Part shown: piece by piece, positions 1-64,000 of the stretch
How positions within the stretch are numbered: position 1 is the first letter of the stretch
Layout: every line of letters starts with the position of its first letter
Origin: Candidatus Latescibacterota bacterium
Lineage (GTDB): Bacteria; Latescibacterota; UBA2968
Length of the DNA stretch: 64,000 bases
Assembly: GCA_965207885.1 (NCBI GenBank)
Contig: OZ242311.1
Location: 6,016,001-6,080,000, forward strand
Direction: 5' to 3'
Notes under the pieces: generated by a model
Database searches by the model: none
What the model saw: only the letters and a program-made list of their open reading frames with translations
Told to the model about the DNA's origin: nothing
Translations under genes and position numbers: made by a program

Positions 1-82
1 ATGGATTGGGATTTATCCACGAGATGAGTGCTCGTGCAATGATGATGTAGCCGTAAATTTTGAGCAGGGTTACTAAGAACAT
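1..82 (-). CDS. yggT: YggT family membrane protein, 5' part only (runs off window start)
   Basis: Hand translation from ATG at 82 gives MFLVTLLKIYGYIIIARALISWINPNP..., matching the YggT pattern (IY..IIIAR.LISW.NP.P). AAAGG RBS upstream. Not in ORF track. Confidence 0.8.
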   Translation of the reverse strand, partial: MFLVTLLKIYGYIIIARALISWINPNP

Positions 83-255
83 AAGAGGACCTTTCGTAAT
101 GAGGTTTAAAGGGAGATTGGATAAATTATCAGTTTGCGCGAGAAAAGCAACGGAAAAGCCAGGGCTAATCGACGCGTGTTTTTTTACGAGCCAGAGGCCT
201 TTTGGACGTTGCACACGTTGGGAAATTTTGGTATTCTGATGACTACTGATCCCGG

Positions 256-332
256 GGGACGGCACAGGGACCGTCCCCTACTCGGACACGATCATTGCCT
301 GTAATGTAGGGGCGGCGCCCCCGTGCCCGCCC
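256..332. repeat. Pair of GTAG-type REP palindromes in opposite orientation
   Basis: 256-281 is the reverse complement of GTAGGGGACGGTCCCTGTGCCGTCCC; 306-332 is GTAGGGGCGGCGCCCCCGTGCCCGCCC. Relatives occur at 29615-29640 and 53780-53805. Confidence 0.7.
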
Positions 333-351
333 GCTGACCACCGAGAGCTTT

Positions 352-3075
352 GTGATGCGCTCTGTATATTTTCCTCTTCTGATCTGTCTTTTGCCGCTTC
401 AGGTACTGGCAAGTTCGCCGCCCTATCAAAAGGTCGCCGATGTTTCGCTTGCTGGTTCGCTTTCTCTCCAGCATTATCGCCTCGCCAATGGCCTTCAGGT
501 TGCGATTGTGGAGGACGATACCAGACCTGTTGTGACATGTCAAATCGCCTATCGCGTGGGGTCTTCTCACGAAGCACCCGGCAGGCAGGGCATGGCGCAT
601 CTGGTCGAGCACCTGGCAGTGGTTCGCTCATTCCCAAAGTCATTCTACCTTTTGGACGCGCCACACGCCAATGCCAGTACGTCGAAAGATGGTACGAAAT
701 ACTACGCCACGGTTCCCAAAGCGCAGCTGGATACGCTGATCGCCTGTTTTGCCTGGGGTATGACGCAGTTTGATGTTTCGCAGGAAGAATACGATCTCGA
801 AAAAGAGGTCGTTCTGGCTGAATGGGCGCGCAGCGCCAATAGTGCGCGTCGGCTTTTGTATAAAAAGATATATGCCCGCATGTTTGCAGGGCATCCCTAT
901 CGGTACGATATTCTGGGTCATCGTGATACGATTAAGACTTTTACTCTGGATCAAGCGATTGTATTTCACAGGCGTTATTACGTGCCAAACAATGCCTGTC
1001 TTGTAATTGTCGGCGATGTGAAAGGGGCTGATATTTTACCCGTTGTAGTTCAACATTTTGGGGAAATTCCAAAGCGCTATGGGTTTATTCACGACGATAT
1101 TGATACGCTGGATGTCACATCTGTCTCCCAGGATTCCATTCAATATACAACTGCGTTGCATTCTTCTGTTTGGGGTGTTTGGCATATTCCGACAGATACG
1201 CATCCGAATTTTTATCCTTTGTATTTGTTTGATAAAGCTCTTTTTGAAGGTGAATATTCTCTTGCTCGCCAAAGGCTAATTGGTCCGGGGAAAGTTCTCG
1301 GGGTAAATTCCTATTTTCTCAATATGCGCGATAAAGGGCTGTTTTATTATATAGCTGACTTACCCTCGGGTGCGCGTTATGACTTTGAGGCAATGCCGCG
1401 AATTATTCAAACAGCTGTCGATTCTTTGTCTGAGGATCATCTTTGGCTGGCGAGAAACGAAGCGCGTAAGATTTTATATCGCACAATAACCAGTCAGTCC
1501 CGTCTGGCAAATATGATCTCTTCAGGATTCATTCGCACCAGTGATCCCGCCCATCGTCTCAAGTGGATGCAGAATCTCGATGGCATTACGATAGCGGATG
1601 TCAAGCGGGTGGTGAAGCAATATCTTTTGGACCAGCCGCCCCGCACCTTTGTCCTGATCTCTTTTGAGGAGCCAGCACCATCATGGAACGTGTGGCTTTA
1701 TGTGGGTATTGTGTGGGTTCTCGTGGGATTGGGAGGATACTGGTACTGGCGACGGCGAGTACTTGCGGTTGGATTATTTGCAGTCCTTTGCAATATTTCG
1801 GCAGCAGATGCAGAGATCCCCAATCACAAGATATATTACGTGCAGGACACGCGCGTGCCGCAAACGCGGCTTTCAATGAGGTATTATACAGGAGGGGATC
1901 TGCAGGAGACAATGGATACACGTGGTTTGTCTTTTGCGTTTTTTCGCCTGAATGATCTGGCATTACACGGAGAAGATAAAAAAGAGATGGACCGGCTTGG
2001 CGCAGAGTTCTGGTTCAATATTTCCGATCAATATGTTACCGTTAACCTGACCGTGTTTAGCGAAAATTTGGATGCGGCTTTGAGACGCCTGAAGGTGATG
2101 ATGAGAGATCTCACATTCTCTAAAGAACTGCTGAACAGGGAAAGGGCGCGGATCATAGACGATTTTGAGGATTACGTTGATGACCATGAGGTAACAGAGA
2201 TTTTTCGCTATCACCTGTACAAGTCTGACAGAGACCGGCGGGAGGGCACGCGCACAGCACTTGAAAATTTGACAGCACAGGACTTGCAACAATTTTGGAA
2301 TCAAACCTTGCGCGCAAAAGTCCTCTATTTTAGAGTGACTTCTGATCTGAGTAAGTCGGAAATTGAACGCAGTTTGCGCGTGATGACCCACAACCGGGTT
2401 CGAGATGGGTTTTCGCCACGTCCCCGTCCAAAACGCAAAGAGATTACGGGTAAGCGCGCTTTAATTTTGCCAAGCCCCCATCCGGCTGATTTTTGCAATT
2501 TGATAACAAATGGCTTGCCTCGCACAAATGAGGATTGGTTTGCACAAGCGGTTTTGGTCAATGCGCTAAACCGTCTGTTGTTCATTCGGCTTCGCGAACA
2601 AAAGGGCTGGTGTTATTCGGCTGGTGTGAGTATTCAGGAATGGACATCACCGCCAATACTGCATTTTGGGGCTAATCCTCGAAGTGTTTATACTTCTCAA
2701 CTTGTTCCCGAGATGTTTCGGTTGATTAACCATTTTTTGTCCGAGCCAGATTTTTGGGCGCAGGTGGAGAAAGGTCGCGAAAGGCTCAAGCGGGCGTATC
2801 ATTTGCAACTCGGTCCGCAGCCCAGACTCAGTCAGCAAGTGCGCTACGATCGCGATGGGGTGCCCGCGCTTTCGCTGGAGGAATACGAATCGGCTATTGA
2901 TCGGGTGACGGAAGAAGATATTCGCCGCGTTTTCAAAAGGATGCTAAAAGGTCAGAACAAATTGCCATTGCTGATGCTTATTTATGGGAATACTGACAGC
3001 ATTGAGACCGTATTGGATCACGAGGATATCAAGGCGAGGACGACGGTTTTTGATATTCAGACTCTGCTTGAATAA
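352..3075 (+). CDS. M16 (insulinase/pitrilysin) zinc peptidase; active and inactive halves joined by a membrane segment
   Basis: Signal peptide; YRVGSSHE..G.QGMAHLVEHL (HxxEH); NASTS..GTKYY; YYVPNNA.LVIVGD; C-terminal half has RLREQKGWCY. Confidence 0.85.
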   Translation: MMRSVYFPLLICLLPLQVLASSPPYQKVADVSLAGSLSLQHYRLANGLQVAIVEDDTRPVVTCQIAYRVGSSHEAPGRQGMAHLVEHLAVVRSFPKSFYLLDAPHANASTSKDGTKYYATVPKAQLDTLIACFAWGMTQFDVSQEEYDLEKEVVLAEWARSANSARRLLYKKIYARMFAGHPYRYDILGHRDTIKTFTLDQAIVFHRRYYVPNNACLVIVGDVKGADILPVVVQHFGEIPKRYGFIHDDIDTLDVTSVSQDSIQYTTALHSSVWGVWHIPTDTHPNFYPLYLFDKALFEGEYSLARQRLIGPGKVLGVNSYFLNMRDKGLFYYIADLPSGARYDFEAMPRIIQTAVDSLSEDHLWLARNEARKILYRTITSQSRLANMISSGFIRTSDPAHRLKWMQNLDGITIADVKRVVKQYLLDQPPRTFVLISFEEPAPSWNVWLYVGIVWVLVGLGGYWYWRRRVLAVGLFAVLCNISAADAEIPNHKIYYVQDTRVPQTRLSMRYYTGGDLQETMDTRGLSFAFFRLNDLALHGEDKKEMDRLGAEFWFNISDQYVTVNLTVFSENLDAALRRLKVMMRDLTFSKELLNRERARIIDDFEDYVDDHEVTEIFRYHLYKSDRDRREGTRTALENLTAQDLQQFWNQTLRAKVLYFRVTSDLSKSEIERSLRVMTHNRVRDGFSPRPRPKRKEITGKRALILPSPHPADFCNLITNGLPRTNEDWFAQAVLVNALNRLLFIRLREQKGWCYSAGVSIQEWTSPPILHFGANPRSVYTSQLVPEMFRLINHFLSEPDFWAQVEKGRERLKRAYHLQLGPQPRLSQQVRYDRDGVPALSLEEYESAIDRVTEEDIRRVFKRMLKGQNKLPLLMLIYGNTDSIETVLDHEDIKARTTVFDIQTLLE

Positions 3076-3199
3076 ACGACCATTCGCAGAGCGAATGGCT
3101 TTAGTGTTCGGTCACGAACACTAAAGGAGGCGAAGTATCGTCGTTTTTCGTGAGCGGTAAAACCTTTACCGCGAACAATAATTAATTTCTTCTATACTC

Positions 3200-3228
3200 T
3201 TGACGTTGTTTTTGTAGTTGGGTATGTT
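3200..3228 (+). promoter_or_regulatory. Sigma70-like promoter for small RNA 1
   Basis: TTGACG (3200-3205), 17 nt, TATGTT (3223-3228). Confidence 0.6.
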
Positions 3229-3234
3229 TTATGT

Positions 3235-3311
3235 ACAGCGGGTTGCCTCAGCATTTCTGTTTATTTCCTCCCTCCCGATAAATAGAGTGCTGTTGGCAGC
3301 CCGCTTTTTTT
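3235..3311 (+). ncRNA. Putative small RNA 1: long hairpin with C-rich loop UUCCUCCCUCCCG, ending in a U-tract
   Basis: Stem AGCGGGTTGCC/GGCAGCCCGCT, CAGCATT/AGTGCTG and CTGTTTAT/ATAAATAG with G-U pairs on the + strand; own promoter; T-run after 3304. Confidence 0.6.
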
Positions 3312-3312
3312 A

Positions 3313-3341
3313 TTGACAGGGTTATTTTTGGAATTTATTTT
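3313..3341 (+). promoter_or_regulatory. Sigma70-like promoter for small RNA 2
   Basis: TTGACA (3313-3318), 17 nt, TATTTT (3336-3341). Confidence 0.55.
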
Positions 3342-3347
3342 GCTTTT

Positions 3348-3404
3348 GTAGCAGAATTACGAACCTTTGAGGGTGTCGGGAGGGAGCCCTCAAAGGCTTT
3401 TTTT
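3348..3404 (+). ncRNA. Putative small RNA 2: hairpin with G-rich loop GUCGGGAGGGA, ending in a U-tract
   Basis: Stem CCTTTGAGGGT (3364-3374)/GCCCTCAAAGG (3386-3396) followed by a T-run. Confidence 0.55.
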
Positions 3405-3414
3405 GTTTATAAAT

Positions 3415-3612
3415 AAAAAAGAGGCGCTGGTTGGGAGGGTATAACCAACGCCTCAAGGGATGTTGCATGGTACCGGATTAGACGCATTTGTACAGAAAAG
3501 AGTTCCAAGAAAGAGTAACGGCGTTGACTCAGCCGGGGTATAGGAGTCAACGCCGATATTTTTGCGACACGCTTTGTCGCATATTCTTTTACTTTTAAAG
3601 GCTGGAAAGGTT
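3415..3612 (-). ncRNA. Putative minus-strand multi-hairpin RNA 3 with UAUACCC-containing loops
   Basis: Hairpins at 3421-3454 (G-U pair and U-tract on the minus strand, loop AUACCCUCCC), 3519-3555 (loop CUAUACCCCGGCU) and 3563-3581. The 5' end is uncertain. Confidence 0.4.
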
Positions 3613-3711
3613 CCCGAATGGTGTGATTTTTTGTTGGCTCAAACAAGTTTTAACTTTTTGTGTTATGGTGTATATTGTTGATTCTCTAAAAGATGTGACC
3701 ATGGAGATGAT

Positions 3712-5220
3712 ATGGTAAATAAAAAAATAGAACGCTGGGGACTGTGGCTCGGTCCTGTGATTGGGCTGAGTGTCACGGTTTTTGGAGATCTCAAGCCGGG
3801 ACATCCCGAGGTGACACATACGGCAGGTGTGGCCTGCTGGATGGCGGTTTGGTGGATGACAGAGGCCGTGCCTTTGGCTGCGACGGCACTGTTGCCCGTG
3901 GTGCTGTTTCCCCTGCTGGGTATTATGAGCGGGCAAGAGGTTGCGCCACTTTATTTGAATCATATTATTTTTTTGTTTGTCGGTGGTTTTATGGTGGCAT
4001 TGGGCATGCAACGCTGGAATTTACACCGGCGAATTGCCCTGCGCTTGCTGCTCCTTTTTGGAGGGTGTCCCCGGTGTATTCTGACGGGTTTTATGCTGGT
4101 AACGGCGTTTTTGTCCATGTGGATTTCCAATACGGCGACAACGATGATGATGGTGCCTATTGCGCTTGCAATTGTGGTTAGAATGGAAGAGCAGGGTGTG
4201 GCATCTGGTTCTTTTGGCACGGCGGTGTTTCTGGGGGTGGCTTATGCGGCTTCAATTGGTGGGAGTGCAACGCTTGTGGGTACGCCGACCAATTTGTCTT
4301 TTGTGAGGATTTTATCGATTCATTTTGCAGAGGTTCCCGAGATTTCATTTGCGATGTGGTTTGCTTTTGCTCTGCCTCTGGCATGTGTGATGCTCGTTTG
4401 TGCGTGGGGTGCGCTTTGCCTTGTTTTTGGCATTCGCGGTCGCGGCGATGATATTGATCTGAGTGTGGTGCGCGCGCAATATGCCGAGTTGGGGCCGATG
4501 TCATTTGCCGAGAAGGTCGTGCTGGCCGATTTTGTATTGTTGGCGCTGTTGTGGTTGTCGAGACGCCCCATTCAAATTGGCGATTGGACGCTGCCGGGCT
4601 GGTCTCAGTTTTTCGAATCTGGCGGATTGATAACCGATGGGTCGGTTGCTATGGCAATGGCTCTGATTTTATTTGTCGTGCCCGCGCGGGATGGCGCGAA
4701 ATCCAGGGTGATGGATTGGCAAACGGCTGGCAATGTGCCCTGGCATATTGTTTTGCTGATTGGCGGTGGATTTGCTCTGGCAAGTGGGTTTAAGGAGTCG
4801 GGGTTGTCGCTCTGGTGCGCGCAGCAGTTGGAGGGTATGGGGCGCTTGCATCCTCTATTTTTGGTCGGTGGTTTGTGTGTGATGATGACTTTTTTGACAG
4901 AGTTGACTTCCAATACGGCAACGGCAGAGATGTTTCTTCCGGTTTTAGCGGCGTTATCTGTGGCGGTGGGTCTCAATCCATTGTTGCTGATGATTCCAGC
5001 CACGTTGTCGTGTTCTTGTGCGTTTATGTTGCCGGTAGCTACGCCGCCCAATGCAATTGTGTTTGGCACGGATAGAATTTCTATGCGCGATATGGCGCGC
5101 GTGGGCGTGGGGTTGAATTTAATAGGGGCTGTGATGATTACTGCTGCGATTGCTGTTGTTGGTCGCGTTGTGCTGGGTATTGAACTTGGGGTGATGCCCG
5201 ATTGGGCGAAAATTCAATAG
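3712..5220 (+). CDS. SLC13/DASS family sodium:dicarboxylate or sulfate symporter
   Basis: WWMTEAVP, SMWISNTAT, GTPTN, TELTSNTA and AFMLPVATPPNAIV motifs. Confidence 0.92.
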   Translation: MVNKKIERWGLWLGPVIGLSVTVFGDLKPGHPEVTHTAGVACWMAVWWMTEAVPLAATALLPVVLFPLLGIMSGQEVAPLYLNHIIFLFVGGFMVALGMQRWNLHRRIALRLLLLFGGCPRCILTGFMLVTAFLSMWISNTATTMMMVPIALAIVVRMEEQGVASGSFGTAVFLGVAYAASIGGSATLVGTPTNLSFVRILSIHFAEVPEISFAMWFAFALPLACVMLVCAWGALCLVFGIRGRGDDIDLSVVRAQYAELGPMSFAEKVVLADFVLLALLWLSRRPIQIGDWTLPGWSQFFESGGLITDGSVAMAMALILFVVPARDGAKSRVMDWQTAGNVPWHIVLLIGGGFALASGFKESGLSLWCAQQLEGMGRLHPLFLVGGLCVMMTFLTELTSNTATAEMFLPVLAALSVAVGLNPLLLMIPATLSCSCAFMLPVATPPNAIVFGTDRISMRDMARVGVGLNLIGAVMITAAIAVVGRVVLGIELGVMPDWAKIQ

Positions 5221-5233
5221 GCGGGAGGTAGCG

Positions 5234-7009
5234 TCAATCCGCGACCTGTGACTCGCGGGTTGCAATGCGCGATAGTATTTCGCCATTGCGCGTGAGGTCT
5301 TGCGCCCGTACCATGCGCGCATAGAGTCCATCTCGGTCGATGAGGGAACTGTGGTTGCCCGTTTCGACCACGCGCCCTTCGTCGATTACAGCAATGGTGG
5401 GTGACCGGCGCACAGTGGAGAGGCGATGGGCAATGACGAGGGTGGTGCGATTTTGCGTGAGGCGATAAAGGGCTTCTTGAATAAGTGCCTCGGTTTCAAC
5501 GTCCACAGAAGATGTGGCTTCATCAAGGATGAGGATGGGGGCGTCTTTAAGCAGTGCTCGGGCTATGGAGAGGCGTTGTTTTTCACCGCCGGATAATCGC
5601 ACGCCTCGTTCTCCAATCACGGTGTCATATCCTTTGGGCAGGTCGCGAATAAAGGCATGGGCATTGGCTGCTTGTGCGGCTTCTCGAACTGTGCGTTCGG
5701 TCGCATCTGGACGACCAAAGATCAGATTTTCATATACTGTGCCGTGAAATAAAAAGACGTCTTGAAGGACTGAGGCGATATTTTGGCGCACAAAAGAGAG
5801 GGGTAGATCGCGCAGGTCATATCCGCCAATGCGAACCGCGCCTTGTTGGGGGTCATAAAATCGGGGCAAGAGGTTGGCAAGGGTTGATTTGCCCGCGCCC
5901 GTGGGTCCGACGAGTGCGAGAATATCTCCTTCATCAATGTACAGGTCAATGTCGTGTAAGACGGGTGTGTTGGGATCATAGCCAAATGTGAGTGCGTCAA
6001 TGTCGATATCCCATGTGATGGTTTTGGGCACGGTTACACCGGGCGCGTCGGTAATTTCCGGACGGATGGCGAGGAGTTGAAAAACGCGTTCTGTGCTGGC
6101 GGCGGCTTTTTGCAATACATCGTTAAAAGATGCCAGTTGCAAAAAAGGCTGGTAGATGTGGCCCATATAGACAATGAAGACAAATAGATCAGCTACCGAG
6201 ATGCTGTCGCTGAGGGCCATGTTGCCACCGCTCCAGATGACGAGTACAATGCCCAGTCCACCTGTGGCTTCAATGATGCCAGCGGGCAGGAGCGAGACTG
6301 TGTTGGCTTTGATCAAGCGGTCGTGAAAGGTGGCACTGCGGTGGGTTACCTGGTGGGCGCATTCCCGCTCGCGAGCAAATGATTTGATGACGGCAATGCC
6401 CGACATGTTATCCTGTACGAGGGCGGCGAGTTCGGAGAGCCGTTCGCGCACTGCATGCCACATGGCGCGCACTTTGGATACATAGCGATATACGAGAAAT
6501 GCCATGAGCGGAATGGGCAATATGGCGATGAGGGCGAGTTCCGGGTTGAGGTAAAAGAGCACGGCGATCATGGATATGGGGATAACCGTGGCGAGCGCGG
6601 TTTCGGGTATGCCGTGTGCAATAAAGTCTTCGATGGCTTCGATGTCGTTGATGGAGCGAGCCATGAGATTGCCGGTGCGCTGGCGATTGAAAAAGCTATG
6701 GGATAGGTTTTGCAGGTGCTTGTACACGCGCGTCATAAGCGCGTGCATCACGCGATAGGCAGTGACGTGGGAAAAGAAGCCATAACCATAACGGGAGACA
6801 CCGCGAAGCAGGTAAATTCCAAGGAGTAAGAGGCTGACTTCTATGAGGTCCCCTGCGGGTTTTGCTTCGGTGAGCCACTGGATGAGTTTGCGGATGAGCA
6901 ATGGTGGGATCAGATTGGCCGCTGCAAAGATAAGTCCACAGGCGATGCAGCATGCCATAAAGAGACGGCGACCTTCGAGCAGATCGTAGATTTGTTTGAT
7001 AAAGGTCAT
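5234..7009 (-). CDS. ABC exporter, fused permease and ATPase
   Basis: N-terminal TM domain; GPTGAGKST, LSGGEKQR, ILILDEATS, IAHRLST. Confidence 0.93.
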   Translation of the reverse strand: MTFIKQIYDLLEGRRLFMACCIACGLIFAAANLIPPLLIRKLIQWLTEAKPAGDLIEVSLLLLGIYLLRGVSRYGYGFFSHVTAYRVMHALMTRVYKHLQNLSHSFFNRQRTGNLMARSINDIEAIEDFIAHGIPETALATVIPISMIAVLFYLNPELALIAILPIPLMAFLVYRYVSKVRAMWHAVRERLSELAALVQDNMSGIAVIKSFARERECAHQVTHRSATFHDRLIKANTVSLLPAGIIEATGGLGIVLVIWSGGNMALSDSISVADLFVFIVYMGHIYQPFLQLASFNDVLQKAAASTERVFQLLAIRPEITDAPGVTVPKTITWDIDIDALTFGYDPNTPVLHDIDLYIDEGDILALVGPTGAGKSTLANLLPRFYDPQQGAVRIGGYDLRDLPLSFVRQNIASVLQDVFLFHGTVYENLIFGRPDATERTVREAAQAANAHAFIRDLPKGYDTVIGERGVRLSGGEKQRLSIARALLKDAPILILDEATSSVDVETEALIQEALYRLTQNRTTLVIAHRLSTVRRSPTIAVIDEGRVVETGNHSSLIDRDGLYARMVRAQDLTRNGEILSRIATRESQVAD

Positions 7010-7087
7010 AAATCTGTTTTGGTTTGAGGTCCGTTATGGTTGTGACTCAAACCTATTATTTGATGGGATAGAAGTCAAGAGAATAGA

Positions 7088-8110
7088 ATGGAGAGAACGA
7101 CTATGGTGATTAAAACAGAAGAAGAATTGATCGATCAGATGACGACTCCATCGCCCGAAGTGGTCGAGGCTGTGTCAAAGTTAGATGGTCCCGTGATGAT
7201 TTTGGGTATCGCGGGAAAGATGGGACCGACTCTATCAGAGTTGCTGCTGCGAGCCGGTGCAGATGAGGTGATTGGCGTGTCGCGGTTTTCCAATCCGCTG
7301 GATCGGGATGATCTGGAGGCGCGGGGTATTGCGACGATCAAGTGCGATTTGCTGGACGATGAGGGGCTGGCGCGGTTGCCTCGCGTGCCGTATCTCTATT
7401 TGATGGCCGGGCATAAGTTTGGGGCAACGGGCAACGAGCCGTTGACCTGGGCGATGAATGCGGCATTGCCCGCAAAAGTCATGCAACAATTTCCAGATTC
7501 GCGTATTGTTTATGTGTCTTCTGGCAATGTTTACGAATTTGCTTCGGTGACGGGTTCGGGTGCTCAGGAGGATGCTGCTGTCGATCCGATTGGCGAATAC
7601 GCCATGTCCCGGCTGGGCGGTGAACGGCTTGCCGAGTTTTATTGCAAAGAGAATCAAACGCCTCTGGCAATTGTGCGTTTGTTTTACGCGACTGAGTTGC
7701 GCTATGGCATCATTTTGGATATCGCCGAGAAGATTAAATCCGAGACGCCTATTGATCTGTCTATGGGCCATGTCAACCAGATATGGCAGGGCGATGCGAA
7801 TGCGTATTTGGCGCGGATGTTTCCGCTTTGTGCATGTCCTGCACGGGTGGTGAATATGACGGGTAGGGATGTGTTGTCGGTGCGCGATTTGGCGTTGCAA
7901 TTGGGCGAATATTTTGGTATTGATCCCGTGTTTGAAGGCGAAGAGCGCGAGACGGCATTGTTGGGTGATGCAGGGGTGCTTTTTGAGGAGATGGGGGCGC
8001 CGTGGGTTTCCGTTGAAGAAATTGTCTCGTGGGTTGCACGCTGGGTTATGAGCGATGGACGCACGCTGGGCAAACCGACCAAATACGAGTCGAGGACAGG
8101 GGCGTTTTAG
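7088..8110 (+). CDS. NAD-dependent epimerase/dehydratase family protein
   Basis: ILGIAGKMG Rossmann motif; AGHKFG; SSGNVY; GEYAMSRLGGE. Confidence 0.85.
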   Translation: MERTTMVIKTEEELIDQMTTPSPEVVEAVSKLDGPVMILGIAGKMGPTLSELLLRAGADEVIGVSRFSNPLDRDDLEARGIATIKCDLLDDEGLARLPRVPYLYLMAGHKFGATGNEPLTWAMNAALPAKVMQQFPDSRIVYVSSGNVYEFASVTGSGAQEDAAVDPIGEYAMSRLGGERLAEFYCKENQTPLAIVRLFYATELRYGIILDIAEKIKSETPIDLSMGHVNQIWQGDANAYLARMFPLCACPARVVNMTGRDVLSVRDLALQLGEYFGIDPVFEGEERETALLGDAGVLFEEMGAPWVSVEEIVSWVARWVMSDGRTLGKPTKYESRTGAF

Positions 8111-8125
8111 AAGGAGGACAGGACC

Positions 8126-9421
8126 ATGATAAAAGCAGGGATTTCAGAGGTGAATATCACGCCGCCAGTGGGGATTTCAATGTGCGGATTTGCCGCGCGC
8201 GAAGGGCCATCTGAGGCGATACACGACGAGTTGTACGCCAGGGCACTGGTGCTGGATGACGGCGAAACGCAGGTCGCAATTGTGGGGGCTGATGTGATCA
8301 GTTTTGCACCGGATCTGGTCACTCGGATCCGAGAGATAGTTGAGCATTCCGTCGGGATTCCGGGGGGACATATTTTGCTCAATGGGTCTCATTCCCATTC
8401 GGGACCCTCTGTGATGGCTTTCCGGTGTATGGGCGACCGCGATGTAGCTTATGAAGATGTGTTGTGCCGCAAGATTGTTGGGGCAATTAAAATGGCGGTC
8501 GAAGGATCGATACCCGCATCACTTTCGCAGGGGCGAGCACCCGTGCGTATTGCACATAACCGCAGAGAGATGCGCGACGGACGCATCGTGCTGGGCCATC
8601 ATCCCAAAGGTCCCGAAGCCCCCTGGGTCGATGTGGTGCGCGTAGATACAGCAGGCGGTGTGCCTGTGGCTGTTGTATTCGCGACTGCGGCGCATCCCGT
8701 GAATTTAAATGCGCTGTCGATCAGTGCAGAGTTTCCGGGATATGCCGCGCAATTTGTGCGGGATAATTTGGCGATGCCTATGTTTTTGCAGGGTTGTTGT
8801 GGGGATATTAACTGTGCGCCAAAGGACGGGAAGTTTGAGGGGTGCGAGTTGTTGGGTACGCGCCTGGGCGCGGCAACTGTGACGGCTGCGTTGTATGCCG
8901 AGAGGCTGGAGGGCGATGTGCTGGCGGTGAATAATCGGGTTGTCGAATTGCCTCTTATGGTACCCGATGTCGATGAAGCAGAGCGCGCACTTGCAGATGC
9001 CAAAGCGAATTTGCAACGCGTGCGAGAAGATAAAAATATAACGCCCTACCGACGCCGCCAACAATTCGAGGGGATGGTCGGGTGGGCAAAGGATTATGTG
9101 CGGGCTGCGAGAAGAGGCGGAAGTCCAACGGAGTCATTTGAGATTCAGACCATACATATTGGCGATATGGCAGTGGTGGGGTATCCGGGGGAGATGTTTG
9201 TCGATTACCAGTTGTTTTTAGATGATGCTTCTCCTTGTGATAAAACGATTGCACTGGGATATACCAATGGGTGTATTGGGTATGTTCCGACTGCCGATGC
9301 CTATCCTGTTGGTGGATACGAAGTCGAACAAGCTTTTAAGTATTATGGAACATTAATGATAGGTGCGGAGTGTGAAGATATGATTAAAACGACGACTGTC
9401 GAAATGCTGAGAGAGATGTAA
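8126..9421 (+). CDS. Neutral/alkaline ceramidase-like metallo-amidase
   Basis: AG.SEVNITPP, HDELYARALV, SHSHSGP, QGCCGD, PGEMF, GY.PT..AY..GGYE. Confidence 0.8.
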   Translation: MIKAGISEVNITPPVGISMCGFAAREGPSEAIHDELYARALVLDDGETQVAIVGADVISFAPDLVTRIREIVEHSVGIPGGHILLNGSHSHSGPSVMAFRCMGDRDVAYEDVLCRKIVGAIKMAVEGSIPASLSQGRAPVRIAHNRREMRDGRIVLGHHPKGPEAPWVDVVRVDTAGGVPVAVVFATAAHPVNLNALSISAEFPGYAAQFVRDNLAMPMFLQGCCGDINCAPKDGKFEGCELLGTRLGAATVTAALYAERLEGDVLAVNNRVVELPLMVPDVDEAERALADAKANLQRVREDKNITPYRRRQQFEGMVGWAKDYVRAARRGGSPTESFEIQTIHIGDMAVVGYPGEMFVDYQLFLDDASPCDKTIALGYTNGCIGYVPTADAYPVGGYEVEQAFKYYGTLMIGAECEDMIKTTTVEMLREM

Positions 9422-9653
9422 AAAGAATCTATATATTGTATAATAAAGCATTTATACCACTTGAAATTGTAGAAAATGCTTGACAAATAGTGCGTATTAT
9501 CATAGATATATTTTTTGGGAGAGTGTTTATTTTTTGTTGGTTCTCTATAAGCACGGGTTATGTGTACACCGAGAGCCACCACATCGCATCGAGCCATATG
9601 CCGACAGTACACATGGTACGGGGAGCCATTATCGGTACTGTTGTGGAGTCTCA

Positions 9654-10838
9654 ATGTATCGAAACGTTTTCTATATGGTGCTGCTGGTCGTGCTTTTTCC
9701 CCTTTCGGGATACGCGCAATCAGATGTCGATATTGATTTTGACGATAACGGCGTTGTTGATCTGCAAGATCTTTTGGCTCTGACCGAAGCCTTTGGTACA
9801 AATGATGCGAAGTATGATTTGCACCCGGATGGCGTGGTTAATTTTAAAGATCTTATCATTTTTGCCAGTGCGTACAATCAGGAAGATACTTCTGAACCCG
9901 TCACCGAGGAAGTCGAGGAGCAAGAAGCCTCTGCTCAGGTCGAATTTTTTGAGCTTTTGACGCCGAATAGCCGGCCAAATGATCTGGCGATTGACTCTCG
10001 AGGGTATATATGGTTTACAGAGATGGGGGCCAATGCAATTGGCCGATTAGAGCCGCGCACAGATATGATTCGCCGATTTTCTTTGACCACGCCGGGTGCG
10101 CAACCACACAGTATTGCTCTCGACAGTCAGGGGCACGTCTGGTTTTCAGAAATTGCCGCCAACCGCATTGGCCTCCTGGATCCCTTCTCCGATGATATTC
10201 AGGAGTTCACTGTTCCGACTCCGGGCAGTCGGCCAATGAGTTTGAAATTTGACGATCAATGGAAGCTCTGGTTTATCGAGAGTGGAGCCGACCGCATTGC
10301 GCGGCTGGATCCGGTCACCGAGACGATAGAAGAATTTCCAATTGGTGAGGAAGATATCACACTTGGTTCGCTTCAGATAGATGATGGCGGGCGGGTCTGG
10401 TTCGTCAATCACGAACAAAGTCAGCTGGGTATGCTCGATCCCGATACTGAAGAGATTACCACCTATTCGCTTCCAGATAGCGGTTTTGCTATTGGGCAAA
10501 TGGGATTGGATTCAATAGGGAGGATGTGGTTTACGGATACGGATTCGACAAGGCTGGGCATGTTTGATTCTATCACCAGGCAAACGCGTTTTTTCCGGTT
10601 TCCCGAAAAGATGGAATCTCCACATGCTTTGCAGGTCGATTCGAATGATCGCGTGTGGATCGGTGGACAATCGTCGGGATGGCTGACCAGTTTTAGTTTG
10701 CAAGATACAACGTTTACGCTCTATGAGATTTCCGATGATGATGTTGAGGTCAAAAACTTGCGCATTGATCGCAGAGGTGTTGTCTGGATTGTCGATTCAG
10801 AGGGGAATCGCATTGGACGGATTGAAACGTCTGATTAA
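9654..10838 (+). CDS. Secreted protein: EF-hand/dockerin-like module plus Vgb-lyase-like beta-propeller
   Basis: Start reassigned to ATG 9654 (GGAG RBS, signal peptide ending GYA-Q). DFDDNGVVDLQDL...YDLHPDGVVNFKDL, then repeated DS.G.IWF.E..AN.IGRLDP blades. Confidence 0.8.
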   Translation: MYRNVFYMVLLVVLFPLSGYAQSDVDIDFDDNGVVDLQDLLALTEAFGTNDAKYDLHPDGVVNFKDLIIFASAYNQEDTSEPVTEEVEEQEASAQVEFFELLTPNSRPNDLAIDSRGYIWFTEMGANAIGRLEPRTDMIRRFSLTTPGAQPHSIALDSQGHVWFSEIAANRIGLLDPFSDDIQEFTVPTPGSRPMSLKFDDQWKLWFIESGADRIARLDPVTETIEEFPIGEEDITLGSLQIDDGGRVWFVNHEQSQLGMLDPDTEEITTYSLPDSGFAIGQMGLDSIGRMWFTDTDSTRLGMFDSITRQTRFFRFPEKMESPHALQVDSNDRVWIGGQSSGWLTSFSLQDTTFTLYEISDDDVEVKNLRIDRRGVVWIVDSEGNRIGRIETSD

Positions 10839-10901
10839 TGGTTTATCCCATCGCCAGAGGAAATTTAGATTTTAAGGACGAGCGGGAATCGGTCTGCAAG
10901 C

Positions 10902-10930
10902 AAAGCACTCTAAATATAGAGTGCTTTTTT
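10902..10930 (+). terminator. Intrinsic terminator
   Basis: AAAGCACTCTA-AATA-TAGAGTGCTTTTTT. Confidence 0.75.
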
Positions 10931-11008
10931 ATTTAAAAAGGCGTTGACACACCGGATAGGGCATACTATATACGGTTTATGCGCTAAAGTTATACAGGGT
11001 CAACGGTT

Positions 11009-12412
11009 ATGAAATCTTGCAATATCATTTTTTGTTTTGCTCTTATCGGGTTGCTGGTTTTGCCATGTGATGCTGATCAGTTGGTGTTGATGTCGCCACA
11101 TTCAGATGAGATCCAAAACGAGTTTGAGTCGGCTTTTGTGGCTTTTTATAAAGAGACCACAGATCGAGATGTGCGGGTAGAGTGGCTCGATATCGGGGGG
11201 GGCACGAGTTCGATTTTGCGTTATATCAAATCGGAATTTGGGCGGTCGCCAGAGGGTATTGGCATCGATATTTTTTTTGGCGGAGGCACCGCGCCTTATG
11301 TAGATTTGTCTGAGCGCGGGCTGTGCCAACCCTATCGGTTGTCCGATGCTGCGTTCAATCGATTGCCCGCGCAGATTGGGGGGGTTCCGCTTTACGATTC
11401 GGCCTATCAATGGTATGGTGCAACGCTGTCGGGTTTTGGCATTGTGTATAATCGGCGCGTGATTGAAATTTTGAATTTACCCCTCCCCCAAACCTGGGCA
11501 GATTTGGGCGCGCCGGAATTGTTTTCGTGGGTTGGTTCGGGCGATCCGCGCAAGAGTGGCAGCGTTCACATGGCTTATGAATTGATTTTGCAGGCTTATG
11601 GCTGGGAAAGAGGATGGGAAGTGATTACCACAATGGGGGCCAATGTGCGAAATTTTGGACAAGGTGGCTCTTATGCCCCCAGGGAAGTCGCTGTGGGCGA
11701 AGTGGCTTATGGTTTGTCTATTGACTTTTATGCATGGGCACAAGTCGCAGAAGTGGGCGATGAATACGTGGGCTTTGTGATGCCCGATAATTTGACCATT
11801 GTCAATCCCGATGGCATCGCCATCTTAAAGGGTGCGCCAAACCTGGAGGTGGCACAGGTATTTTTGGAGTTTGTGATGTCCGATGCGGGGCAGAAGCTCT
11901 GGTTTTTGAAAAAGGGCGTGCCGGGCGGTCCTGTCAATAAGCAGTTGAACCGATTTACCGTATTGCCAGATCTGTACACGCGCTATCAAAGTGATGCTGC
12001 GGTGACGTTAAATCCCTTTGAATGGCGTTCCGATTTGATATACGATGCTGAACTGGGTAGCGGGCGCTGGCGCGTGTTGAACGATTTGATCGGCGTGATG
12101 GTCATTGACTCACAGCGGGCATTGCAAGCTACCTGGAAGGACGCGATGACAGATGGCGTGTCAGAAGAAGAACGCAAGAAGCTGTCATCTGTACCTATTT
12201 CTGAGGCTGAAGCACTGAAGTTGGAGCAGTTGTGGGGAGATGCCGAGATGCGCAATCGCACAATGGCTGACTGGACGGATTTTGCGCGCGACAAATACGG
12301 TGCTCGCGATGTGCCTTTGTCTGTGCGTATTACCAATGCGATTACTCTGTTTTTCCCCATGGGTATTGCCTGCTGTGTGGTGGCTTATTTGTGGCGTTTG
12401 CGCAGGAATTAA
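11009..12412 (+). CDS. ABC transporter substrate-binding protein (Fe3+/thiamine/phosphonate class) with C-terminal TM anchor
   Basis: DIFFGGG, DPRKSGS, PDGIAILKGAPN.EVA..F.EF; hydrophobic C-terminus ending WRLRRN. Confidence 0.85.
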   Translation: MKSCNIIFCFALIGLLVLPCDADQLVLMSPHSDEIQNEFESAFVAFYKETTDRDVRVEWLDIGGGTSSILRYIKSEFGRSPEGIGIDIFFGGGTAPYVDLSERGLCQPYRLSDAAFNRLPAQIGGVPLYDSAYQWYGATLSGFGIVYNRRVIEILNLPLPQTWADLGAPELFSWVGSGDPRKSGSVHMAYELILQAYGWERGWEVITTMGANVRNFGQGGSYAPREVAVGEVAYGLSIDFYAWAQVAEVGDEYVGFVMPDNLTIVNPDGIAILKGAPNLEVAQVFLEFVMSDAGQKLWFLKKGVPGGPVNKQLNRFTVLPDLYTRYQSDAAVTLNPFEWRSDLIYDAELGSGRWRVLNDLIGVMVIDSQRALQATWKDAMTDGVSEEERKKLSSVPISEAEALKLEQLWGDAEMRNRTMADWTDFARDKYGARDVPLSVRITNAITLFFPMGIACCVVAYLWRLRRN

Positions 12413-12424
12413 AAAGAGTGAGAT

Positions 12425-13522
12425 ATGTTCGGAATCAGGCTGGAAAATGTGACCAAGCGTTTTGACAATGTTCTGGCATTGGATCGCATCAATCTGGAAA
12501 TTGACGCGGGGGAGTTCTTTTTTTTGCTGGGTCCCTCTGGTTGTGGCAAAACCACGTTGTTGCGCATTTTGGCGGGTTTTGAGCAGCCCGAGAGTGGTCG
12601 GGTGATTTTTGATGAACGCGATATGACTCCTGTACCTCCGCACGAGCGCAATACGGGTATGGTGTTTCAGAATTATGCGTTGTGGCCTCACATGACGGTC
12701 TGGAAAAATGTGGAATACGGCCTCACCATGCGCAATATGTCGCAGCACGCGCGCGATCAAAAAGTGAGGCGCGCTCTGGAAATGGTTCAGATGAGCGGTT
12801 ATGCCGAGCGGTCGCCCAATCAGCTTTCGGGAGGGCAGCAACAGCGCGTGGCTCTGGCGCGGGCACTTGTCATAGAACCGGGTGTTGTGCTGCTGGATGA
12901 GCCGCTTTCCAATCTGGATGCGCGATTGCGGTTGGAAATGCGCGAGCAGTTACAGGATTTGCAGCGGACTTTGGGTGTTACGATGATTTATGTGACACAC
13001 GATCAAAAAGAAGCGCTGGCAATGGGTGCGCGCATTGCGGTTATGCAGATGGGCAAGGTGGCGCAAATCGGTACGCCTCGGGATGTTTACAGGCAACCGA
13101 TCACGCGCTTTGTCGCGGATTTTATTGGCGAGATCAATTTGATTTCTGGGGAGATAAAATCTGTGGGATCCGAGGTGATCGCTGCAACAGATGTGGGGAA
13201 TATTCGCGGACAGGCGGGATATGAGGGTGTTCAGGTGGGGGATCAGGTGTTGTGCGCGATTCGGCCCGAGGCAATGGATTTTCTTTCGGATGAATCTGGG
13301 ACGGCGGATAATGTCATTTTTGGGCGCGTGCGGCGTGCGATTTATCTGGGTGAAGTCGAGCAATTTTTTGTTGAATTGGCGAGCGGCGATCAGATCAAAC
13401 TGATTAAGTACGGCGCGACTGTGCAGCACGCACAACCCGGCGATGAGGTGCGACTGGGGTTTTCGAAGCAGCAGGTGGTTGTGTTGCGCGATGAATCGGA
13501 GGACCGCGATGAGGCGGTTTGA
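12425..13522 (+). CDS. ABC transporter ATPase (FbpC/PotA-like)
   Basis: GPSGCGKTT, VFQNYALWPH, LSGGQQQR, LLDEPLSNLD; TOBE-like tail. Confidence 0.93.
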   Translation: MFGIRLENVTKRFDNVLALDRINLEIDAGEFFFLLGPSGCGKTTLLRILAGFEQPESGRVIFDERDMTPVPPHERNTGMVFQNYALWPHMTVWKNVEYGLTMRNMSQHARDQKVRRALEMVQMSGYAERSPNQLSGGQQQRVALARALVIEPGVVLLDEPLSNLDARLRLEMREQLQDLQRTLGVTMIYVTHDQKEALAMGARIAVMQMGKVAQIGTPRDVYRQPITRFVADFIGEINLISGEIKSVGSEVIAATDVGNIRGQAGYEGVQVGDQVLCAIRPEAMDFLSDESGTADNVIFGRVRRAIYLGEVEQFFVELASGDQIKLIKYGATVQHAQPGDEVRLGFSKQQVVVLRDESEDRDEAV

Positions 13523-15194
13523 TCTCAATTTGCCCACGCTCATTTTTCTGGTGGGGTTGATCGGCTTTTTTGCCTTGTTTTTGTTTTATCCCCTGTGGTA
13601 TGCCTTTGTGCAATCGCTGGTGGTCGATGGCAGGTTTACGTTTGCGTTTTACGAATTGATGGTGACGAGTCCGGTTTATCAAGAGGCCATTCTCAATAGT
13701 TTTCGGCTGGGGATGATTACGACTATTGCGACTACGTTGCTCAGTTTGCCTCTGGCGTTTTTGCTGGTGCGATACAATTTTGCGGGCAAAGGATTTCTCA
13801 ATGGTTTGATTCTGGTGCCTATGGTTTTGCCCCCGTTTGTAGGGGCGATAGGCATGAAGCAGATGTTTGCACGTTTTGGTTCTATCAATTTGCTGCTTCT
13901 GGATTTGGGACTTATCGATCAGCCGGTAGATTGGTTTGGCGGTGGTGGTTTTGTGGGCGTGGTGATTTTAGAGGTGCTGCATCTCTATCCCATTATGTAT
14001 CTCAATGTGGCCGCTGCGCTTGCCAATGTCGATCCGAGCCTGGAAGAGGCGGCGCGCAATATGGGCAGTAGCGGGTTTCGCCTTTTTCGCACGGTGACAT
14101 TTCCACTGATGTTGCCAGGCTATTTTGCCGGGGCGATTATTGTTTTTATCTGGGCGTTTACCGATTTGGGGACGCCGCTTATCTTCAATTACCGTCAGGT
14201 TGTAGCGGTCGAGATTTTCAATTCTATTGAGGATATTAACGAAAATCCGATGGCTTACGCGCTCGTTGTCTTCGTGTTGCTGTTGACGGTTTTTTTCTTT
14301 TATCTGTCAAAGGCGACGCTGGGCAATCGCCGCTATGAGATGATTGCGCGAGGGTATATCAGTTCGGGATCGCGCCCTGCTTCTCGCGGGATGACTGTGT
14401 TGATTTACGCCGCGATGTTGTCGCTTACGGGCATTGCTCTGATTCCGCATTTGAGTGTGTTTTTGACGTCTATTGCCGAGCGCTGGTTTATGGCTGTGCT
14501 GCCCCAGGAGACGACCGGGCGATTTTATGCGATGGTTTTTGAACACCCGATGTCTCTGTCCAGTATTGAGATGAGTCTGATATTGAGTGTGTTGAGTACG
14601 ACGCTGGATGTTGTGTTGGGGATTGCTATTGCGTATTTGCTCACGCGCACGCGCATTCCGTATAAGGGCGTTTTAGATGCGGTGGCGATGTTGCCCTTAG
14701 CTCTGCCCGGTCTGGTGCTGGCTTTTGGGTATTTGGCGGGGTATTCGGGTACTTTTTTGGATGCGCGGCACTATCCCGTGCCACTGCTGGTTATTGCCTA
14801 TGCGGTGCGGCGGTTGCCCTATATGGTGCGTGCGGCGTATGCGGGTTTTCAGCAGACGAGTGTGACGCTGGAAGAGGCGGCTCAGAATTTGGGGGCTTCC
14901 CGGTTGCGCACGCTTTTTCAAATTACATTTCCACTGATTTTAGCCAATCTGGTGGCTGGCGGTATTTTGTGTTTTGCGTTTGCAATGCTCGAGGTGAGCG
15001 ATAGTTTGATTTTGGCGCTCAAGGACGAATACTATCCCATCACAAAAGCGATTTACGCGCTTATGGGGCGCATTGCAGATGGCGCGTATTTGGCCAGTGC
15101 GATGGGTGTTTTTGGTATGGTGTTGCTGATTGTGAGTTTGTTTTTGGCCGGGCGATTTTTGGGCAGGCGCATGGGCGAGTTGTTCCGCGCTTAA
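13509..15194 (+). CDS. ABC transporter permease (FbpB-like, duplicated)
   Basis: Two EAA motifs (LEEAARNMG, LEEAAQNLG); start reassigned to ATG 13509. Confidence 0.9.
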   Translation: MRRFDLNLPTLIFLVGLIGFFALFLFYPLWYAFVQSLVVDGRFTFAFYELMVTSPVYQEAILNSFRLGMITTIATTLLSLPLAFLLVRYNFAGKGFLNGLILVPMVLPPFVGAIGMKQMFARFGSINLLLLDLGLIDQPVDWFGGGGFVGVVILEVLHLYPIMYLNVAAALANVDPSLEEAARNMGSSGFRLFRTVTFPLMLPGYFAGAIIVFIWAFTDLGTPLIFNYRQVVAVEIFNSIEDINENPMAYALVVFVLLLTVFFFYLSKATLGNRRYEMIARGYISSGSRPASRGMTVLIYAAMLSLTGIALIPHLSVFLTSIAERWFMAVLPQETTGRFYAMVFEHPMSLSSIEMSLILSVLSTTLDVVLGIAIAYLLTRTRIPYKGVLDAVAMLPLALPGLVLAFGYLAGYSGTFLDARHYPVPLLVIAYAVRRLPYMVRAAYAGFQQTSVTLEEAAQNLGASRLRTLFQITFPLILANLVAGGILCFAFAMLEVSDSLILALKDEYYPITKAIYALMGRIADGAYLASAMGVFGMVLLIVSLFLAGRFLGRRMGELFRA

Positions 15195-15214
15195 ATGAAA
15201 ATTCAAAGGGGCTT

Positions 15215-18200
15215 GTGATGGACTTGCGGAGATGGATAATTATTTTTGCAGGGGGTGTGATAGGCATGGTCAATGCGGCGATGGCACAGAATACACCGTG
15301 GCACTACAGTTTTGAGGAAACGACGCTGTCGGCGGCCTATCGGGCAGATGCGGGTAGTCAGGTTTCGCTTTCGACGAGACGTTATAAGGCGGGGCAGCAA
15401 TCTCTGAAGTGGGCATGGCAGAATAATGGGCGGCTTGTGTTCACGGATCCGGCAACACAACGCAATCGGACGCTGAACGGTTTTCGGGCGTGGGTGTACA
15501 ACGAGGAGGCGCTCGATGAGGTGCTGACGTTTGGGTTTGGTACGGAATCTGAGTTGTCGGCAAATAATCCGCGTTACCGGTTTGAGTTTGGTTTGAATTT
15601 TACGGGCTGGCGGGCGATGTGGATCAATTTGGAAGATGATGCGCGGAATAATTCTTATACGGGTCCGAGAAATGGGCGTGTGACGGCGTTTGAAATCCGT
15701 GCGCCGAATGGTGGAACTGTGTATCTGGATCTGGTGGAATTGGTGGAGAGAATTCATTTCAGGCGATCTCCCGATGCACAGGTTCCATTTGTGAATGGAG
15801 GTATAAATACAAGTGGCGAGAGAACCCGCGAATACAGATGGAGTCTGAATACATTGCCGGGTCCGCTTCCTTTGCAGATCACTGATGATGAACGGAGGGC
15901 TCTTGAGACGATTGCGGCGCGATATGAGGCGTGGGTTCTGGGTGATGGGGTGAAAGATGATCAGCGGGAGCCAGTGAGGATTCGGCTCAATGAACTTACA
16001 GCATACATAAGGCGCGGGCATCGCAATCTCGCAGATTACGAGATTCGGCGGGAAGATGACCGCATTTTGGGAAAGCCTCTGTTTGCAGCCCTTTCACCCT
16101 ACAGGCCCTATTTTCAGAGTGTTTTTCAAAATGTTTTGTTGCGTCTGGTGCTGGATTATCGGTTGAATGGCAATGAGGAGGCCAAAGATCGCGTGATAGA
16201 TGTTTTCGATTATCTGCACGATCAGGGTTGGGCAGAAGGCAGTGGTGTTGGCGCGATGCATCACGAGTTTTTACGGATTGCGAGCTATGCGCATGCGGTG
16301 TATTTGATGCGGGATGTTTTGGGTGATACGAATCGACTGGAACGGGAATTGGCGAGTTTGAAATGGTATAGCATGTTTGGCGAGTTGTATGAACAGACCT
16401 GGGATCCGGGCACGAATGCAGATTTTTTGCGTTCGGTGGCGATGTATCGGTTGTTGTGCATTTTGATGATGGACGATTCGCCCGAGAAGGTGGCGAATAT
16501 GCATCGCTATGTGGCGTGGTTGAATAATGCGCTATCTATTGCACCTGGCTGGCTGGATACGATTAAGCCGGATTTTGTGGGTTTTCACCATCGGGGTATT
16601 TACGCCAATGCGTATGCGCCAAACGCCTTTCACGTGGCTTCTGTTCTGGTGTATTTGTTGCACGATACGCCTTTTGCGGTTGCAGATGATAAGCGCGATA
16701 ATTTGAAGCAGGCACTGTTAACAGCCAGAGTTATGACGAATACGTATGATATTTCAACGGCCATTAATGGGCGCTTTCCGCTTAATACAACGGTAACGGA
16801 TGGTCTTTTGCCGGCGTATATGTATGTGGCTTTGAGTTATCCTTCGGTGGATGCGGAATTATCGGGCGCGTTTATGCAGCTTTGGAGACCTCAATCGCAG
16901 TTGCTGATAGAAGGTTTGTTTGAACAGGTAGCTTCTCGGATCATGTATTTGCACACGCCGGGTGCGATGCAGATGATGGCGGATTTTGCAAGTGCGGGAT
17001 ACCCACCTATTGCTGTGCCTTCTGGTCACTGGACATTGCCTTATGGCGCGTTGTCCATTCATCGGCGTGGAGACTGGATGGTGAGCATGAAGGGATGGAG
17101 CAAATACGTGTGGGATTACGAGTCGTCATCTGGCGGAGAAAATCAACTCGGTCGTTATTTGAGCTATGGTTCGATGCTGATTTACGGCAGTGGCGATCCG
17201 GTCACGCGTGAGGCGAGTGGGATTGTGCGGGATGGGTGGGACTGGAGCATGTGGCCCGGTACGACGGTGATTCGCCTGAGTCATGAGCAGCTCAAACACG
17301 AGGGGCGCGATCGCAATTTTTCGGATGAGACTTTTGTGGGTGGGGTGAATATAGAAGGGCAGAATGGTGTGTTTGCGCTGAAGTTGCACGATACGAGATT
17401 CAATACGAGTTTTCGGGCGGTTAAGACGGTGTTCTGTTTTGACGATGTGATAGTTTGTCTGGGTTCTGGTATTGAGAATGATGATGGTGGGCATGCGACT
17501 GTGACGCCGCTGTTTCAGGCGTCTATCTCTGAAGATCGGCCTACGGGAGTGAATGGGGAAAATGTGCGGGGGATTCCTTATGCGTTTTCGGGGACAAAGG
17601 GGCAGAGGGCCTGGGTAATGGATTCACGGGGCAATGGGTATGTGATTCCAGATGGGGGCGACTTGCGGGTGCAGCGCCAGGTACAAACTCCTGGAGATTT
17701 TGGCAGCGAGGGTGGTACAGGAACTTTTGAATTGGCGTATCTGGATCACGGTCCTATGCCTCAGGGTGCGTCATATCACTATGCCGTGCTGGTTCAGAGG
17801 TCGCCTGATAGGGTGCGTGCGTTTGCGAGTGCGCCGGAATACGATGTTTGGCAGCGAGATCATCAGGCACATATCGTGCATCATCGCGGGATGAAGATGA
17901 CGGGCTACGCGCTGTTTGAGACGGATGCGAGGCCGACAAATGGTCCGGTTGAGGCTGTATCTTTGCCGAGTTTGGTGATGACCCGCGAGATAGGTGATGG
18001 GTTATTGCTTTCGGTGGCTGATCCGGATTTTGGGTGGAGCTGGGAGATCCAGACGCCGCATCGGCAGGATGGTTCGCTAATTGTCAATCAGGCGAGTATG
18101 CCCCGGAAGGTAGAGGTGACAGTGCGCGGAAAATGGCGTTTGGATCAGTCCTATGATCTGGTAGAGATTGTAGAGGAGAACGAGGATCAGACGGTTGTGG

Positions 18201-18496
18201 CTTTTATTTGTCAGGATGGCGAGAGCGTAGAGGTGAAACTGATATCGGGAATAAGTGTGAGTGTTGCAAATCTGGATTTTGATGGGGACGGTGTGATCGG
18301 CATAGGGGATTTTTTGCTTTTTGCCAGTAAATTTGGTCTGTCGGAGGGTGATGCGGGTTTTGAAGCAAAATACGATCTGGATGGCAATGGCATAGTGGGA
18401 ATCAGCGATTTTCTGATTTTTACACAGGGATTTGGTAAACCGGTGGGTGGAAAGCCAGTGGCTCTCCGGAATGGAGGAGAAAGATTGGGATCGTGA
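15215..18496 (+). CDS. Chondroitin ABC lyase-like polysaccharide lyase (PL8) with C-terminal dockerin-like module
   Basis: LNFTGWRAMW, DQGWAEGSG, IKPDF.GFHHRGIY, GRYLSYGS, GWDWS.WPGTT; C-terminal DFDGDG..DFLLF..FG repeat. Confidence 0.88.
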   Translation: MMDLRRWIIIFAGGVIGMVNAAMAQNTPWHYSFEETTLSAAYRADAGSQVSLSTRRYKAGQQSLKWAWQNNGRLVFTDPATQRNRTLNGFRAWVYNEEALDEVLTFGFGTESELSANNPRYRFEFGLNFTGWRAMWINLEDDARNNSYTGPRNGRVTAFEIRAPNGGTVYLDLVELVERIHFRRSPDAQVPFVNGGINTSGERTREYRWSLNTLPGPLPLQITDDERRALETIAARYEAWVLGDGVKDDQREPVRIRLNELTAYIRRGHRNLADYEIRREDDRILGKPLFAALSPYRPYFQSVFQNVLLRLVLDYRLNGNEEAKDRVIDVFDYLHDQGWAEGSGVGAMHHEFLRIASYAHAVYLMRDVLGDTNRLERELASLKWYSMFGELYEQTWDPGTNADFLRSVAMYRLLCILMMDDSPEKVANMHRYVAWLNNALSIAPGWLDTIKPDFVGFHHRGIYANAYAPNAFHVASVLVYLLHDTPFAVADDKRDNLKQALLTARVMTNTYDISTAINGRFPLNTTVTDGLLPAYMYVALSYPSVDAELSGAFMQLWRPQSQLLIEGLFEQVASRIMYLHTPGAMQMMADFASAGYPPIAVPSGHWTLPYGALSIHRRGDWMVSMKGWSKYVWDYESSSGGENQLGRYLSYGSMLIYGSGDPVTREASGIVRDGWDWSMWPGTTVIRLSHEQLKHEGRDRNFSDETFVGGVNIEGQNGVFALKLHDTRFNTSFRAVKTVFCFDDVIVCLGSGIENDDGGHATVTPLFQASISEDRPTGVNGENVRGIPYAFSGTKGQRAWVMDSRGNGYVIPDGGDLRVQRQVQTPGDFGSEGGTGTFELAYLDHGPMPQGASYHYAVLVQRSPDRVRAFASAPEYDVWQRDHQAHIVHHRGMKMTGYALFETDARPTNGPVEAVSLPSLVMTREIGDGLLLSVADPDFGWSWEIQTPHRQDGSLIVNQASMPRKVEVTVRGKWRLDQSYDLVEIVEENEDQTVVAFICQDGESVEVKLISGISVSVANLDFDGDGVIGIGDFLLFASKFGLSEGDAGFEAKYDLDGNGIVGISDFLIFTQGFGKPVGGKPVALRNGGERLGS

Positions 18497-18513
18497 TAGT
18501 TTGAGGCCTTTAT

Positions 18514-18556
18514 AACAAACAAAAGCCGCCACATTATGTGGCGGCTTTTGTTTGTT
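18514..18556. terminator. Bidirectional intrinsic terminator
   Basis: AACAAACAAAAGCCGCCACAT-T-ATGTGGCGGCTTTTGTTTGTT between convergent genes. Confidence 0.85.
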
Positions 18557-18557
18557 G

Positions 18558-18833
18558 TTACTCAGAATGCGACTTGTCCCAAATGGGTTTTACTTTTTCG
18601 ATGACTTCAGCATCAGTCGGGCTGGATGCGACGATGTTTGTAAATTCTTCAGCTTCAACTCCGAGTTCCTCCAGGAACTTTCTGTCAGCTGGTCACGGAT
18701 AGACGTAGTCACCGATGCAGCCTCGCAATTTGGCGCGGGCTTTATCCGTAATGCGCGGGAGCCAGGGCATGTCGCCCATGTAAAGCTGACGGCTACGCGG
18801 TCTAAAATCGACGGCGGAACTGAGTTTGTCCAT
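18558..18833 (-). CDS. DUF5069-like small protein with in-frame UGA at codon 47, putative selenoprotein (91 aa)
   Basis: MDKLSSAVDFRPRSRQLYMGDMPWLPRITDKARAKLRGCIGDYVYP-U-PADRKFLEELGVEAEEFTNIVASSPTDAEVIEKVKPIWDKSHSE*. Strong GAAGGAGG RBS, UGA at 18695-18693, terminator directly after the TAA. Confidence 0.8.
18664..18679 (-). promoter_or_regulatory. Putative bacterial SECIS hairpin
   Basis: mRNA AGUUCC-UGGA-GGAACU begins 13 nt after the UGA; G at loop position 2. Confidence 0.6.
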
Positions 18834-18906
18834 TGTAGATCCCTCCTTCAAGTATAATGGCTTTTACAATTGTTAAAACATAGTGATTTTGGCGATGGAT
18901 AGCAAG

Positions 18907-19479
18907 TTAGAAAGTAAGGGTGTATGTGCTCAATGTTGTGTCGCCGTATTTTTTTTGTCGGGAGAGGATGAGGCTGGGAAAGGATTTTGGTAGCGTTGTA
19001 CGAGAGGCGTGTTGTACGAGAATGCGTGCATTGGGCGCGAGTATCGGAGATGTTGCGAGGCGGGTGAGTATGGTGCAGGACATAGGGTGTCCGTCTAATT
19101 GTTGGTGATAGGGAGGGTCGAGGTAGATGATGTCGAATAGGGCTTTTACATGCGCGAGTTGGGGCAAGAGTTTTTGCGCGGGACGCGCGTAAAGATAGAT
19201 GCGGTCGTTGAGATGCCAATTGTCTATGAGCTGTGCGATGAAGCGGTTGCAGCGGCGGTCGGGTTCATTGATGACTACCTGAGCGCCGCGGCTACAGGCT
19301 TCGAGGCCGATTTGACCAGAGCAGGAGAAGAGATCGAGGAAATATTTGCCGCAGAGGATTTCGCCCAGAGAAGAGAATACGGCTTTTTTGACAAAGTCGG
19401 ATGTGACGCGGGCATTGCCGTGCTTTTTATTGTTAAAGGGGATGCGGCGACCCTTAAATTCGCCAGCGATGATGCGCAT
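18907..19479 (-). CDS. rsmD: 16S rRNA m2G966 methyltransferase RsmD family
   Basis: MRIIAGEFKGR, FLDLFSCSGQIGLEA.SRGA, FDIIYLDPPY, KKYGDT. Confidence 0.85.
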   Translation of the reverse strand: MRIIAGEFKGRRIPFNNKKHGNARVTSDFVKKAVFSSLGEILCGKYFLDLFSCSGQIGLEACSRGAQVVINEPDRRCNRFIAQLIDNWHLNDRIYLYARPAQKLLPQLAHVKALFDIIYLDPPYHQQLDGHPMSCTILTRLATSPILAPNARILVQHASRTTLPKSFPSLILSRQKKYGDTTLSTYTLTF

Positions 19480-19490
19480 AAGAGTGTGTT

Positions 19491-21971
19491 TTAATTTCCA
19501 TACCGGAAGCGCACTTCGCGTTCAATGCTCTTGCCACTGATTAGATCGGTTACGATGATTTCGAGTGCGTTGACACCGGGTCTGACTTTGTTGAGTACGA
19601 TTTCGACGTATTCGCGCTCGTCGGCGTCGCGTCCCGTGAGTTCGTTGGTGATGGCCACCTGGGGTTTGCTGGTTCTAAAGATGGTACGCAACCCCGTGGC
19701 CACTGCGCCAAATACACCAACGGCGGGCATGGCACTGGAGCGAATGCGGTATTCGGTTTTGTAGCGGGTTTGTCCAAAGGTGTCTTTGGTCAGATTGTAG
19801 ATTTCAAAGTAGGCATAGACATTTTGCTTTATAGCATAACTGCGCGTGGGTATGGGAATGATCCACACGTCTTCTTTTAGGAATTTTGTTGCGCCTTCTT
19901 CTGCAATGTTCGAGGCCAGTTGAATTTCGCTGACCTGAAGCTCTGGGATCTGGTAGTCTCTGACCTGGAGTTCTTGCCGGTAGAGACCGGTGCGTCCAGA
20001 GATGAGGTCTTTCATTTGTACTTGAAGTTCGTATTTGCCGGGCGGTACCTGTGTCTTGATGATTTCAGGCACAAAAGCACCCTGTTCGGTTGTGTTGGGT
20101 ACCTGTGCGCCGCGATACGCGAACTCATCGGTTGTGCGATAGATGGATGTGTGACCTTCATTTGCCAGCGCAACGGCCAATTGTACGTGTATGAAACTCG
20201 AATCAGCTTCTTGCTCTATTTCGACCTGCTCGGGCGGGATGCCGTAATAAATCTCGAGATTGGTTTGCCCGTCGGGTCCGCGGAAGTGCGCCAGATCATA
20301 GTAGAAATTGAGTATGTCGCCGGGAAGTCCAGGGCGATAAAAGTCGGGCGAAGTCGATACAGCTTGCTGATAGATGACTTCGGGCATGTGTTCGGTCATG
20401 CGGGCGATATACGCGATGGCGTCGGGATCTTCGGTTGTGGCGTCGGGCAGTGGGGCAAAGTCATAGCGTCCATTGCCCCATTCGTCGGTAAAGGTAATCT
20501 CTATGCCCCCATTGATCTGAATATAGGTCCAGGTTTCCCAGGGCACGGTATCAATTTCACTGCCAATGGTAACAGGTGAAAAGCGGCCAAATTGCAAGCG
20601 GGTGTTGAGTTGCCCGGTTTGCTCATCGAGGACGCTTCCGATGGTGCCATCGCGTTCAAATGGATTGCGCTCAAAACCGAGTCTGAAGTCCGCAGCCTCA
20701 CCGCCTTCGGCCTCGGGGAGTTCGGCCATACTTTCATCGGCAGCTTCGCCGGCTTCTTCGGCCGTAAAATTCTCATCGGCGATGTCCATAGGATCGTCTT
20801 GTTCAAAGAGGGAGCCTGTTTCGCGGCTGGTGCGAATGGGAAAGACGGGACCTGTGAAGGTGAAGAAGGCCGCTTCAGGACCGTAGATGTCAACGGCCAT
20901 CTGTGTGCGCACGCGCTCCACTTCGGCGGTCTGGACAAAGTTGCGATCATTGGAGCGCGAGCGGTAGTCGGGTTCGCCATATCGAATATAAACAGCACCT
21001 CGCTCATCCCAGGGATAGACATTGGACGAATAATAGGTGCGCGCATACCAGGTGCGGCGGTAGTGTTCGATGACGCGCTCGTTGAGTTTGGTGAGGATGT
21101 CTGGGTCGCGCCGTGCCCAGAATTGCTCGCGATATGCCTGTTGTTCGGGTCCCGGTGTGGCGGCGCGGTATTCCTGGAGTTCTGTATCTGAGGCAATGTA
21201 GGCAATATCGGTGTAGTGTGCGCGTTCACTGCCTTCGATGTTGGCGAGATAGCGCTCGAAGAGTTCGAGGGCTTTTTGCGCCTCGTCGTTGTAAAAATAA
21301 CCCTGTGCAACAATGGGCAAGAGCGGAACGACGTCGGGATTTGCCGAGAGGTAGGGGGCAATATGTTCGAGAATTTTGTCAAATGCTTTGGCCTGTACAC
21401 AGGCTAAACCGTAATAATAAAGGCCCTCGGGATTGTCGGGTTCAAGTTCGACGTATTTCTGATAATACTGCATAGCCCTGGTGTGGTCTTCTTGAAATCG
21501 CTCATAGACTTCGCCGAGCAAGCGATAGGCCGGACCGTAGTTGGGATCGAGTTTGGTGGCGCGCTTGGCTTCGCGGATGGCTCTACGAAAATTGTAATAA
21601 GATTGCATTCCCCGCGTGGGTGCTTCGGCATATGTAAGGCCAAGTCCGACATAGGCTTCGACGAGGTTTTTGTCGAATTTTTTGGCTGTTTTGAAGGCGC
21701 CTTCAGCTTCTTTGTATTCTTTCCGTTTGAGATAGATATAACCCAGTTGGGAATACACATGGGCGTCTTCGGGGAAAAGTTCTAAAATGCGTTGGAGAGT
21801 GGCCATGGCCTCGTTGATTTCACCAGCTTGAATCTGACGCTGACCCAGGGCAAACATCGTATTTCGGTAGGTTGTGTCTTGTGGAGGCGTTTCATCTTCT
21901 TCTGCAAAAAGAGGCAACGCAATGCAAGATGCACAGCAGACAACCATCCAGAACCGCAATCCAATTTTCAT
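19491..21971 (-). CDS. TPR plus GWxTD-domain secreted protein
   Basis: Start reassigned to ATG 21971 (signal peptide MKIGLRF...). TPR repeats; FWARRDP...EHYRRTWYA...PWDERGAVYIRYGEPD. Confidence 0.8.
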   Translation of the reverse strand: MKIGLRFWMVVCCASCIALPLFAEEDETPPQDTTYRNTMFALGQRQIQAGEINEAMATLQRILELFPEDAHVYSQLGYIYLKRKEYKEAEGAFKTAKKFDKNLVEAYVGLGLTYAEAPTRGMQSYYNFRRAIREAKRATKLDPNYGPAYRLLGEVYERFQEDHTRAMQYYQKYVELEPDNPEGLYYYGLACVQAKAFDKILEHIAPYLSANPDVVPLLPIVAQGYFYNDEAQKALELFERYLANIEGSERAHYTDIAYIASDTELQEYRAATPGPEQQAYREQFWARRDPDILTKLNERVIEHYRRTWYARTYYSSNVYPWDERGAVYIRYGEPDYRSRSNDRNFVQTAEVERVRTQMAVDIYGPEAAFFTFTGPVFPIRTSRETGSLFEQDDPMDIADENFTAEEAGEAADESMAELPEAEGGEAADFRLGFERNPFERDGTIGSVLDEQTGQLNTRLQFGRFSPVTIGSEIDTVPWETWTYIQINGGIEITFTDEWGNGRYDFAPLPDATTEDPDAIAYIARMTEHMPEVIYQQAVSTSPDFYRPGLPGDILNFYYDLAHFRGPDGQTNLEIYYGIPPEQVEIEQEADSSFIHVQLAVALANEGHTSIYRTTDEFAYRGAQVPNTTEQGAFVPEIIKTQVPPGKYELQVQMKDLISGRTGLYRQELQVRDYQIPELQVSEIQLASNIAEEGATKFLKEDVWIIPIPTRSYAIKQNVYAYFEIYNLTKDTFGQTRYKTEYRIRSSAMPAVGVFGAVATGLRTIFRTSKPQVAITNELTGRDADEREYVEIVLNKVRPGVNALEIIVTDLISGKSIEREVRFRYGN

Positions 21972-22215
21972 GGTGTTCTCCCGATGGAAAAGTCGGAGGA
22001 CCAGATGTGTTTTAACATTTGTTATTATATTGTAAGGCAATGTCTTTGTCAATAGATTCCAATCGGTTAAACCTCATATGTGAGACTATGTTGATAACGC
22101 TTGACCGATGGGTCGGTTCCGCTTTTTGCGATTCGGTACTTTTCCCTTTAAAAAAAGAGTCTTATGTTGAGTCAAAGGGCGAGAATTGGAGCTAAATCAT
22201 TTTGGAGGCGATTTT

Positions 22216-23535
22216 ATGCGGTATCGCTTTTGTTGGATTGTCGCATTTTGGGGGCTGATTTTTGAAGGTGTTTCCGCAGATGCAATAGGAATTCCATTGG
22301 ACTTGTCTGCGATACTGGGTTCTGTAACGGTTGAGCAGGAGCAGAGGCAACGCTATAATATACAGCCTCGCATACGCATTGGGGACTTGTCTGCGGCTTT
22401 TGATCTGGAGATTTTTTTGGATCATGAGGGGCGTATTCGGGATAGTGGCTGGGATTTTTCGAGTCGCCGAAGAGGGATAGAGAGTTTGTTGCGAAAAATT
22501 CACTACGTGCGCTATGGAGATATCGATGATCGCAATCGGCGGCTGTCTGTACATGTCGGTGCTTTAGAATGGGTGACATTGGGCACGGGGCTGGTGATGC
22601 GCAACTATCGCAATACGCACGGTTCACCGGGGATAAAACGCGCGGGTTTGGACATGAGAATTCGCCATGTTTTCAGGCGTTTGACAGTGCGCGCCCTGAT
22701 CGGCAATTTGCTGGATTTAGAAGGCGGTGGACCAGTTTTTGGAGGGCGCGCCGAGTTTCAACCGGTTCCGCTATTGGATATGGGTGTCACAGCGGTTGTG
22801 GATGCAGATCAACTCAGCGGCCTGCCCGATTCAATTCGCGCAGATCTGCCGCGCGATGCGTTTGCAACCGCGAGTGTTGATGTGGGCTATCCGTTTATCG
22901 ATAGGCGACATCTAAGGGCGAGGCTGTATGCGGGTGCTGGGCGAATTCTGGATGAGGATAGTGGTACGGGTCTCGCTTTGCCCGGTGTGATGGTTGATGC
23001 AGGACCGGCGCGATTGCAGGTTGAGTATCGATGGGTGAACGGTCGGTTTCAGGCCGGGCATTTTGACGCGCTCTACGATGTCAATCGCGCGATTGTCGAT
23101 CCGGGTACGGGGGCTATTACCACGCGCGAGGCCACGTTGCAGTCCGCGTCGATGCAAGGGGTGTTTGGCAGTGCTCTTGTGAGATTTTACGGCATTTTTG
23201 TGGCGAGTGGTTCCTATCAACACTTGCGCGGAGATGTCGGCGATGCCCAAATTGTGGAAGGTCGCGCGGGTATGATACCAGAATTTTTGGAACAGATACC
23301 CAAAATAAAAAAAGTAACACGGGCAGAGGGGTATTTCGAGAAACGCTTTCGGAATGTCAGCCTGAGAAGCTTGTTCGATGGTACGCCCAATACGCGGTTT
23401 GGATATGTGGTCGCGCTGGAACCCGTAAAGAATACGGTGGTGATAATGGAGGCCGAATTTACTTATCTTCCAGACGGCTCCGGCGGATTTAGGCGCGAAC
23501 GGATTTTGAATATTCAGACAAAGATACAGCTTTAA
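22216..23535 (+). CDS. Hypothetical exported protein, probable outer-membrane beta-barrel
   Basis: GGAGG RBS, signal peptide, alternating beta-strand pattern, C-terminus IQTKIQL. Confidence 0.65.
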   Translation: MRYRFCWIVAFWGLIFEGVSADAIGIPLDLSAILGSVTVEQEQRQRYNIQPRIRIGDLSAAFDLEIFLDHEGRIRDSGWDFSSRRRGIESLLRKIHYVRYGDIDDRNRRLSVHVGALEWVTLGTGLVMRNYRNTHGSPGIKRAGLDMRIRHVFRRLTVRALIGNLLDLEGGGPVFGGRAEFQPVPLLDMGVTAVVDADQLSGLPDSIRADLPRDAFATASVDVGYPFIDRRHLRARLYAGAGRILDEDSGTGLALPGVMVDAGPARLQVEYRWVNGRFQAGHFDALYDVNRAIVDPGTGAITTREATLQSASMQGVFGSALVRFYGIFVASGSYQHLRGDVGDAQIVEGRAGMIPEFLEQIPKIKKVTRAEGYFEKRFRNVSLRSLFDGTPNTRFGYVVALEPVKNTVVIMEAEFTYLPDGSGGFRRERILNIQTKIQL

Positions 23536-23540
23536 GTTGT

Positions 23541-26500
23541 TTAGAATCCCTCAAACTGGCTCAGGTCTGCAATGCCGTCGGGCAGGGCGGCGATGTGCTG
23601 GGCGAGGGCGAGGCGCGATTGCTTGAGGTCGGGATCATCGACCATGATGAACACGTCTTCGAAGAAGCGGTTGATGGGGTCGCGCAATTCGGTCATGACC
23701 TGGATCAGGGCGGTGAGTTTGTCGTCGGCTGTGTCCATTGTTTTGCGCGCGGCGAGATAGGCTTTGTGCAGTGCATTGGAAGCTTCTTCGGGGTCGCGGT
23801 CGGGATTGAGGTCGTAGTTTTCCGAGAGGTCGCGCACAATGCGTTTGCACCGCGCATGGGCGTGCAGGATATCGAGCCATTGATCGGAATGGATTTGCGC
23901 GGTAAATGCCCGGGCAATCCGCTGGATTTGATAGGGGTCGTCCAGGTTCGCCGCAATCGCAGCGGAAATCGCGTCGTGGCGCAGGCCTTCGTCTCGAAGG
24001 ACGACTTCGAGGCGGCGGATGATGTAGTCAAAGGCTTCGTCAATGGCTTCTCGTTTGACCACAACGGGCAGGTGAACGGCGGCTGTGTTGAGGCTCTGGC
24101 GAAGTGAAAAATGCATTTTGTAACCGAGGAGATTTGAAAGCAGTCCCAGGGTATCGCGTCTGAGACCATAGGGATCGGCATTTGAGCGGGGTTTGATGCC
24201 CACGCCAAAAAGACCGGCGAGGCTGTCGAGACGGTCGGCAATTGAGACGGCGAGGCCAGGTTGTGTTTGGGGCAGGGCGTCGCCCGGGAAGCGCGGGTGG
24301 TAATGGTCTTCAATGGCGCGCGCAACGGCTTTCGTTTCGCCTGAAGACAGGGCGTAATAGCGGCCCATGATGCCTTGCAGGGAGGTCATTTCGACGACCA
24401 TGCTGGTCGCCAGGTCGGCTTTGCACAATACGGCTGCGCGCAGAGCCGCTTTTTTATTTTCTCCACGAAGTTCAAGCGCATCAGATAAGTCGTTGACGAG
24501 TTTTTCAATGCGGCGGGTTTTGTCGCGCATGGAGCCGAGTTTTTCTTGAAAGGTGAGGGTGTCGAGGCGCGTGAGAAAGTCGCCGAGTTTTTTGGTTGTG
24601 TCGTCTTCGTAAAAAAATCTGGCGTCGGCATATCGGGCGCGTATGACGTTTTCATTGCCTTTGACGACGAGGTCGGGGTCGTCGGGTATTCCGTTGCACA
24701 CGGTGATGAAACTGGGTTTGAGGTTGCCTTTTTCGTCGAGTACCGGGAAGTATCGCTGGTGTTTTTTCATGACGGCGATGAGCATTTCACGGGGTAGGGA
24801 AAGGCGCGCGCTTTCAAAGGTGCCACAAAGCGCGTGCGGGGCTTCGACGAGGTCGGTGACTTCGTCGAGGAGGTCGGGATCTTCGGGCACGTTGCCGTCT
24901 ATTTTTTTGGCGAGTGTTTCAACTTGTTTTTTAATGGTTTCCCGTCGTTTGTCGCGGTTGACTGCGATGCCGTGTTTTTGCATTTGCGCGCGATAGTCAG
25001 TAGCAGAAGCGATTTCGATTTTTGGCGAGGCATTGGGGCGCAGCCCGCGGCTCGTGCGTCCTGCTGTTGTGCGCGCATAAGTGAATGGGATGATTTGATC
25101 GCCAAAGAGGGCGACAATCCAGCGGAGGGGACGCGGATATGCGATGCCTTCGGAATTCCAGCGCATGGTTTTGCCAAAGCTGAGTTTGGCGATGAGTTCG
25201 GGCAGCAGTTCAGAGAGGATTTCCTGGGTTTTGCGCCCGTATATGGTGATGCCCGCCCAGACGTAGTCGTCGCGCTGTTCCACGTCTGATGGATCAATGC
25301 CCTGTCCGCGGGCGAATCCCTGAAGTGCTCGGGTGGGGTTGCCGTCATTGTCATAGGAGATGCGGATGGCCGGTCCGCGCGCTTGTCTGATTTCATCGGG
25401 TTGCCGTCCCTGTAAATTTTTGACGATGGCATATTGCCTGCGCGGCGTGGCGCTGACTTCGATGCTGTCGTACGAGAGCTTTATTTCGTCGAGGTGTTCG
25501 GGCAGCAATTTTTCGAGTTGTGCTATGGCGCTGACCACATCGGCAGGTGGCAGTTCTTCAGAGCCGATTTCGAGCAGGAGATCGGCGGTATCTACTTCGG
25601 GCAGGTCGTCGGCTTTGGATACCAGTGGGGGTTCGTCCTTTGATGGTTCTACAAGGGGATGTCCCTGGTCTGCGCGCTGTTTGAGATATGCTTCGGCTAT
25701 TTGGCGCGAGAGGTCGCGCATTTGGGCGAAGAAACGGGCGCGTTCGGTTACGCCAATTGCGCCGCGCGTGTCGAGTAGATTAAAGGTGTGTGAGCAGCGA
25801 ATGACGTAGTCGTGTGCGGGTATGACGAGGTCGCGGTCGAGGGCTGCCTGGGCTTCGGCTAAAAAGATGTCGTACATGGATTTGAGGCGGTTGACGTCGG
25901 CCCAGTAGAACTCGTAGTTGCAGTATTCTATTTCTTGTTTTTTGAGGATGTCGCCATACGTCACGGTGTCGTTCCACTGTAGTTTCCAGACTTCATCCAC
26001 GCCTTGAAGGTACATGGCAATGCGTTCGAGTCCGTAGGTGATTTCAACGGCTACGGGATCGAGTTGCATGCCGCCAGCTTGCTGGAAATAGGTAAATTGC
26101 GTGATTTCCATGCCGTCTAACCACACTTCCCATCCCAGGCCCCAGGCCCCCAGAGCGGGGGATTCCCAGTTGTCTTCGACAAAGCGGATGTCGTGCGCTT
26201 TGCAATCGAGACCCAGTGCTTCGAGACTTTTGAGATATAGTTCCTGCGGGTTGCCGGGGTCGGGTTTGAGGATGACCTGATACTGGGTGTGCATTTGCAT
26301 GCGGTTGGGGTTTTCACCAAAGCGCCCGTCGTCGGGGCGGTAGGAGGGTTCAACATAGGCGACGTTCCACGGTTCGGGTCCGAGGACGCGCAGAACCGTG
26401 GCGGCGTTCATGGTGCCTGCGCCCACTTTTTCGCTGTAGGGTTGCCATATTATGCAGCCGTTGTCGGCCCAGAAGCGCTCAAGGCGCATGATCAGGTCTT

Positions 26501-26561
26501 GAAAATTCAGGTGGTTACTCACGGTTGGTTCCTCAATTGGTGGATCGCGATCAGCGGTCAA
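23541..26561 (-). CDS. glyQS: Glycine--tRNA ligase, fused alpha and beta subunits
   Basis: [48 protein letters not shown] (alpha) continuous with [23 protein letters not shown] (beta). Exact start uncertain. Confidence 0.93.
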
Positions 26562-26666
26562 AGGTCAAATGATACTCTGATTTTGGGTTTGTGTCAACTT
26601 GTGGTCGGTTTTCACGCGTTTTTTCTTCTTGCAAAAGCCGTTTTTCTCGCCTATATTTTGGGACAA

Positions 26667-26730
26667 ATGACGACTGACAAAATAAATAGATTGAATACAA
26701 ACGCTCCCTCATAAGGGGGCGTTTTTTTTT
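26667..26730 (+). promoter_or_regulatory. Putative pyrB attenuator: 15-aa leader ORF ending in the loop of an intrinsic terminator
   Basis: ATG 26667 to TAA 26714 (MTTDKINRLNTNAPS); hairpin ACGCTCCC-TCATAA-GGGGGCGT plus T9 just before the pyrB RBS; TATATT at 26652. Confidence 0.55.
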
Positions 26731-26746
26731 ACGCGGAGGGTAAGAT

Positions 26747-27673
26747 ATGGATAGTCTGTTTCACGTGCTTGAGGCGCAGCAATTTAGCCGAGATGTTATG
26801 AATGAGATTTTTGACGTGACGCGCGAGATGGAGCATGTGGTCAGCCGTTATGGTTCGAATATTTTGAATCGGCGGATTATGGCGACTTTGTTTTACGAAC
26901 CGAGTACGCGCACGCGGTTGTCTTTTGAGGCGGCGATGTATCGCCTGGGCGGCGAGGTGATTACGACGGAGAGCGCGCAGGAGTTTTCTTCGGCGGCAAA
27001 GGGTGAGACGCTGGAGGATACGATCCGTATTGTAGAGGGGTATTCCGATGTGATTGTGTTGCGGCACTACGAGGGTGGCTCTGCGCGGCGGGCAGCAGAT
27101 GCGGCGTCGGTTCCCATTATCAATGCGGGTGACGGGCCTGGGCAGCATCCCACGCAGGCGCTTTTGGATGTGTACACGATTCAGAAGGAGATCGGCAGGT
27201 TAGATGGTATTCGCGTGGCATTGGTCGGCGATCTGGCAAATGGTCGCACGGCGCGGTCGCTGGCTTATTTGTTGACGAAGTACGAAGGTGTGAAGTTGTA
27301 TTTTGTCGCGCCAACTGTTGTGCGTATGAGAGATGATATCAAGGCGTATCTGACAGAACACGGGGTGGTGTTTGAGGAAGAAGAAGATCTTATGAGCGTG
27401 ATGTCGAAGGTGGATGTGGTGTATCAGACGCGGATTCAGCGCGAGCGGTTTGGCGACCGGATAGAAGATTACGAGCGGGCGCGGGGAAAATATATTATCG
27501 ATGTGGAGACGATGTCGGCGCTTTCGGAGAATGCGATTGTGATGCATCCCCTGCCCCGGGTGGATGAGATTGATCCGGCTGTTGATACAGATCCCCGCGC
27601 TGCGTATTTTCGCCAGGCACATAACGGTGTTTTTATTCGTATGGCGCTGTTGCAGATGGTGTTGGGGATGTGA
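26747..27673 (+). CDS. pyrB: Aspartate carbamoyltransferase catalytic subunit
   Basis: FYEPSTRTRLSFE, KGETLEDT, NAGDG.GQHPTQALLD, MHPLPR. Confidence 0.96.
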   Translation: MDSLFHVLEAQQFSRDVMNEIFDVTREMEHVVSRYGSNILNRRIMATLFYEPSTRTRLSFEAAMYRLGGEVITTESAQEFSSAAKGETLEDTIRIVEGYSDVIVLRHYEGGSARRAADAASVPIINAGDGPGQHPTQALLDVYTIQKEIGRLDGIRVALVGDLANGRTARSLAYLLTKYEGVKLYFVAPTVVRMRDDIKAYLTEHGVVFEEEEDLMSVMSKVDVVYQTRIQRERFGDRIEDYERARGKYIIDVETMSALSENAIVMHPLPRVDEIDPAVDTDPRAAYFRQAHNGVFIRMALLQMVLGM

Positions 27674-27682
27674 TGAGGGAGT

Positions 27683-28108
27683 TTAAGGTCGCGTCTCCTG
27701 ATCTCTTTCAAATATCATGAGTACGATAGAATCAGAGAGCGATTCTGTTACGGCAATCCGGCTCTGGTTGTTGTAGAAAAATCCCGAAAAATTTCTTCCT
27801 GACGTGGAAAACGTAATTTCAAGTTTCGAATTGATAGCGTAGTTTCCATCTATCTCCCAAATACTCTGGTCTGGACTGCCAAAGCTCGCAGACAAGCGAT
27901 AGGTTCTGTCGGGGTTTAATTCGATAAATCCAGTGGGTGGATTTTCTTCCGCCTCATGATTTCGATAGATCTGAGCGTGTCCAATTCCCGTGTCAACTTT
28001 AACCGCCTGCAATGTGTAGATCCCCGCCACTGCCTGTGGCGATGTGGGCGATTCCGCGCCACAGGTAATCAAGAGCAATCCCAGAAATATAATTGCGATC
28101 CGTTTCAT
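27683..28108 (-). CDS. Hypothetical lipoprotein (lipocalin-like)
   Basis: Start ATG 28108; MKRIAIIFLGLLLITC lipobox-like N-terminus. Confidence 0.6.
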   Translation of the reverse strand: MKRIAIIFLGLLLITCGAESPTSPQAVAGIYTLQAVKVDTGIGHAQIYRNHEAEENPPTGFIELNPDRTYRLSASFGSPDQSIWEIDGNYAINSKLEITFSTSGRNFSGFFYNNQSRIAVTESLSDSIVLMIFERDQETRP

Positions 28109-28146
28109 GACAGCCGGTCTCCAGGTGCCTTTTTTCCTGGATGTGT

Positions 28147-28200
28147 ACAATTTTTAGCTAAATTCTGTTGAAATTATGACAATTTTTAGCTAAATTCTGT
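28147..28200 (+). repeat. Tandem 22-bp direct repeat with palindromic core, probable operator pair
   Basis: ACAATTTTTAGCTAAATTCTGT at 28147 and 28179; core TTTAGCTAAA is palindromic. Confidence 0.7.
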
Positions 28201-28217
28201 CGAAAGAGGATAAAAGC

Positions 28218-29546
28218 ATGATAAAAAGAGATCTGGAAAAACGTCTGATTGCATATCTATCTCGTCGCGTTGAACATTCGAATGTCGCCCTGTTAGAAGG
28301 CGCGCGGCAGGTTGGTAAGACCACGCTTATAGAATCTATCAGGCCGAAACTCGACCGCGAGATCCTCTATTTGAATTTAGAGGAGAACAGCCGCGCGGTT
28401 CACGATCTCAATTCTTGCAGGGATTTTGCAGATTTTGAGACGTATCTTGCGACTGTGTATCAGTTCAAGGGCGACGGTCAGCGCATTTTGTGTATTGATG
28501 AGGCGCAAGAGAGTTCTGTGCTGGGTGGGTTTGTGCGCTTTATGAAAGAAAAATGGCAGCACACACCGGTTATTCTTACGGGTAGTTCTATGTCGCGTAT
28601 CTTCGGGCCGGAGACGCGCTTTCCCGTTGGAAGAGTTACGCGATTTTTGCTACAACCCTTCAGTTTTAGAGAGTTTCTTCGTTGTGGAAAAGAAGAAGAG
28701 TTGCTCGCTTTTGAAGATCCCTTCCAGATACCCCTGTTTTTGCATGAACGCCTTCTCAAATACGTGCAGTCGTATCTCGATGTGGGAGGGCTACCGGCGG
28801 TTGCCTCATCGTTTTTTGACCAGATGGATTGGCGGCAGTTGCGTCGAGATTTGTATCTCGACTATCGCAGTGATTTTGCCAGGATTTTTTCGGCTACCGA
28901 AGCCTCTTTATTCGATCAGTGTTTGCGCGGTGTGGCATCAAATCTCGGTAGCCCAAGCAAGTACGCGCAGATGGTTCGGACGACGTCAGCTCTTTATAGA
29001 AGGGTACCGGATTTTCTGGAATTGCTCGAGTCGTGGAAGCTGATTTACAAGTCCAATATCCAGGGTACACGCCCAGAGCAACAGGGCTTTTCGCCCAAGC
29101 GCTATCTTTACGATCCGGGATTGGCCAATGATTTGCGGCTGACAGCGCTGCCGCGTATCGATATTCTCTCAAGTCTCGATGCCGCTCAGCGCGCGCCCCT
29201 TGGGGGTATTATTGAGAATATGCTGGCGACTGAACTCGTGGTATTGGGACAGGATTTGACGGGTTGGAAAAAGGGTGTTAACAGTTCTGAAGTCGATTTT
29301 ATTTTTCGCACGGCATTGGGCAATACCATACCCATCGAGTGCAAAGCGTCTCTTGTCACAAGGCCGCGGGATACACGTGGTCTGTCAGAATACGCTGCGC
29401 GGCATGGGAGCAATCTGGGCATTCTCGTCAATCTCGATATGCCAGGGAAACTCACGACATCTTCAGGGCTAAATATGATTCACATACCGGTTTATCTAAT
29501 TGATTGGCTTGGTGAAGTAATAGAAAGTGAGACGGAGAGTTCTTAA
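28218..29546 (+). CDS. AAA_14 ATPase with DUF4143 and C-terminal PD-(D/E)xK-like domain
   Basis: GARQVGKTT, CIDEAQ, LTGSS, VGGLPA, KRYLYDPGL, EVDFI...IPIECK. Confidence 0.88.
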   Translation: MIKRDLEKRLIAYLSRRVEHSNVALLEGARQVGKTTLIESIRPKLDREILYLNLEENSRAVHDLNSCRDFADFETYLATVYQFKGDGQRILCIDEAQESSVLGGFVRFMKEKWQHTPVILTGSSMSRIFGPETRFPVGRVTRFLLQPFSFREFLRCGKEEELLAFEDPFQIPLFLHERLLKYVQSYLDVGGLPAVASSFFDQMDWRQLRRDLYLDYRSDFARIFSATEASLFDQCLRGVASNLGSPSKYAQMVRTTSALYRRVPDFLELLESWKLIYKSNIQGTRPEQQGFSPKRYLYDPGLANDLRLTALPRIDILSSLDAAQRAPLGGIIENMLATELVVLGQDLTGWKKGVNSSEVDFIFRTALGNTIPIECKASLVTRPRDTRGLSEYAARHGSNLGILVNLDMPGKLTTSSGLNMIHIPVYLIDWLGEVIESETESS

Positions 29547-29573
29547 TCATCAATCAACCCCATCAATAGCGCC

Positions 29574-29680
29574 GTCATCGCGGTATGGTGTTGAGCCGCG
29601 ATCCAGAAGGTTTTGTAGGGGACGGTCCCCGTGCCGTCCCGTGTGTCATCGCGGTATGATGTTGAGCCGCGATCCAGAAG
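29574..29680. repeat. Composite REP cluster: two 36-bp GTCATC-type palindromes flanking a GTAG REP
   Basis: GTCATCGCGGTATG(G/A)TGTTGAGCCGCGATCCAGAAG at 29574 and 29645; GTAGGGGACGGTCCCCGTGCCGTCCC at 29615. Confidence 0.7.
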
Positions 29681-29692
29681 TGTCCAGAACGA

Positions 29693-30391
29693 TTATGACA
29701 GATCTTTCCATTCGTCAATGGTCGGTGTATTGATATCTTCGCGATAGATGACTTTGCCCTGAATGGCACTGCACACTTCTTCAGCCGGTATAGGAATAGA
29801 ACCGAGTTCTATAAGGTGGGCATTGTCCGGTGAGTCCAGGACGAATACCGGCTTGTTTTGAGCGAGTGCGTCTTTGCATAGCGTCTCTGTTTTGCCACCC
29901 GGTTCTGCGTGGGCGATGAGGATGCAGTCGGTGAGTGCAGCGATGTGTGCGTTGCGCCGGGCTGCTATGGCTGCGGTTGGGCGATGGATGTTGCCGTTGA
30001 AAAAGGAAAGGATTAGTAGGCGTCCTTCGGCGAGCGGTTTCTTCCAGTTTTTCGGCGTTCGCATGCGGCTGAGTCCCCGTGCCGGGCAGACGACAACGGG
30101 AGCCGTACCCCGCAACAACAGATCCAGACACTCCTTCTCCATTGGCGACTGAAAACCGCCGATGATCGTCGCGTCTGTATCTCGTAACGTCCGTGAGAGA
30201 TCGTAGGTCTTGAGGATTGTATCGCCGGGAGCGCGCACCGAACAGAAGAAGCTGAGCAATGTACTGTCGAGTACATTGAGGTTGCCCTGCGCTGTGACCG
30301 TCAATAGCTGCCCATTATCGGAACAACGCCGTAATGCCGCTGGATAGTCAGGAGTATTGGGCGTTAAAAGTATTTTGTTCTCAGGATTCAT
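29693..30391 (-). CDS. DprA/Smf-like Rossmann-fold protein (short, no wHTH)
   Basis: YP..L....GNL.VL, FFCSVRAPG, IIGGFQSPMEKECL, RRNA.IAAL, AEPGGKTE. Confidence 0.7.
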   Translation of the reverse strand: MNPENKILLTPNTPDYPAALRRCSDNGQLLTVTAQGNLNVLDSTLLSFFCSVRAPGDTILKTYDLSRTLRDTDATIIGGFQSPMEKECLDLLLRGTAPVVVCPARGLSRMRTPKNWKKPLAEGRLLILSFFNGNIHRPTAAIAARRNAHIAALTDCILIAHAEPGGKTETLCKDALAQNKPVFVLDSPDNAHLIELGSIPIPAEEVCSAIQGKVIYREDINTPTIDEWKDLS

Positions 30392-30398
30392 AGCAAAT

Positions 30399-30626
30399 TT
30401 ATGACTCAACGGATTCCTCTAAATCGCCTGCCTTGAGTGCTTCATATTCGCGCAAGTCGTCCTCAAGGTCGGCAAGCTGGCTCTGGATTGCTTCCTTTCT
30501 TGCTTTGAGCAATAGCGGATGGATGCCTGAAGATTCAGCTACTTCCTTCTCCAGTTCCCGCAAAGCTTGTGAGAAACGATCAGCCTGAGCGCTGGTTATT
30601 TTGTACTGGTGCTCGTTTTTGATCAT
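30399..30626 (-). pseudogene. Truncated XRE-type antitoxin/regulator (N-terminal helical domain only)
   Basis: MIKNEHQYKIT..QADRF..AL...IHPLLLKA..EAIQSQLADLE..LREYE.LK; the HTH that usually follows is absent. Confidence 0.55.
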
Positions 30627-30656
30627 GTAATTCAGTTCGCCCTATTAGCATCGCAC

Positions 30657-30878
30657 TCAGGCTCTAATTTCACCGAGTGCGATGTCTTCGATGATGACCT
30701 GTTTGAATATCTCTGGATCATCTAGCCGCTTCATGGCGTCGAGAATTTCAATGCCCGCGAGGCGGTCTTCCTCATCGTAATCCAGCGCAATCCCGTCTTC
30801 GAGATGTTTCGTTGTCACTGTTGTTTCTTTGAAGCAAATGTACAGTGCATCCACCTCTCGATCATAAGATATTTTCAT
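30657..30878 (-). CDS. DUF2283 family protein (putative antitoxin)
   Basis: MKISYDREVDALYI...IALDYDEEDRLAGIEILDA; start ATG 30878. Confidence 0.85.
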   Translation of the reverse strand: MKISYDREVDALYICFKETTVTTKHLEDGIALDYDEEDRLAGIEILDAMKRLDDPEIFKQVIIEDIALGEIRA

Positions 30879-30919
30879 TGTTATTTTCTCAAAAAATCGA
30901 AGTTCGCAGGCGGTTGTTT

Positions 30920-31225
30920 TCAAGCAGGCTGATAGCGTTTGACTTCTATCTCATCAGCCCGCGCCCGCATTTGCGCGGCGTCGTACCACGCCTGCATTCG
31001 CAACAGTGTGTCCATGCTGATGCCAAAGGCTTTCTCAATACGCAGCGCCATCTCCGCAGATAGGGTCGCGCTGCTATTCAACAGGTCAGAAAGAGTGTCC
31101 TGAGGAACGCCCAGAATCTCAGCTACATCTGCGACGCTTAATCCCAACTCCTCGACGATTTCCGTGCGGATGAAATCGCCGGGATGCGAAGGCGTCATAG
31201 TTATCTTAATGCCGTTGTCAGCCAT
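30920..31225 (-). CDS. higA: HigA family antitoxin (HTH)
   Basis: PSHPGDFIRTEIVEELGLSV..AEILGV...LSAEMALRIEKAFG.S.DTLLRMQAWYD; start ATG 31225. Confidence 0.88.
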   Translation of the reverse strand: MADNGIKITMTPSHPGDFIRTEIVEELGLSVADVAEILGVPQDTLSDLLNSSATLSAEMALRIEKAFGISMDTLLRMQAWYDAAQMRARADEIEVKRYQPA

Positions 31226-31360
31226 TAGTGATAATCTTTCAAGTGTAATAAAAATCCCGCGCTGGAATGACCAGACGGGATTTTTGTAATGTACGCCAGT
31301 GTTTGGAACAAAAAACAAATTACGTCCTGATTTCGCCACTTGTACAACACCTGCCATTGT

Positions 31361-31579
31361 TTATCCGAGTTTAACCAGAATCAGCATTCCAAGTGTTACA
31401 ATCGTGGTGACCTGGATGCCGACCAGCCAACGAAAGTCTGTTCTGGCTGCTTGTTGAATTTGCTCAACGCGATTCTCAAGGCTTGTCAAGCGCGTGCTGA
31501 TTTGCTCAACAATGCCTTCAATACGGCTCAAGCGGGCGTCAAATTCTGCCAGCTTGTCTTGTGGTGTCGGAACCTGCAT
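31361..31579 (-). CDS. Small coiled-coil protein with C-terminal TM helix (DUF1640-like)
   Basis: RLSRIEGIVEQISTRLTSLENRVE...DFRWLVGIQVTTIVTLGMLIL; AGGAAAG RBS. Confidence 0.65.
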   Translation of the reverse strand: MQVPTPQDKLAEFDARLSRIEGIVEQISTRLTSLENRVEQIQQAARTDFRWLVGIQVTTIVTLGMLILVKLG

Positions 31580-31657
31580 GGAAAACGCTTTCCTGAATTT
31601 GGTAAGGGATTAGCAGACCTATCAGTAGCCACTGATTCTGAGCATTCATTTTTTCAC

Positions 31658-32088
31658 TTTCCTGTAGGAAGCCACGTCCTTTGGGCGTGGTCAGAGATAG
31701 TTGGCTTTGCCGTTAAGCCGTTTTGTGGGTATATTTCGCAGGTGCTATCGTAGCGCACACAAAGGCACTCTCTTTGAGAGTAAACGGTTTCGGTGTGGGA
31801 GAGCACACAAAACCCTCTCTGTGATGTTAGTTGAGAGGCAGATTTGGCAACAACAGCGGTATGGATTGCGGTTGTGTTGTCGTCAAATCTGATGGGCATA
31901 GTTAGGGGCCTGACCTCCCAAACCTGCGGTAGCAATCCGCTGCTGTCAACTGCCCTGAAGTCTCGCCACGCAGTGAGCGGTTTAAACCTAAGCCCTTGCT
32001 CGGATATGCTGCATTGCCTCCAATGGGTGGGTCAAGCACCTGGGGGTGTGGCAGGGACAAGCCACCTGCTCAGCAGGTGGTGGTTGAC
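31658..32088 (+). mobile_element. Non-autonomous IS200/IS605 mini-element (431 bp, no ORF) carrying an omegaRNA
   Basis: Left end: TCAC|TTTCCTGTAG-GAAG-CCACGTCC-TTT-GGGCGTGG. Right end: CAAG-CCACCTGC-TCA-GCAGGTGG-TGGT-TGAC|. The GAAG/TCAC and CAAG/TGAC pairs obey IS608 guide/cleavage-site pairing rules. Confidence 0.85.
31707..31735 (+). promoter_or_regulatory. Promoter inside the mini-element
   Basis: TTGCCG (31707-31712), 17 nt, TATATT (31730-31735). Confidence 0.6.
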
Positions 32089-32108
32089 AATTATCATCTC
32101 TGAATGAT
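31944..32108 (+). ncRNA. Stand-alone TnpB omegaRNA (reRNA) scaffold plus predicted guide AATTATCATCTCTGAATGAT
   Basis: Collinear with the TnpB right end at 45090-44986: TGTCAAC, CCT.AAGTCTCGCCA, CCAATGG, GTCAA.CACC.GGGG, identical TGTGGCAGGGACAAGCC, GTGGTTGAC. Confidence 0.8.
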
Positions 32109-32188
32109 TTAGCCTACTAACAGAGATATGTCAAGAGATATTTTTCTTTTACTGATTCGCTTCCGAAAAATGGCACAGTCTTATCCAT

Positions 32189-32275
32189 TCAATCCGATTC
32201 CTCAATAATTTCCATGCGGATGAAATCGCCGGGATGCGAAGGCGTCATGGTTATTTTAATGCCGTTGTCAGCCAT
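32189..32275 (-). pseudogene. Truncated second higA copy (28 aa)
   Basis: MADNGIKITMTPSHPGDFIRMEIIEESD*, nearly identical to the N-terminus of higA at 31225. Confidence 0.8.
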
Positions 32276-32447
32276 CAGTAATAATCTTCCAAATGTAATA
32301 AAAATCCCGCGCTGGAATAACCAGACGGGATTTTTGTAATGTACGCCAGTGTTTGGTAAGAAAAAAACAAATTACGTCCTGCTTTCGCCACTCTGAGCAG
32401 GCCATTGAGAGATTACCCGAGGGGCAACGATTTCCCATTTGCGTGAC

Positions 32448-33440
32448 TTATTGCCCTTTGACATTCGAATGGCTGTTTCCACCGCGTTTCGCGTCCCGGG
32501 CTTCCTCGTTGATGCGGCTTGTCTCTGACTCTGGGGGGAGGTTTTGAGTCTCATCATTCATCTCCTTGAATTGACCTACGAGGGTCAGTCCTTCGTTAAG
32601 CTTGGGGATTAGTGCATCAAAAATTGCATCTAATTCCGGTAACGGATTTTGAACCTTCAGTCCAATTTTTTTGGCTTCGTCCGAATCAATGACAAATCCA
32701 TGCTCAGGATATTCTTCCACTAAACTCTGTGCAATCTTTCTTGCTTCTTCTTCTGTGTGTTTTGAAGATAGCAAACGGATAGCATACTCTTCAGCTACTC
32801 GCAAAACGCGTGCCATTTGTGTATAGTGAACCGCGTCGATGTTTTCGATCAAGGGCCGTATAAAATTGGCTGTATATTCAAGGGTATGCGGCAAAATTGA
32901 ATCTATCTTTTTTCCCGTTCGCCCTATAAGCAGCCACATAGTCTGATCAAAAACCTCAATCGCAGCGGCATTTAATCTATGAAGAGTGTGAACCTCGTCA
33001 AGTGCCGAAATAATACCCTCTCTTTCAACATCTGCAAGTTGGGCGTCAAGTGGTCCCAACTCGGCATCTAACCCCATGCAAATGTGCTGTGCGCCCAGTG
33101 CCAAAAGCGTGGCTGCGCTTTTGGCATATCGGGGAATGAGGGCTATAAAACCGGCTCGCCGATTAAAAAGCCGAGCAATCTGATAAGCTACTCGCGCATC
33201 CCCGCCAAGTGAATCTATCAATAGCAGTGCTGGTTGTTCTGAGGATATCTCGCGCTTTCTTTCCAAAAATTCATGTTGCAACCCATCACGGATTGGGTTG
33301 TTGTCAAAGAGGAATAGCCAAAGTGGTAAGTTCTCAAATTGGTTTCGCAAATCACATAGCAGATGAACAAGGTCGTCGTCTAGTTCGCCTTCTTCTCCAG
33401 GATATATGTCAGCGATATATTTCTTCTGATTTTGAGACAT
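32448..33440 (-). CDS. SDH-family Clp-fold serine protease
   Basis: LLIDSLGG, IPRYAKSAATLLALGA, ELGPLDAQ, YPEHGFVI. Confidence 0.8.
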   Translation of the reverse strand: MSQNQKKYIADIYPGEEGELDDDLVHLLCDLRNQFENLPLWLFLFDNNPIRDGLQHEFLERKREISSEQPALLLIDSLGGDARVAYQIARLFNRRAGFIALIPRYAKSAATLLALGAQHICMGLDAELGPLDAQLADVEREGIISALDEVHTLHRLNAAAIEVFDQTMWLLIGRTGKKIDSILPHTLEYTANFIRPLIENIDAVHYTQMARVLRVAEEYAIRLLSSKHTEEEARKIAQSLVEEYPEHGFVIDSDEAKKIGLKVQNPLPELDAIFDALIPKLNEGLTLVGQFKEMNDETQNLPPESETSRINEEARDAKRGGNSHSNVKGQ

Positions 33441-33642
33441 TTATCTTTCTCCCAAACCAATCATCCCTAATGATTTAAGCCATTTTAAATAGATGTGTCA
33501 AGAGGTATTTTTGTTTCACTGATTCGCGTACTATGATCAGTGTGTTTAGTGAATGGCAACATCCAGGTCAATGTGCCGTAATCGTCCCTGCAGAACTCGT
33601 CTGGTTCTTGCAACGTCTTATTTTACATTGGATAGCAACGGG

Positions 33643-34486
33643 TCAGATTGAGGTCTTTTCTTCTGCTTCAGACAGAAATACGATAGCCGATGCTGTCATA
33701 TTTAACATGTAAGCAACGAGATGATTCGGCACAGCTTCCGGAGTTGTACCTTGCCCGTGCCCGCTCAATTTGTTGCGTCCGGTAGGTACACTACTCTCCA
33801 AAAGATTTCGCAGAGACGAATAGTGCGATTGCCAAAACGATGGGATCAGTCCGTTATCAAAACAAACCTGAATCAAGGGCTTTGAGGTTGCATTTTTACT
33901 GTAACTCCACCTTCTCTTGTCGCAAATCGTTTTCATTACGCTCTCGAATGCTTTTAGACATTCGTTGAGGGCTTCTTTGGCATTTCCTTTTCGATAGTGT
34001 TCGTGCGCTTTTAAGAACTCCTGTTGCGCTCCGGCATATTGCTTTTGGTCGAGCAATCTGAGCGCAGGCTTAACAATTTCAGTGTGAGTAAATTCAGAAT
34101 CGATGCGGATAATTTGTCCTTTTGTGAATTGATAGCTAACGCCATGCTCCTTAAATCTTTGATTTAATTCTTCTATTGCGTCATCGCGATCTATAAACCG
34201 AAATGACAATTCTACTGCATCAAGAACCTTTTCGATATTTTTTTCATTTAAAAAAATCAAAAAATTCTTTTCTATAATCTCTTGGATAGCCTGTCTCAGC
34301 CAGAAGAAAAACGCCATATTCACGACATAGAGTATTGACTATGAATTCATAATGCCTAAGAGTATCTCTCCAGATGTGAACTATCTGCACTCTGAGAGGA
34401 TTAGGAAGGTCATCATAAACATAGACATCAGGCATTTCTCCCCGAAGTCTCTTTTGACGCTTTGAGAATAGGTCAAATATAGCCAA
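33643..34486 (-). pseudogene. AbiJ-NTD plus HEPN-like (STM4504-like) protein split by a frameshift in a T7 tract
   Basis: MAIFDLFSKRQK..RGE.PDVYVYD.LP..LRVQIVHIW joins LNEKNIEKVLDAVELSF...ELNQRFKEHGV.YQF...RNKLSGHGQG. Frame change at A7 34250-34256. Confidence 0.75.
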
Positions 34487-34507
34487 GTCTAATTTCTCCT
34501 TTCAACT

Positions 34508-34696
34508 TCAACGACACTCCCTACACCAAGACTGCTTATGCCAGACATCTTCACCTTGGTGTATGTCATCTCTCTTGCGCCAACCGAACTCATCAATGGT
34601 GAGCAATTCTTGGCACTCGGGACAGCGCCATACTGGCGTTTCCCCTCCCTTATTATCTTGGATAACACCATCCGGCTCTGGCAATTTCACAAGCAT
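34508..34696 (-). CDS. Small zinc-finger protein
   Basis: CPEC...WCREC; AAGAAGG RBS; lies between the MTase and the HEPN gene. Confidence 0.55.
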   Translation of the reverse strand: MLVKLPEPDGVIQDNKGGETPVWRCPECQELLTIDEFGWRKRDDIHQGEDVWHKQSWCRECR

Positions 34697-34712
34697 TTTT
34701 ACCTTCTTGATT

Positions 34713-37700
34713 TTAATTTTTGCTTACGGTATTCATTCTGTACTTGACGTCGTAATTCACCAAATAATAGACTTCCTCTTCCGATAGACCGTAGTGTTCG
34801 GCAAGCACATGGTCAATTTTATCAATTAGAGACTTTGACTTTCCAACAAAATAGTTTATCTCTTTCCGTTCACTTCCATCTGCTCTCCGGCGTATTCGGA
34901 CTTCGGCGTTCCTTTCAAGGTCATCAATAAGCGAGTTGGATAATCTGTGAAGCCTTTTGTCTCCTATCATTGAATTAGGAACGGCAATCATATCTACGTC
35001 AGTACGGGTTACGTGGTAGCAATCTGAAAATACAATCCAAAGCCAATAGTAAAGCGAAGATGATAGTAAACACAGAATAGCATCCTCCGCCTTATTCTGT
35101 AGAGATAGTTCCTTATATTCGTTAGATAGCTTTTTTTTAATACATTTTCGAAAGTACCGCCCCCCACTATGATAGTAGATGGGACTTCGCGATCCTTTTG
35201 TCCTAAGACGAGCGAGTGGCTCGTATTGCATGATCTTGCTGAGAATATCTCGATCAATCTCCAACCCGATCTTGGGAAGAGCAGCAAAGGTCTCATAAAA
35301 GGAGGATTCAATATACGAGATTGTACTAAATAGATAATTTCTGGTAGATTCATTCCAGCGATTATATGAAGTTGTGAAGATTCGACCTCTGTTTTTCTTT
35401 TTATAGGACGTGCCAACCAAAATAGACAGGTTCATATCTACTCCAACGAATAATTTGGCTGGACGTACCGCAAAATTACTTATATGGATTGAGGAATTGT
35501 CAACTAATAGACGCATAAGTGGCAACATTCGTGGCGTTGAAATAGAACTAATCGGAACAATTACTCCATACCTTTGGTCCGATCTGAGAAGTTCCAAGAA
35601 TCGCTCTAAGCAGACCGCGTAGAGATTCCCTGCTCGGATAAGTTTTTTTGCTTGCAGAGAATATTGATCAGATATTTTTGATATTTCCACATACGGTGGA
35701 TTTCCTATGATTACGTCGAACCCACCTTTGTTCATAATCCCATAAAACTCGACGAACCAGTGGAAGGGCTGGTGACTGTCGCGCCATTGGGTGTACGCTT
35801 TTTCGTTATCTACCTTGACGCCGTAATCTTCGGCCAGGTATTCGTCTAATTCGTCGCGCAGGTCGTCGAGGCGTTCCTTCAGTTCCAATTTCGCGCTGGC
35901 GTATTTGTCGGCATCCATGCCGTGGGTGGTTTGCATTTCGCGGAATTGGCGGAAGGCGCGGTCGGCGATTTCTGCGCGTTCTTCTATTTGGGGAAGCGAC
36001 AATTGTTTTATCAGGTCGGTGCTGAGTACCTTTTGTACTTCTTCGAGCGATGTGAAGCCGACGAGGGTGTTGCCAGCGCGGATGTTGAAGTCGATGTCGG
36101 GTAGTGGCTCAATCTGGTCGTAGCTTTCCAGTTGCGCGACGAGTTTCAGAAATAGGCGCAGTTTGCAGATTTCCACGGCTTCGTCCATGATGTCAACGCC
36201 ATAGAGGTTGTCGATGATGATGGATTTGAGAATGAAGTAGCGTTCGCTGGCGTGTTCAGAGACCTGTTTTAGTACATTGGTGAAATCGCTCAGTTTATTT
36301 GGACTATGCTGGCGTGTTGAACGTTTCAGGTCGTCGAGGAATCCCCCCATGGCTTCCAGACAGGCTGTGTATATTGGCTCCAGGATGTTGAGTGCGGCGA
36401 ATAGGAATGCGCCGGAACCGCATGTTGGATCGAGTATGGAGACTCTGGTAATTGCTTTATAAAAGGCGCGAATGAGTTCTGGGCCTTCGCTGTCTTCAAT
36501 TGCGTTCAGGGCAAATTTTTCGATGTCCAGGTTGTAGGTGATGAGGTCGTTGATGGTGGTGACTTCGCCATCGGCGAGTTTGGCGTGGATTTCTTCGTAG
36601 CGTTGGCGGCGGGCAATGTGCTCGCGCCATGTTTCGGTTGGCAGGGCGTATTCGGATGGTGCGGGTTTGTTCCATTCACCACGTTGGGATATATCGTTTA
36701 GACCGACAGCTATTTCAGGTGGTAGTTCGTGCTTCTTTTCAAGGTTTTCTTTTTTGTGAATGTCATAAGTGATGCCGTGGCGCACGGCTTCGTAGAAATA
36801 CCGGTCTGGATCTTCCGATAACAACCGCCATATTGCGCCATCGGGTTTGAACGCGATGGCGCATTCCTTTTGCGCTTGGTCAAATAAGAACGGGATAATG
36901 GTGTTGCGGCTGATGTACCCGGTGATGTCCTCTTTTGTGTAATAGGCTCCCATTTGTTTCTGGTTGATGTATTTTTCGAAGATGTAGCCGAGCACATCGG
37001 GATTGATTTCATTGTCGTTACGAAGCGGGCGGTCGTCGAGGTACCACTGGTAGGCGTCGAAGAAATCAAAAATTTTCTGGAACGCTTCGTCGGGTATCTG
37101 TATTTCTGGATTGTCTCGCTCCAGATCGTGTACGTCGAATAAGCCGCCGTTGAGGTACGGGACTTTGCCGAGTAAGGCCGCCAACTCGGGGGCGCGGTCG
37201 GCTTCAGGTTGGCCCAATCCTTCGTGAAATAGCCTCATCAGGAATAGCCGGTAGAAGCTGTGGAAGTTGCCACCGCCTTGCTGCTGGCGTACTCTTTCCA
37301 AACGGTCGCGTAAGTAATTGAGGTTGTTGTCGAGAAAGCCGCGCTTTTGGATGAAGTAAATGAACATCATCCGATTCAACATCAGCGATGCGTACCATTC
37401 GCGGTCAGCAAGATTTTGGATTCCCGTGATGAAGTCCAGAAAAGCAGTGTGCTCTTTCTTGAAATGGTCATAGAATTTTTTGGTGACTTTATCGACATCA
37501 AAGGCCGCGTACACTTGGCTCATAACACCGGGAAGGGTAAGGTCTTCTTCTTCTTCCAATGCGAAGGCTATTGGTTCCAGCTTTTGTATTAAGGCTTCGC
37601 CTGGCTGATCCTGGTAATAGATATGCTGGCGGGTCCGGTCTGATCGTCCCGGCTCGCGTTTCACCCATTGCCAGTACAGCGTTTTGTCGTGGGAGACATA

Positions 37701-37976
37701 GATGATGATGTGCTCGCGGACGGTCTTGGTGACGATTCTTTCTATCTTTTGGCGGGTAGGATAGTCGGGGAAGATGTCGTCCGAGGCCTGTATGTACTGG
37801 TAGGCAACCATGCCGCGTTTGTGGGCAATGGCTTCGAGAGCGTACACATTGTCCGCAACCGTAGCTTCGATATTCGTTCCGCCGTAGTCCCAGCCGAGTT
37901 CTTCAATGAAGAGCATCTGGAGATTGAGGTTCTGTAGATATTGTTTGACTCTGTTTCTGTCGAGAGTTGTCGGCAT
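34713..37976 (-). CDS. Eco57I-like N6-adenine DNA methyltransferase (type IIG-like RM subunit)
   Basis: PYLNGGLF, GAYYT, ILDPTCGSGAF (motif I), YGVDI, FDVIIGNPPY (motif IV); C-terminal TRD. Confidence 0.9.
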   Translation of the reverse strand: MPTTLDRNRVKQYLQNLNLQMLFIEELGWDYGGTNIEATVADNVYALEAIAHKRGMVAYQYIQASDDIFPDYPTRQKIERIVTKTVREHIIIYVSHDKTLYWQWVKREPGRSDRTRQHIYYQDQPGEALIQKLEPIAFALEEEEDLTLPGVMSQVYAAFDVDKVTKKFYDHFKKEHTAFLDFITGIQNLADREWYASLMLNRMMFIYFIQKRGFLDNNLNYLRDRLERVRQQQGGGNFHSFYRLFLMRLFHEGLGQPEADRAPELAALLGKVPYLNGGLFDVHDLERDNPEIQIPDEAFQKIFDFFDAYQWYLDDRPLRNDNEINPDVLGYIFEKYINQKQMGAYYTKEDITGYISRNTIIPFLFDQAQKECAIAFKPDGAIWRLLSEDPDRYFYEAVRHGITYDIHKKENLEKKHELPPEIAVGLNDISQRGEWNKPAPSEYALPTETWREHIARRQRYEEIHAKLADGEVTTINDLITYNLDIEKFALNAIEDSEGPELIRAFYKAITRVSILDPTCGSGAFLFAALNILEPIYTACLEAMGGFLDDLKRSTRQHSPNKLSDFTNVLKQVSEHASERYFILKSIIIDNLYGVDIMDEAVEICKLRLFLKLVAQLESYDQIEPLPDIDFNIRAGNTLVGFTSLEEVQKVLSTDLIKQLSLPQIEERAEIADRAFRQFREMQTTHGMDADKYASAKLELKERLDDLRDELDEYLAEDYGVKVDNEKAYTQWRDSHQPFHWFVEFYGIMNKGGFDVIIGNPPYVEISKISDQYSLQAKKLIRAGNLYAVCLERFLELLRSDQRYGVIVPISSISTPRMLPLMRLLVDNSSIHISNFAVRPAKLFVGVDMNLSILVGTSYKKKNRGRIFTTSYNRWNESTRNYLFSTISYIESSFYETFAALPKIGLEIDRDILSKIMQYEPLARLRTKGSRSPIYYHSGGRYFRKCIKKKLSNEYKELSLQNKAEDAILCLLSSSLYYWLWIVFSDCYHVTRTDVDMIAVPNSMIGDKRLHRLSNSLIDDLERNAEVRIRRRADGSERKEINYFVGKSKSLIDKIDHVLAEHYGLSEEEVYYLVNYDVKYRMNTVSKN

Positions 37977-37985
37977 TTTATATCC

Positions 37986-40900
37986 TCATTGACCAATCAA
38001 GCCCATTGAGCAGATAATCTGGGGTTCCTGGCGTTCGTCTTCCTGGTTTACAATACAAAGCCTGTCTTCATCTCTGAGGGCGATGACCAGTTGTGCGAGG
38101 GTCTCGTCGGAGATGCCGCTACGCAACTGACGGTTTAGCGTATCTACTGCGGCTTGACGCAGGGGATAGCGGTATATGTCATCTACCGCTCGATGTAGTA
38201 GCTCTGTGTCGAATAACGTGCCTTTGACGTTTTCGGCATAGTTTTTGAGTCGTTCATAAGTTTTGAACCGGGCACCCGATGGGCGACCGAGTTGACCACC
38301 GACCTGTGCTTCTTCGCGGGCGATGTGTTCTGCGGCTTTGTACACCAATTCATGGTGGGTGTCGTGGCGCGGTAGGGCCGGTTCGTCGGGTAAGCAGGCC
38401 GCGGTACGCAGGATGTCGAACTGGCTCTCGGTTACGCTACTGCCTTCGCGGTCCATCCACGCTAAGGCATCGTGTCCCTGTGCTGTGCGCATATAGACCA
38501 GAGCACCTTCGGGATGTTGCGGCGTTTGTGCGTAGGCGCGTGAAGAATGGACGACGGATGGCATATCTTCGATTTTCTTTTTCAGCGACGGATCGGTTGT
38601 TGTCGCGTTTTTCCAGATCTGGTAGGCATAAGAGGAGAGATCGACGTCGGTTTCTTCTTCGCCGTCGAGGATGCCTGCCTGCTCGTGGTACAGATTGCGA
38701 ACAGCCCGCTCGTCTTCATCCTCAAAAAAGGCTTCGTCGGTTCCAACGACTTCGGCATTTTGATCGAGGCGTGTTCTAACGCGCGTCCGAAGCTGGATGA
38801 GACGTTCAATGCCATCCGCGGGGAGAAAGGAATAGCACAGGATGGTGTCCGCTTGCTGTCCAATGCGATCCACGCGCCCGGCGCGTTGAATCAGGCGGAT
38901 AATCGCCCAGGGGAGATCGTAATTTACGACAATGGCGCAGTCCTGAAGATTTTGTCCTTCGCTCAGGACATCCGTGGAGATCATGATCCGAAGTTCCTTG
39001 TCACTCGTAATGCGATCCTCTTTTTCGTTGCTCTTTGGGCTGAAACGCCATGCCAGCCTTGTCGGATTGTCCGTGTCTCCGGTTACGGCTGCCATATGCG
39101 GTACGCCGCGTGCTCTAAGCTCGCGCCCCAGATAGCGCACTGTGTCGGCGAATTGCGTAAAGACCAGAATCTTGTGATCCGGGTGTGTGGCCATGAGCAA
39201 ATCTTCCAATGCGCGGAGTTTTGTATCTTCCTCCGCTTGCCAGGTCCCGAATTGAACGAGGAGGTCGCGTAGCATTTCAGCGTCGTTCTTCAGGTCCTTG
39301 CGAAGACTGTCAACAAAATGGTGTGAGGCCAGCCAGCGAAATCGATTTCTGTATGCAGAGGCATAGAGGGCATAAACTTCAGCGGCTCGTTGGCGAAAAT
39401 CCTTTTCAGTTCTCAGTACTTTCGCTTCGTTGACGTTTTCGTTCGCATCGTCGTCATCTTCTTCGAAGAGATTTCCCGTTGTGCCTTCCACATCTTCGTC
39501 ATAGGAATGTGAATCCAGTAGTCCCGCGTCCGTTGTTCCGATTGGGATCGGCAGGTCATTCTCAATGGCGTGGAGAAAAATGAAGTTCCGCAATATGTGC
39601 CGTTCAACAGATAGCAGGAAGGCATGACCGCTACTTTCGAGTCGTTTGAACAGGTTGGTTCGGCAGAAGCCCATGAGTCGCTTGCCTGCGCGCGATAAGT
39701 CTTCGCGGATTTTTTCCTCGGTTGATGTTGGTGGCGTGTGTAGCGAGGGTGTGACGTAGTTGCCGAGGCCATACCGCGGAAGTTCCAGGCTATTTATGGC
39801 ACCAACCACTTTTCCCGTGAACAGGCGGGCGTACTGATCGCCAATGTCGAATTGAATCGTCTTGGGAACCCGGGTGGGGAAATAGGAGCGACTGCCGTCT
39901 TCAAATGTCAGGTATTTCTTTTGAGTGGTCTCATCGGTGGCGGCATAGTTGTCTCGAATAAAGCTGCGGGTCCTACGCACGAGATACAGGCGCATGAGTT
40001 CCTGCCAGTCTGCCGCGTGTTCGGATCGCTCGAACGCAGCCAGTGTCCGCAACCCTGCCTGGTGTTGGCGGATGAATTCTGTCTCACCTATCTTCCGCAA
40101 CAGGCGTTCCGGACGAATTCCCAGGTCTTCATCTTCGGGTACAAACAGGCGAAGTTGGCTGGACAGGTCCAGATATGTCTTGTTGTAGGGCGTCGCGGAC
40201 AGCAGGATACACTTGCTGTCGTTTTCCTGGATGTATTCCTGGATGGCGCGGTATCGCTTGCCTTCTCGATTTCTCAGATTGTGGCTCTCATCAATTATGA
40301 TCAGGCGATAACGGCGCATGTCGGGCAATGCGTTGATTACGCTGGTGATTGACAATACGTGGGCGCGCATCCGGTACTGATGGCGGTAATATTCCCACAT
40401 CGGAACGAGATTTTTGGGGCATAAGATCAGCGTTTCCAGGCCGTGATCGTCCTCAAATACGCGCGCCAGAGCGGTTGCCATGAGCGTCTTGCCCAGCCCG
40501 ACCACATCGCCTATGATGACGCCGCCCCGTCGGTTGAGGTGGTGTGCGGCGATCTTCACAGCAGCCGCCTGAAAGTCGAGCAATTTGTTGTCGAAGTCTT
40601 TTGGGATGCGAAATTCCGTCAGGCCAGCCCGCGCTTCTTGCGACAAATGGTACGCCATTTTGATGTAGATCTGGTGGGGTGGAATCAGTTCTTCGCGCGC
40701 CCAACTTTCCTCAATAATCTCGCTGAGTTCTTTTGAGATATCGACGCACCAGCGATCATTCCACCTGTCTTCGAACCACGTCGCCAGCTTTTGACAGGCA
40801 TCGTGATCCAGCACATCGACGTTGAGTTCGCCTTGATAGGAAAGGCCCGATAATGTGAGATTGCTGCTTCCGAGGTATCCAACTATGGGGTTGATTGGAT

Positions 40901-41345
40901 CTGGCCGAAACAAGAGGTAGAGCTTTGCGTGCAGCGAGTGTCTGAGGAAGAGTTTGACGACGAGTTTCTTTGCCTTGATCTGCGCCGCCAACCTCCGCAG
41001 ACCCGCCTCGTCTTCATTGGTCGGAGCACCCAGGATCAATTGTTCCCGAAATTCCTCTGCCAGTCTTTTTTTAAGCCGAGACGCGGTCTGATTATCGAGT
41101 CCCCCCTGATAGGCTGCAAAACTTTTGGCAATCCGCAACTCTTCGTGTGGCAATTGTTGCATGCCGACGAGAAGACGGCAACATTGACCATCTCCACCCG
41201 CCCACTTTTCGACGTATTCGTCGATTGAACGCCAGCCCCGAAGATTAAAATAGCCAACGCAGAAATCCGCACGTTCTGAGATTTCCATAGTCTCTACTAA
41301 CGCCGGGCGAAGACTTTGTTCGATATTGTCAAAAATCCGGGGCAT
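37986..41345 (-). CDS. PLD (HKD) nuclease plus SNF2-type helicase
   Basis: VGYF, LHAKLY...GSSNLT; DVVGLGKT, IDESHN, SATP, LSEGQNLQ, QRAGRVDRIG. Confidence 0.9.
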   Translation of the reverse strand: MPRIFDNIEQSLRPALVETMEISERADFCVGYFNLRGWRSIDEYVEKWAGGDGQCCRLLVGMQQLPHEELRIAKSFAAYQGGLDNQTASRLKKRLAEEFREQLILGAPTNEDEAGLRRLAAQIKAKKLVVKLFLRHSLHAKLYLLFRPDPINPIVGYLGSSNLTLSGLSYQGELNVDVLDHDACQKLATWFEDRWNDRWCVDISKELSEIIEESWAREELIPPHQIYIKMAYHLSQEARAGLTEFRIPKDFDNKLLDFQAAAVKIAAHHLNRRGGVIIGDVVGLGKTLMATALARVFEDDHGLETLILCPKNLVPMWEYYRHQYRMRAHVLSITSVINALPDMRRYRLIIIDESHNLRNREGKRYRAIQEYIQENDSKCILLSATPYNKTYLDLSSQLRLFVPEDEDLGIRPERLLRKIGETEFIRQHQAGLRTLAAFERSEHAADWQELMRLYLVRRTRSFIRDNYAATDETTQKKYLTFEDGSRSYFPTRVPKTIQFDIGDQYARLFTGKVVGAINSLELPRYGLGNYVTPSLHTPPTSTEEKIREDLSRAGKRLMGFCRTNLFKRLESSGHAFLLSVERHILRNFIFLHAIENDLPIPIGTTDAGLLDSHSYDEDVEGTTGNLFEEDDDDANENVNEAKVLRTEKDFRQRAAEVYALYASAYRNRFRWLASHHFVDSLRKDLKNDAEMLRDLLVQFGTWQAEEDTKLRALEDLLMATHPDHKILVFTQFADTVRYLGRELRARGVPHMAAVTGDTDNPTRLAWRFSPKSNEKEDRITSDKELRIMISTDVLSEGQNLQDCAIVVNYDLPWAIIRLIQRAGRVDRIGQQADTILCYSFLPADGIERLIQLRTRVRTRLDQNAEVVGTDEAFFEDEDERAVRNLYHEQAGILDGEEETDVDLSSYAYQIWKNATTTDPSLKKKIEDMPSVVHSSRAYAQTPQHPEGALVYMRTAQGHDALAWMDREGSSVTESQFDILRTAACLPDEPALPRHDTHHELVYKAAEHIAREEAQVGGQLGRPSGARFKTYERLKNYAENVKGTLFDTELLHRAVDDIYRYPLRQAAVDTLNRQLRSGISDETLAQLVIALRDEDRLCIVNQEDERQEPQIICSMGLIGQ

Positions 41346-41500
41346 ATTGTGATCCAGGGTTTATATTTTTGAAGGATAGGCGTGTTCTTAATCTCATTTG
41401 TTCATGGTCGTTATAAACCGCCATCAGAGTCTATTTAAAAATCTCCATACTGTCAAGGGTTGGACATTTGATCTTAAAAATTAACGTTATACAGTACTTC

Positions 41501-41761
41501 GGATAAGTCATCGCGAAAAACCATTGCACAGCGCGCGAGTCCGTCTCGCAGCGGACATCTTTATGGCATCTCCACTGTGAAGGTCACTCCATGTAGTATT
41601 TTCATAGAAGCGATTTGCGCTGTGCAAGCCCCTCGGCGTTTGAGAGCGGCATTTTTTGCTTACTTTTTTTTGCTGGTGAAAAAAAGTAAGTCGCCGAAGG
41701 CATGAAAGAAAAATTTTAAAAAAGCTTTGCAGGTCGTTTTACCACAACAAATGAATTATCC
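41501..41761. repeat. MITE-like structured intergenic element
   Basis: Imperfect terminal IR GGATAAGTCAT/ATGAATTATCC; internal IRs TTGCACAGCGC/GCGCTGTGCAA and CTTACTTTTTTT/AAAAAAAGTAAG. Confidence 0.5.
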
Positions 41762-41955
41762 ACACCCCTAACCATCGTCAGATTCTATTGAAAATCACTT
41801 CGACATCAACGATTGGGCATTTGATATTGCAAAGATAAAGTCCTATCTTTCGAATGATGCAGATACAGCGCATATCGGGTTTGCTTTCTCTTATGTGTTG
41901 GATTATACTCTGTATAATATGGTTGAACAGTATCTCGATTTTCAAGGAGGCTGAG

Positions 41956-43047
41956 ATGGCTGATACGCTGATGGATGAGGTAAAGATAGAAAGGCGAAAG
42001 AAGACAGCGGTGATTGATTGCGATGTTCATGTGACTATGAAGTCTGGGGATATGTGGTTTCAATATCTGGCAGAGGAATGGCACGATTATCATCGAACCA
42101 TTGGTGGTCGTGGACGCATCGGGTCGGCGTATCCCCGCGCGGTGCCAAATGCCGCGCGCCACGATGCATGGCCCCCTTCGGGACCGCCGGGATCCGATTT
42201 GGATTTTTTGCGCGCGCAATTGCTGGATGAGTGGGATATGGATTACGGCATTTTAACGCCTTTGATCGGCGTGGGTGGGCAGCAAAATTTGCGTTATGCT
42301 GCGGCGATGGGGCAGGCTGTGAACGATTGGCAAGCCGATGCATGGCTCAGTCGCGAACCCCGGTTGCGCGGGTCTGTGATTGCGCCTTATGAAGATGGCG
42401 AGTTGGCCGCAGCAGAGATCGACCGCAGGGGCGATGATCCGGGATTTGTGCAGGTGCTTCTGGTGGTGCGGACTATGGAGCCTCTGGGCAGTCGAAAGTA
42501 CTGGAAGGTGTATGAGGCTGCGGTGAGAAATGGTTTTCCCATTGCGATTCATTTTGGCGGTACAGGCGCAGGTCCGATTACGGGCGCGGGCAAGCCTTCG
42601 CATTATATTGAGGATCACGGTGGTATGCCCACGGCATTTCAGGCGCAGGTGACGAGTCTGGTGTATGAGGGGGTGTTTGAGGCTTTTCCGGATTTGAAAG
42701 TGGTGTTGATTGAGGGGGGATTTGCTTGGATGCCCGCATTGATGTGGCGGCTGGATAGTTGTTATCAGAAGCTGAAGGTGGAGTTGCCGCATTTGAAGCG
42801 GTTGCCGTCGGAGTATGTTCGCGATCATTTCTGGATCAGTACGCAGCCTATGGAAGAACCCCCACAACGCGAGTACTTTTTTCAGATGATGGATCATATG
42901 GATATGAACGATAAGTTGATGTTTGCTACGGATTATCCCCACTGGGATTTTGACGCGCCCGATGTGGCGCTGCCTTCAGGTATGGATAAGGATGTGCGGC
43001 GCAATATTCTGGCGGAGAATGCGCGGGCGTTGTATCAGTTGGCGTGA
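41956..43047 (+). CDS. Amidohydrolase_2-fold protein, probable dinuclear-metal oxygenase
   Basis: AAGGAGG RBS before ATG 41956; IDCDVH, IAIHFGG, IEGG, STQPME, ATDYPHWD; adjacent Rieske gene. Confidence 0.8.
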   Translation: MADTLMDEVKIERRKKTAVIDCDVHVTMKSGDMWFQYLAEEWHDYHRTIGGRGRIGSAYPRAVPNAARHDAWPPSGPPGSDLDFLRAQLLDEWDMDYGILTPLIGVGGQQNLRYAAAMGQAVNDWQADAWLSREPRLRGSVIAPYEDGELAAAEIDRRGDDPGFVQVLLVVRTMEPLGSRKYWKVYEAAVRNGFPIAIHFGGTGAGPITGAGKPSHYIEDHGGMPTAFQAQVTSLVYEGVFEAFPDLKVVLIEGGFAWMPALMWRLDSCYQKLKVELPHLKRLPSEYVRDHFWISTQPMEEPPQREYFFQMMDHMDMNDKLMFATDYPHWDFDAPDVALPSGMDKDVRRNILAENARALYQLA

Positions 43048-43055
43048 GGAGTACT

Positions 43056-43496
43056 ATGGCAAAGCATATTATAGGAACGGTTGATGAGATCCCTCCGGGG
43101 GAACGGAAGCTGGTGATACTGGAAGGGCGGGAGATCGGGGTGTTTAATGTGCATGGCGAGTTTTATGCCTTGAGGAATCGATGCCCTCATCAGGGGGGCG
43201 CGCTGTGCAAGGGGCGGGTATCGGGTTTTGTGACCGCGAGAGTGCCGGGAGAATACGAGTACACGCGCAAGGGTGAAATTTTGCGGTGTCCGTGGCACGG
43301 ATGGGAATACGATATTAAGACGGGGCAGTCGTGGGTCGATCCTTCCAGTGTGCGCGTGCGCAGCTATGAGGTGGAAGTTGCACAGGGGGCGGAGATAGAG
43401 GGCGAGGGAGATATGGCGGGATTGGTAAAGGGTCCTTATGTGGCAGAGACGTATGAGGTGACGGTGGAGGAGACGTATCTCGTTGTGGAACTATGA
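43056..43496 (+). CDS. Rieske [2Fe-2S] ferredoxin
   Basis: CPHQG...CPWHGWEY; start ATG 43056. Confidence 0.9.
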   Translation: MAKHIIGTVDEIPPGERKLVILEGREIGVFNVHGEFYALRNRCPHQGGALCKGRVSGFVTARVPGEYEYTRKGEILRCPWHGWEYDIKTGQSWVDPSSVRVRSYEVEVAQGAEIEGEGDMAGLVKGPYVAETYEVTVEETYLVVEL

Positions 43497-43510
43497 GAGG
43501 ACTATTCTCG

Positions 43511-45004
43511 ATGCGCGTGGGCATTATTTCGCTGTTGCACGAGTCGAATACGTTTATCAGCACGCCAACGACTATGGATTCGTTCCGACGGGACGGGATT
43601 TTTACGGGTCGGGCGATGTATGATCACTATTCGGGTGGACATCACGAAGTTAGTGGGTTTTTAGAAGGTTTGGAGTCGGCAGGCATAGATGCTCTGCCGA
43701 TTTTTCATGCGGGTACAACGCCTTCTGGACGCATTACCAGAGGGACGTGTGAAGAATTGATGCGGTTGATGTTTGATGAGGTGGAGGCTGTGGGTGATGT
43801 GGATGGGTATCTCGTGGCACCTCACGGGGCAAATTCGGGTGAGGGCGATGAGTACCGCGATCTGGATGGGCACTGGTTGTCGCGTTTGCGCGAGGTGGTT
43901 GGGTCTGAGAAGCCGATTATTTGCACGATTGATCCACATGCCAATTTGTCGCCGCGCATGGTTGCGGCGTGCGATGCGACGATTGCCTATCGCTCGAATC
44001 CCCATCTCGATCAGAAACAGCGGGGGTTGGAAGCTGCGTCGTTGATGGTGCGAACGCTGAAGGGGGAGGTGAAGCCTGTACAAGCGGGGGCTTTTCCGCC
44101 TATTGGGATTAATATTGAGCGTCAATCGACTTTTGCGCCGCCGTGTTTGCCGATGTATGAGTTGGCAGATGAGATGCTGGAAGAGACAGGTGTTTTGTCG
44201 AATAGTATTGTGCTGGGTTTTCCGTATGCCGATGTGGAAGAGATGGGGTCGGCATTTGTGGTGGTGACAGATGGTGATATGGACCGGGCACAGGTGCTGG
44301 CGAATCGTCTGTCGGATTGTTTGTTCGTACATCGTGCGGAGTTTGTGGGAGAGTATATCGCTGTTCCCGATGCTGTCGATATGGCGGTGGGACAAGAGGG
44401 TCCTGTTTGTTTGCTCGATATGGGCGATAATGTAGGCGGGGGATCTGCCGGCGATGGTACGGAGATTTTGCACGAGTTACACAGGCGAGGGAATACCACG
44501 GGCTTTGTGTGTATTTTTGATCCGGAATCGCAGGAGCGAGTGCGAGATGCAGGGGTTGGAAATCGCGTGGTGCTGGATATTGGTGGTAAGACGGATGAGT
44601 TACATGGTGCGCCTTTGAGGGCAGAGGTGCGGGTGCGCAGTTTGCACGCGGGGAAGTACAGAGAATCTGAGGTGCGACACGGCGGGCGAACGTCTTTTGA
44701 TATGGGTCCAACGGCGATTGTGGAGACGGATACGGGTATTACAATTAGTTTGACTTCGCGGCGCGCGGTGCCCGTGAGTCTGGGGTTGATGACGAGTTGC
44801 GATCTCGATCCCGCTGCGTTTCAGGTGGTTGTGGCCAAGGGTGTACACGCGCCTGTTGCGGCGTATCAGCCGGTGTGTACGGCTTTGATTCGGGTGGATA
44901 CCCCCGGCGCGACAGCGGCGGATATGCGAGGTTTTGAATACGAGTTTCGCCGCGAGCCGATGTATCCCTTTGAGGAGATTGGGGTGTCAACCACCCCCGG
45001 CTAA
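43511..45004 (+). CDS. M81 family (MlrC-like) metallopeptidase
   Basis: HESNTF, PHGA, DPHANL, YRSNPH.D, DMGDNVGGG..GDGT; last five residues are supplied by the IS end. Confidence 0.88.
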   Translation: MRVGIISLLHESNTFISTPTTMDSFRRDGIFTGRAMYDHYSGGHHEVSGFLEGLESAGIDALPIFHAGTTPSGRITRGTCEELMRLMFDEVEAVGDVDGYLVAPHGANSGEGDEYRDLDGHWLSRLREVVGSEKPIICTIDPHANLSPRMVAACDATIAYRSNPHLDQKQRGLEAASLMVRTLKGEVKPVQAGAFPPIGINIERQSTFAPPCLPMYELADEMLEETGVLSNSIVLGFPYADVEEMGSAFVVVTDGDMDRAQVLANRLSDCLFVHRAEFVGEYIAVPDAVDMAVGQEGPVCLLDMGDNVGGGSAGDGTEILHELHRRGNTTGFVCIFDPESQERVRDAGVGNRVVLDIGGKTDELHGAPLRAEVRVRSLHAGKYRESEVRHGGRTSFDMGPTAIVETDTGITISLTSRRAVPVSLGLMTSCDLDPAAFQVVVAKGVHAPVAAYQPVCTALIRVDTPGATAADMRGFEYEFRREPMYPFEEIGVSTTPG

Positions 45005-45090
45005 AGCCTGTGGGCTTGTCCCTGCCACATGATTCCCCCGGTGGTTGACACCACCATTGGGGGTATGGCGAGACTTTAGGCTTGTTGACA
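44966..45090 (-). ncRNA. omegaRNA of the TnpB element; predicted guide ACCCCAATCTCCTCAAAGGG
   Basis: Overlaps the tnpB 3' end and the right-end hairpin; 5' GTCAAC is complementary to 3' GTTGAC. Confidence 0.75.
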
Positions 45091-46277
45091 CAAAGCCCTT
45101 GCCCGGATGTTCCGAGCAGCGTTGCGGTCGGCATGGTCTTTGTGACCACACACTTTGCATCTGAAGGATGCCTGGGTGTGTCTATTGCCTTTCTCACAGT
45201 GTCCACACTCGGCACACGTCTGGCTGGTATATTTGGGGTCAACAGGTTTTATGCGGATACCAGCACGCTTTGCCTTGTATTCGACGAATGTGCGGAGCTG
45301 GAAGAAAGACCACCCAGACAGTTTAGCACGTTGAGGCTTGCGAAACCGTTTCTGGCTCTTGCGGATGCCTTCGAGGTCTTCAAGGGCAATGGCTTTGCCA
45401 GTGTCTTTAGCCTTCTCAACAATGCGCTTAGAGATGATATGGTTGGTGTTCCTGCGAAACCTGCTCTCTCTACCAGAGATAACAGAGAGTTTTCTACGGA
45501 CATTCTTCGGCCTCTTGCCTTGCTTGACAAGAGCAGACGCTTTCTGTTGGAGCGACTTTTTCAGATCGTGCATCTTCTGTCGGACATTTTCAACCGTGTC
45601 GCCAGAAAATGTTTCACCATCGTCTGTAACAGCAAGGTTGGTGGTGCCGAGATCAACGCCAATGAAGTCTGTCGTCGGTATCGGCGTGCCGTCGGGTACA
45701 TCGACAGAGACAAGCAGAAACCACTTGCCGTCTTTGCGGAGCACAAGGTCTGCTTGCCCTTTGGCATAGCCAAACTGCTCACGCTGATAGTTGCCCATCA
45801 ACATTGGCACAAGCACGCGCCCTTCAAGGGTGAGCAACGAAACACGATCTATGCCCTTAAAGCTATACAACCGTTGATCATAGGGCATAGCAGCAGTTGG
45901 GCGAAACGACGGTTGCACCGTTTTATCGCGCTTAAATGCTTCTACAACCTGGGCAATGCAACGGATAGCCATTTGTGCGGACAAACCAAATTGGCGACGC
46001 AAGTCTGAATAGTACAACTTTTGTAGGGCAAACTTATTCGCCAACGTGCGCTCATAAGCCTTCGATGCAAGATAGTTGGCAGCCTCATTGAACCGTGCAA
46101 CAGTCGCTTTTAGCTTCTGGCCTGTGGCAACGTCCGGCAACAGTTGTATTTGAAGTGTGAGTTTCATATTGACAAATATACTCAGCATAACACGCTTTGG
46201 TAAGGATCAATTTGCTAAAGCAAAACAAATTCTAAGCCCTTACCTCCCAAGTTTAAAAACTTCGGCATCACGGGCTT
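44986..46277 (-). mobile_element. IS200/IS605 family element, tnpB only (IS1341-like), 1292 bp
   Basis: Left end TCAC|AAGCCCGT-GATG-CCGAAGTTT..AAACTTGG; right end CAAG-CCCACAGGCTTTAGCCGGGGG-TGGTTGAC|. Removing it restores GAG ATT GGG GTG TGA and the surE RBS. Confidence 0.88.
45076..46167 (-). CDS. tnpB: RNA-guided endonuclease TnpB
   Basis: RuvC D-E-D intact (IGVDLG, IALEDL, HADRNAARNI); zinc finger CAECG...CKVCG. Start ATG 46167 lies 7 nt after TATATT, suggesting a leaderless mRNA. Confidence 0.95.
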   Translation of the reverse strand: MKLTLQIQLLPDVATGQKLKATVARFNEAANYLASKAYERTLANKFALQKLYYSDLRRQFGLSAQMAIRCIAQVVEAFKRDKTVQPSFRPTAAMPYDQRLYSFKGIDRVSLLTLEGRVLVPMLMGNYQREQFGYAKGQADLVLRKDGKWFLLVSVDVPDGTPIPTTDFIGVDLGTTNLAVTDDGETFSGDTVENVRQKMHDLKKSLQQKASALVKQGKRPKNVRRKLSVISGRESRFRRNTNHIISKRIVEKAKDTGKAIALEDLEGIRKSQKRFRKPQRAKLSGWSFFQLRTFVEYKAKRAGIRIKPVDPKYTSQTCAECGHCEKGNRHTQASFRCKVCGHKDHADRNAARNIRARALCQQA

Positions 46278-46289
46278 GTGAGGTGATTT

Positions 46290-47051
46290 TTGAAAATTTT
46301 ATTGACGAATGACGATAGTTTGGATTCTCCTTTGTTTCTGTTTGCAGTGGATTATTTTCAGGTGATGGGAGATGTGAAAGCCGTGGTGCCTGCCGAGGAG
46401 CAGAGTTGGAAAGGCAAGGCGATGACGCGGTTTGGCACGCGTCACGTTGAGCGGTTGGATGGATTTGCGTGTGAGACGTATGCGTTTTCGGGGACGCCAG
46501 CGGATTGCGCGAATTTTGGCATTTATCATTTGTTTGACGGCGGCAAACCCGATCTGGTAATTTCGGGTATTAATATGGGTAGTAATTCGGGGTTGAGTTT
46601 CACGCTTTCTTCGGGGACGGTTGGAGCTGCTTTAGAAGCCAATATTGCGGGATTGCCGGGGGTGGCATTGTCACAGGTTTTGCCCAGACATGTGTTTCGG
46701 CAGTGGGTTGAGCAGCGCGCGATGCAGCCCGGTGTGCGGGAACCGTTGTTGGAAAATTGTCGCGCGATGTTGCACCGGGTGTTTGCGTTTTTGAACGATC
46801 GGACAGATTTTCTGTCTGATCCCGTGACGTGGAATGTGAATATGCCGGCTGAACTATCTGATGACTGGCGCGTTATACCAACAGTGCTCGGGCATACGTT
46901 TTACACGTCGTGTTTTGAGGCATCAGAAGACGGTTATTATCACAATATTGATCAGCCAGAGGTAGAAGAACGCGCGGGTACAGATGGTATGGTTTTGCGC
47001 GCGGGGCATGTGAGTATTACGCGGTTGGATATTCGCACGCTGGGGCAATGA
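46290..47051 (+). CDS. surE: 5'/3'-nucleotidase SurE
   Basis: ILLTNDD, GTPADC, DLVISGINMGSN, SGTVGAALE; TTG start. Confidence 0.88.
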   Translation: MKILLTNDDSLDSPLFLFAVDYFQVMGDVKAVVPAEEQSWKGKAMTRFGTRHVERLDGFACETYAFSGTPADCANFGIYHLFDGGKPDLVISGINMGSNSGLSFTLSSGTVGAALEANIAGLPGVALSQVLPRHVFRQWVEQRAMQPGVREPLLENCRAMLHRVFAFLNDRTDFLSDPVTWNVNMPAELSDDWRVIPTVLGHTFYTSCFEASEDGYYHNIDQPEVEERAGTDGMVLRAGHVSITRLDIRTLGQ

Positions 47052-47071
47052 CTCTAAAATGGGAGATTTGA

Positions 47072-47947
47072 ATGAGTAGTTTTGAAGGCGTAGTACCTGC
47101 TATTGCGACGCCTATGGGACAGGACGGACGGTTTAACGAAGCGGTGTTTCGCAAAATTGTAGAGTTTAATATTGAAGCCGGTGTACACGGTTTTTGGGTC
47201 GCGGGGGGTACCGGGGAGAGTGTGTTGTTGGACGATGATGAAAATATGCAGGTTGCATCGGCGATTGTGGATCAATCGAATGGGCGTGCAAAAGTTATTA
47301 TGCATGTGGGTGCGCCAACAACAGACCGCGCAGCGCGATTGGCCGAGCACGCAGCCCGTGTGGGTGCAGATGCGCTGTGCTGTGTGCCGCCGTTTTTTTA
47401 TCGGCGCGATGACGACGATATTGCCGAGCATTATCGGATTGTGGCAGATGCTGCTGATCTGCCGCTCTTTGTGTACAATTTGCCGGGGGCAACAGGCGTG
47501 GAAATTACGCCTGGGATGATGGCAAAAATTCAAGACCGCGTGCCGCAACTGAAGGGGTTAAAGCATTCGGCTCAGACGTTTGCAAATGTGCGGACGTTTG
47601 CCGGGATGGGCTTGTCGTGTTTTATTGGCAATCACCGGTTGATGTTGCCGGCGATGACTATTGGCGCGTGTGGGTGTGTGGATGGGCCGCTGAATGTGTT
47701 TCCCGAATTGTGGGTGGCGATCTGGAATGCGTATCGGGCAGGGGATTTGAAGGCGGCAGAAGCAGCACAGGATAAAGCATCGCGTGCTTATGAGATGTTG
47801 AGCGCAGGCGGCGGCTTTCATTCGGTGATCAAGGTGGCGTTGAGTGCGCGATTGGGGGTTGATTGTGGAGACCCGAGGCCGCCAGGGCGACCGGCGACCG
47901 ATGCACAACGCGCACAGATTGCGGAAACTGTGAAGAGTCTGGTGTAA
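47072..47947 (+). CDS. DapA/NanA family aldolase
   Basis: GGTGE, PPFFY, VYNLP, KGLKHS Schiff-base lysine. Confidence 0.88.
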   Translation: MSSFEGVVPAIATPMGQDGRFNEAVFRKIVEFNIEAGVHGFWVAGGTGESVLLDDDENMQVASAIVDQSNGRAKVIMHVGAPTTDRAARLAEHAARVGADALCCVPPFFYRRDDDDIAEHYRIVADAADLPLFVYNLPGATGVEITPGMMAKIQDRVPQLKGLKHSAQTFANVRTFAGMGLSCFIGNHRLMLPAMTIGACGCVDGPLNVFPELWVAIWNAYRAGDLKAAEAAQDKASRAYEMLSAGGGFHSVIKVALSARLGVDCGDPRPPGRPATDAQRAQIAETVKSLV

Positions 47948-47982
47948 GTGAGCAGGCAAATCCAAAATCAGGGATAAATCCC

Positions 47983-48678
47983 ATGGCCAATCAGACGATT
48001 TTGCTGGTTGAAGACGATAGGGAATTGGCGGATTTGACGCGCGATTTTTTGCAGAATGAGGGATTTGTGGTCTGGCACGAGTCCGAGGGCAGAACTGCTC
48101 GAGATCGCATTTTGGCTTCTCCGCCCGATCTGATCATTCTGGATGTTATGTTGCCGGAGATGAACGGATATACTGTCTGCCGGGAAGTGCGTCCAGAATA
48201 CGATGGGCCAATTTTATTTTTGACGGCTCGAGATGACGAATTAGATGAAATTTTGGGTCTGGAGATGGGTGGTGATGATTATGTGACCAAACCCGTGCGA
48301 CCCCAATTGCTTCTGGCAAGGGTGCGCGCGTTGCTGCGCAGGGCTGTTAGTACCCAGAAGCCCACGGCGTCAAAGCGGGTGATGGTGGGAGATTTGATGG
48401 TGGATGCAAATCGCCGGGAGGTCAGGATGGGAGAACGCGTCGTTGACCTTACGACTTATGAATTTGATTTGCTCTATTATCTGGTCGTTCGAGCCGGTGA
48501 AGTGGTGAGTCGGCAGGATATTTATCAGGCGTTGTTTAACTACGATTACGATGGGTTGGATCGCAGCGTGGATGTGTACATTTCGCGCCTTCGCCAAAAA
48601 CTCGGCGGCGATGGTTCAACATCTGTTTCGATCAAGACCGTGCGCGGTGTGGGTTATCTGTTGGTCAGCGCGGAGTGA
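47983..48678 (+). CDS. OmpR-family response regulator (RstA-like)
   Basis: LLVEDD, ILDVMLP, DDYVTKP, DRSVDVYISRLR, IKTVRGVGY; start ATG 47983. Confidence 0.92.
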   Translation: MANQTILLVEDDRELADLTRDFLQNEGFVVWHESEGRTARDRILASPPDLIILDVMLPEMNGYTVCREVRPEYDGPILFLTARDDELDEILGLEMGGDDYVTKPVRPQLLLARVRALLRRAVSTQKPTASKRVMVGDLMVDANRREVRMGERVVDLTTYEFDLLYYLVVRAGEVVSRQDIYQALFNYDYDGLDRSVDVYISRLRQKLGGDGSTSVSIKTVRGVGYLLVSAE

Positions 48679-48691
48679 AAGCGAGTGACCG

Positions 48692-50068
48692 ATGAGGAAA
48701 CAATTTATCCGTATTTATGCGGGAATTGCCATTGTTCTGCTTTTGAGTGTGTTTGGTTTTTTGGCAATGTCAAAGCAGTGGGTCGCCTCTGTTCGGCAGG
48801 CTGATTTTGAGGACAAGACTCAGGCGCTTATTGCAATGGTTCGCGAGGAACTCGAGGCTGTGGATTCGGATCCCGTGGCGCAGTTGCTGGTGCTCAATAT
48901 GTTCAGTTTGACGCATCGCATGCCCATTACGCTGGAGCCGTTTTTTGTTTTGCCGCTTTCTTCGGCTGAGAAAGACGGTTTGAAAGCTGGAGAGGTTGTG
49001 ACTATTTCCATAGAGAAAAGATTGCAAACATACCAGATGGCACCCAATGGCGATGTTATTGTGTTGGGACCATACCTGCTCGAGGAGATGATTCGATGGC
49101 AGGATAATTTGATTGAAGAAGGAGATGGTGAGGGCGATGGCGGCAATTTCTTTTTTCAGATTGATGTTTTCTTTTTTGGTATTTTGGTCGCGATTTTGTT
49201 GGGTATAGGTGTGGCGATTTATTTTTTAATTCACCCTTTTGAACGTCGAATTTACGCATTGTCGGATGCCGCCGAGCGATTTGGGAGGGGTGATTTGAGC
49301 AGCCGGTCTCCAGTTGGGAAGGGCCATGCCGTGGCGAATTTGGCGCGCAGTTTCAATGGTATGGCCGATCGCATTGAGGGGTTAGTAGGTGGGCAGCGGG
49401 AGCTTTTGAGGGTGGTGTCGCACGAACTGAGAACACCTCTGGCACGTATTTTTTTTCTTCTCGATCACTATCGCGTATCGGGGGATCAGAGCGCGGATAT
49501 TCAGCGTATTGAACGTTCGGTTTATGAATTGAATGATCTGGTTGAAGAGTTGATGGATTTTGCGCGGTTGGATCGGGATATTTCACATCGCACAGAGATC
49601 GATGTTTGTGCACAAATGGGAGAGTTGCGCGAAATGGTAGCAGAATTGCGCGGAGATATTTCCGTGGATATCGATAGTGAACACCTGATGGTCTGGGCAA
49701 ATGAGACGTATTTCAAACGCGCGCTTACCAATCTGGTTACCAATGCAGTACGACATGCCAGGCACCATATCTGGATTACAGCCAAAAAAGTGGATGAAAT
49801 GGCGCATATCAGTGTGGAAGATGATGGTTGTGGTATTCCCAAACATTTGAGAGAGAAAATATTTGAGCCTTTTTATCGGGTGGATGAAGATTCAAAGACT
49901 GGCGGCACGGGCCTGGGGTTGGCGATTGTAAAGCGCATTGTGATGCAAAATGACGGACAGGTGCAGGTAGAGAACAGGACAGAGGGTGGGGCGAGGTTTA
50001 TATTGATGTTTCCGCTTGGAGAAAAAATAAAGATCGGAACAAGACGGGCAATGGATTTGTCAAAATAG
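48692..50068 (+). CDS. Sensor histidine kinase with HAMP domain
   Basis: VSHELRTPL, NLVTNAVRH, VEDDGCGI, GTGLGLAIV. Confidence 0.92.
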   Translation: MRKQFIRIYAGIAIVLLLSVFGFLAMSKQWVASVRQADFEDKTQALIAMVREELEAVDSDPVAQLLVLNMFSLTHRMPITLEPFFVLPLSSAEKDGLKAGEVVTISIEKRLQTYQMAPNGDVIVLGPYLLEEMIRWQDNLIEEGDGEGDGGNFFFQIDVFFFGILVAILLGIGVAIYFLIHPFERRIYALSDAAERFGRGDLSSRSPVGKGHAVANLARSFNGMADRIEGLVGGQRELLRVVSHELRTPLARIFFLLDHYRVSGDQSADIQRIERSVYELNDLVEELMDFARLDRDISHRTEIDVCAQMGELREMVAELRGDISVDIDSEHLMVWANETYFKRALTNLVTNAVRHARHHIWITAKKVDEMAHISVEDDGCGIPKHLREKIFEPFYRVDEDSKTGGTGLGLAIVKRIVMQNDGQVQVENRTEGGARFILMFPLGEKIKIGTRRAMDLSK

Positions 50069-50100
50069 ATGTTAGCCCCTAACTTCGGATTTTACAGGAA

Positions 50101-50835
50101 ATGGCAGATATGAAACGATATTTAATTGCTATATTTTTGATAATTGCAATGCTGTGGTGCGATGCGTTTGCTAATACACAAGAAAAACAGGAGGCGTCGC
50201 CACCGGCTTTTGTCGATGAGGATGGCGATGGTATCGATGATCGCGTGACCTTCCGCCATCGTCAAGGTCTGCGATCTCGGGGAAGTGCGCTGTTGTGGGT
50301 GCTCTCAGCGCAATTGACAAAAGCGCAGCGAACTACTCTGCAGGCCAGGATCAATAAATTACTCGCGGAAGAGGCAACACCCCGTGAGATTAGAAGGGCT
50401 ATTTTTGCCGAACTCGAGGGTTTTGGTGTAGATTTAACAGAAACATTTTTGACGCGATTAAATGCAGTGTTGACAGAAGATCAGATGTCTGCACTTCGCA
50501 AAAAGGCCGAGGATCTAAAAGCGAATGGTGCGACCTATTACAGGATTTACAGAGAGATACGCGACGAGTTGGCTGTTATGGGAATTAATTGGGAGGGGCA
50601 GAGACCGGATTACTCTGGTTCTCAGTTGACAGAAGGCGAGATGTCTGAACTTCAAAAAAAAATTGACAAACTAATTGCCGATGGTGCCTCTCGCGTTGAA
50701 ATTCAGAAAGCCATTCATGCAGAGTTGGAAGAGATAAAGCGGCGCAATAGACGTAGAAGTCGCACTGCGGATGATCGCGGTGGTCCTCCGCCGAGATCAC
50801 CTGAGAGAGAAAGAAGCGGGAAGCAGGGAAACTGA
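50101..50835 (+). CDS. Exported helical-repeat hypothetical protein
   Basis: Signal peptide; FVDEDGDGIDD; three LT..Q...L...I..L.A.GA...EI..AI..EL repeats. Confidence 0.6.
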   Translation: MADMKRYLIAIFLIIAMLWCDAFANTQEKQEASPPAFVDEDGDGIDDRVTFRHRQGLRSRGSALLWVLSAQLTKAQRTTLQARINKLLAEEATPREIRRAIFAELEGFGVDLTETFLTRLNAVLTEDQMSALRKKAEDLKANGATYYRIYREIRDELAVMGINWEGQRPDYSGSQLTEGEMSELQKKIDKLIADGASRVEIQKAIHAELEEIKRRNRRRSRTADDRGGPPPRSPERERSGKQGN

Positions 50836-50836
50836 A

Positions 50837-53224
50837 TCAATCCGAAAGGGGAAAAAGCGTTTCAAATATTTTGTCCGTTCGGTTTTGCCAACTCGCCCAA
50901 CCCGCGCCGTCGTTTACTTCGCCTCCAGTAAAGGTATAACCTCTCTTTTTTAGTAGTTGGGCAAACGATGCCGTGCTTTTGCCCAGATCATTTCCCTCCA
51001 TTGGGCTTCGCAAGTCGTATTTTCCCCAGTCCAGATAAATATCTATGGGCATTTGTTTTGTTGCCTGAAAGACCATGTCTGCATCTTTGGCTTCTGCGGT
51101 CTGATCCCAGGATAGGGATTGTATGCCTATTTTGCCAAATATGTCGGGATGTGTAAAGGTGGCGTAAAATGCCATAAATCCACCGTAAATTGTCCCGATA
51201 TTTGCACGACCTTCGCGGCTTTTGATCGTGCGATATGTCCGGTCAATGTAGGGTACGATCTCATTTGTAAAAATCCGATTGTACGCATCGCGGTTTGCCC
51301 CTACGTATTCTGCGTATCCTCCTCTGAAGAGAGAGGGGACAAAGACCGCGATTACGGGGCGCACGCGCTTGCCGATGATATTGTCCAGCGAGATATTCAT
51401 TTTTCCAAGGGACCACTGCCGGCGCGCAGCGTGAACATACACGACGGGGTATTGTTCGTTGCTTTTATCGTAACCCGGTGGGAGATAGATTTCTAAGTTG
51501 CGCTGTCTCCCAATTTCCGCACTTTCAAAACGCATGGTATCAATTTTGCCGTGAATACCGTCTCGTCGCGCTTTGAGATGGTCGGGAGTTTGCCAGCGCG
51601 GCATGCCGAAATAGGAAGCGCGGCCAAAGAAGAGGGTTCGAATCTGTCGCGGGTTGAGGGGGTCGGGGATGGATCGCTGTAAGTCCAGGGTGTAGCGATA
51701 GGTGATGCGGGCGTCGGGTTCGAGTTGTGCAGTGGAATAGAAGAAGTCCGTTCCCTCAATTCGGCGCATGGGGTGGTCGTATCGCCGCCCTACGTGGTCG
51801 CCGGTTATGGTGACGTCTTCGGCTTTGCCGCGATATACAAAATGCACGAGGTTCTCGCCTTCAAGGATTGGGAAGTTTTTCTGTTGTGCCATGAATTGAT
51901 CGATTTGCGTTTTTTTGTCTGTGGATTGTTTTACTTTTTCGACAAATTGTGCAAAGCGCGAGTTTGGCGCGATGTCTTCTGCGTCTGATTTTGCGATTTG
52001 TGTTTCTGGCACGACTTCAATACAGGCGATTTCCGACATGCTGCGCGCGTAAAACCTGCCATTGGCCAGGCTGGCATGCGTCCAGGCAATTTCGTCGAAG
52101 AGTTTCAAACGGGCTGTTTCGCGGTATCCCTCACCCGAAGCCTGCACGACGGCGAGGTCGCCTTCTTTTGTCATGATTACGAGGTGATTATCCACGATGA
52201 TGGGGAAGCCATCTCCCGGCTCGCGTGACCGCCATAAGCGGTTTCCGGTGTTTGTATCGATGCATGTGAGTATGCGACCGTTATATCCAAATAGAAATTT
52301 TGCGTTAAATACCGCATAGCTGTATGTTCCCCGAATGTGGCGCGTCCGCCAGATTTCCTCTGCGGCAAAGGTTTCGCTGTCGGCTCTCAAGCCGATTAGC
52401 ATGCCGCCGTTTTTCACAAAATATCGCCCTTCGCCAATCTCGACGGGATGCCCGCTGGTATGCCCCGCACCGGTCTGCCCGCGGTGTGCAAATTGCCACA
52501 GGATTTCACCGGTTTCGGGAGATAATCCCGCGAGATATTTGTTGCCGAAGAAGACGAGGTGTTTGCGGTTGTCAAAGGCGAATAGGCCAGGCGATTGGTA
52601 GTTGACCGAGTCGCTAAATGCCGACCAGATCAAGTCGCCTGATGCGGGATTATAAGCGGAGACTGCATGTGTTCCACCGGTTTGGACGATCAGGCGATTG
52701 TCGTGTAAAATTGGGGATGAGGTAAAGCCCCAAAATGGCACTGTGGCACGATGGGTTGCGACGAGGTCTATCGCCCAGAGTTCTTTTCCTGTATTCGCGT
52801 CGAGTGCGAATAATTTTCCCCGGGGTCCTAATGCGATGACTTTGTTTTCTGTCAATATCGGCGTTGATAGGGGACCGCTCTGCGAGCCGTAGTGACCGAG
52901 ATATGCGGTGCCGATTTTGTATTTCCATCGTTCTGATCCATCTTCTGTGTTGAGGCCGATGACGTAATCAAAGGTTTCATCGGAGTACATGGTTACAGCG
53001 AGGTCGCCGCGAATCGAGATGGATGAGTAGCCAGCGCCGAGGGGCTTTTTCCAGACGATTTTTAGGGCGTAGTTTTGATCGGGGGGGAAAACGCCTGCAT
53101 CGTTGACTCTAAAGTCTCTGTTGGGTCCGCCCCAGTTCGGCCAGTCCGCTTTCGCGTCTGCTGGTTGGCAGAAGAGCAAAATTAGAAGAAGTATTTTTGC
53201 GCGGTTGTTCATTGCTTTTCCCAT
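50837..53224 (-). CDS. PQQ-like beta-propeller fused to a Fes-type alpha/beta hydrolase
   Basis: DWPNWGGPNR and propeller repeats; FVYRG...YRY..D....DPLNP; IYLPPGY...YPVVY; nucleophile elbow reads GTIYGG. Confidence 0.8.
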   Translation of the reverse strand: MGKAMNNRAKILLLILLFCQPADAKADWPNWGGPNRDFRVNDAGVFPPDQNYALKIVWKKPLGAGYSSISIRGDLAVTMYSDETFDYVIGLNTEDGSERWKYKIGTAYLGHYGSQSGPLSTPILTENKVIALGPRGKLFALDANTGKELWAIDLVATHRATVPFWGFTSSPILHDNRLIVQTGGTHAVSAYNPASGDLIWSAFSDSVNYQSPGLFAFDNRKHLVFFGNKYLAGLSPETGEILWQFAHRGQTGAGHTSGHPVEIGEGRYFVKNGGMLIGLRADSETFAAEEIWRTRHIRGTYSYAVFNAKFLFGYNGRILTCIDTNTGNRLWRSREPGDGFPIIVDNHLVIMTKEGDLAVVQASGEGYRETARLKLFDEIAWTHASLANGRFYARSMSEIACIEVVPETQIAKSDAEDIAPNSRFAQFVEKVKQSTDKKTQIDQFMAQQKNFPILEGENLVHFVYRGKAEDVTITGDHVGRRYDHPMRRIEGTDFFYSTAQLEPDARITYRYTLDLQRSIPDPLNPRQIRTLFFGRASYFGMPRWQTPDHLKARRDGIHGKIDTMRFESAEIGRQRNLEIYLPPGYDKSNEQYPVVYVHAARRQWSLGKMNISLDNIIGKRVRPVIAVFVPSLFRGGYAEYVGANRDAYNRIFTNEIVPYIDRTYRTIKSREGRANIGTIYGGFMAFYATFTHPDIFGKIGIQSLSWDQTAEAKDADMVFQATKQMPIDIYLDWGKYDLRSPMEGNDLGKSTASFAQLLKKRGYTFTGGEVNDGAGWASWQNRTDKIFETLFPLSD

Positions 53225-53226
53225 CT

Positions 53227-53736
53227 CTATTTTTGTCGCCAGATTTCCCAGACGAGGTGTGAGAGTTCGGGTACGATGAGTTTTTCCATGGCGAGTTGCA
53301 CGGCGCCAGATGATCCCGGCATGCAGAAGATCATGGTGTCTTTGTACACGCCTGCTACGGCGCGAGAGAGCATGGCGCCCGAGCCGATGTCTTCCCAGGA
53401 GAGAAAGCGAAATACTTCGCCAAATCCATCGAGGCGTTTGTCGAGCAGGCTTGTGACGGCTTCATAGGTGGTGTCGCGCGCGGCAATGCCGGTGCCGCCA
53501 TTGGTGAGGATGACGTGGCATTCGCCTTTTTCGGCGATTTGTTTGATAAGCGCGCGTATCTGGTCGGCTTCGTCTTTGACTACGCGGTAAAACGCGATGC
53601 TGTGACCGGCGGCTTCGACCAGTTCTTTTATGATTTTGCCGCTTTTGTCATCGGCTTCGGTGCGCGTGTCGCTGATGGTGAGTACAGCACAGGTGACGGG
53701 GTCTTTGGCCTGTTCAATGTGATCTGTGTAAGGCAT
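53227..53736 (-). CDS. moaB: Molybdenum cofactor biosynthesis protein MoaB/MogA
   Basis: VLTISDTRT..DDKSG, TNGGTG..RDTT.EA, AMLSRAVAG, MPGS. Confidence 0.9.
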   Translation of the reverse strand: MPYTDHIEQAKDPVTCAVLTISDTRTEADDKSGKIIKELVEAAGHSIAFYRVVKDEADQIRALIKQIAEKGECHVILTNGGTGIAARDTTYEAVTSLLDKRLDGFGEVFRFLSWEDIGSGAMLSRAVAGVYKDTMIFCMPGSSGAVQLAMEKLIVPELSHLVWEIWRQK

Positions 53737-53779
53737 GGGGAACTCCGGGATGAAAGCAGATGTGATAATATTATTAATT

Positions 53780-53805
53780 GTAGGGGCGACCCCCTGTGGT
53801 CGCCC
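53780..53805 (+). repeat. GTAG-type REP
   Basis: GTAGGGGCGACCCCCTGTGGTCGCCC. Confidence 0.65.
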
Positions 53806-53811
53806 GATAGT

Positions 53812-54582
53812 TCAAGACAAACCCATGGCGCGGAGGTTGTCGTAGCTGATTTTGAGGCTGTCGAAGGGGTCGCGGTTGTAGCAGCGGTCCTGTTCGACGA
53901 TGTACCAGCGCGTGCCGGATTCGCGCCCGGCTTCAAAGATGGCGGGCCAGTTGAGGTTGCCTTCGCCAACTTCGGCAAAGCGGGTTTCGCGGCCTTCAAT
54001 GGCCATGTCTTTGACGTGGACGAGGTCTATGCGGGTGTTGGCTTTGCGGATCCATTCGGCGGGGTCGCCCCCTCCTGCCTGTACCCAGTACACGTCGATT
54101 TCGAGTTGTACTGCTTTGGGGTCTGTTTCTTGCAGGATGATTTCAAGGGCGGTGCGGTTGCCGAATTTTTGAAATTCAAAGTTGTGATTGTGATATGCAA
54201 AGGTCAGGCCCGCGTCGGCGAGTTTGTGGCCGACTTCGGAGGCGTCTTTGGCAAAGCGGATATATCCGGCTTCGCCGTCTTCCCGATAAGACGCGGGGAG
54301 GCTGCCGATGGCGGGGTATTTGCAGTTCCAGAGGTGGTGTTCGTCTATGACGGCTTGTGTGTCGTCGCGCATGCGGTCAAAGCCGGTGTGTGTAGCACAG
54401 ATTTCAATGTCGTTGTCATCGGCTATTTTTTTTAGTTCTGCGGGGTCAATGGGACCAAAGCCGGAGACTTGCATGGCGTCGTAACCAATGGCTTTTACTT
54501 TTTTTACGGATTCGACAATGTCTGAGATGGTTTTGGTGAAGTCGCGCACGGTGTACATTTGCGCGGCGATCATGGTTGGCAT
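53812..54582 (-). CDS. Sugar phosphate isomerase/epimerase (xylose isomerase-like TIM barrel)
   Basis: QMYTVRD, YHNHNFEF, EIDVYW, HVKD, VEQD. Confidence 0.88.
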   Translation of the reverse strand: MPTMIAAQMYTVRDFTKTISDIVESVKKVKAIGYDAMQVSGFGPIDPAELKKIADDNDIEICATHTGFDRMRDDTQAVIDEHHLWNCKYPAIGSLPASYREDGEAGYIRFAKDASEVGHKLADAGLTFAYHNHNFEFQKFGNRTALEIILQETDPKAVQLEIDVYWVQAGGGDPAEWIRKANTRIDLVHVKDMAIEGRETRFAEVGEGNLNWPAIFEAGRESGTRWYIVEQDRCYNRDPFDSLKISYDNLRAMGLS

Positions 54583-54759
54583 TTTGGGCTCCTTGGATGG
54601 AAGTGTGAGGTGAAAAGTGTGAAGTGTGAAAAATAATATAGACAGGGCATGGATGCCAGAATTTTATGGATGGGATTTTTCTGGATTGTTGCGGGGTGAA
54701 CGTTTATTTTACAATTGTTACCGTATGACGATTTGTTTATCACTGGCTGGGGAGAGATC

Positions 54760-57000
54760 ATGTCGAATATGAAGGCGTTGGCAGAAAGGCAAGGGGAGCG
54801 CAATGATGCGCTGTTGAAGGATACGCAGTTTCTCGGGGATGAGATCGCGTCCGATGTTCTGGGGCTGCATATTAATATTGCTGCGACGGAAGAGCTTGGA
54901 GAAGCGGAAGACCGGGCGTTGACGGCGTTGCAGATTGAGGGCGCGCGCACGGCGATTCGGGCGCTGTCATCGTTGGCTGAGATTGGGGAATTAGATCATT
55001 TGGGCGGGGGATTGGAGTTGATTCCGGGGTTGTTGATGACGCTGTCTGTGGCGGATTACGATACGCGTACTTATACGATTGAGCACGCGCATACGAGTGT
55101 CGGGTATTATTCGGCGTTGGCGGCGTTTGGTTTTGTGGCGGCAGAGGGCGTTGTCGAGAGGTTTCGGCGCGGGCTGGATTTTCCCGGGCACGTGGCATGG
55201 TTGCCGGGGGGAACACAGCTCAATGGTGGGCGTTTGGGGGTGATGATTCCGGTGGCTGTGGGGCTGGCTTTGGGCAAGAAGGCATTGTGTGACGATGCGT
55301 GGGTGATTGCCCATTGCGGGGATGCGGGGTGGATTTCAGGGCAGGGACTGAATGGGTTTAATGGGGCGAGTGTACACGGTGCGCCGATTACTTATGTGAT
55401 GCACCGTAATGGCATTCAGTTGTCGGGTAGTACGGCGAGTATTATGGATGTGGATCCGCGAAGTGCTATTTCGGCGATGGGTGTGGAGGTGCTGGAGGTT
55501 GCGTCGCTTCACGATAATGCCGCGCTTTATCGGGCTTACCGAGAGGGGTATGGTCTCGCGCAGCAGGGCAGACCGAGTCTGATTTATCCCACGGGGTTTT
55601 CCGGGGAGGATGTGACGCTGAGGACTTTTGGCGAGCGCTATGGGGTGACTGAGGCGGTGGAGGCGTTTGCCGCGCAACACGATGTGCCGATGGATAAGCA
55701 GGTGTGGATTCCGGGGTCGCTGATGAGTTTTCGGGATACAGAGCCGATGCTGGAGTGTTTGTTTTTGGTGAATGATTTACCGGGTGGAGAGAATCATCAC
55801 GATGGGAGTATGCAGGGGCGCGTTGAGGCAGAGGTGCTCGGTGGGGCGATGTTTGAGGCGACGGCTGATCAAGCAGGGGCGCTTGCAATGCTCCGGCAGA
55901 ATGGATCGCGCACGGTTATTACGAGGGCGCGGCCAGCACCCGGTAGTGCGAATTTGGAGATTCCGGCGAGGAAGGCAGCGGCGGCTGATTTGCCGACTGA
56001 GAAGGCGAGTCCGCGCGATGGTGCAGCGGCGGCTTATGCTCTGGTGGCTGAGGCGCATCCCGATCGCGTGTTTGTGGTGAGTTGCGATTTGGATCCTTCA
56101 ACGAAGTTGGCGGCTGCTCGGGCGCATTTGTCAGACGATCACCAGTTTGAGATGAGTATTGAGGAGCAAGCCGCGACGCTTATCGCCAATGGTCTGGCGA
56201 TGAGTTCGCACGAGCCGCAGCTCAATGTGGTTTCGACTTTTGCCGCGTTTTTTGAGGGGATTGCGCGCGAGGGGTTTGATATGTGGCAGTATCAGCGCAA
56301 TTTGAATGGGGTGAATGAGGGTATTAATGTGGTGTTTCATCTCTCTCATGTGGGCGCGTGTACAGGGCGCGATCACTTTTCGGGTTGGGGGCTTGACTGG
56401 ATTAATGTGGGGTTGACGTATTTGCCCTATTTGCACCGGTTTTACGCACCGGCAGATGCGCGTGTGGCGTTTTTGGCGGTGAAGGATATGGCGGCGCATT
56501 ACGGCGGGCATATTATTGGGGTGCCGCGCGATTCGGGTTTGCCGGTTTTGCAAAAGCAGGATGGGTCGGGATTTTTGTGGAATCCGGGGGAGGCGTGGGA
56601 GCCGATTACGACTTTCCGCAAATACGATGGGGCAAGGCATGCGATTCTGGGTTTTGGCGCGCCAGCTTTTTTGGGTGCGGAGGCTGCCGAGGTTTTGCTC
56701 GCGCAGGGCAAGCCAACAGATGTGTATGTGGTGAATGGGTTGCCATTGTCCGATGGGGCGTTGAATGAGGTGCTGGAGAATTACGAGGGTGTGGCGACGA
56801 TTGAAGATGGAAAGATTGGGACGCCTGAGACGGGTTTGCGCGGGTTTGCAGGGTTGGTGGGTTCGTCGTGCAACATTGCCCACGCGCATGTGGGGATTAC
56901 AGATCCGAGGATTGCACCGTCAGAAGGCCTCGAAGCGACCTGGGCACATTTTGGGATTACTACAGAGGCACTTGTTGAGGCGGTGGAGTCGTTGTCGTAA
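54760..57000 (+). CDS. Divergent transketolase-like TPP enzyme
   Basis: DHLGGGL, IEHAH, PGHV, GDAG...HRN TPP motif, DL..ST, SIEEQ, STFAAF, SHVG..TGRDH; start ATG 54760. Confidence 0.75.
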   Translation: MSNMKALAERQGERNDALLKDTQFLGDEIASDVLGLHINIAATEELGEAEDRALTALQIEGARTAIRALSSLAEIGELDHLGGGLELIPGLLMTLSVADYDTRTYTIEHAHTSVGYYSALAAFGFVAAEGVVERFRRGLDFPGHVAWLPGGTQLNGGRLGVMIPVAVGLALGKKALCDDAWVIAHCGDAGWISGQGLNGFNGASVHGAPITYVMHRNGIQLSGSTASIMDVDPRSAISAMGVEVLEVASLHDNAALYRAYREGYGLAQQGRPSLIYPTGFSGEDVTLRTFGERYGVTEAVEAFAAQHDVPMDKQVWIPGSLMSFRDTEPMLECLFLVNDLPGGENHHDGSMQGRVEAEVLGGAMFEATADQAGALAMLRQNGSRTVITRARPAPGSANLEIPARKAAAADLPTEKASPRDGAAAAYALVAEAHPDRVFVVSCDLDPSTKLAAARAHLSDDHQFEMSIEEQAATLIANGLAMSSHEPQLNVVSTFAAFFEGIAREGFDMWQYQRNLNGVNEGINVVFHLSHVGACTGRDHFSGWGLDWINVGLTYLPYLHRFYAPADARVAFLAVKDMAAHYGGHIIGVPRDSGLPVLQKQDGSGFLWNPGEAWEPITTFRKYDGARHAILGFGAPAFLGAEAAEVLLAQGKPTDVYVVNGLPLSDGALNEVLENYEGVATIEDGKIGTPETGLRGFAGLVGSSCNIAHAHVGITDPRIAPSEGLEATWAHFGITTEALVEAVESLS

Positions 57001-57051
57001 ATATGCGAGAAACTGATGCGTAAACAGTGTCTGTCCGGGTATCAAAAATTC

Positions 57052-57134
57052 TGCTAATTATTTCGCACTCTTGCCTTGACAACGAGTTTTTAATTGGCTA
57101 TTTTTTTCAAATGTATGTGCTAATTATTTCGCAC
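57052..57134 (+). promoter_or_regulatory. Promoter flanked by two identical 17-bp operator-like sites
   Basis: TGCTAATTATTTCGCAC at 57052 and 57118; TTGACA 57076, 17 nt, TATTTT 57099. Confidence 0.7.
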
Positions 57135-57151
57135 AGCATCATTACATAGAA

Positions 57152-57871
57152 ATGAATACGCTCGCATTTTCTGGAGGTATGCTCATGTTTAAGTATGTCA
57201 GGACATTGATTTTCCTGCTTCTACCTGCCTATGTACACGCAGCGCCAACCGCATCAGATTGCGATTTCAATAACAGCGGCAAAGTGGATTTTGCCGATTT
57301 TATCGCATTTTCACAGGGGTATGGGACAACCCAGACCCGGTTTGACCTGAACGGAGATGGCACAGTCACCTTTCAGGACTTTGTCATTTTTGCCCAGTTC
57401 TACGGGCAGACCATCACACCCCCTCCGCCAACCACCGACGCTCCCATTGGCATTCGAGTTGGGATGCAAGCTCCCGACTTTACGCTGAGCACTCTTACTG
57501 GTGAGCGGTTCAATCTCTATGAACAGCGCGGCAAGCCCGTGTTCCTCAACTTCTGGGGAACCTGGTGTGGTCCCTGTGTTGCCGAAATGCCCGATATACA
57601 AAAGTTGCAAAATACTATGGGTGATTCTATCCAGATCGTCGGTATTGGCGTACGAGACACGCGCATCCAGGAGCTGCGTTTTATCAGAAGATATGGCTAT
57701 ACCTGGACTTTTGTTCTCGACTTGACAGGAGAAGCGCGCAATGTGTATGAGGTCTCGTCCTATCCCACCTCGCTGTTTTTGGACGCCAAAGGTGTGATTG
57801 TCCGCGTATTGCGCGGTTCTCGGAATTACGAAACGTTCTTGGAAGCGGCGCGACAGGCGATTAATAATTAA
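57152..57871 (+). CDS. Secreted TlpA-type thioredoxin with N-terminal dockerin-like module
   Basis: DFNNSGKVDFADF...DLNGDGTVTFQDF; APDFTL, FWGTWCGPCVAEMP, YPTS. Start may be 57179 or 57185. Confidence 0.85.
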   Translation: MNTLAFSGGMLMFKYVRTLIFLLLPAYVHAAPTASDCDFNNSGKVDFADFIAFSQGYGTTQTRFDLNGDGTVTFQDFVIFAQFYGQTITPPPPTTDAPIGIRVGMQAPDFTLSTLTGERFNLYEQRGKPVFLNFWGTWCGPCVAEMPDIQKLQNTMGDSIQIVGIGVRDTRIQELRFIRRYGYTWTFVLDLTGEARNVYEVSSYPTSLFLDAKGVIVRVLRGSRNYETFLEAARQAINN

Positions 57872-57895
57872 AGGCGGTTAGCTAATCTGTAGCTC

Positions 57896-60319
57896 ATGGA
57901 GAAACCGATGCGGAATATAGTTCTGTCAATTTTATCAACACTCGCCCTTCTGATGTCCCCCCTGTCTTTGTCGGCACAAAATACCTTTTCCCTCTCGCTG
58001 GATGTAAATGGTGCGGCGGGAGACCAGGCGGTCACGTCCCTCAATATGTCCACAGATCAGGTTATTGCTATTCAGATCTTCGGCACAGGTATTCAGAATG
58101 CGAACGGTCTTGCTGTGCGCTTTGAATACGACGCGAGTCAGATTGTGTATGCGGGCTTTGATGCCAGCGATGTCGTCTTGCCCAATGCTCAGGCACTCCC
58201 AGAGGAAGGTACAGGTTTTGTCGAAATTGGCATTGCATCTCTGGGTGGTCAAGCAACTGCCAATAGCGGTCTGGTAGGTACAGTTCGTTTTCGCACAACG
58301 GCTGGATTTTCAGGCACAGCGATTCGGTTGGTGCGTGCAGAACTAAGTCGGGGTGGGCAATTTGAGACTGTAACCATGGATGTGCGCGTTGCGTTACAGT
58401 TTCAAGCCGTTACGCCAGACTTTAATGGCGATAGTGTGGTTAATTTCGCCGACTTTTTGGCGTTTGCGGGTCAGTTTGGGGCACGTCAGGGCGATGGGCG
58501 ATATGAAGCGAAGTACGATCTGGACAGCGATGGCGCGGTTGGTTTTGGCGATTTTCTGCTCTTTAGCAGTAGCTTTGGCAAAGAGGTCTCTACGCCTAAC
58601 GATGGTGGCGGTGGAATGGAAACGCAGGTTACCATTCCGGATGCGAATCTGCGCACAGCAATCGAGTTCTCACTGGGTAAGGCGAGGGGTGCGTTGATCA
58701 GCAGGGCAGAGATGGCGAGTTTGACAAGCCTTGAGGCATCGAACTCGGATATTCGCGATTTAACTGGACTCGAATTTGCAACTGGTCTGACATCGCTGAA
58801 CCTTTCCGATAATCTCATCTCGGACCTCACACCTCTGTCGGGCTTAACCAACCTGTCAGTGCTGATTCTTTCCTATAATAGTATCTCGGACCTCACACCT
58901 CTATCGAGCTTAACCAACCTGACAACGCTGATCCTTTCCTATAATACCATCACAGATATCTCGCCGTTGTCGGGCTTGACCAACCTGTCAGTGCTGATTC
59001 TTTCCAGCAATTTATTCTCAGATATCTCGCCGTTGTCGGGCTTGACCAACCTGACATCGCTGAATCTTTCCTATAATAGTATCTCGGACCTCACACCTCT
59101 ATCGGGCTTAACCAACCTGTCAGTGCTGATCCTTTACGACGATACTATGATCAGGGACAGGTCCGTACTGTCGCGCCTGTCCAACCTGTCAGTAGCAGAT
59201 ATCCCAGATGCCAACTTGCGTACGGCGATTAAGATCGCTATGGGCAAGGCTTCAGATGCTCCGATCACCGATTTTGAGATGGCATTTTTGTCAGAGCTTG
59301 AGGCTCCGAACGCGAACATCAGGGATTTGACCGGGCTTGAGTTGGCAACCAGTCTGACGAGTTTGAACCTCGGCACGGAATTTGTGTCTCGTGTGGGTTA
59401 TGTTAATAGTAACCATATTTCCGATTTCTCGCGCTTATCGGGCTTGACCAACCTGACAAGGCTGGATCTTAGCGGCAATTCAATCTCAGACCTTTCAGCA
59501 CTATCGGATGCCATATCAGGCTTGATCAGGCTGGAACGGCTGTATCTTGACAACAACAGCATCTCGGATGTGTCTGCACTCTCAGGATTTACCAGGCTGG
59601 AACGGCTGATTCTTTACAACAACAGCATCTCGGACCTCTCGCCCCTGTCCGGCTTGACCAATCTGGAACAGCTGTATCTTGAAAACAACAGCATCTCGGA
59701 TGTGTCCCCACTGTCAGGTTTGACCAATCTGGCTTGGCTGGGGCTTTCCGCCAACAACATCTCGGATGTGTCCTCACTCTCAGGCTTGCCCAACCTGATA
59801 CGGCTGTTTCTTTACAACAACAGCATGTCGGATGTGTCCTCACTGTCCGGCTTGACCAGTCTGAGAACGCTGGATCTTGACAACAATAGCATCTCGAACA
59901 TCACACCTCTGTCAGGCTTGACCAGCCTGACATCACTGCTTCTTTCTCGGAACAATATCTCGGATATATCTGTGCTGTCCGGCTTGACCAATCTATTGTC
60001 GCTGACTCTTTTCAGAAACAACATCTCGGATATATCTGCCCTGTCTGACTTGACCAATCTGAGATCGCTGACTCTTTCCAGCAACAACATCTCGGATCTT
60101 TCGCCTTTGGTTGCAAATACTGGATTGGGCAGTGGAGATGTGGTTCGTGTGCAGAATAATCCGCTGAGTGCGACATCAATCAATACGCACATTCCAATCC
60201 TTCGGGACAGAGGGGTTGATGTGAGTTTTGGCGCGTCGAAGCCCGCGGTGGAGAAGGAAGAGCGAGGCATTTTCCGTGGAATGATGGAATCGTTGGAGAT
60301 TGAGGAAAGGGGGAACTGA
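57896..60319 (+). CDS. Secreted LRR protein with cohesin-like and dockerin-like domains
   Basis: Signal peptide; beta-rich domain (RFEYDA...VEIGIAS...GLVGTVRFRT); PDFNGD repeat; two IPDANLR caps; 22-aa LRRs. Confidence 0.88.
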   Translation: MEKPMRNIVLSILSTLALLMSPLSLSAQNTFSLSLDVNGAAGDQAVTSLNMSTDQVIAIQIFGTGIQNANGLAVRFEYDASQIVYAGFDASDVVLPNAQALPEEGTGFVEIGIASLGGQATANSGLVGTVRFRTTAGFSGTAIRLVRAELSRGGQFETVTMDVRVALQFQAVTPDFNGDSVVNFADFLAFAGQFGARQGDGRYEAKYDLDSDGAVGFGDFLLFSSSFGKEVSTPNDGGGGMETQVTIPDANLRTAIEFSLGKARGALISRAEMASLTSLEASNSDIRDLTGLEFATGLTSLNLSDNLISDLTPLSGLTNLSVLILSYNSISDLTPLSSLTNLTTLILSYNTITDISPLSGLTNLSVLILSSNLFSDISPLSGLTNLTSLNLSYNSISDLTPLSGLTNLSVLILYDDTMIRDRSVLSRLSNLSVADIPDANLRTAIKIAMGKASDAPITDFEMAFLSELEAPNANIRDLTGLELATSLTSLNLGTEFVSRVGYVNSNHISDFSRLSGLTNLTRLDLSGNSISDLSALSDAISGLIRLERLYLDNNSISDVSALSGFTRLERLILYNNSISDLSPLSGLTNLEQLYLENNSISDVSPLSGLTNLAWLGLSANNISDVSSLSGLPNLIRLFLYNNSMSDVSSLSGLTSLRTLDLDNNSISNITPLSGLTSLTSLLLSRNNISDISVLSGLTNLLSLTLFRNNISDISALSDLTNLRSLTLSSNNISDLSPLVANTGLGSGDVVRVQNNPLSATSINTHIPILRDRGVDVSFGASKPAVEKEERGIFRGMMESLEIEERGN

Positions 60320-61893
60320 TGCGTAAACAGATTCTGTTTATCTTATCGACACTCGCGCTTTTAATATATCCGCTATCTCTTTCGGCACAGAATAGTACGG
60401 CGGGCGATCAAGCCCTTACCCCGGATTTTGATGGGAATGGTCAGGTTGATTTATATGATTTTTTGGCGTTTGCAGGTCAGTTTGGAGCACGTCAAGGGGA
60501 TGGGCGTTATGATGCCAGATACGATCTGGATAGCGATGGCGAGATTGGATTTTCCGATTTTCTACTTTTTAGCAGCAACTTTGGCAAAGAGGTGCCTTCC
60601 TCTGGCGGTGATGGTGCAACGATAGTTGCTATTCCGGATGAGAATTTGCGTGCTGTTATCGAGGGTCTTCTGGGCAAGGCGAGCGGTGCGCCGATTACGA
60701 GGGTTGAGATGACGCGCTTGATGCGTATTGAGGCACGGAATGCGAATATCAGGGATTTGACAGGGCTTGAGTTTGCCACTCGTCTGACAATTCTGGATTT
60801 TGGTGCTGAAAGAGTGGAAGGGCAATCTGTCAATAGCAACAGCATCTCGGATCTTTCACCCCTATCAGGTTTAACCAATCTGACGCATTTGTATCTTACC
60901 GACAACGACATCTCGGACGTCACGTCCCTATCGAGTTTGACCAGTCTGGAGAGGCTGAATCTTTCCAGCAACAGTCTCACGGACCTCACGCCTCTATCGG
61001 GTTTGCCCAGTCTGAGATGGCTGAATCTTTCCAGCAACAGTCTCACGGATCTCACGTCCCTATCGGGTTTGACCAACCTGACGTATCTGTCTCTTTCCTT
61101 CAACATCATCTCGGACGTCACGCCCTTATCGGGTTTGACTAGTCTGGGATCGCTGTCTCTTTTCAGCAACGACATCTCGGACATTACGCCCCTATCAGGT
61201 TTGACCCGTCTGAGATCGCTGTCTCTTTCCTTTAACGGTATCTCGGATCTTACATCCCTATCGGGTTTGACCAACCTGACGTATCTGTATCTTAGCGGCA
61301 ACAGTCTCACGGACGTCACGTCTCTATCGGGTTTGACCAACCTGACGTATCTGTATCTTAGCGACAACATCATCACGGATCTTACGCCCCTATCTGGCTT
61401 GATCCGTCTGGAAAGGCTGATTCTTTTTACCAACAGTATCTCGGACCTTTCGCCCTTATTGGGCTTGACCAATCTGAGAACATTGTCTCTTTCCGTCAAC
61501 AGTATCTCGGACCTTTCGCCTCTATCGGGTTTGGACCGTCTGGAGAGACTGTATCTTGATCGCAACAGTATCTCGGATATCACGCCCTTATCGAGCTTGA
61601 CCAGTCTGAGAACATTGTCTCTTCCCGACAACAGTATCTCGGACCTGTCGCCTCTGGTTGCAAACACGGGATTGGGTACTGGAGATTTTGTTGATGTGGA
61701 GCGTAATCCGTTGAGTGCCATGTCATACCAAACGCATATCCCAACCCTTCAGGATAGAGGCGTTATTGTGCTTATTGGTTCGTCGAAGCCCGCAGTGGAG
61801 AAGAAGGAATTGTTGGAGATTGAGGGAAGGGAGATAGGCTATATATATCGCAGGTGGATGGAGGAGGGGAAGGACGTGATTAGCTCAAAATGA
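60319..61893 (+). CDS. Secreted LRR protein with dockerin-like domain
   Basis: Paralogous signal peptide MRKQILFILSTLALL; PDFDGNG repeat; LSGLTNL..L.L..N.ISD repeats. Confidence 0.9.
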   Translation: MRKQILFILSTLALLIYPLSLSAQNSTAGDQALTPDFDGNGQVDLYDFLAFAGQFGARQGDGRYDARYDLDSDGEIGFSDFLLFSSNFGKEVPSSGGDGATIVAIPDENLRAVIEGLLGKASGAPITRVEMTRLMRIEARNANIRDLTGLEFATRLTILDFGAERVEGQSVNSNSISDLSPLSGLTNLTHLYLTDNDISDVTSLSSLTSLERLNLSSNSLTDLTPLSGLPSLRWLNLSSNSLTDLTSLSGLTNLTYLSLSFNIISDVTPLSGLTSLGSLSLFSNDISDITPLSGLTRLRSLSLSFNGISDLTSLSGLTNLTYLYLSGNSLTDVTSLSGLTNLTYLYLSDNIITDLTPLSGLIRLERLILFTNSISDLSPLLGLTNLRTLSLSVNSISDLSPLSGLDRLERLYLDRNSISDITPLSSLTSLRTLSLPDNSISDLSPLVANTGLGTGDFVDVERNPLSAMSYQTHIPTLQDRGVIVLIGSSKPAVEKKELLEIEGREIGYIYRRWMEEGKDVISSK

Positions 61894-61925
61894 GAGCTTG
61901 TCTTGATGAAGAATTGTTGTAATGG

Positions 61926-61959
61926 AAAAGAGCGAGTCTAAAAAGGCGCGCTCTTTTTT
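61926..61959 (+). terminator. Intrinsic terminator
   Basis: AAAAGAGCGAGTCT-AAA-AGGCGCGCTCTTTTTT. Confidence 0.7.
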
Positions 61960-62134
61960 GTTGATAGATTGACGCGATTACTCGGCTAATGCGTGCTGCT
62001 TTCGACGCAAAATATAGGGTAATCCAACTACATATCACAAAATGGAAACTGGGATAAATTTTACGACTTGATATTCTCTAATTCTGAGCTATTTTTTCCA
62101 TTGAGATAGTTTGCCTATGAATAAGGAAAAACCG

Positions 62135-64000
62135 ATGCGTAAACAGATATTGTTTATTTTGTCAACACTCGCGCTTTTGATGTATCCGATGTTTCTTTCG
62201 GTGGATGTAAATAGTGCGGCGAGTGATCAATCCGTTACCCCGGATTTTGATGGCAATGGTATTGTTGATTTTGCCGACTTTTTGGCCTTCACAGGTCTGT
62301 TTGGATCACGTCAGGGCGATGGGCGTTATGATGCCAGATATGATCTGGACAGCGACGGTGCGATTGGCTTTTCTGATTTTCTGATCTTTAGCGGTAGCTT
62401 TGGCAAAGAGGTGTCTTCCCCAAACGTTGACATTCTAGATGCGAACCTGCGTGCGGTCATTGCAGATAGCCTCGGCAAGGCGAGCGGTGCGCCAATCACT
62501 CGGGCAGAGATGGCGAGCTTAAATCGCCTCGAAGCACCGAACAAGAATATTCGCGATCTGACCGGGCTTGAGTTTGCAACTGGTCTGACATTGTTGGATC
62601 TCGGTACATTTTATATGAGCGGTGAGGGTTTTATTAACAGCAATGAGATATCCAACCTTTCGCCCCTATCGGGATTGGCCAGTCTGGAAAGGCTGGATCT
62701 TGACCGCAACAACATATCGGACGTGTCTGCGCTGTCGAGTTTGACCAGTCTGGAATGGCTGGATCTTTACAGCAACAGCATTAGTGATGTGTCTGCGCTG
62801 TCGGGTTTGACCAGTCTGAAATGGCTGGATCTTAGCGACAACCGCATATCGGACATCACACCCCTATCGGGTTTGACCAGTCTGGAATGGCTGTGGCTTT
62901 CTGGGAATAGCATTAGTGATGTGTCTGCGCTGTCGGGTTTGACCAGTCTGGAAACGCTGTCTCTTGCCAGCAACAGCATCTCAGACCTCGCGCCGCTGGT
63001 TGCAAACGCGGGATTGGGTAGTGAAGACAGAGTTTATGTGAGAAATAACCCTTTGAGCACCACATCAATCAACACGCACATTCCAGCACTTGAGAGCAGA
63101 GGGATTGGTGTAAGCTACTCCGGTGGTGTTGATCTGATCGTTGACACGCCTTCGGTAAGCGATATCACTCTGACGGCGGGGCAAATATTCACGCTACAGG
63201 CAACGGTCCGCAATCAGGGGCGTAGTCTATCCGACGCAACGATGTTGTACTACTACCAATCTGACGATGCAATAATATCTTCAAGCGACACACGGATAGG
63301 CAGTGATACCGTTGGCTGGCTATCCAGGTCGGAGAGCAGTTCTGAATCAAACAATGTGTATGCGCCGTCGCGTGCGGGGACTTACTACTACGGTGTGTGT
63401 GTTGCGCCAGTGTCTGGCGAATCGAATACGGATAATAACTGCTCCCCTGGTGTGCGCGTCACGGTCAGCGGCGGCGATGGGAGTATAACGTACGTTGATA
63501 TTCCAGATGCGAACCTGCGTGCAGTCATTGCGGACAGTCTCGGCAAGGCGAGCGATGCGCCGATCAGCAAGACAGAGATGGCGAGCTTAAATCGCCTCGA
63601 AGCACCGGATAAGAATATTCGCGATTTGACCGGGCTTGAGTTTGCCCTCAACCTGACGTTGTTGGATCTCGGTAAGCCGTTTGGTAACAGTAATGAGATC
63701 TCCAATCTTTTGCCGCTGTCGGGTTTGACCAGTCTGGAAGTGCTGGATCTTTCCTTCAACAGCATATCGGATGTGACGCCCCTATCTAACTTGAACAACC
63801 TGAGAGAACTGCATCTTTTCGTCAATAACATATCAGATGTGGGTGCGCTGTCGGGTTTGACCAGTCTGGAAGTGCTGGATCTTTCCTCTAACAGCATATC
63901 AGATGTGTCCGCACTGTCTAACTTGAACAACCTGGAATTGCTGGCTCTTGTCTCCAACGGGATATCGGATGTGTCCGCACTGTCTAACTTGAACAACCTG
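62135..64000 (+). CDS. Third secreted LRR protein (dockerin-like, LRR, CARDB-like, LRR); runs off window end
   Basis: Hand translation MRKQILFILSTLALLMYP...PDFDGNG...DLIVDTPSVSD...VRNQG...GTYYYGVCV...NNCS...IPDANLR. Absent from the ORF track, consistent with no stop before the window end. Confidence 0.85.
   Translation, partial: MRKQILFILSTLALLMYPMFLSVDVNSAASDQSVTPDFDGNGIVDFADFLAFTGLFGSRQGDGRYDARYDLDSDGAIGFSDFLIFSGSFGKEVSSPNVDILDANLRAVIADSLGKASGAPITRAEMASLNRLEAPNKNIRDLTGLEFATGLTLLDLGTFYMSGEGFINSNEISNLSPLSGLASLERLDLDRNNISDVSALSSLTSLEWLDLYSNSISDVSALSGLTSLKWLDLSDNRISDITPLSGLTSLEWLWLSGNSISDVSALSGLTSLETLSLASNSISDLAPLVANAGLGSEDRVYVRNNPLSTTSINTHIPALESRGIGVSYSGGVDLIVDTPSVSDITLTAGQIFTLQATVRNQGRSLSDATMLYYYQSDDAIISSSDTRIGSDTVGWLSRSESSSESNNVYAPSRAGTYYYGVCVAPVSGESNTDNNCSPGVRVTVSGGDGSITYVDIPDANLRAVIADSLGKASDAPISKTEMASLNRLEAPDKNIRDLTGLEFALNLTLLDLGKPFGNSNEISNLLPLSGLTSLEVLDLSFNSISDVTPLSNLNNLRELHLFVNNISDVGALSGLTSLEVLDLSSNSISDVSALSNLNNLELLALVSNGISDVSALSNLNNL

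Follow-up and report, generated by a model that had tools for sequence, protein, structure and literature searches.

A C-rich seed countered by a G-rich sponge has so far been documented for RoxS/FsrA and RosA (PMC8216469) and for RsaE and RsaI (PMC9217828). As described there, RosA of Bacillus subtilis is a stand-alone sRNA with a sigma-A promoter and a Rho-independent terminator, and its G-rich regions sponge RoxS and FsrA (PMC8216469). In Staphylococcus aureus, UCCC seeds bind G-rich Shine-Dalgarno (SD) sequences and RsaI acts on RsaE (PMC9217828). The CcsR RNAs of Alphaproteobacteria carry CCUCCUCCC loops, contain two hairpins each, originate in a DUF1127 gene's 3' UTR and require the protein CcaF1; the available part of the report mentions no complementary G-rich partner RNA (PMC8034643). 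In enterobacteria, ECF-sigma promoters drive the sigma-E-dependent sRNAs MicA, RybB and MicL, which supply the repressor arm of an envelope-stress response (PMC4102768).

A sequence-only reading of the locus studied here had likened it to the CcsR loops and to UCCC-motif RNAs, and both analogues are real (PMC8034643, PMC9217828). Regulatory RNAs of Latescibacterota (WS3) are apparently unstudied; literature on Latescibacteria small RNA gave only unrelated work. We analysed a stretch of 64,000 nt (the window) from a Candidatus Latescibacterota genome. A 636-nt spacer in the window, judged by comparative analysis, appears to be a conserved small-RNA gene cluster in which several C-rich hairpin loops face one complementary G-rich loop, most likely a decoy.

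Organization of the locus

The genome of the window is a single contig of 6.23 Mb and is 97% complete. The spacer is flanked by genes for an M16 peptidase and a DASS-type transporter (Pfam: M16 peptidase and Na_sulph_symp), without DUF1127 context. Region 2900-3900 was compared by cmscan with all 4227 Rfam families; at E up to 10 there were six matches, none below 1.9, and the cuckoo, ar14, CcsR and RsaE families were not among them. Three ORFs of the spacer were rejected as genes: 3218-3316 (+, 32 aa), 3322-3468 (-, 48 aa) and 3407-3646 (-, 79 aa). All run through promoters or terminators and are disrupted in relatives by 1-, 4- and 6-nt indels or long insertions; the last two have no Pfam match. 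Terminal assembly overlap was tested as the cause of duplicated matches and ruled out; the duplicates are internal segments, 95-98.5% identical.

The sequence-only reading had described two tandem units, each with a promoter of 17-nt spacer, a hairpin and a U-tract, with unrelated stems and an exact 11-nt complement between the loops. Every one of these elements is present. The first unit corresponds to RNA1 (3235-3310, +), a predicted sRNA of ~75 nt. A consensus scan places a putative sigma-70-type promoter ahead of it (3200-3228, +; TTGACG at 3200-3205, 17-nt spacer, TATGTT at 3223-3228). Its long interrupted hairpin (3237-3305) has an energy of -38.9 kcal/mol (z -8.5; 0/200 shuffles as good). 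With the U-tract after it, the hairpin is a likely intrinsic terminator; the RNA ends are predicted. Both the anti-SD core CCUCC and the family seed UCCCUCCCG fall within the apical loop and seed, UCCUCCCUCCCGA (3266-3278, +). In the fold, the apical loop is UCCUCCCUCCC, and the last G and A of CUCCCUCCCGA lie in weak closing U.G and U-A pairs.

The second unit corresponds to RNA2 (3348-3405, +), a predicted sRNA of ~57 nt composed of a variable 5' tail, an 11-14-bp hairpin and a U-tract, its ends likewise predicted. Its putative sigma-70-type promoter (3313-3341, +; TTGACA at 3313-3318, 17-nt spacer, TATTTT at 3336-3341) has 10/12 consensus matches, and the -35 box abuts the RNA1 U-tract. The hairpin (3364-3396) has a fold only modestly unusual on its own (z -2.2; 6/200 shuffles as good). 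Its loop, UGUCGGGAGGGAG (3374-3386, +), carries the anti-seed CGGGAGGGA, an SD-like GGAGG mimic. The loop is possibly narrowed by two weak pairs. RNA2 is a single hairpin, with no second conserved region in the aligned sequences. Downstream of RNA2, the window has no same-strand gene; the convergent RNA3 is met instead.

The third, convergent minus-strand hairpin noted earlier, with its CCCUCCC loop complementary to that of RNA2, also exists as described (3421-3454, -; -20.2 kcal/mol, z -6.0). It is better seen as the terminator of a separate RNA, RNA3 (3414-3475, -; predicted, ~60 nt). RNA3 has a single-stranded part, ACCAUGCAACAUCCCU, and then the terminator hairpin 3454-3421, which has the loop AUACCCUCCC and leads into a U-tract. 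The predicted promoter of RNA3 (3481-3506, -) consists of GGAAC (3506-3502), a 17-nt spacer and CGTC (3484-3481), then TAA. Throughout the genus the spacer varies, while GGAAC and CGTCTAA are retained. The 5' motif of RNA3, CCATGCNNCATCCCT, is found in 32/53 genomes of the order vs 7 control matches. An RNA3 homologue is present in 12/15 genomes of g6, a genus of a different family. There, TGAAAC-N16/17-CGTCTAA precedes it in 12/12 loci and the seed UCCCUCCCGAAAG is in the single-stranded part.

RNA4 (3507-3584, -) is a predicted ~70-nt sRNA with a small hairpin (3580-3564), then a hairpin (3555-3519) with the invariant loop CUAUACCCCGGCU. Its predicted promoter (3590-3614, -) is formed by GGAAC (3614-3610), a 16-nt spacer and AGTA. 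In the alignment, GGAAC is invariant and the -10 element is CGTA in the more distant L020, L024, L025, L026 and L027. The U-tract of RNA4 is weak in the window; TTTTT directly follows the hairpin in L012, L025, L026 and L027. The loop motif ACCCCGG is a different C-rich seed, with only 4-5 nt of pairing to the RNA2 loop; the RNA4-RNA2 duplex is predicted at -16.3 kcal/mol, a figure that uses stem bases.

RNA5 is an unlinked fifth paralogue (genome G000, contig C1, 3223222-3223311, -), a long hairpin with a predicted promoter GGAAC-N16-CGTT. Its loop is CCCCUCCCA in the window genome and UUCCCUCCCG in G016, and it is syntenic in G000, G016 and G023. An RNA5-like hairpin with loop UUCCCUCCCGCC is found in G027, a g6 member. 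A genome scan for further hairpin loops with CCCTCCC, CCTCCC or GGGAGGG and T-tails gave none convincing.

In two families, RNA3, RNA4 and RNA5 are preceded by the conserved motif GGAAC/GAAAC-N16-17-CGT(A/C/T), with variable spacers. From its resemblance to the familiar consensus, we infer that these three promoters are of the ECF-sigma type. Across the genome the motif is not enriched, with 61 matches vs ~70 expected as estimated from base composition. A search for the promoter motif upstream of 27 Sigma70_r2 genes identified no cognate ECF sigma factor. One candidate at 952 kb, with an anti-sigma-like gene downstream, was dropped because orthologues do not keep the GGAAC-like motif that lies upstream of it.

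Conservation and covariation

The RNA1-RNA2 block is contiguous in 20/20 same-genus genomes, and the tandem pair also occurs in three further genera. A strict tandem pattern retrieved 23 stretches among 185,579 species genomes. The hairpin architecture is present in 22, of which 21 are titled Latescibacterota or Latescibacteria and one "bacterium". The remaining match (L049) is a chance match.

We aligned 25 tandem sequences from these four genera. RNA1 keeps its -35 hexamer and a TATGTT-like -10 element in the 25 loci, and the flanks diverge. All 25 also keep the U-tract and the predicted TTGACA-N17-TATTTT promoter of RNA2, TTGACA lying at most 3 nt after the U-tract of RNA1. In the RNA1 loop, TCCCTCCC is invariant in 25/25 sequences and the next G is found in 24/25. 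In the RNA2 loop, CGGGAG is invariant in 25/25 and CGGGAGGGA is kept in 24/25. The latter is also found in six g6 loci and in G026. Of the inspected loci, only G024 departs from it, with GGGAGAGAG. The stems show a different pattern of change: double compensatory changes affect 7/21 consensus pairs in RNA1 and 7/14 pairs in RNA2. For both, the covariation score was reached by 0/500 shuffles and slid controls were far lower. Near-invariant promoter hexamers and loops, together with covarying stems, support the view that all three hairpins are conserved, independently promoted RNA genes rather than incidental terminators. RNA3 and RNA4, with their GGAAC-N16/17-(C/A)GT promoters, are likewise conserved across the genus.

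Model R1 found RNA1 in 19/19 sampled genus members, and model R2 found RNA2 in 19/19 g1, 15/15 g6, 2/2 g7, 3/3 g9 and 1/1 g5 genomes. R1 matches in families f3 and f10, at E 0.003-0.01, were treated as unproven. RNA2 is single-copy in G000: a second R2 match is a plain terminator without G-rich loop. In G143, R2 matches a stem only, a false positive. The seed and RNA2 are conserved equally widely. RNA2 is found without adjacent RNA1 in g6, which has RNA2 and RNA3, and in G026. Conversely, RNA1 occurs without RNA2 in G134, a 94% complete genome with no R2 match.

Because RNA2 occurs without adjacent RNA1 (g6) and RNA1 without RNA2 (G134), the closed three-RNA unit has to be corrected. The kissing-loop circuit of the sequence-only reading, in which RNA2 opposes two anti-SD regulators, is supported as to conserved hairpin RNA genes and conserved loop complementarity. 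It does not hold as a closed set, given a fourth and a fifth RNA and an RNA2 that can stand without RNA1. The proposed circuit is better described as a family of RNAs that share a seed, together with a single RNA that carries the anti-seed.

Complementarity between seed and anti-seed

Positions 3376-3386, in the RNA2 loop, are the exact reverse complement of positions 3268-3278, in the RNA1 loop. This 11-mer occurs once per strand in the 6.23-Mb genome, both times within this locus. In first-order Markov resamples of the 636-nt spacer, a perfect inverted repeat of at least 11 nt was found in 147/3000 cases (~5%), so complementarity alone is weak evidence. It rises above chance because it falls in two hairpin loops and has been conserved.

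The seed UCCCUCCCG is common to RNA1, RNA3 and RNA5 and overlaps the anti-SD core CCUCC, and the anti-seed is carried only by RNA2 among the five RNAs. RNA1, RNA3 and RNA5 all have the C-rich motif UCCCUCCC in their apical loops; in g6, RNA3 carries it in its single-stranded part. Complementarity to the RNA2 loop extends over 9-11 nt for RNA1, RNA3 (9 nt in g6) and RNA5 (in G016, g4 and g6). For RNA3 it is 7 nt in the window genome and 10 nt (UCCCUCCCGA) in 7/18 distinct same-genus sequences. Predicted loop-loop duplexes with RNA2 have energies of -26.3 (RNA1), -22.2 (RNA5) and -19.6 kcal/mol (RNA3). Duplexes between whole RNAs, a calculation that ignores intramolecular structure, were no better than with shuffled RNA2 (61/300 and 50/300 shuffles as good); their structures were unrealistic and loop-only duplexes were used instead.

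The sequence-only reading had staked its proposal on loop complementarity being kept in relatives, and it is kept: 9-10 nt rather than 11 are conserved, and the core, UCCCUCCCG facing CGGGAGGGA, persists in 24/25 aligned tandem loci and across two families. It had also looked to co-varying loops, and here the alignment speaks against it. No compensatory change between partner loops is seen in the aligned loci; every loop change is one-sided and weakens pairing. The RNA2 loop has U>C at its first position in G036, G024 and g6 and G>A at its last position in L019, and L026 has CCCAA in the RNA1 loop. Both terminal loop positions are changed in L025 and L027, and the pair is not restored. Loop invariance may reflect third parties, such as mRNA SDs or the 16S tail, as an alternative constraint to the partner loop.

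Cellular context and predicted targets

The 16S rRNA has a canonical 3' end, GGAUCACCUCCUUUCU. SD 4-mers precede 1843/4240 crude starts vs 377/4240 background windows, showing that SD-led initiation is common. Neither Hfq (PF17209) nor CsrA (PF02599) has a match in this 97%-complete single-contig genome; control genomes matched.

Possible mRNA targets were scanned as 9-mers of the anti-seed near start codons and as GGGAGGG-type 8-mers at SD distance. The 8-mers are found at 23 ORFs. Among the 20 on which Pfam was run, no target pattern emerged: they include a sigma factor, a TonB-dependent receptor, DivIVA, dehydrogenases and unknowns. Genome-wide, CGGGAGGGA has 26 sites on both strands, vs ~47 expected as estimated from base composition, and is thus not enriched.

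RNA-library contigs of four studies (X1, X3, X6 and X7) contain the region at 88-99% likeness, as assembled contigs without ends or strand. One of them spans the RNA1 promoter. In these contigs, depth over the sRNA region is similar to that over the flanking protein genes, a pattern compatible with DNA carry-over or read-through.

A possible decoy circuit and its alternatives

We propose, with about even confidence, that the C-rich RNAs are anti-SD-like repressors titrated by the G-rich decoy RNA2, by analogy with RoxS/FsrA-RosA and RsaE-RsaI. The proposal builds on the anatomy of the RNAs, their conservation, stem covariation, the shared seed and anti-seed, and phyletic co-occurrence. Transcribed from their predicted promoters, the C-rich RNAs would pair with the G-rich ribosome-binding sites of mRNAs and block translation. 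Pairing would be independent of Hfq, which would not be needed because the seeds are pre-presented in loops. RNA2 would serve as a decoy (sponge, or anti-sRNA), capturing the seeds by loop-loop kissing; with RNA1, kissing could spread into the A/U-rich upper stem. RNA2 would thereby set a threshold to be exceeded by the stress-induced, ECF-driven RNAs.

A bolder version, which we regard as rather improbable taken as a whole, makes the linked sRNA/anti-sRNA module a threshold filter for an ECF-sigma regulon, of the envelope-stress type, of anti-SD-mimicking sRNAs in an Hfq-less, uncultured phylum. RNA2 would have begun as part of an mRNA, its leader or a target site (the aldo/keto-reductase leader that g6 still has), and then become a free-standing sponge. 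With its -35 box abutting the RNA1 terminator, production of the two RNAs would be coupled at both the DNA and the RNA level.

The origin of RNA2 bears on a different explanation, in which RNA2 is no dedicated sponge. It would be an mRNA leader or target element, or a derivative of one, or else an independent G-rich regulator. We hold this to be unlikely, though a serious contender. The C-rich RNAs would have evolved for SD-like GGGAGGG sites, and RNA2 would match them as the carrier of such a site. The g6 loci fit this. All 6 inspected have RNA2 35-45 nt ahead of one and the same aldo/keto-reductase-like ORF, with both on one strand and no obvious promoter between, and in 5/6 the U-tract of RNA2 is weak (4 T). 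RNA2 would there be a 5' leader with an attenuator hairpin, placing the reductase gene under the C-rich RNAs. The absence of adjacent RNA1 in g6 and G026 and the lack of compensatory covariation between loops are also expected. In the window's genus, a detached RNA2 copy may regulate other C-rich sites in trans. No clear orthologue of the g6 reductase was found in G000, where paralogues are many and the best has 44% identity. Against a leader role, RNA2 has a 7-9-T terminator in the window's genus (20/20), g5, g9 and G036, and no same-strand gene follows it in the window. It also keeps an invariant TTGACA promoter (in g6, TTGACA-N17-TATTTT/TATTAT stands ahead of the solo RNA2 in all 6 loci inspected) and a covarying stem, only the loop being conserved, the signature of a trans-acting hairpin RNA. 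In any case the two explanations overlap, as a target-derived element can still sponge.

That the RNAs act on proteins or the ribosome and not on one another, with the G-rich loop as a decoy for a CsrA-like protein or the 16S anti-SD tail and the C-rich loops titrating another factor, is suggested by the RNA2 loop itself: it has two GGA triplets and a GGAGG mimic, and its duplex with the 16S 3' end is predicted at -11.8 kcal/mol. Loops that are invariant without inter-RNA covariation agree with this. We nevertheless consider it very unlikely: no CsrA homologue was found in the genome whereas controls matched, the triplets are only 4 nt apart in a single hairpin, and protein binding does not call for exact matches of 9-11 nt to three different RNAs. 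Multi-site protein sponges are built differently from the single-hairpin RNA2. Ordinary intrinsic terminators of neighbouring genes, with coincidental loop complementarity, would account for the U-tracts after all hairpins, for a repeat that about one resampled spacer in twenty yields and for RNA-library contigs without enrichment over flanking genes. However, terminator-like hairpins belonging to the M16 gene itself stand at 3080-3142, before the RNA1 unit, and each unit has conserved promoter hexamers. Invariant loops on compensatory stems in 25 sequences of four genera are the opposite of what terminators show, and RNA3 and RNA5 repeat the seed at unlinked loci as well as in a second family. 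This reading is already disfavoured by conservation and we judge it highly improbable. A DNA-level element is, in our estimate, barely credible, even if perfect 11-bp inverted repeats flank a 97-bp segment enclosing the promoter-like TTGACA-N17-TATTTT of RNA2, as in an invertible segment (inverton) or paired protein-binding sites. The segment has one orientation in all 25 aligned loci, and the RNA-library contigs, which drop rare variants, have no strand-switch joints. Both arms lie in loops of hairpins with covarying stems, pointing to selection at the RNA level, and seed and anti-seed are also found apart.

Comparison with known systems

Comparative evidence yields five candidate sRNA genes here, out of reach of single-sequence prediction. 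The RNAs are short (57-75 nt) and their predicted loop-loop contact is simple, so that the central claim can be tested in vitro or in a heterologous host although the organism is uncultured. The tandem arrangement and the leader-like g6 form make a traceable case of a possible sponge RNA origin.

MicA, RybB and MicL are Hfq-dependent, have 5'-end seeds and target porin and lpp mRNAs; here the predicted seeds are in C-rich loops and Hfq-dependent pairing has no counterpart, with no PF17209 match. CsrB/RsmZ-type RNAs have a CsrA/RsmA partner and multiple GGA loops. Here PF02599 has no match and RNA2 is a single hairpin.

The cuckoo/CcsR RNAs resemble the present family in their long anti-SD-like C/U loop (CCUCCUCCC there, CCUCCCUCCC here) and in having paralogous copies. 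Expression of the CcsR RNAs depends on the stress sigma factors RpoHI/HII (PMC8034643); ECF-type promoters are predicted here. The motif differs by one position, CCUCCCUCCC of RNA1 is carried by a single hairpin and there is no Rfam match.

The resemblance to RsaE/RsaI is functional only: UCCC in unpaired regions, able to pair with G-rich SDs, is found here as in RsaE and RoxS. UCCC(C) seeds lie in unpaired regions in both systems, and the staphylococcal RNAs are Hfq-independent (PMC9217828), as is predicted here. As in RosA and RsaI, an accessible region complementary to the sRNA seed exists, in the RNA2 loop. RsaI has its own mRNA-targeting region whereas RNA2 has no second conserved region, and Rfam gives no RsaE match in the window region. 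The RsaE and RsaI genes are not adjacent in Staphylococcus.

The likeness to RoxS/FsrA-RosA is in the overall design: there, several C-rich sRNAs pair with G-rich ribosome-binding sites and a stand-alone G-rich RNA sponges them (PMC8216469), and a similar design is predicted here. RoxS and FsrA are under Rex/Fur control in Firmicutes, while the partners in Latescibacterota have predicted ECF-type promoters, show no sequence or Rfam relationship to them and are known from sequence alone. RosA, at ~229 nt, carries three G-rich regions, and its gene is not linked to that of RoxS. RNA2, at ~57 nt, has one G-rich loop and, unlike RosA, lies directly downstream of one presumed partner in four genera. 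If the decoy reading is true, the combination of a C-rich seed sRNA and a G-rich sponge would not be peculiar to Firmicutes but would be a recurrent solution in bacteria without Hfq, here wired to ECF-type stress promoters.

Tandem RNA units in the M16 peptidase–transporter spacer

The whole RNA cluster is located in a 636-nt intergenic spacer (3076-3711) of a single-contig, 6.23-Mb genome, whose bases 6,016,001-6,080,000 form the window. The spacer is flanked on the left by a gene for a 907-aa M16 peptidase (352-3075, plus strand) and on the right by one for a 502-aa Na_sulph_symp/CitMHS transporter (3712-5220, plus strand). RNA1, on the plus strand, has a TTGACG-17-TATGTT promoter (3200-3228) followed by an interrupted 30-bp hairpin and a U-tract (3237-3305; -38.9 kcal/mol, z -8.5). 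Its apical loop is UCCUCCCUCCC. Three nucleotides past this U-tract begins the -35 box of the RNA2 promoter (TTGACA-17-TATTTT, 3313-3341, plus strand), which precedes a hairpin with loop UGUCGGGAGGGAG and a second U-tract (3364-3396, plus strand). Every element of the two tandem promoter/hairpin/U-tract units described in the sequence-only reading is present. The exact 11-nt complement that it reported between the loops (3268-3278 in RNA1, 3376-3386 in RNA2) is also confirmed, and the genome has no further copy of the 11-mer. Considered by itself, this complementarity is not remarkable, because an inverted repeat of at least 11 nt also arises when the spacer is resampled by a Markov model (147 of 3000 cases).

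Two further features of the spacer are worth describing. Within the RNA1 promoter (3206-3222 and homologous positions), the motif AGTTGGGTA is retained just upstream of, and overlapping, the -10 box. Genera g8 and g9, whose spacers otherwise diverge, keep it too; it may serve to extend the -10 element or to bind a regulator. Right behind the peptidase stop codon, region 3076-3190 folds into four successive stable hairpins, with an energy of -46.2 kcal/mol (z -6.6); one 12-bp stem among them, at 3099-3126, is perfect. The array may represent either stacked terminators or a 3' UTR with secondary structure.

Contigs assembled from four RNA libraries cover the predicted sRNA region plus flanking genes, in one case spanning the RNA1 promoter. 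Contigs 88-99% alike to parts of 3190-3720 come from RNA libraries labelled sponge metagenome (X1) and coral metagenome (X3) and from two other studies (X6, X7). The sponge and coral labels fit relatives that inhabit marine invertebrate holobionts.

Conservation of RNA1 and RNA2

The case for these predicted RNAs as a pair rests on conservation. BLAST found the RNA1-RNA2 block contiguous in 20/20 genomes of the same genus. A search for the exact tandem pattern in one genome per species (185,579 species) returned 23 stretches, 22 of which have the promoter-hairpin-promoter-hairpin architecture. All 22 bear Candidatus Latescibacterota or Latescibacteria titles, as do the relatives' MAG records generally, save one titled "bacterium". 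The 23rd (L049), without hairpins, was rejected as a chance match.

The alignment comprised 25 sequences, 24 of them distinct, that represent four genera in two families. The -35 hexamers are retained throughout. The RNA1 loop core TCCCTCCC is found in 25/25 sequences and the RNA2 core CGGGAGGGA in 24/25. Stems vary with double compensatory changes at 7 of 21 pairs in RNA1 and 7 of 14 in RNA2, and for neither RNA was the covariation score matched in 500 column shuffles. When partners were slid by 1-3 columns, pairing dropped from 96-97% to 19-68%. We consider it highly probable that the RNA genes described here are real sRNA genes.

The near-fixed cores bear out the expectation that the loops would be kept complementary in related genomes; covariation between the RNA1 and RNA2 loops was absent among the aligned and inspected loci. 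Five kinds of loop change are observed, all at or near the duplex edges and none compensated, and the conserved complementary core is 9-10 nt, not 11.

Minus-strand RNAs and a paralogue

An alignment of region 3405-3730 over 18 relatives reveals two conserved ECF-sigma-type promoter-like motifs on the minus strand. One, GGAAC (3506-3502)-N17-CGTC-TAA, lies ahead of the third hairpin of the sequence-only reading (3421-3454, minus strand), which was recovered with its loop AUACCCUCCC and U-tract (z -6.0). The resulting RNA3 is predicted to be about 60 nt long, with ACCAUGCAACAUCCCU as its 5' part. The other, GGAAC (3614-3610)-N16-AGTA, whose -10 becomes CGTA in more distant species, precedes RNA4. 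In RNA4, a small hairpin (3580-3564) is followed by one of 12 bp with invariant loop CUAUACCCCGGCU (3555-3519), after which distant species have an immediate U-tract. ECF consensus promoters include TGAAAC-N16-CGTA, and the putative ECF label is based on resemblance to it. Since insertions of 0.1-4 kb part RNA2 from RNA3 in several genomes, RNA3 and RNA4 are a unit separate from RNA1 and RNA2.

The covariance model of RNA1 (R1) has a second, weaker match in 17/20 genus members, inspected in the window's genome (G000) and in G016. This paralogue, RNA5, is a long hairpin-terminator outside the window (G000:C1:3223222-3223311, minus strand), located between a methyltransferase-like and a CoxM-like gene and preceded by GGAAC-N16-CGTT. 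The loop reads CCCCUCCCA in G000; in G016 it is UUCCCUCCCG. The R1 match in genus g4 is RNA5 as well; synteny was confirmed in G016 and, unchanged, in G023 (g4). The seed 5'-UCCCUCCCG-3' is common to RNA1, RNA5 and RNA3 (in RNA3, 7/18 relatives), and the anti-seed is confined to RNA2.

Elsewhere in the contig, multi-kb segments at about 45-110 kb are 95-98.5% identical, over up to 7.7 kb, to segments at 5.83-5.85 Mb and 6.155-6.207 Mb. These are either recent duplications or strain variants collapsed in assembly, and may be the source of the 5% "contamination" estimate; terminal overlap of the contig was rejected as their origin. A short hairpin AATATC-GGGAGGGC-GGTATT with a T-tract, its loop also G-rich, has four sites in the contig. 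Those near 104,060, 105,290 and 6,203,510 are inside the duplicated ranges and that near 578,900 is outside.

Distribution beyond the genus and alternative explanations

The RNA2 model (R2) matches all sampled genomes of the window's genus g1 (19/19) and of g6 (15/15), g7 (2/2), g9 (3/3) and g5 (1/1). Genus g6 belongs to another family. In the six g6 loci read (L061-L063, L066-L068), RNA2 has its own TTGACA-N17-TATTTT/TATTAT promoter and loop CCGGGAGGGA, and RNA1 is absent upstream. An RNA3 homologue is found in 12/15 g6 genomes; all 12 loci, each read, have a TGAAAC-N16/17-CGTCTAA promoter, single-stranded CAUCCCUCCCGAAAG and a terminator. An RNA5-like hairpin (TGAAAC-N16-CGTA, loop UUCCCUCCCGCC) occurs in G027 (g6). 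Conversely, in G134 (a g8 genome, 94% complete) RNA1 is not followed by RNA2, and the R2 model has no match. Seed RNAs without an adjacent RNA1 in g6, together with RNA1 without RNA2 in G134, indicate that the predicted anti-seed RNA follows the seed family over two families and not any one partner.

The g6 arrangement also suggests a rival reading, in which RNA2 would be, now or formerly, a leader or target site of an mRNA. There, RNA2 looks like a leader or attenuator rather than a free sRNA, because it carries an extra 5' hairpin (GGTATC...GATACC), has a weak U-tract (only 4 T in 5/6 loci) and precedes an aldo/keto-reductase-like ORF by 35-45 nt. Other readings of the locus are disfavoured. 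Plain terminators fit poorly with a fixed loop, a free stem and a fixed promoter, a combination that is the pattern expected of trans-acting hairpin RNAs. Against a protein sponge stands that a CsrA homologue was not found in the genome, and an invertible DNA switch is at odds with the same orientation in 25/25 loci and with assembled contigs in which no joints were seen.

Proposed mechanism and known systems

An SD 4-mer is present at -18 to -5 of 1843/4240 crude starts, peaking sharply between -10 and -12, versus 377/4240 random windows. The 16S tail is canonical (...CCUCCUUUCU). SD-led initiation is used by this organism. The 27 genes with a Sigma70_r2 domain suggest heavy reliance on alternative and ECF sigma factors. 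Neither Hfq nor CsrA homologues were detected in the whole genome, which would fit, by analogy with Firmicutes, seeds pre-exposed in loops. Computed loop-only duplexes with RNA2 are strong, at -26.3 (RNA1), -22.2 (RNA5) and -19.6 kcal/mol (RNA3 loop).

In the sponge circuit that we propose, the C-rich RNAs would repress G-rich ribosome-binding sites, and RNA2 would titrate them through kissing-loop pairing, setting a threshold for the ECF-driven RNAs. This circuit is plausible and agrees with every comparative test run; we rate its chances as about even. Genome scans yielded no mRNA target set, and a genome search no cognate sigma for the ECF-type promoters.

The Latescibacterota RNA system belongs to no described family. 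The closest documented systems are RoxS/FsrA, whose sponge RosA is a stand-alone G-rich RNA (PMC8216469), and RsaE with RsaI (PMC9217828). A long anti-SD loop and stress-sigma control are shared with the Cuckoo/CcsR RNAs (PMC8034643), the ECF type being a prediction here. By its predicted pairing, the Latescibacterota system would work like the RosA/RsaI-type sponging of C-rich sRNAs.

Follow-up and report, generated by a model that had tools for sequence, protein, structure and literature searches.

The SECIS element of the fdhF type in Escherichia coli is a hairpin bound by SelB. It lies within the coding region just past the UGA, carries a G in its apical loop and stands at a fixed distance from the codon, and the hairpin described here is arranged likewise, although the two are unrelated in sequence. 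In the model of bacterial SECIS elements given in the accessible part of PMC13188914, the apical loop has 3-9 nt with a G in its first two positions, the upper stem has 4-16 bp, the distance from the UGA is 16-37 nt, and the folding energy is -7.5 kcal/mol or lower. The gene studied here was found in a window of 64,000 nucleotides, the whole stretch of DNA that was analysed. It very probably encodes a bacterial selenoprotein with selenocysteine (Sec) at codon 47, a reading to which we assign a probability of about 0.88 and which is based on the codon pattern in relatives, a conservation at the RNA level that accompanies the TGA, the agreement with the SECIS model and the membership in a protein family. 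The gene and the features that flank it are as follows.

18558..18833, minus strand: coding sequence of a short-form DUF5069 protein, 91 residues, stop included, with Sec predicted at codon 47 (TGA-read-through translation and Pfam)
18693..18695, minus strand: predicted Sec codon, an in-frame TGA at codon 47 (column alignment to 80 loci)
18842..18849, minus strand: Shine-Dalgarno sequence GAAGGAGG, 8 nt upstream of the ATG (read from the sequence)
18528..18545, both strands: GC-rich hairpin with a T run on either strand, terminator-like (consensus scan only)
18907..19479, minus strand: rsmD-type methyltransferase gene (Pfam Cons_hypoth95), upstream on the same strand across a 73-nt gap (Pfam)
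15215-18496, plus strand: family-8 polysaccharide lyase gene, 1093 residues, convergent on the terminator of the Sec gene (Pfam)

The minus-strand frame runs from the ATG at 18833 to the TAA at 18560-18558, and its sole in-frame TGA, at 18695-18693, is codon 47. The residues ...GDYVYP precede this TGA and 44 further codons follow it, ending in a TAA that lies 12 nt from the terminator-like hairpin at 18545-18528. The original prediction had described a gene with a strong Shine-Dalgarno sequence between the lyase terminator and rsmD, in which read-through of 44 codons leads to a TAA by the terminator; both statements were borne out, the Shine-Dalgarno sequence being read directly at 18849-18842. 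The start Met of the gene is the same Met as in the homologues, and with standard ORF finding the product stops at the TGA and has only 52 residues. The hairpin at 18528..18545 is likely to be a bidirectional terminator common to the Sec gene and the convergent PL8 lyase gene. The lyase itself carries dockerin-like calcium-binding repeats at its C-terminus, as judged by eye.

The read-through product was searched against Pfam and belongs to DUF5069 (PF16798), as had been proposed, with E=2e-16 and 60.8 bits compared with a gathering cut-off of 27. The match aligns protein residues 12-83 with profile positions 4-75 of 133, and since only this part of the profile is covered, the Sec protein is considered a short form of DUF5069. 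An AlphaFold model built on 24 relatives has a mean pLDDT of 85.2 and positions residue 47 immediately ahead of a helix comprised of residues 48-57. Comparison of the model with PDB 3OMD, an uncharacterised DUF5069 protein from Leptospirillum rubarum, by Foldseek resulted in an E value of 9.9e-05, a TM-score of 0.78 on the query, an rmsd of 1.4 Å and 38% identity; the same fold search against the PDB gave nothing significant besides 3OMD, with the next matches at E>1. The sequence of 3OMD also matches the profile of close relatives (E=1.3e-16, residues 11-84), and the alignment is unbroken across the TGA position. 3OMD therefore has the same fold and family as the Sec protein, and like the Sec protein it is of unknown function. 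The two differ in length, 3OMD having 145 residues with a C-terminal third that the 91-residue protein of the window is without, and at the aligned position 3OMD has the Cys of Y-N-C-P-L-D (a Y-x-C-P-x-D motif), where the window's protein would have Sec. The Cys of DUF5069 was expected to align with the UGA, and this is what the homologues, 3OMD included, show at column 47. The product would be a 91-residue short DUF5069 fold made up of a beta-hairpin and four helices, with the selenol placed in the motif Y-P-U-P directly before the second helix.

Relatives of the gene were collected in one scan of species-representative genomes, in which 236 were found and the nearest 80 of these kept as loci. 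The codon aligned with codon 47 in these 80 loci is TGA in 61, TGC in 15 and TGT in 4, with no other codon present; as the 80 loci were kept for their closeness to the window's protein, the proportion of 61 in 80 overstates the frequency of Sec in the family. By label, the TGA genomes are 36 Latescibacterota, 18 Poribacteria and 6 Gemmatimonadota with 1 unlabelled, and the 19 Cys genomes are 5 Poribacteria, 1 Opitutales and 13 Latescibacterota or Gemmatimonadota. Trp or variable residues at this column had been named beforehand as a sign against a Sec codon; the 80 loci have TGA or Cys codons only. Relatives with TGC or TGT and no conserved UGA had been named as a second such sign; the UGA is instead kept across two candidate phyla, and the close TGC relatives, L010 and L012, show a decaying hairpin. 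Past codon 47, residues D50, L54, F64 and D74 are invariant in 80/80 loci and F53 is present in 78/80. A lone in-frame stop in a gene this small and without annotation could in principle indicate a pseudogene or an assembly error. The chance of this is practically nil. The same TGA recurs in the genomes of 61 species, which were assembled independently, belong to two candidate phyla and include several closed chromosomes. The frame past the TGA is undisrupted, the residues on either side of it do not vary, and these comparative data already refute the idea.

The wider family was surveyed by an exhaustive profile search of 1.84 billion representatives, which gave 761 matches at E<=0.001, and the best 150 of these were aligned. 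Cys is dominant at the Sec column of DUF5069, occurring in 103 of the 132 single-domain representatives among these best 150 of 761, with Ser in 12, Trp in 1 and other residues in 5, and the remaining 11 proteins end exactly at ...YP, just before column 47. In the 40 rows that come from tandem-domain proteins, again among the best 150 of 761, Ser occurs 17 times and Cys 6 times. The presence of Ser at column 47 in some members indicates that the residue is not essential to every member of the family. Pro is the next residue in 85 of the 109 representative DUF5069 domains that carry the Cys.

The proteins that end at ...YP bear on whether the TGA is a real stop, in which case the product would be a 46-residue N-terminal peptide, perhaps accompanied by a separate downstream peptide, and the hairpin would serve in pausing or mRNA stability. 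Gene callers emit exactly this 46-residue product, TGA is otherwise a normal stop in this genome, and besides the 11/132 representatives three database clusters (P0023, P0030 and P0032) have copies ending at ...YP. However, the 44 downstream codons are in frame and conserved at the protein level in 61/61 TGA genomes. Past the TGA there is no start codon or ribosome-binding site. The solved homologue 3OMD is moreover a single domain across both halves, and the TGA alternates with Cys codons only. We therefore give a real stop no more than a very slim chance.

Decoding of the UGA as an amino acid other than Sec was considered as well, either through reassignment to Trp or Gly (NCBI tables 4 and 25) or through near-cognate read-through inserting Trp or Cys. 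Two observations are in line with this: five database clusters (P0003-P0006 and P0012), which come from short contigs, have W at the site, in the form Y-P-W-G, and no Sec machinery was seen in the window and the 80 loci. The W proteins are nevertheless probably artefacts of gene calling, as P0005, the one Trp protein among the 132 single-domain representatives, equals the read-through product of L018 at 90/91 residues, the sole difference being W in place of the TGA; the Trp at column 47 would accordingly stem from the genetic code used by the gene caller. The Trp forms are probably, judging from this comparison of sequences, TGA codons read with the TGA=Trp (Mycoplasma) table, and TGG is found at the column in 0/80 loci. 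Within the window, TGA also terminates 14 of 34 ORFs with Pfam support, a count on which genome-wide reassignment according to tables 4 or 25 was rejected, and in 12 of the TGA loci (e.g. L009, L021, L029 and L042) it is the stop codon of this gene itself. Finally, a hairpin within all published SECIS limits strictly co-occurs with the TGA. Decoding without Sec is accordingly judged very unlikely. Callers thus render the gene as a stump of 46 residues, as a C-terminal fragment or, with the Mycoplasma code, as a Trp protein, and as a consequence of this mishandling protein databases carry wrong sequences. Database copies of the Sec gene sometimes also have spurious N-terminal extensions.

The reading of codon 47 as Sec draws further support from the hairpin that follows the TGA, which consists of a core and a lower helix.

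18664..18679, minus strand: putative SECIS core hairpin, 6-bp stem AGUUCC/GGAACU with the apical loop UGGA at 18673-18670 (conservation in 62/62 TGA genes)
18650..18691, minus strand: putative extended SECIS stem-loop with a lower helix around the core, -14.2 kcal/mol (minimum-free-energy fold)

A hairpin of this stem and loop had been predicted 13 nt after the UGA and was located at 18679-18664, with exact coordinates. The distance from the UGA to the loop is 19 nt. The values of the published SECIS model, as stated in the accessible part of PMC13188914, accommodate the window's hairpin in every respect, with its 4-nt UGGA loop, its 6-bp stem, its distance of 19 nt and the -14.2 kcal/mol of the extended form. 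Taken alone the hairpin of the window is unremarkable, with a z of -0.98 and 31/200 shuffles folding as well, and the core stem by itself contributes only -5.8 kcal/mol, so that its significance comes from the comparison with relatives only. Only the core is firmly supported, because the lower helix pairs in a different register from clade to clade. Rfam gave no match, either for the whole window at gathering scores or for the gene region at E<=10.

For this comparison the window and the 61 loci with TGA were combined into 62 TGA genes, which align free of gaps with the TGA as columns 1-3. The 12 bases TTCCTGGAGGAA, in columns 19-30 and beginning 15 nt after the TGA, are invariant in 62/62 TGA genes. 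As codons 7-10 after the TGA they read UUC CUG GAG GAA in all 62, third positions included, whereas another Phe codon, eleven codons further in the same genes, is UUC in 36 and UUU in 26. The four core codons vary in the 19 Cys genes, where the Phe position is UUC in 9, UUU in 8 and UGG in 2, four different Leu codons are used and at least 8 codons occur at each Glu position. The 12-base core is found exactly once each in 62/80 loci (the 61 with TGA and the Cys locus L010), always at the same offset from codon 47, and is absent elsewhere in about 0.9 Mb. The 14-mer GTTCCTGGAGGAAC has one copy in the window, where 0 are expected. Most stem pairs never vary, and true covariation consequently rests on the two flanking pairs: pair 18-31 is GC in 61 and CG in 1 of the 62 TGA genes, and pair 17-32 is AU in 42, UA in 9, GU in 5 and broken in 6. 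The covariation score of the hairpin in the TGA genes was reached by 0/500 shuffles. Among distinct TGA rows 89.9% of the cells pair, compared with 8-60% when the partner columns are slid, and on the Cys genes the same structure pairs in 66% of the cells, with no excess. The core helix is present in the minimum-energy fold of 58/62 TGA genes compared with 1/19 Cys genes, the hairpin thus being missing in 18/19 Cys genes, and over columns 4-50 the folding energies of 62/62 TGA genes lie between -8.2 and -20.7 kcal/mol. The SECIS-like character ascribed to the hairpin in the original prediction is upheld by an invariant core that accompanies the TGA and by the agreement with the published model. 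With a 12-base core common to two phyla it is an unusually clean SECIS example, which would be useful for training SECIS predictors.

The distribution of Sec and Cys was placed on a quick maximum-likelihood tree of 81 proteins, which contains 91 columns only and has many unresolved forks. Five changes between Sec and Cys are needed on this tree, at least three of them forced by well-supported branches. Sec is the prevailing form in a Poribacteria clade of 18 rows and in a Latescibacterota clade (43/45 rows), and the SECIS core is identical in the two. L010 and L012 (6139-6198 in each) are TGC forms inside the window's own well-supported 18-row clade and have one stem-breaking substitution apiece, as would be expected once the TGA is gone. 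From their sequences these two look like recent conversions of Sec to Cys in which the hairpin is starting to decay.

When the ribosome arrives at the UGA of codon 47, with the hairpin just downstream, the hairpin would act as a SECIS element and recruit SelB carrying Sec-tRNA(Sec); selenocysteine would then be inserted at the UGA and translation continue for 44 codons. The binding of SelB to the hairpin of the window is suggested by analogy with described elements, and we infer that the host organism possesses the Sec machinery. A Pfam search of 40 ORFs of the window gave none of selA, selB and selD, ARAGORN gave no tRNA-Sec in the window or the 80 loci, and tblastn with SelA, SelB and SelD of E. 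coli K-12 gave no match in the 963,625 bases that make up the window and the 80 loci. Sec-containing hydrogenases or Sec use are reported for some Poribacteria in the accessible part of PMC13582414, and SelA together with SelB is reported from sponge-symbiont bins of various phyla in that of PMC5649159. No report of Sec use in Latescibacterota was found in the searchable literature; the phylum is mentioned, in the accessible part of PMC8318568, only as a recovered genome.

Residue 47 is the sole Cys/Sec in 36/80 relatives. The other relatives have a second Cys, which in 17 of them (all members of the window's clade) is at position 39 and in 27 at position 71, so that there is no conserved resolving Cys. 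The other conserved residues are mostly basic or aromatic: R13, R15, W24, R27 and K31 are invariant in 80/80 loci, and Y43 and Y45 are present in 79/80. The odds that the Sec residue of DUF5069 has a redox or relay function appear even, and a reactive single selenol at the N-terminus of a helix, cycling through a selenenylsulfide with an external thiol or partner, is put at equally balanced odds. The swapping of Cys and Sec would mark residue 47 as the chemically active one and offers an experimental entry to DUF5069.

The neighbourhood of the gene was examined with Pfam on 58 of 102 listed neighbour ORFs. An rsmD-type methyltransferase gene is located upstream in Latescibacterota (the window, L001, L023 and L027), and pheA (chorismate mutase/prephenate dehydratase) is located downstream in seven Poribacteria loci, with the Sec and the Cys form alike. 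No theme common to the gene neighbourhoods of the sampled loci emerged, as the phyla differ and no pathway is indicated. In L054, from Poribacteria, a gene at 4752-5975 encodes a fusion of glutaredoxin with a thioredoxin-reductase-like flavoprotein; it directly precedes the Sec gene and has the same orientation. This fusion, seen once among the sampled loci, could be a redox partner of the Sec protein. DUF5069 is fused in the wider family to a cupin (3 representatives), a methyltransferase, an AI-2E transporter and DUF2249, and more weakly to DLH and amino-acid-kinase pieces; with no consistent fusion partner, no functional conclusion is drawn from the fusions. Neither neighbours nor fusions define a pathway, and the functional claim is therefore limited to a reactive single selenol.

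An unlikely alternative for the function is that DUF5069, rather than being a conventional thiol oxidoreductase, is a one-residue ligand or relay protein, which binds heme or a metal, or carries a persulfide or perselenide to a partner. The motif Y-P-(Cys/Sec)-Pro-hydrophobic is similar to the Cys-Pro heme-regulatory motif. Possible partners of such a relay are nearby RNA-modification enzymes, namely rsmD in Latescibacterota and queG, two genes away, in some Poribacteria. If this were true, the protein would be a natural selenoprotein whose Sec serves as a ligand or in Se/S trafficking, in phyla without a described selenoproteome.

Several other genes of the window were recorded during the analysis. 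A glycyl-tRNA synthetase with alpha and beta fused, of about 1000 residues, is encoded at 23541-26561 on the minus strand and also at 2260-5262 of L027; in L027 this gene is directly followed by rsmD, after which comes the Sec gene, and in the window two ORFs, one of them for a TPR protein, stand between it and rsmD. A run of defence-type genes at 28218-41345 encodes an AAA_14/DUF4143 ATPase, a DprA-like protein, an HTH protein, an SDH-type ClpP-like protease, an AbiJ-NTD4/DUF7014 protein, a 1087-residue Eco57I/MmeI-type methylase and a 1119-residue SNF2 helicase with a PLD nuclease domain, and looks like a defence island. The minus-strand gene at 45076-46188 is TnpB/Cas12f-like (OrfB_IS605 with a Cas12f1-like TNB domain) and presumably belongs to an IS605-family element. 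A scan of the window for TGA read-through gave six candidates outside annotated ORFs, the Sec gene among them. Another of the six, a frame at 53230-54582 on the minus strand, was rejected as a selenoprotein, since by eye it consists of two adjacent in-frame genes, the first for a sugar-isomerase-like TIM-barrel protein and the second for a MogA/MoaB-like protein with its own Met. The plus-strand ORF at 53515-54432, with 306 residues and no Pfam match, is probably spurious.

On this evidence DUF5069 would be a new selenoprotein family that uses the ordinary bacterial Sec mechanism. PF16798/DUF5069 is not among the 119 prokaryotic selenoprotein families or subfamilies in Table 1 of PMC13188914 (May 2026), no NCBIfam model matches the read-through product at E<=1, and neither 'DUF5069' nor 'PF16798' occurs in the roughly 8.4 million searchable papers and preprints, a body of text that excludes subscription journals and most supplements. 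The view that this is not a standard selenoprotein family agrees with its absence from the 119-family inventory, NCBIfam and the searchable literature. The new families of deep-Sep are different from DUF5069, as far as the accessible part of PMC12013277 describes them. The hypothetical protein GOS_A of the GOS study is unrelated, and the motifs of the Sec protein are absent from the two supplementary sequence files of that study (PMC2398784). The inventory would thus gain a family, which would imply Sec use in the candidate phylum Latescibacterota. New selenoprotein families turn up regularly, and the case of DUF5069 is well supported and widespread in two little-studied candidate phyla.

Among the families in Table 1 of PMC13188914, the UGSC-containing protein and the hypothetical proteins GOS_B and GOS_C, examples of bacterial selenoproteins listed there as of unknown function, resemble the Sec protein in being short, in having one Sec and in having many Cys homologues. 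They also have the SECIS element directly 3' of the UGA, and they were discovered by the pairing of Sec with Cys. Despite these common features, the Sec protein has no sequence relation to any of the three. Its motif is Y-P-U-P/G rather than UxxC or CxxU, with no second Cys conserved, and its fold, as modelled, is helical and not thioredoxin-like.

Follow-up and report, generated by a model that had tools for sequence, protein, structure and literature searches.

The 64,000-nucleotide stretch of DNA analyzed here (the window), which comes from a Candidatus Latescibacterota genome, carries at positions 31658-32088 a sequence that is confirmed to be a real, discrete mobile element: non-autonomous, of the IS200/IS605 type and PATE-like (hereafter, the mini-element). 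We consider it probable, at about 70%, that this element combines ends of the kind read by IS200-like TnpA transposases, a promoter-like site and a predicted ωRNA module homologous to that of the T-type TnpB elements described below, and that its RNA is read by TnpB in trans. The parts of the mini-element and its flanks are as follows.

31653-31657, + strand: target/TAM TTCAC (core TCAC at 31654-31657), in the flank and outside the mini-element, defined from insertion sites and empty sites
31658-32088, + strand: ORF-less IS200/IS605-type mini-element (PATE-like), 431 bp, with four copies in its own genome and sharp boundaries
31658-31690, + strand: left end as read from the sequence, with a 10-nt linker, guide GAAG (31668-31671) and hairpin CCACGTCC-TTT-GGGCGTGG (31672-31690)
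31707-31735, + strand: promoter-like site TTGCCG-17-TATATT (9/12 positions), of putative function
31839-31891, + strand: long interior hairpin (RNAalifold on nine copies; eight pairs changed on both sides)
31898-31957, + strand: best conserved interior block (75-100% identity between subfamilies A and B), with TGTCAAC-TGCCC-TGA as its 3′ end
31944-32088, + strand: ωRNA-like core, 145 nt (RNAalifold, covariance model R1, two-sided pair changes)
32058-32088, + strand: right end as read from the sequence, with guide CAAG (32058-32061), hairpin CCACCTGC-TCA-GCAGGTGG (32062-32080), TGGT and cleavage site TGAC (32085-32088)
32089-32108, + strand: candidate guide flank AATTATCATCTCTGAATGAT, placed by position, if the RNA reads through

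The absence of a protein ORF and the two ends proposed in the first-pass annotation were borne out. The longest ORFs of the mini-element encode 93 aa (- strand) and 87 aa (+ strand), and its boundaries are shared by all four copies (100, 99, 90, and 88% identity) found in its own genome, which is assembled as one 6.23-Mb contig. Sequence search and covariance model agreed on this number of copies, and similarity among the four copies stops exactly at the boundaries TCAC/ on the left and GTTGAC/ on the right. The mini-element has no terminal inverted repeats (an inverted-repeat search of 30300-33600 returned 0 pairs), and subterminal palindromes capable of forming hairpins are located at both of its ends (31672-31690 and 32062-32080). 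Full-length copies were identified in 8 of the 21 genomes of the genus, its own included, and, among the 61 related genomes searched, in that genus only. The 13 copies aligned from these 8 genomes fall into subfamily A (n = 10, one of them 5′-truncated) and subfamily B (n = 3), which share approximately 60-70% identity.

When shared sites were counted once, the mini-elements were inserted after TTCAC at 8 of 9 independent sites and after ATCAC at the remaining one. The empty alleles anticipated in related genomes were found, and were exact, for three of the four copies in its own genome; all of these empty sites end in …TCAC/, and none of the three insertions is accompanied by a target duplication. 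For copy 1, the empty site …CCATTTTTCAC/AATTATCATC… is present in G013, G012 and G015, with the left flank homologous over only ~11 nt because the region is variable. The empty site of copy 4 (…AAATTATCAC/ATAGTCAAGA…), for which both flanks are homologous, is present in G017, G008 and G012, and that of copy 2 (…CACACTTCAC/ACTTCCCC…) in G014. This behavior is that of the IS200/IS605 "peel-and-paste" elements and agrees with how PATEs have been defined in the literature (PMC3119063). Like the mini-element, the PATEs of Haloquadratum walsbyi are described as lacking inverted terminal repeats, having near-terminal palindromes related to those of IS605, causing no target duplication, being too short to encode a transposase and forming "homogeneous" families of high identity; their insertions are strain-specific, in a background with almost no intact IS200-type transposase (PMC3119063). 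That study, however, concerns an archaeon and predates the ωRNA, and it makes no link to RNA or TnpB (PMC3119063).

The two ends of the mini-element also follow the cleavage-site rule of the IS200/IS605 type. In IS608-type elements, positions 1, 2 and 4 of the cleavage site pair with positions 2, 1 and 4 of the guide, respectively. Under this pairing order, the site predicted from the guide is the site observed at each of the following ends.

Mini-element, left: guide GAAG, site TCAC
Mini-element, right: guide CAAG, site TGAC
T-type TnpB element, left: guide GATG, site TCAC
G6-type TnpB element, left: guide GAAA, site TCAT, in 4/4 copies
IS200-type tnpA element, left: guide AAAC, site TTAG
IS200-type tnpA element, right: guide AAAG, site TTAC
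IS605 of the same genome, left: guide AATC, site TTAG
IS605 of the same genome, right: guide GAAT, site TCAA

Hence, the earlier reading of the ends, in which GAxG specifies TCAC and CAAG specifies TGAC, fits the mini-element as well as the ends of other element types under this order, and the G6- and T-type right ends carry the same CAAG/TGAC combination as the mini-element. In IS608 of Helicobacter pylori, each cleavage tetranucleotide is recognised by the four bases that lie at the 5′ foot of the corresponding subterminal hairpin, and the left cleavage site lies outside the element while the right one lies inside, all of which is found in the mini-element as well (PMC3201880). The spacing is not the same: in the mini-element, 14 nt separate the left cleavage site from the hairpin foot and 4 nt lie between the hairpin and the start of the right site, compared with 19 and 10 nt in the description of IS608 (PMC3201880). 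The segment 31678-31697 is 93% conserved between the two subfamilies, an IS200-type tnpA element and TnpB elements of sister genomes share the left-end hairpin and its geometry, and the right-end hairpin shows compensatory changes between subfamilies.

The proposed partner of the mini-element is encoded in the same window.

44986-46282, - strand: T-type TnpB element T1 (1297 bp), with the outer TCAC (46283-46286) as its target; its flanks abut in sister genomes
45076-46167, - strand: tnpB, 363 aa, apparently intact (Pfam PF07282 and PF01385; motifs aligned to 8j12_A)

The first-pass annotation had placed both the mini-element and this TnpB element 3′ of TCAC, which is the case, and had given the extent of the latter as 44986-46277, which is to be corrected to 44986-46282. 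The GVDLG, LEDL and ADRNAARNI motifs and the CxxC...CxxC zinc finger of the T1 TnpB align with 8j12_A, a solved Cas12f/TnpB-like chain (E = 7.5e-31). A second T-type copy, T2, has its tnpB at genome positions 404204-405292 and encodes a protein that is 98% identical to that of T1. Four T-type copies share their sequence from the outer TCAC onward and the target is TCAC in 4 of 4; the flanks of T1 abut in sister genomes (e.g., G007, G015, G020, G010, G017, and G014), where the left flank ends at TCAC. The left-end hairpin of T1 had been considered as "disrupted," a reading that was rejected, as three of the four T-type copies share this sequence and T2 is the variant.

The collinearity previously noted between the 3′ ~145 nt of the mini-element and the right end of the TnpB element was upheld by the motifs shared in order and by the covariance model. 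The last 145 nt of the mini-element align collinearly, at ~77% identity, with the final 105 nt of the T-type TnpB element; TGTCAAC, AAGTCTCGCCA, TGTGGCAGGGACAAGCC and GGTTGAC occur in both cores in the same order, and the difference in length corresponds to an extra hairpin of ~40-48 nt in the mini-element. For the eight distinct mini-element cores, RNAalifold predicted a closing helix P1 (TGTCAAC/GTTGAC), P2 (GTCTCGCCAC/GTGGCAGGGAC), the extra hairpin, P3 (CCTCC/GGGGG) and the right-end hairpin. Covariance model R1, which was built from the mini-element cores alone and then run against the whole genome, gave 8 matches at E values up to 1: the four mini-elements (166-172 bits), T1 (47 bits, E = 6.5e-11), T2 (46.4 bits) and two weak matches (E = 0.007 and 0.1) that resemble right ends of other IS types. 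Both T1 and T2 were matched end to end, and the 17 further TnpB hits that tblastn gave in this genome, 12 of them with 33-38% identity across 220 C-terminal residues and 5 shorter, went unmatched by R1. The right ends of G6-type elements in sister genomes scored 48-53 bits with the same model. That the 3′ part of the mini-element is a homologue of the right-end, putative ωRNA module of T1 and T2 is thus supported at the level of sequence and predicted fold.

Compensatory changes were found in 5 of the 41 pairs of the nested fold when the mini-elements were analyzed by themselves with RNAalifold. When the mini-elements were combined with the T and G6 types (15 sequences), 13 of the 41 pairs changed on both sides with 99% of cells paired, a number that was reached by 0 of 500 shuffles and compares with 0-2 in slid controls; it should be noted that this alignment was fitted to the model and represents few lineages (i.e., two mini-element subfamilies and two TnpB-element types). 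Constraint on single-strand DNA could contribute to the covariation, given that the mini-element moves as a single strand. The structured RNA module kept by the mini-element is predicted to be ~145 to 250 nt long. No Rfam family matched at gathering score anywhere in the window, and the hits within 31400-32400 were all at chance level (E = 0.34-6.5).

Further evidence for the pairing of the mini-element with the T-type TnpB came from the target sites. The TnpB elements whose left ends are closest to that of the mini-element are of the G6 type, whose TnpB is 83-90% identical to the T type at the DNA level, yet their target is TCAT in all four copies. The mini-elements and the T-type elements share the target TCAC, and this shared target provides independent support for the mini-element/TnpB pairing. 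Full-length TnpB of the T-type family is found in 11 of the 21 genomes of the genus, including 5 of the 8 that bear mini-elements. It was not found in the other three mini-bearing genomes (G010, G020, and G007); the G007 assembly is a draft in 280 contigs, and fragments of T-type ends lie at contig edges there. Hence the mini-element and this TnpB do not strictly co-occur.

We also looked for the origin of the conserved module. The T-type tnpB closes with TGT-CAA-CAA-GCC-TAA (last codons and stop), and the TGTCAAC-TGCCC-TGA sequence of the mini-element aligns with it in register, which is suggestive of descent from the 3′ end of a tnpB. Upstream (5′) of TGTCAAC, translated, local and anchored nucleotide alignments revealed no significant similarity between the mini-element and tnpB; in an alignment that anchored the conserved block to the 3′ end of tnpB, the score was equalled or exceeded by 647 of 1000 shuffles. 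Local nucleotide alignment yielded a single 47-nt collinear match to tnpB codons ~228-242, with a score of 42 against a maximum of 40 in 200 shuffles; this match sits on CT/GA-rich palindromes and was discounted as proof of relationship. Translated searches with TnpB and TnpA against six mini-element copies gave nothing significant (best E = 0.06-0.23 in a database of these six short sequences), which speaks against a decayed ORF in the interior. For part of the conserved block, 31898-31943, no counterpart could be detected in the T-type element, so that the mini-element scaffold may not be fully compatible with the T1 TnpB.

The motif of the internal promoter proposed earlier is present at 31707-31735, but it is not above chance by itself: one such site was found in this kb, and the shuffle mean is 0.9. 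A -10-like hexamer is found at the aligned position in every mini-element copy of both subfamilies, and TGAGTATATT is common to the promoter-like region of the mini-element and the promoter region 5′ of the tnpB start in the T-type element. The mini-element is also found in assembled RNA-library contigs of three studies, which carry no information on strand or ends and may include DNA carry-over; one example is a 264-nt contig that lies wholly within 31782-32045. These contigs leave the right flank of the 31658-32088 copy uncovered. Another contig, X5, extends 17 nt beyond the right end of a different mini-element copy before entering an A-run; the flank in X5 was found in 0 of the 21 genomes of the genus, and the A-run is either a templated A-tract or a poly(A) tail.

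In the mechanism that we propose, the mini-element would be transcribed rightwards over its right end, and the resulting RNA would be trimmed to the scaffold plus ~16-20 nt of flank. TnpB is reported to process the mRNA from which it is translated into ωRNA (PMC10278001), and such trimming of a longer mini-element transcript is therefore plausible. This RNA would then be bound in trans by the T1 TnpB (45076-46167) or by the 98% identical T2 protein, and the complex would cut sites consisting of TCAC plus the flank, i.e., the vacated site of the same copy, which would favor restoration of the mini-element by recombination. No TCAC-plus-guide site was found elsewhere in the genome for any mini-element guide when up to 3 of 16 nt were allowed to mismatch, and the T1 guide has one such site with 3 mismatches. 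The numerous guide matches with up to 3 mismatches that appeared in a further listing were set aside as chance matches.

Movement of the mini-element would require a Y1 TnpA supplied in trans, and the proposal that it borrows TnpA was not supported in its own genome. The single Y1 transposase encoded there, inside an IS605, is 30% identical to the IS200-type TnpA whose element bears the mini-element's hairpin, and the hairpins of this IS605 (CCCAAGTC…GACTTGGG) are unlike those of the mini-element. The cognate IS200-type TnpA (154 aa) is intact in 1 of the 21 genomes of the genus, G006, in which no mini-element was found, and has no close homologue in the mini-element's own genome; elsewhere in the genus it is decayed (G001), reduced to a 36-residue fragment (G009) or represented by proteins of 27-38% identity. 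As no cognate TnpA was found in their own genome, the mini-element copies there are probably stranded at present for lack of a transposase. The left end of the T-type element resembles that of the IS605 in the same genome in its 13-nt linker, its inner stem CCCAAGT/ACTTGGG and its outer stem, and the T-type TnpB element and the mini-element appear to depend on different transposase types.

The lack of a cognate TnpA in this genome and in most mini-bearing genomes is also what would be expected if the mini-element were an inert relic, that is, a deletion derivative of a TnpB-bearing IS that spread while TnpA was available and is now stranded, with an RNA-like structure that was inherited or is required by the single-stranded DNA ends and with no RNA used by TnpB. 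This explanation, which we regard as unlikely, is further favored by the lack of a detected T-type-family TnpB in G010 and G020, by TGTCAAC-NNNCC-TGA being in register with the tnpB stop, by the 47-nt collinear similarity to tnpB that slightly exceeded its shuffles, by the change of the right-end guide of copy 3 to CAAT, and by the 5′ truncation of one copy in G017. A relic would not, however, account readily for conservation and compensatory changes that reach far past the end hairpins into P2, P3, the extra hairpin and the long interior hairpin, or for the 88-100% identity of 31918-31957 between subfamilies whose identity is 60-70% elsewhere. Nor would it readily explain why the mini-element shares its target tetranucleotide with the T-type TnpB element and not with the elements whose left ends are most similar to its own, or why copies at different sites in five genomes are still 98-99% identical.

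It is also conceivable, although we find it rather doubtful, that the mini-element, as a three-way chimera, is a parasite of two different transposon lineages at once and that its RNA functions beyond TnpB-guided retention. The DNA ends of such a chimera would be those of an IS200-type TnpA (CCACG… hairpin, 10-nt linker), and its target and RNA core would be tuned to a TnpB with the other type of left end (CCCAAGT… hairpin, 13-nt linker, like the IS605 of the same genome). That the RNA may have a further function is suggested by the 98-99% identity kept where neither TnpA nor T-type-family TnpB was found, together with the conserved RNA block that is absent from the TnpB elements. An exapted or independent non-coding RNA of ~350 nt that rides on transposon ends and has a role unrelated to TnpB (e.g., regulatory, or antisense into a neighboring locus) is very improbable: although the mini-element persists where no T-type-family TnpB was found and has both a strongly conserved block of its own and a long covarying interior hairpin, no Rfam family matches it, its copies occupy unrelated genomic contexts, and the part that it has in common with the TnpB elements is exactly the right-end guide-RNA module, which stops at the transposon boundary.

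Reading of the mini-element RNA by TnpB in trans is consistent with what has been reported for other systems. For standalone ωRNAs that are mobilised without effector or transposase and occur beside effector loci, function in trans has been reported (PMC10691335, citing Altae-Tran et al., 2021). Like these ωRNA loci, the mini-element is mobilised, carries a putative guide-RNA module but encodes neither nuclease nor transposase, and shares its genome with effector loci; it differs in that its partner would be a TnpB of a Candidatus Latescibacterota genome, with use in trans predicted here, in that its RNA has a ~40-nt extra hairpin and a long 5′ extension, and in that its DNA hairpins are of another end type than those of the partner TnpB element. 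PATE elements are also said to "often encode ωRNAs," so that the TnpB of other IS elements must act in trans (Meers et al., 2023, PMC10055086). The PATE-like IS605-family elements of Geobacillus stearothermophilus described in that work are, like the mini-element, minimal IS200/IS605 elements with no protein genes; Geobacillus, however, has an active candidate TnpA whose ends match, whereas no cognate TnpA was found in the genome of the mini-element (PMC10055086). In what these reports describe, a dispersed guide library served in trans and the mechanism proposed for the mini-element are already published and are not a new concept (PMC10691335, PMC10055086).

What the mini-element adds is a well-bounded natural case of what appears to be a guide-RNA-only transposon, from an uncultured lineage and with its mobility proven by empty sites. 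It also indicates that the modules of IS200/IS605 elements, i.e., the ends read by TnpA, the target motif and the RNA read by TnpB, can be recombined, as its target motif follows the presumed TnpB partner and its hairpins follow another transposase lineage. Moreover, one nuclease, two RNA scaffolds that differ by a 40-nt hairpin and six natural guides together make a test set for loading of TnpB in trans. Beyond the genus-level comparison, two matches from a metagenome scan and one Acidobacteriota match from a pattern scan of species genomes were unsupported by the model, and the latter scan located 10 loci in Latescibacterota records.

The arrangement of the region around the mini-element, the 431-bp ORF-less IS200/IS605-type element at window positions 31658-32088 (plus strand), differs among sister genomes, and because of this rearrangement the left flank of the empty site, i.e., the corresponding sister-genome site without the element, is homologous for only ~11 nt. 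A direct repeat of ~250 bp (window 31144-31392 and 32194-32392), whose matching parts comprise 172 nt at 91% and 31 nt at 97% identity, lies on both sides of the mini-element and also brackets the following feature:

Window 31361-31579, minus strand: 72-aa ORF within the same direct-repeat bracket as the mini-element

The right flank of the mini-element (32093-32160) has a second copy with 75% identity 1.4 kb downstream, at 33460-33527, and the duplicated segment takes in most of the putative guide.

The two flanks of T1, the T-type TnpB element at window positions 44986-46282, abut with no element between them in sister genomes (e.g., G007, G015, G020, G010, G017, and G014), and comparison with the sister genomes placed the T1 insertion at this site only in its own genome. 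In G009, the empty counterpart of the copy 2 site (L076; G009:C2:883300-883600) has ACTTCAC repeated three times in tandem directly before the junction, which falls between …CACACTTCACACTTCACACTTCAC and ACTTCCCC. In two species, mini-elements of different subfamilies sit at one and the same insertion site, L031 (G000:C1:1821442-1821870) in the own genome and L013 (G020:C1:3519936-3520377). Their right flanks are 93.7% identical across 1484 bp, whereas the elements themselves share only ~74% identity across 343 bp and less elsewhere. An old orthologous insertion followed by fast neutral decay, internal gene conversion, and repeated insertion are all possible explanations of this divergence.

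A 374-nt RNA-library contig (X5 record 16), which aligned to window positions 31758-32088, reaches the right end of another mini-element copy and continues with 17 nt of flank, followed by an A-run. This flank was matched in none of the 21 genomes of the genus. The A-run may be encoded in the genome as an A-tract, or it may be the tail of an RNA carrying a 17-nt guide.

The only tnpA of the genome, encoding 139 aa, is found in L007 (G000:C1:1449428-1452781; locus positions ~1252-3075), where it shares one base with a tnpB (367 aa) that belongs to another family. The ends of the IS605 element in this locus, as read, and two weak matches to R1, the covariance model built from mini-element RNA cores only, are as follows:

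L007, left end: junction after TTAG, then …hairpin CCCAAGTC-CTTCA-GACTTGGG
L007, right end: …CCCAATGC-TTCA-GCTTTGGG…TCAA, then junction
G000:C1:5466218-5466268: weak R1 match, AAGCCATCCGC-TCT-GCGGATGG…TTTAC
G000:C1:5134974-5135111: weak R1 match, AAAGCTACCCGC-TCC-GCGGGTGG…TTTAT

Both weak matches resemble the right ends found in other IS200/IS605 types.

The public records with the mini-element (L050-L060) are labelled as Candidatus Latescibacterota MAGs, and the RNA libraries holding the largest share of the stretch (runs X1-X4) are labelled as sponge metagenome.

The left-end hairpin sequence of the mini-element, CCACGTCCTTTGGGCGTGG, has five further occurrences in the own genome:

G000:C1 near 1875465, 1876578, 1880841, 1895276, and 5323081: CCACGTCCTTTGGGCGTGG-like hairpins with at most 2 mismatches

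A runs and T runs (5-8 nt) border each of them, an arrangement that resembles a bidirectional terminator or REP. A cluster of four lies within 20 kb; three of the clustered hairpins and that near 5323081 belong to a repeat of ~150-200 bp.
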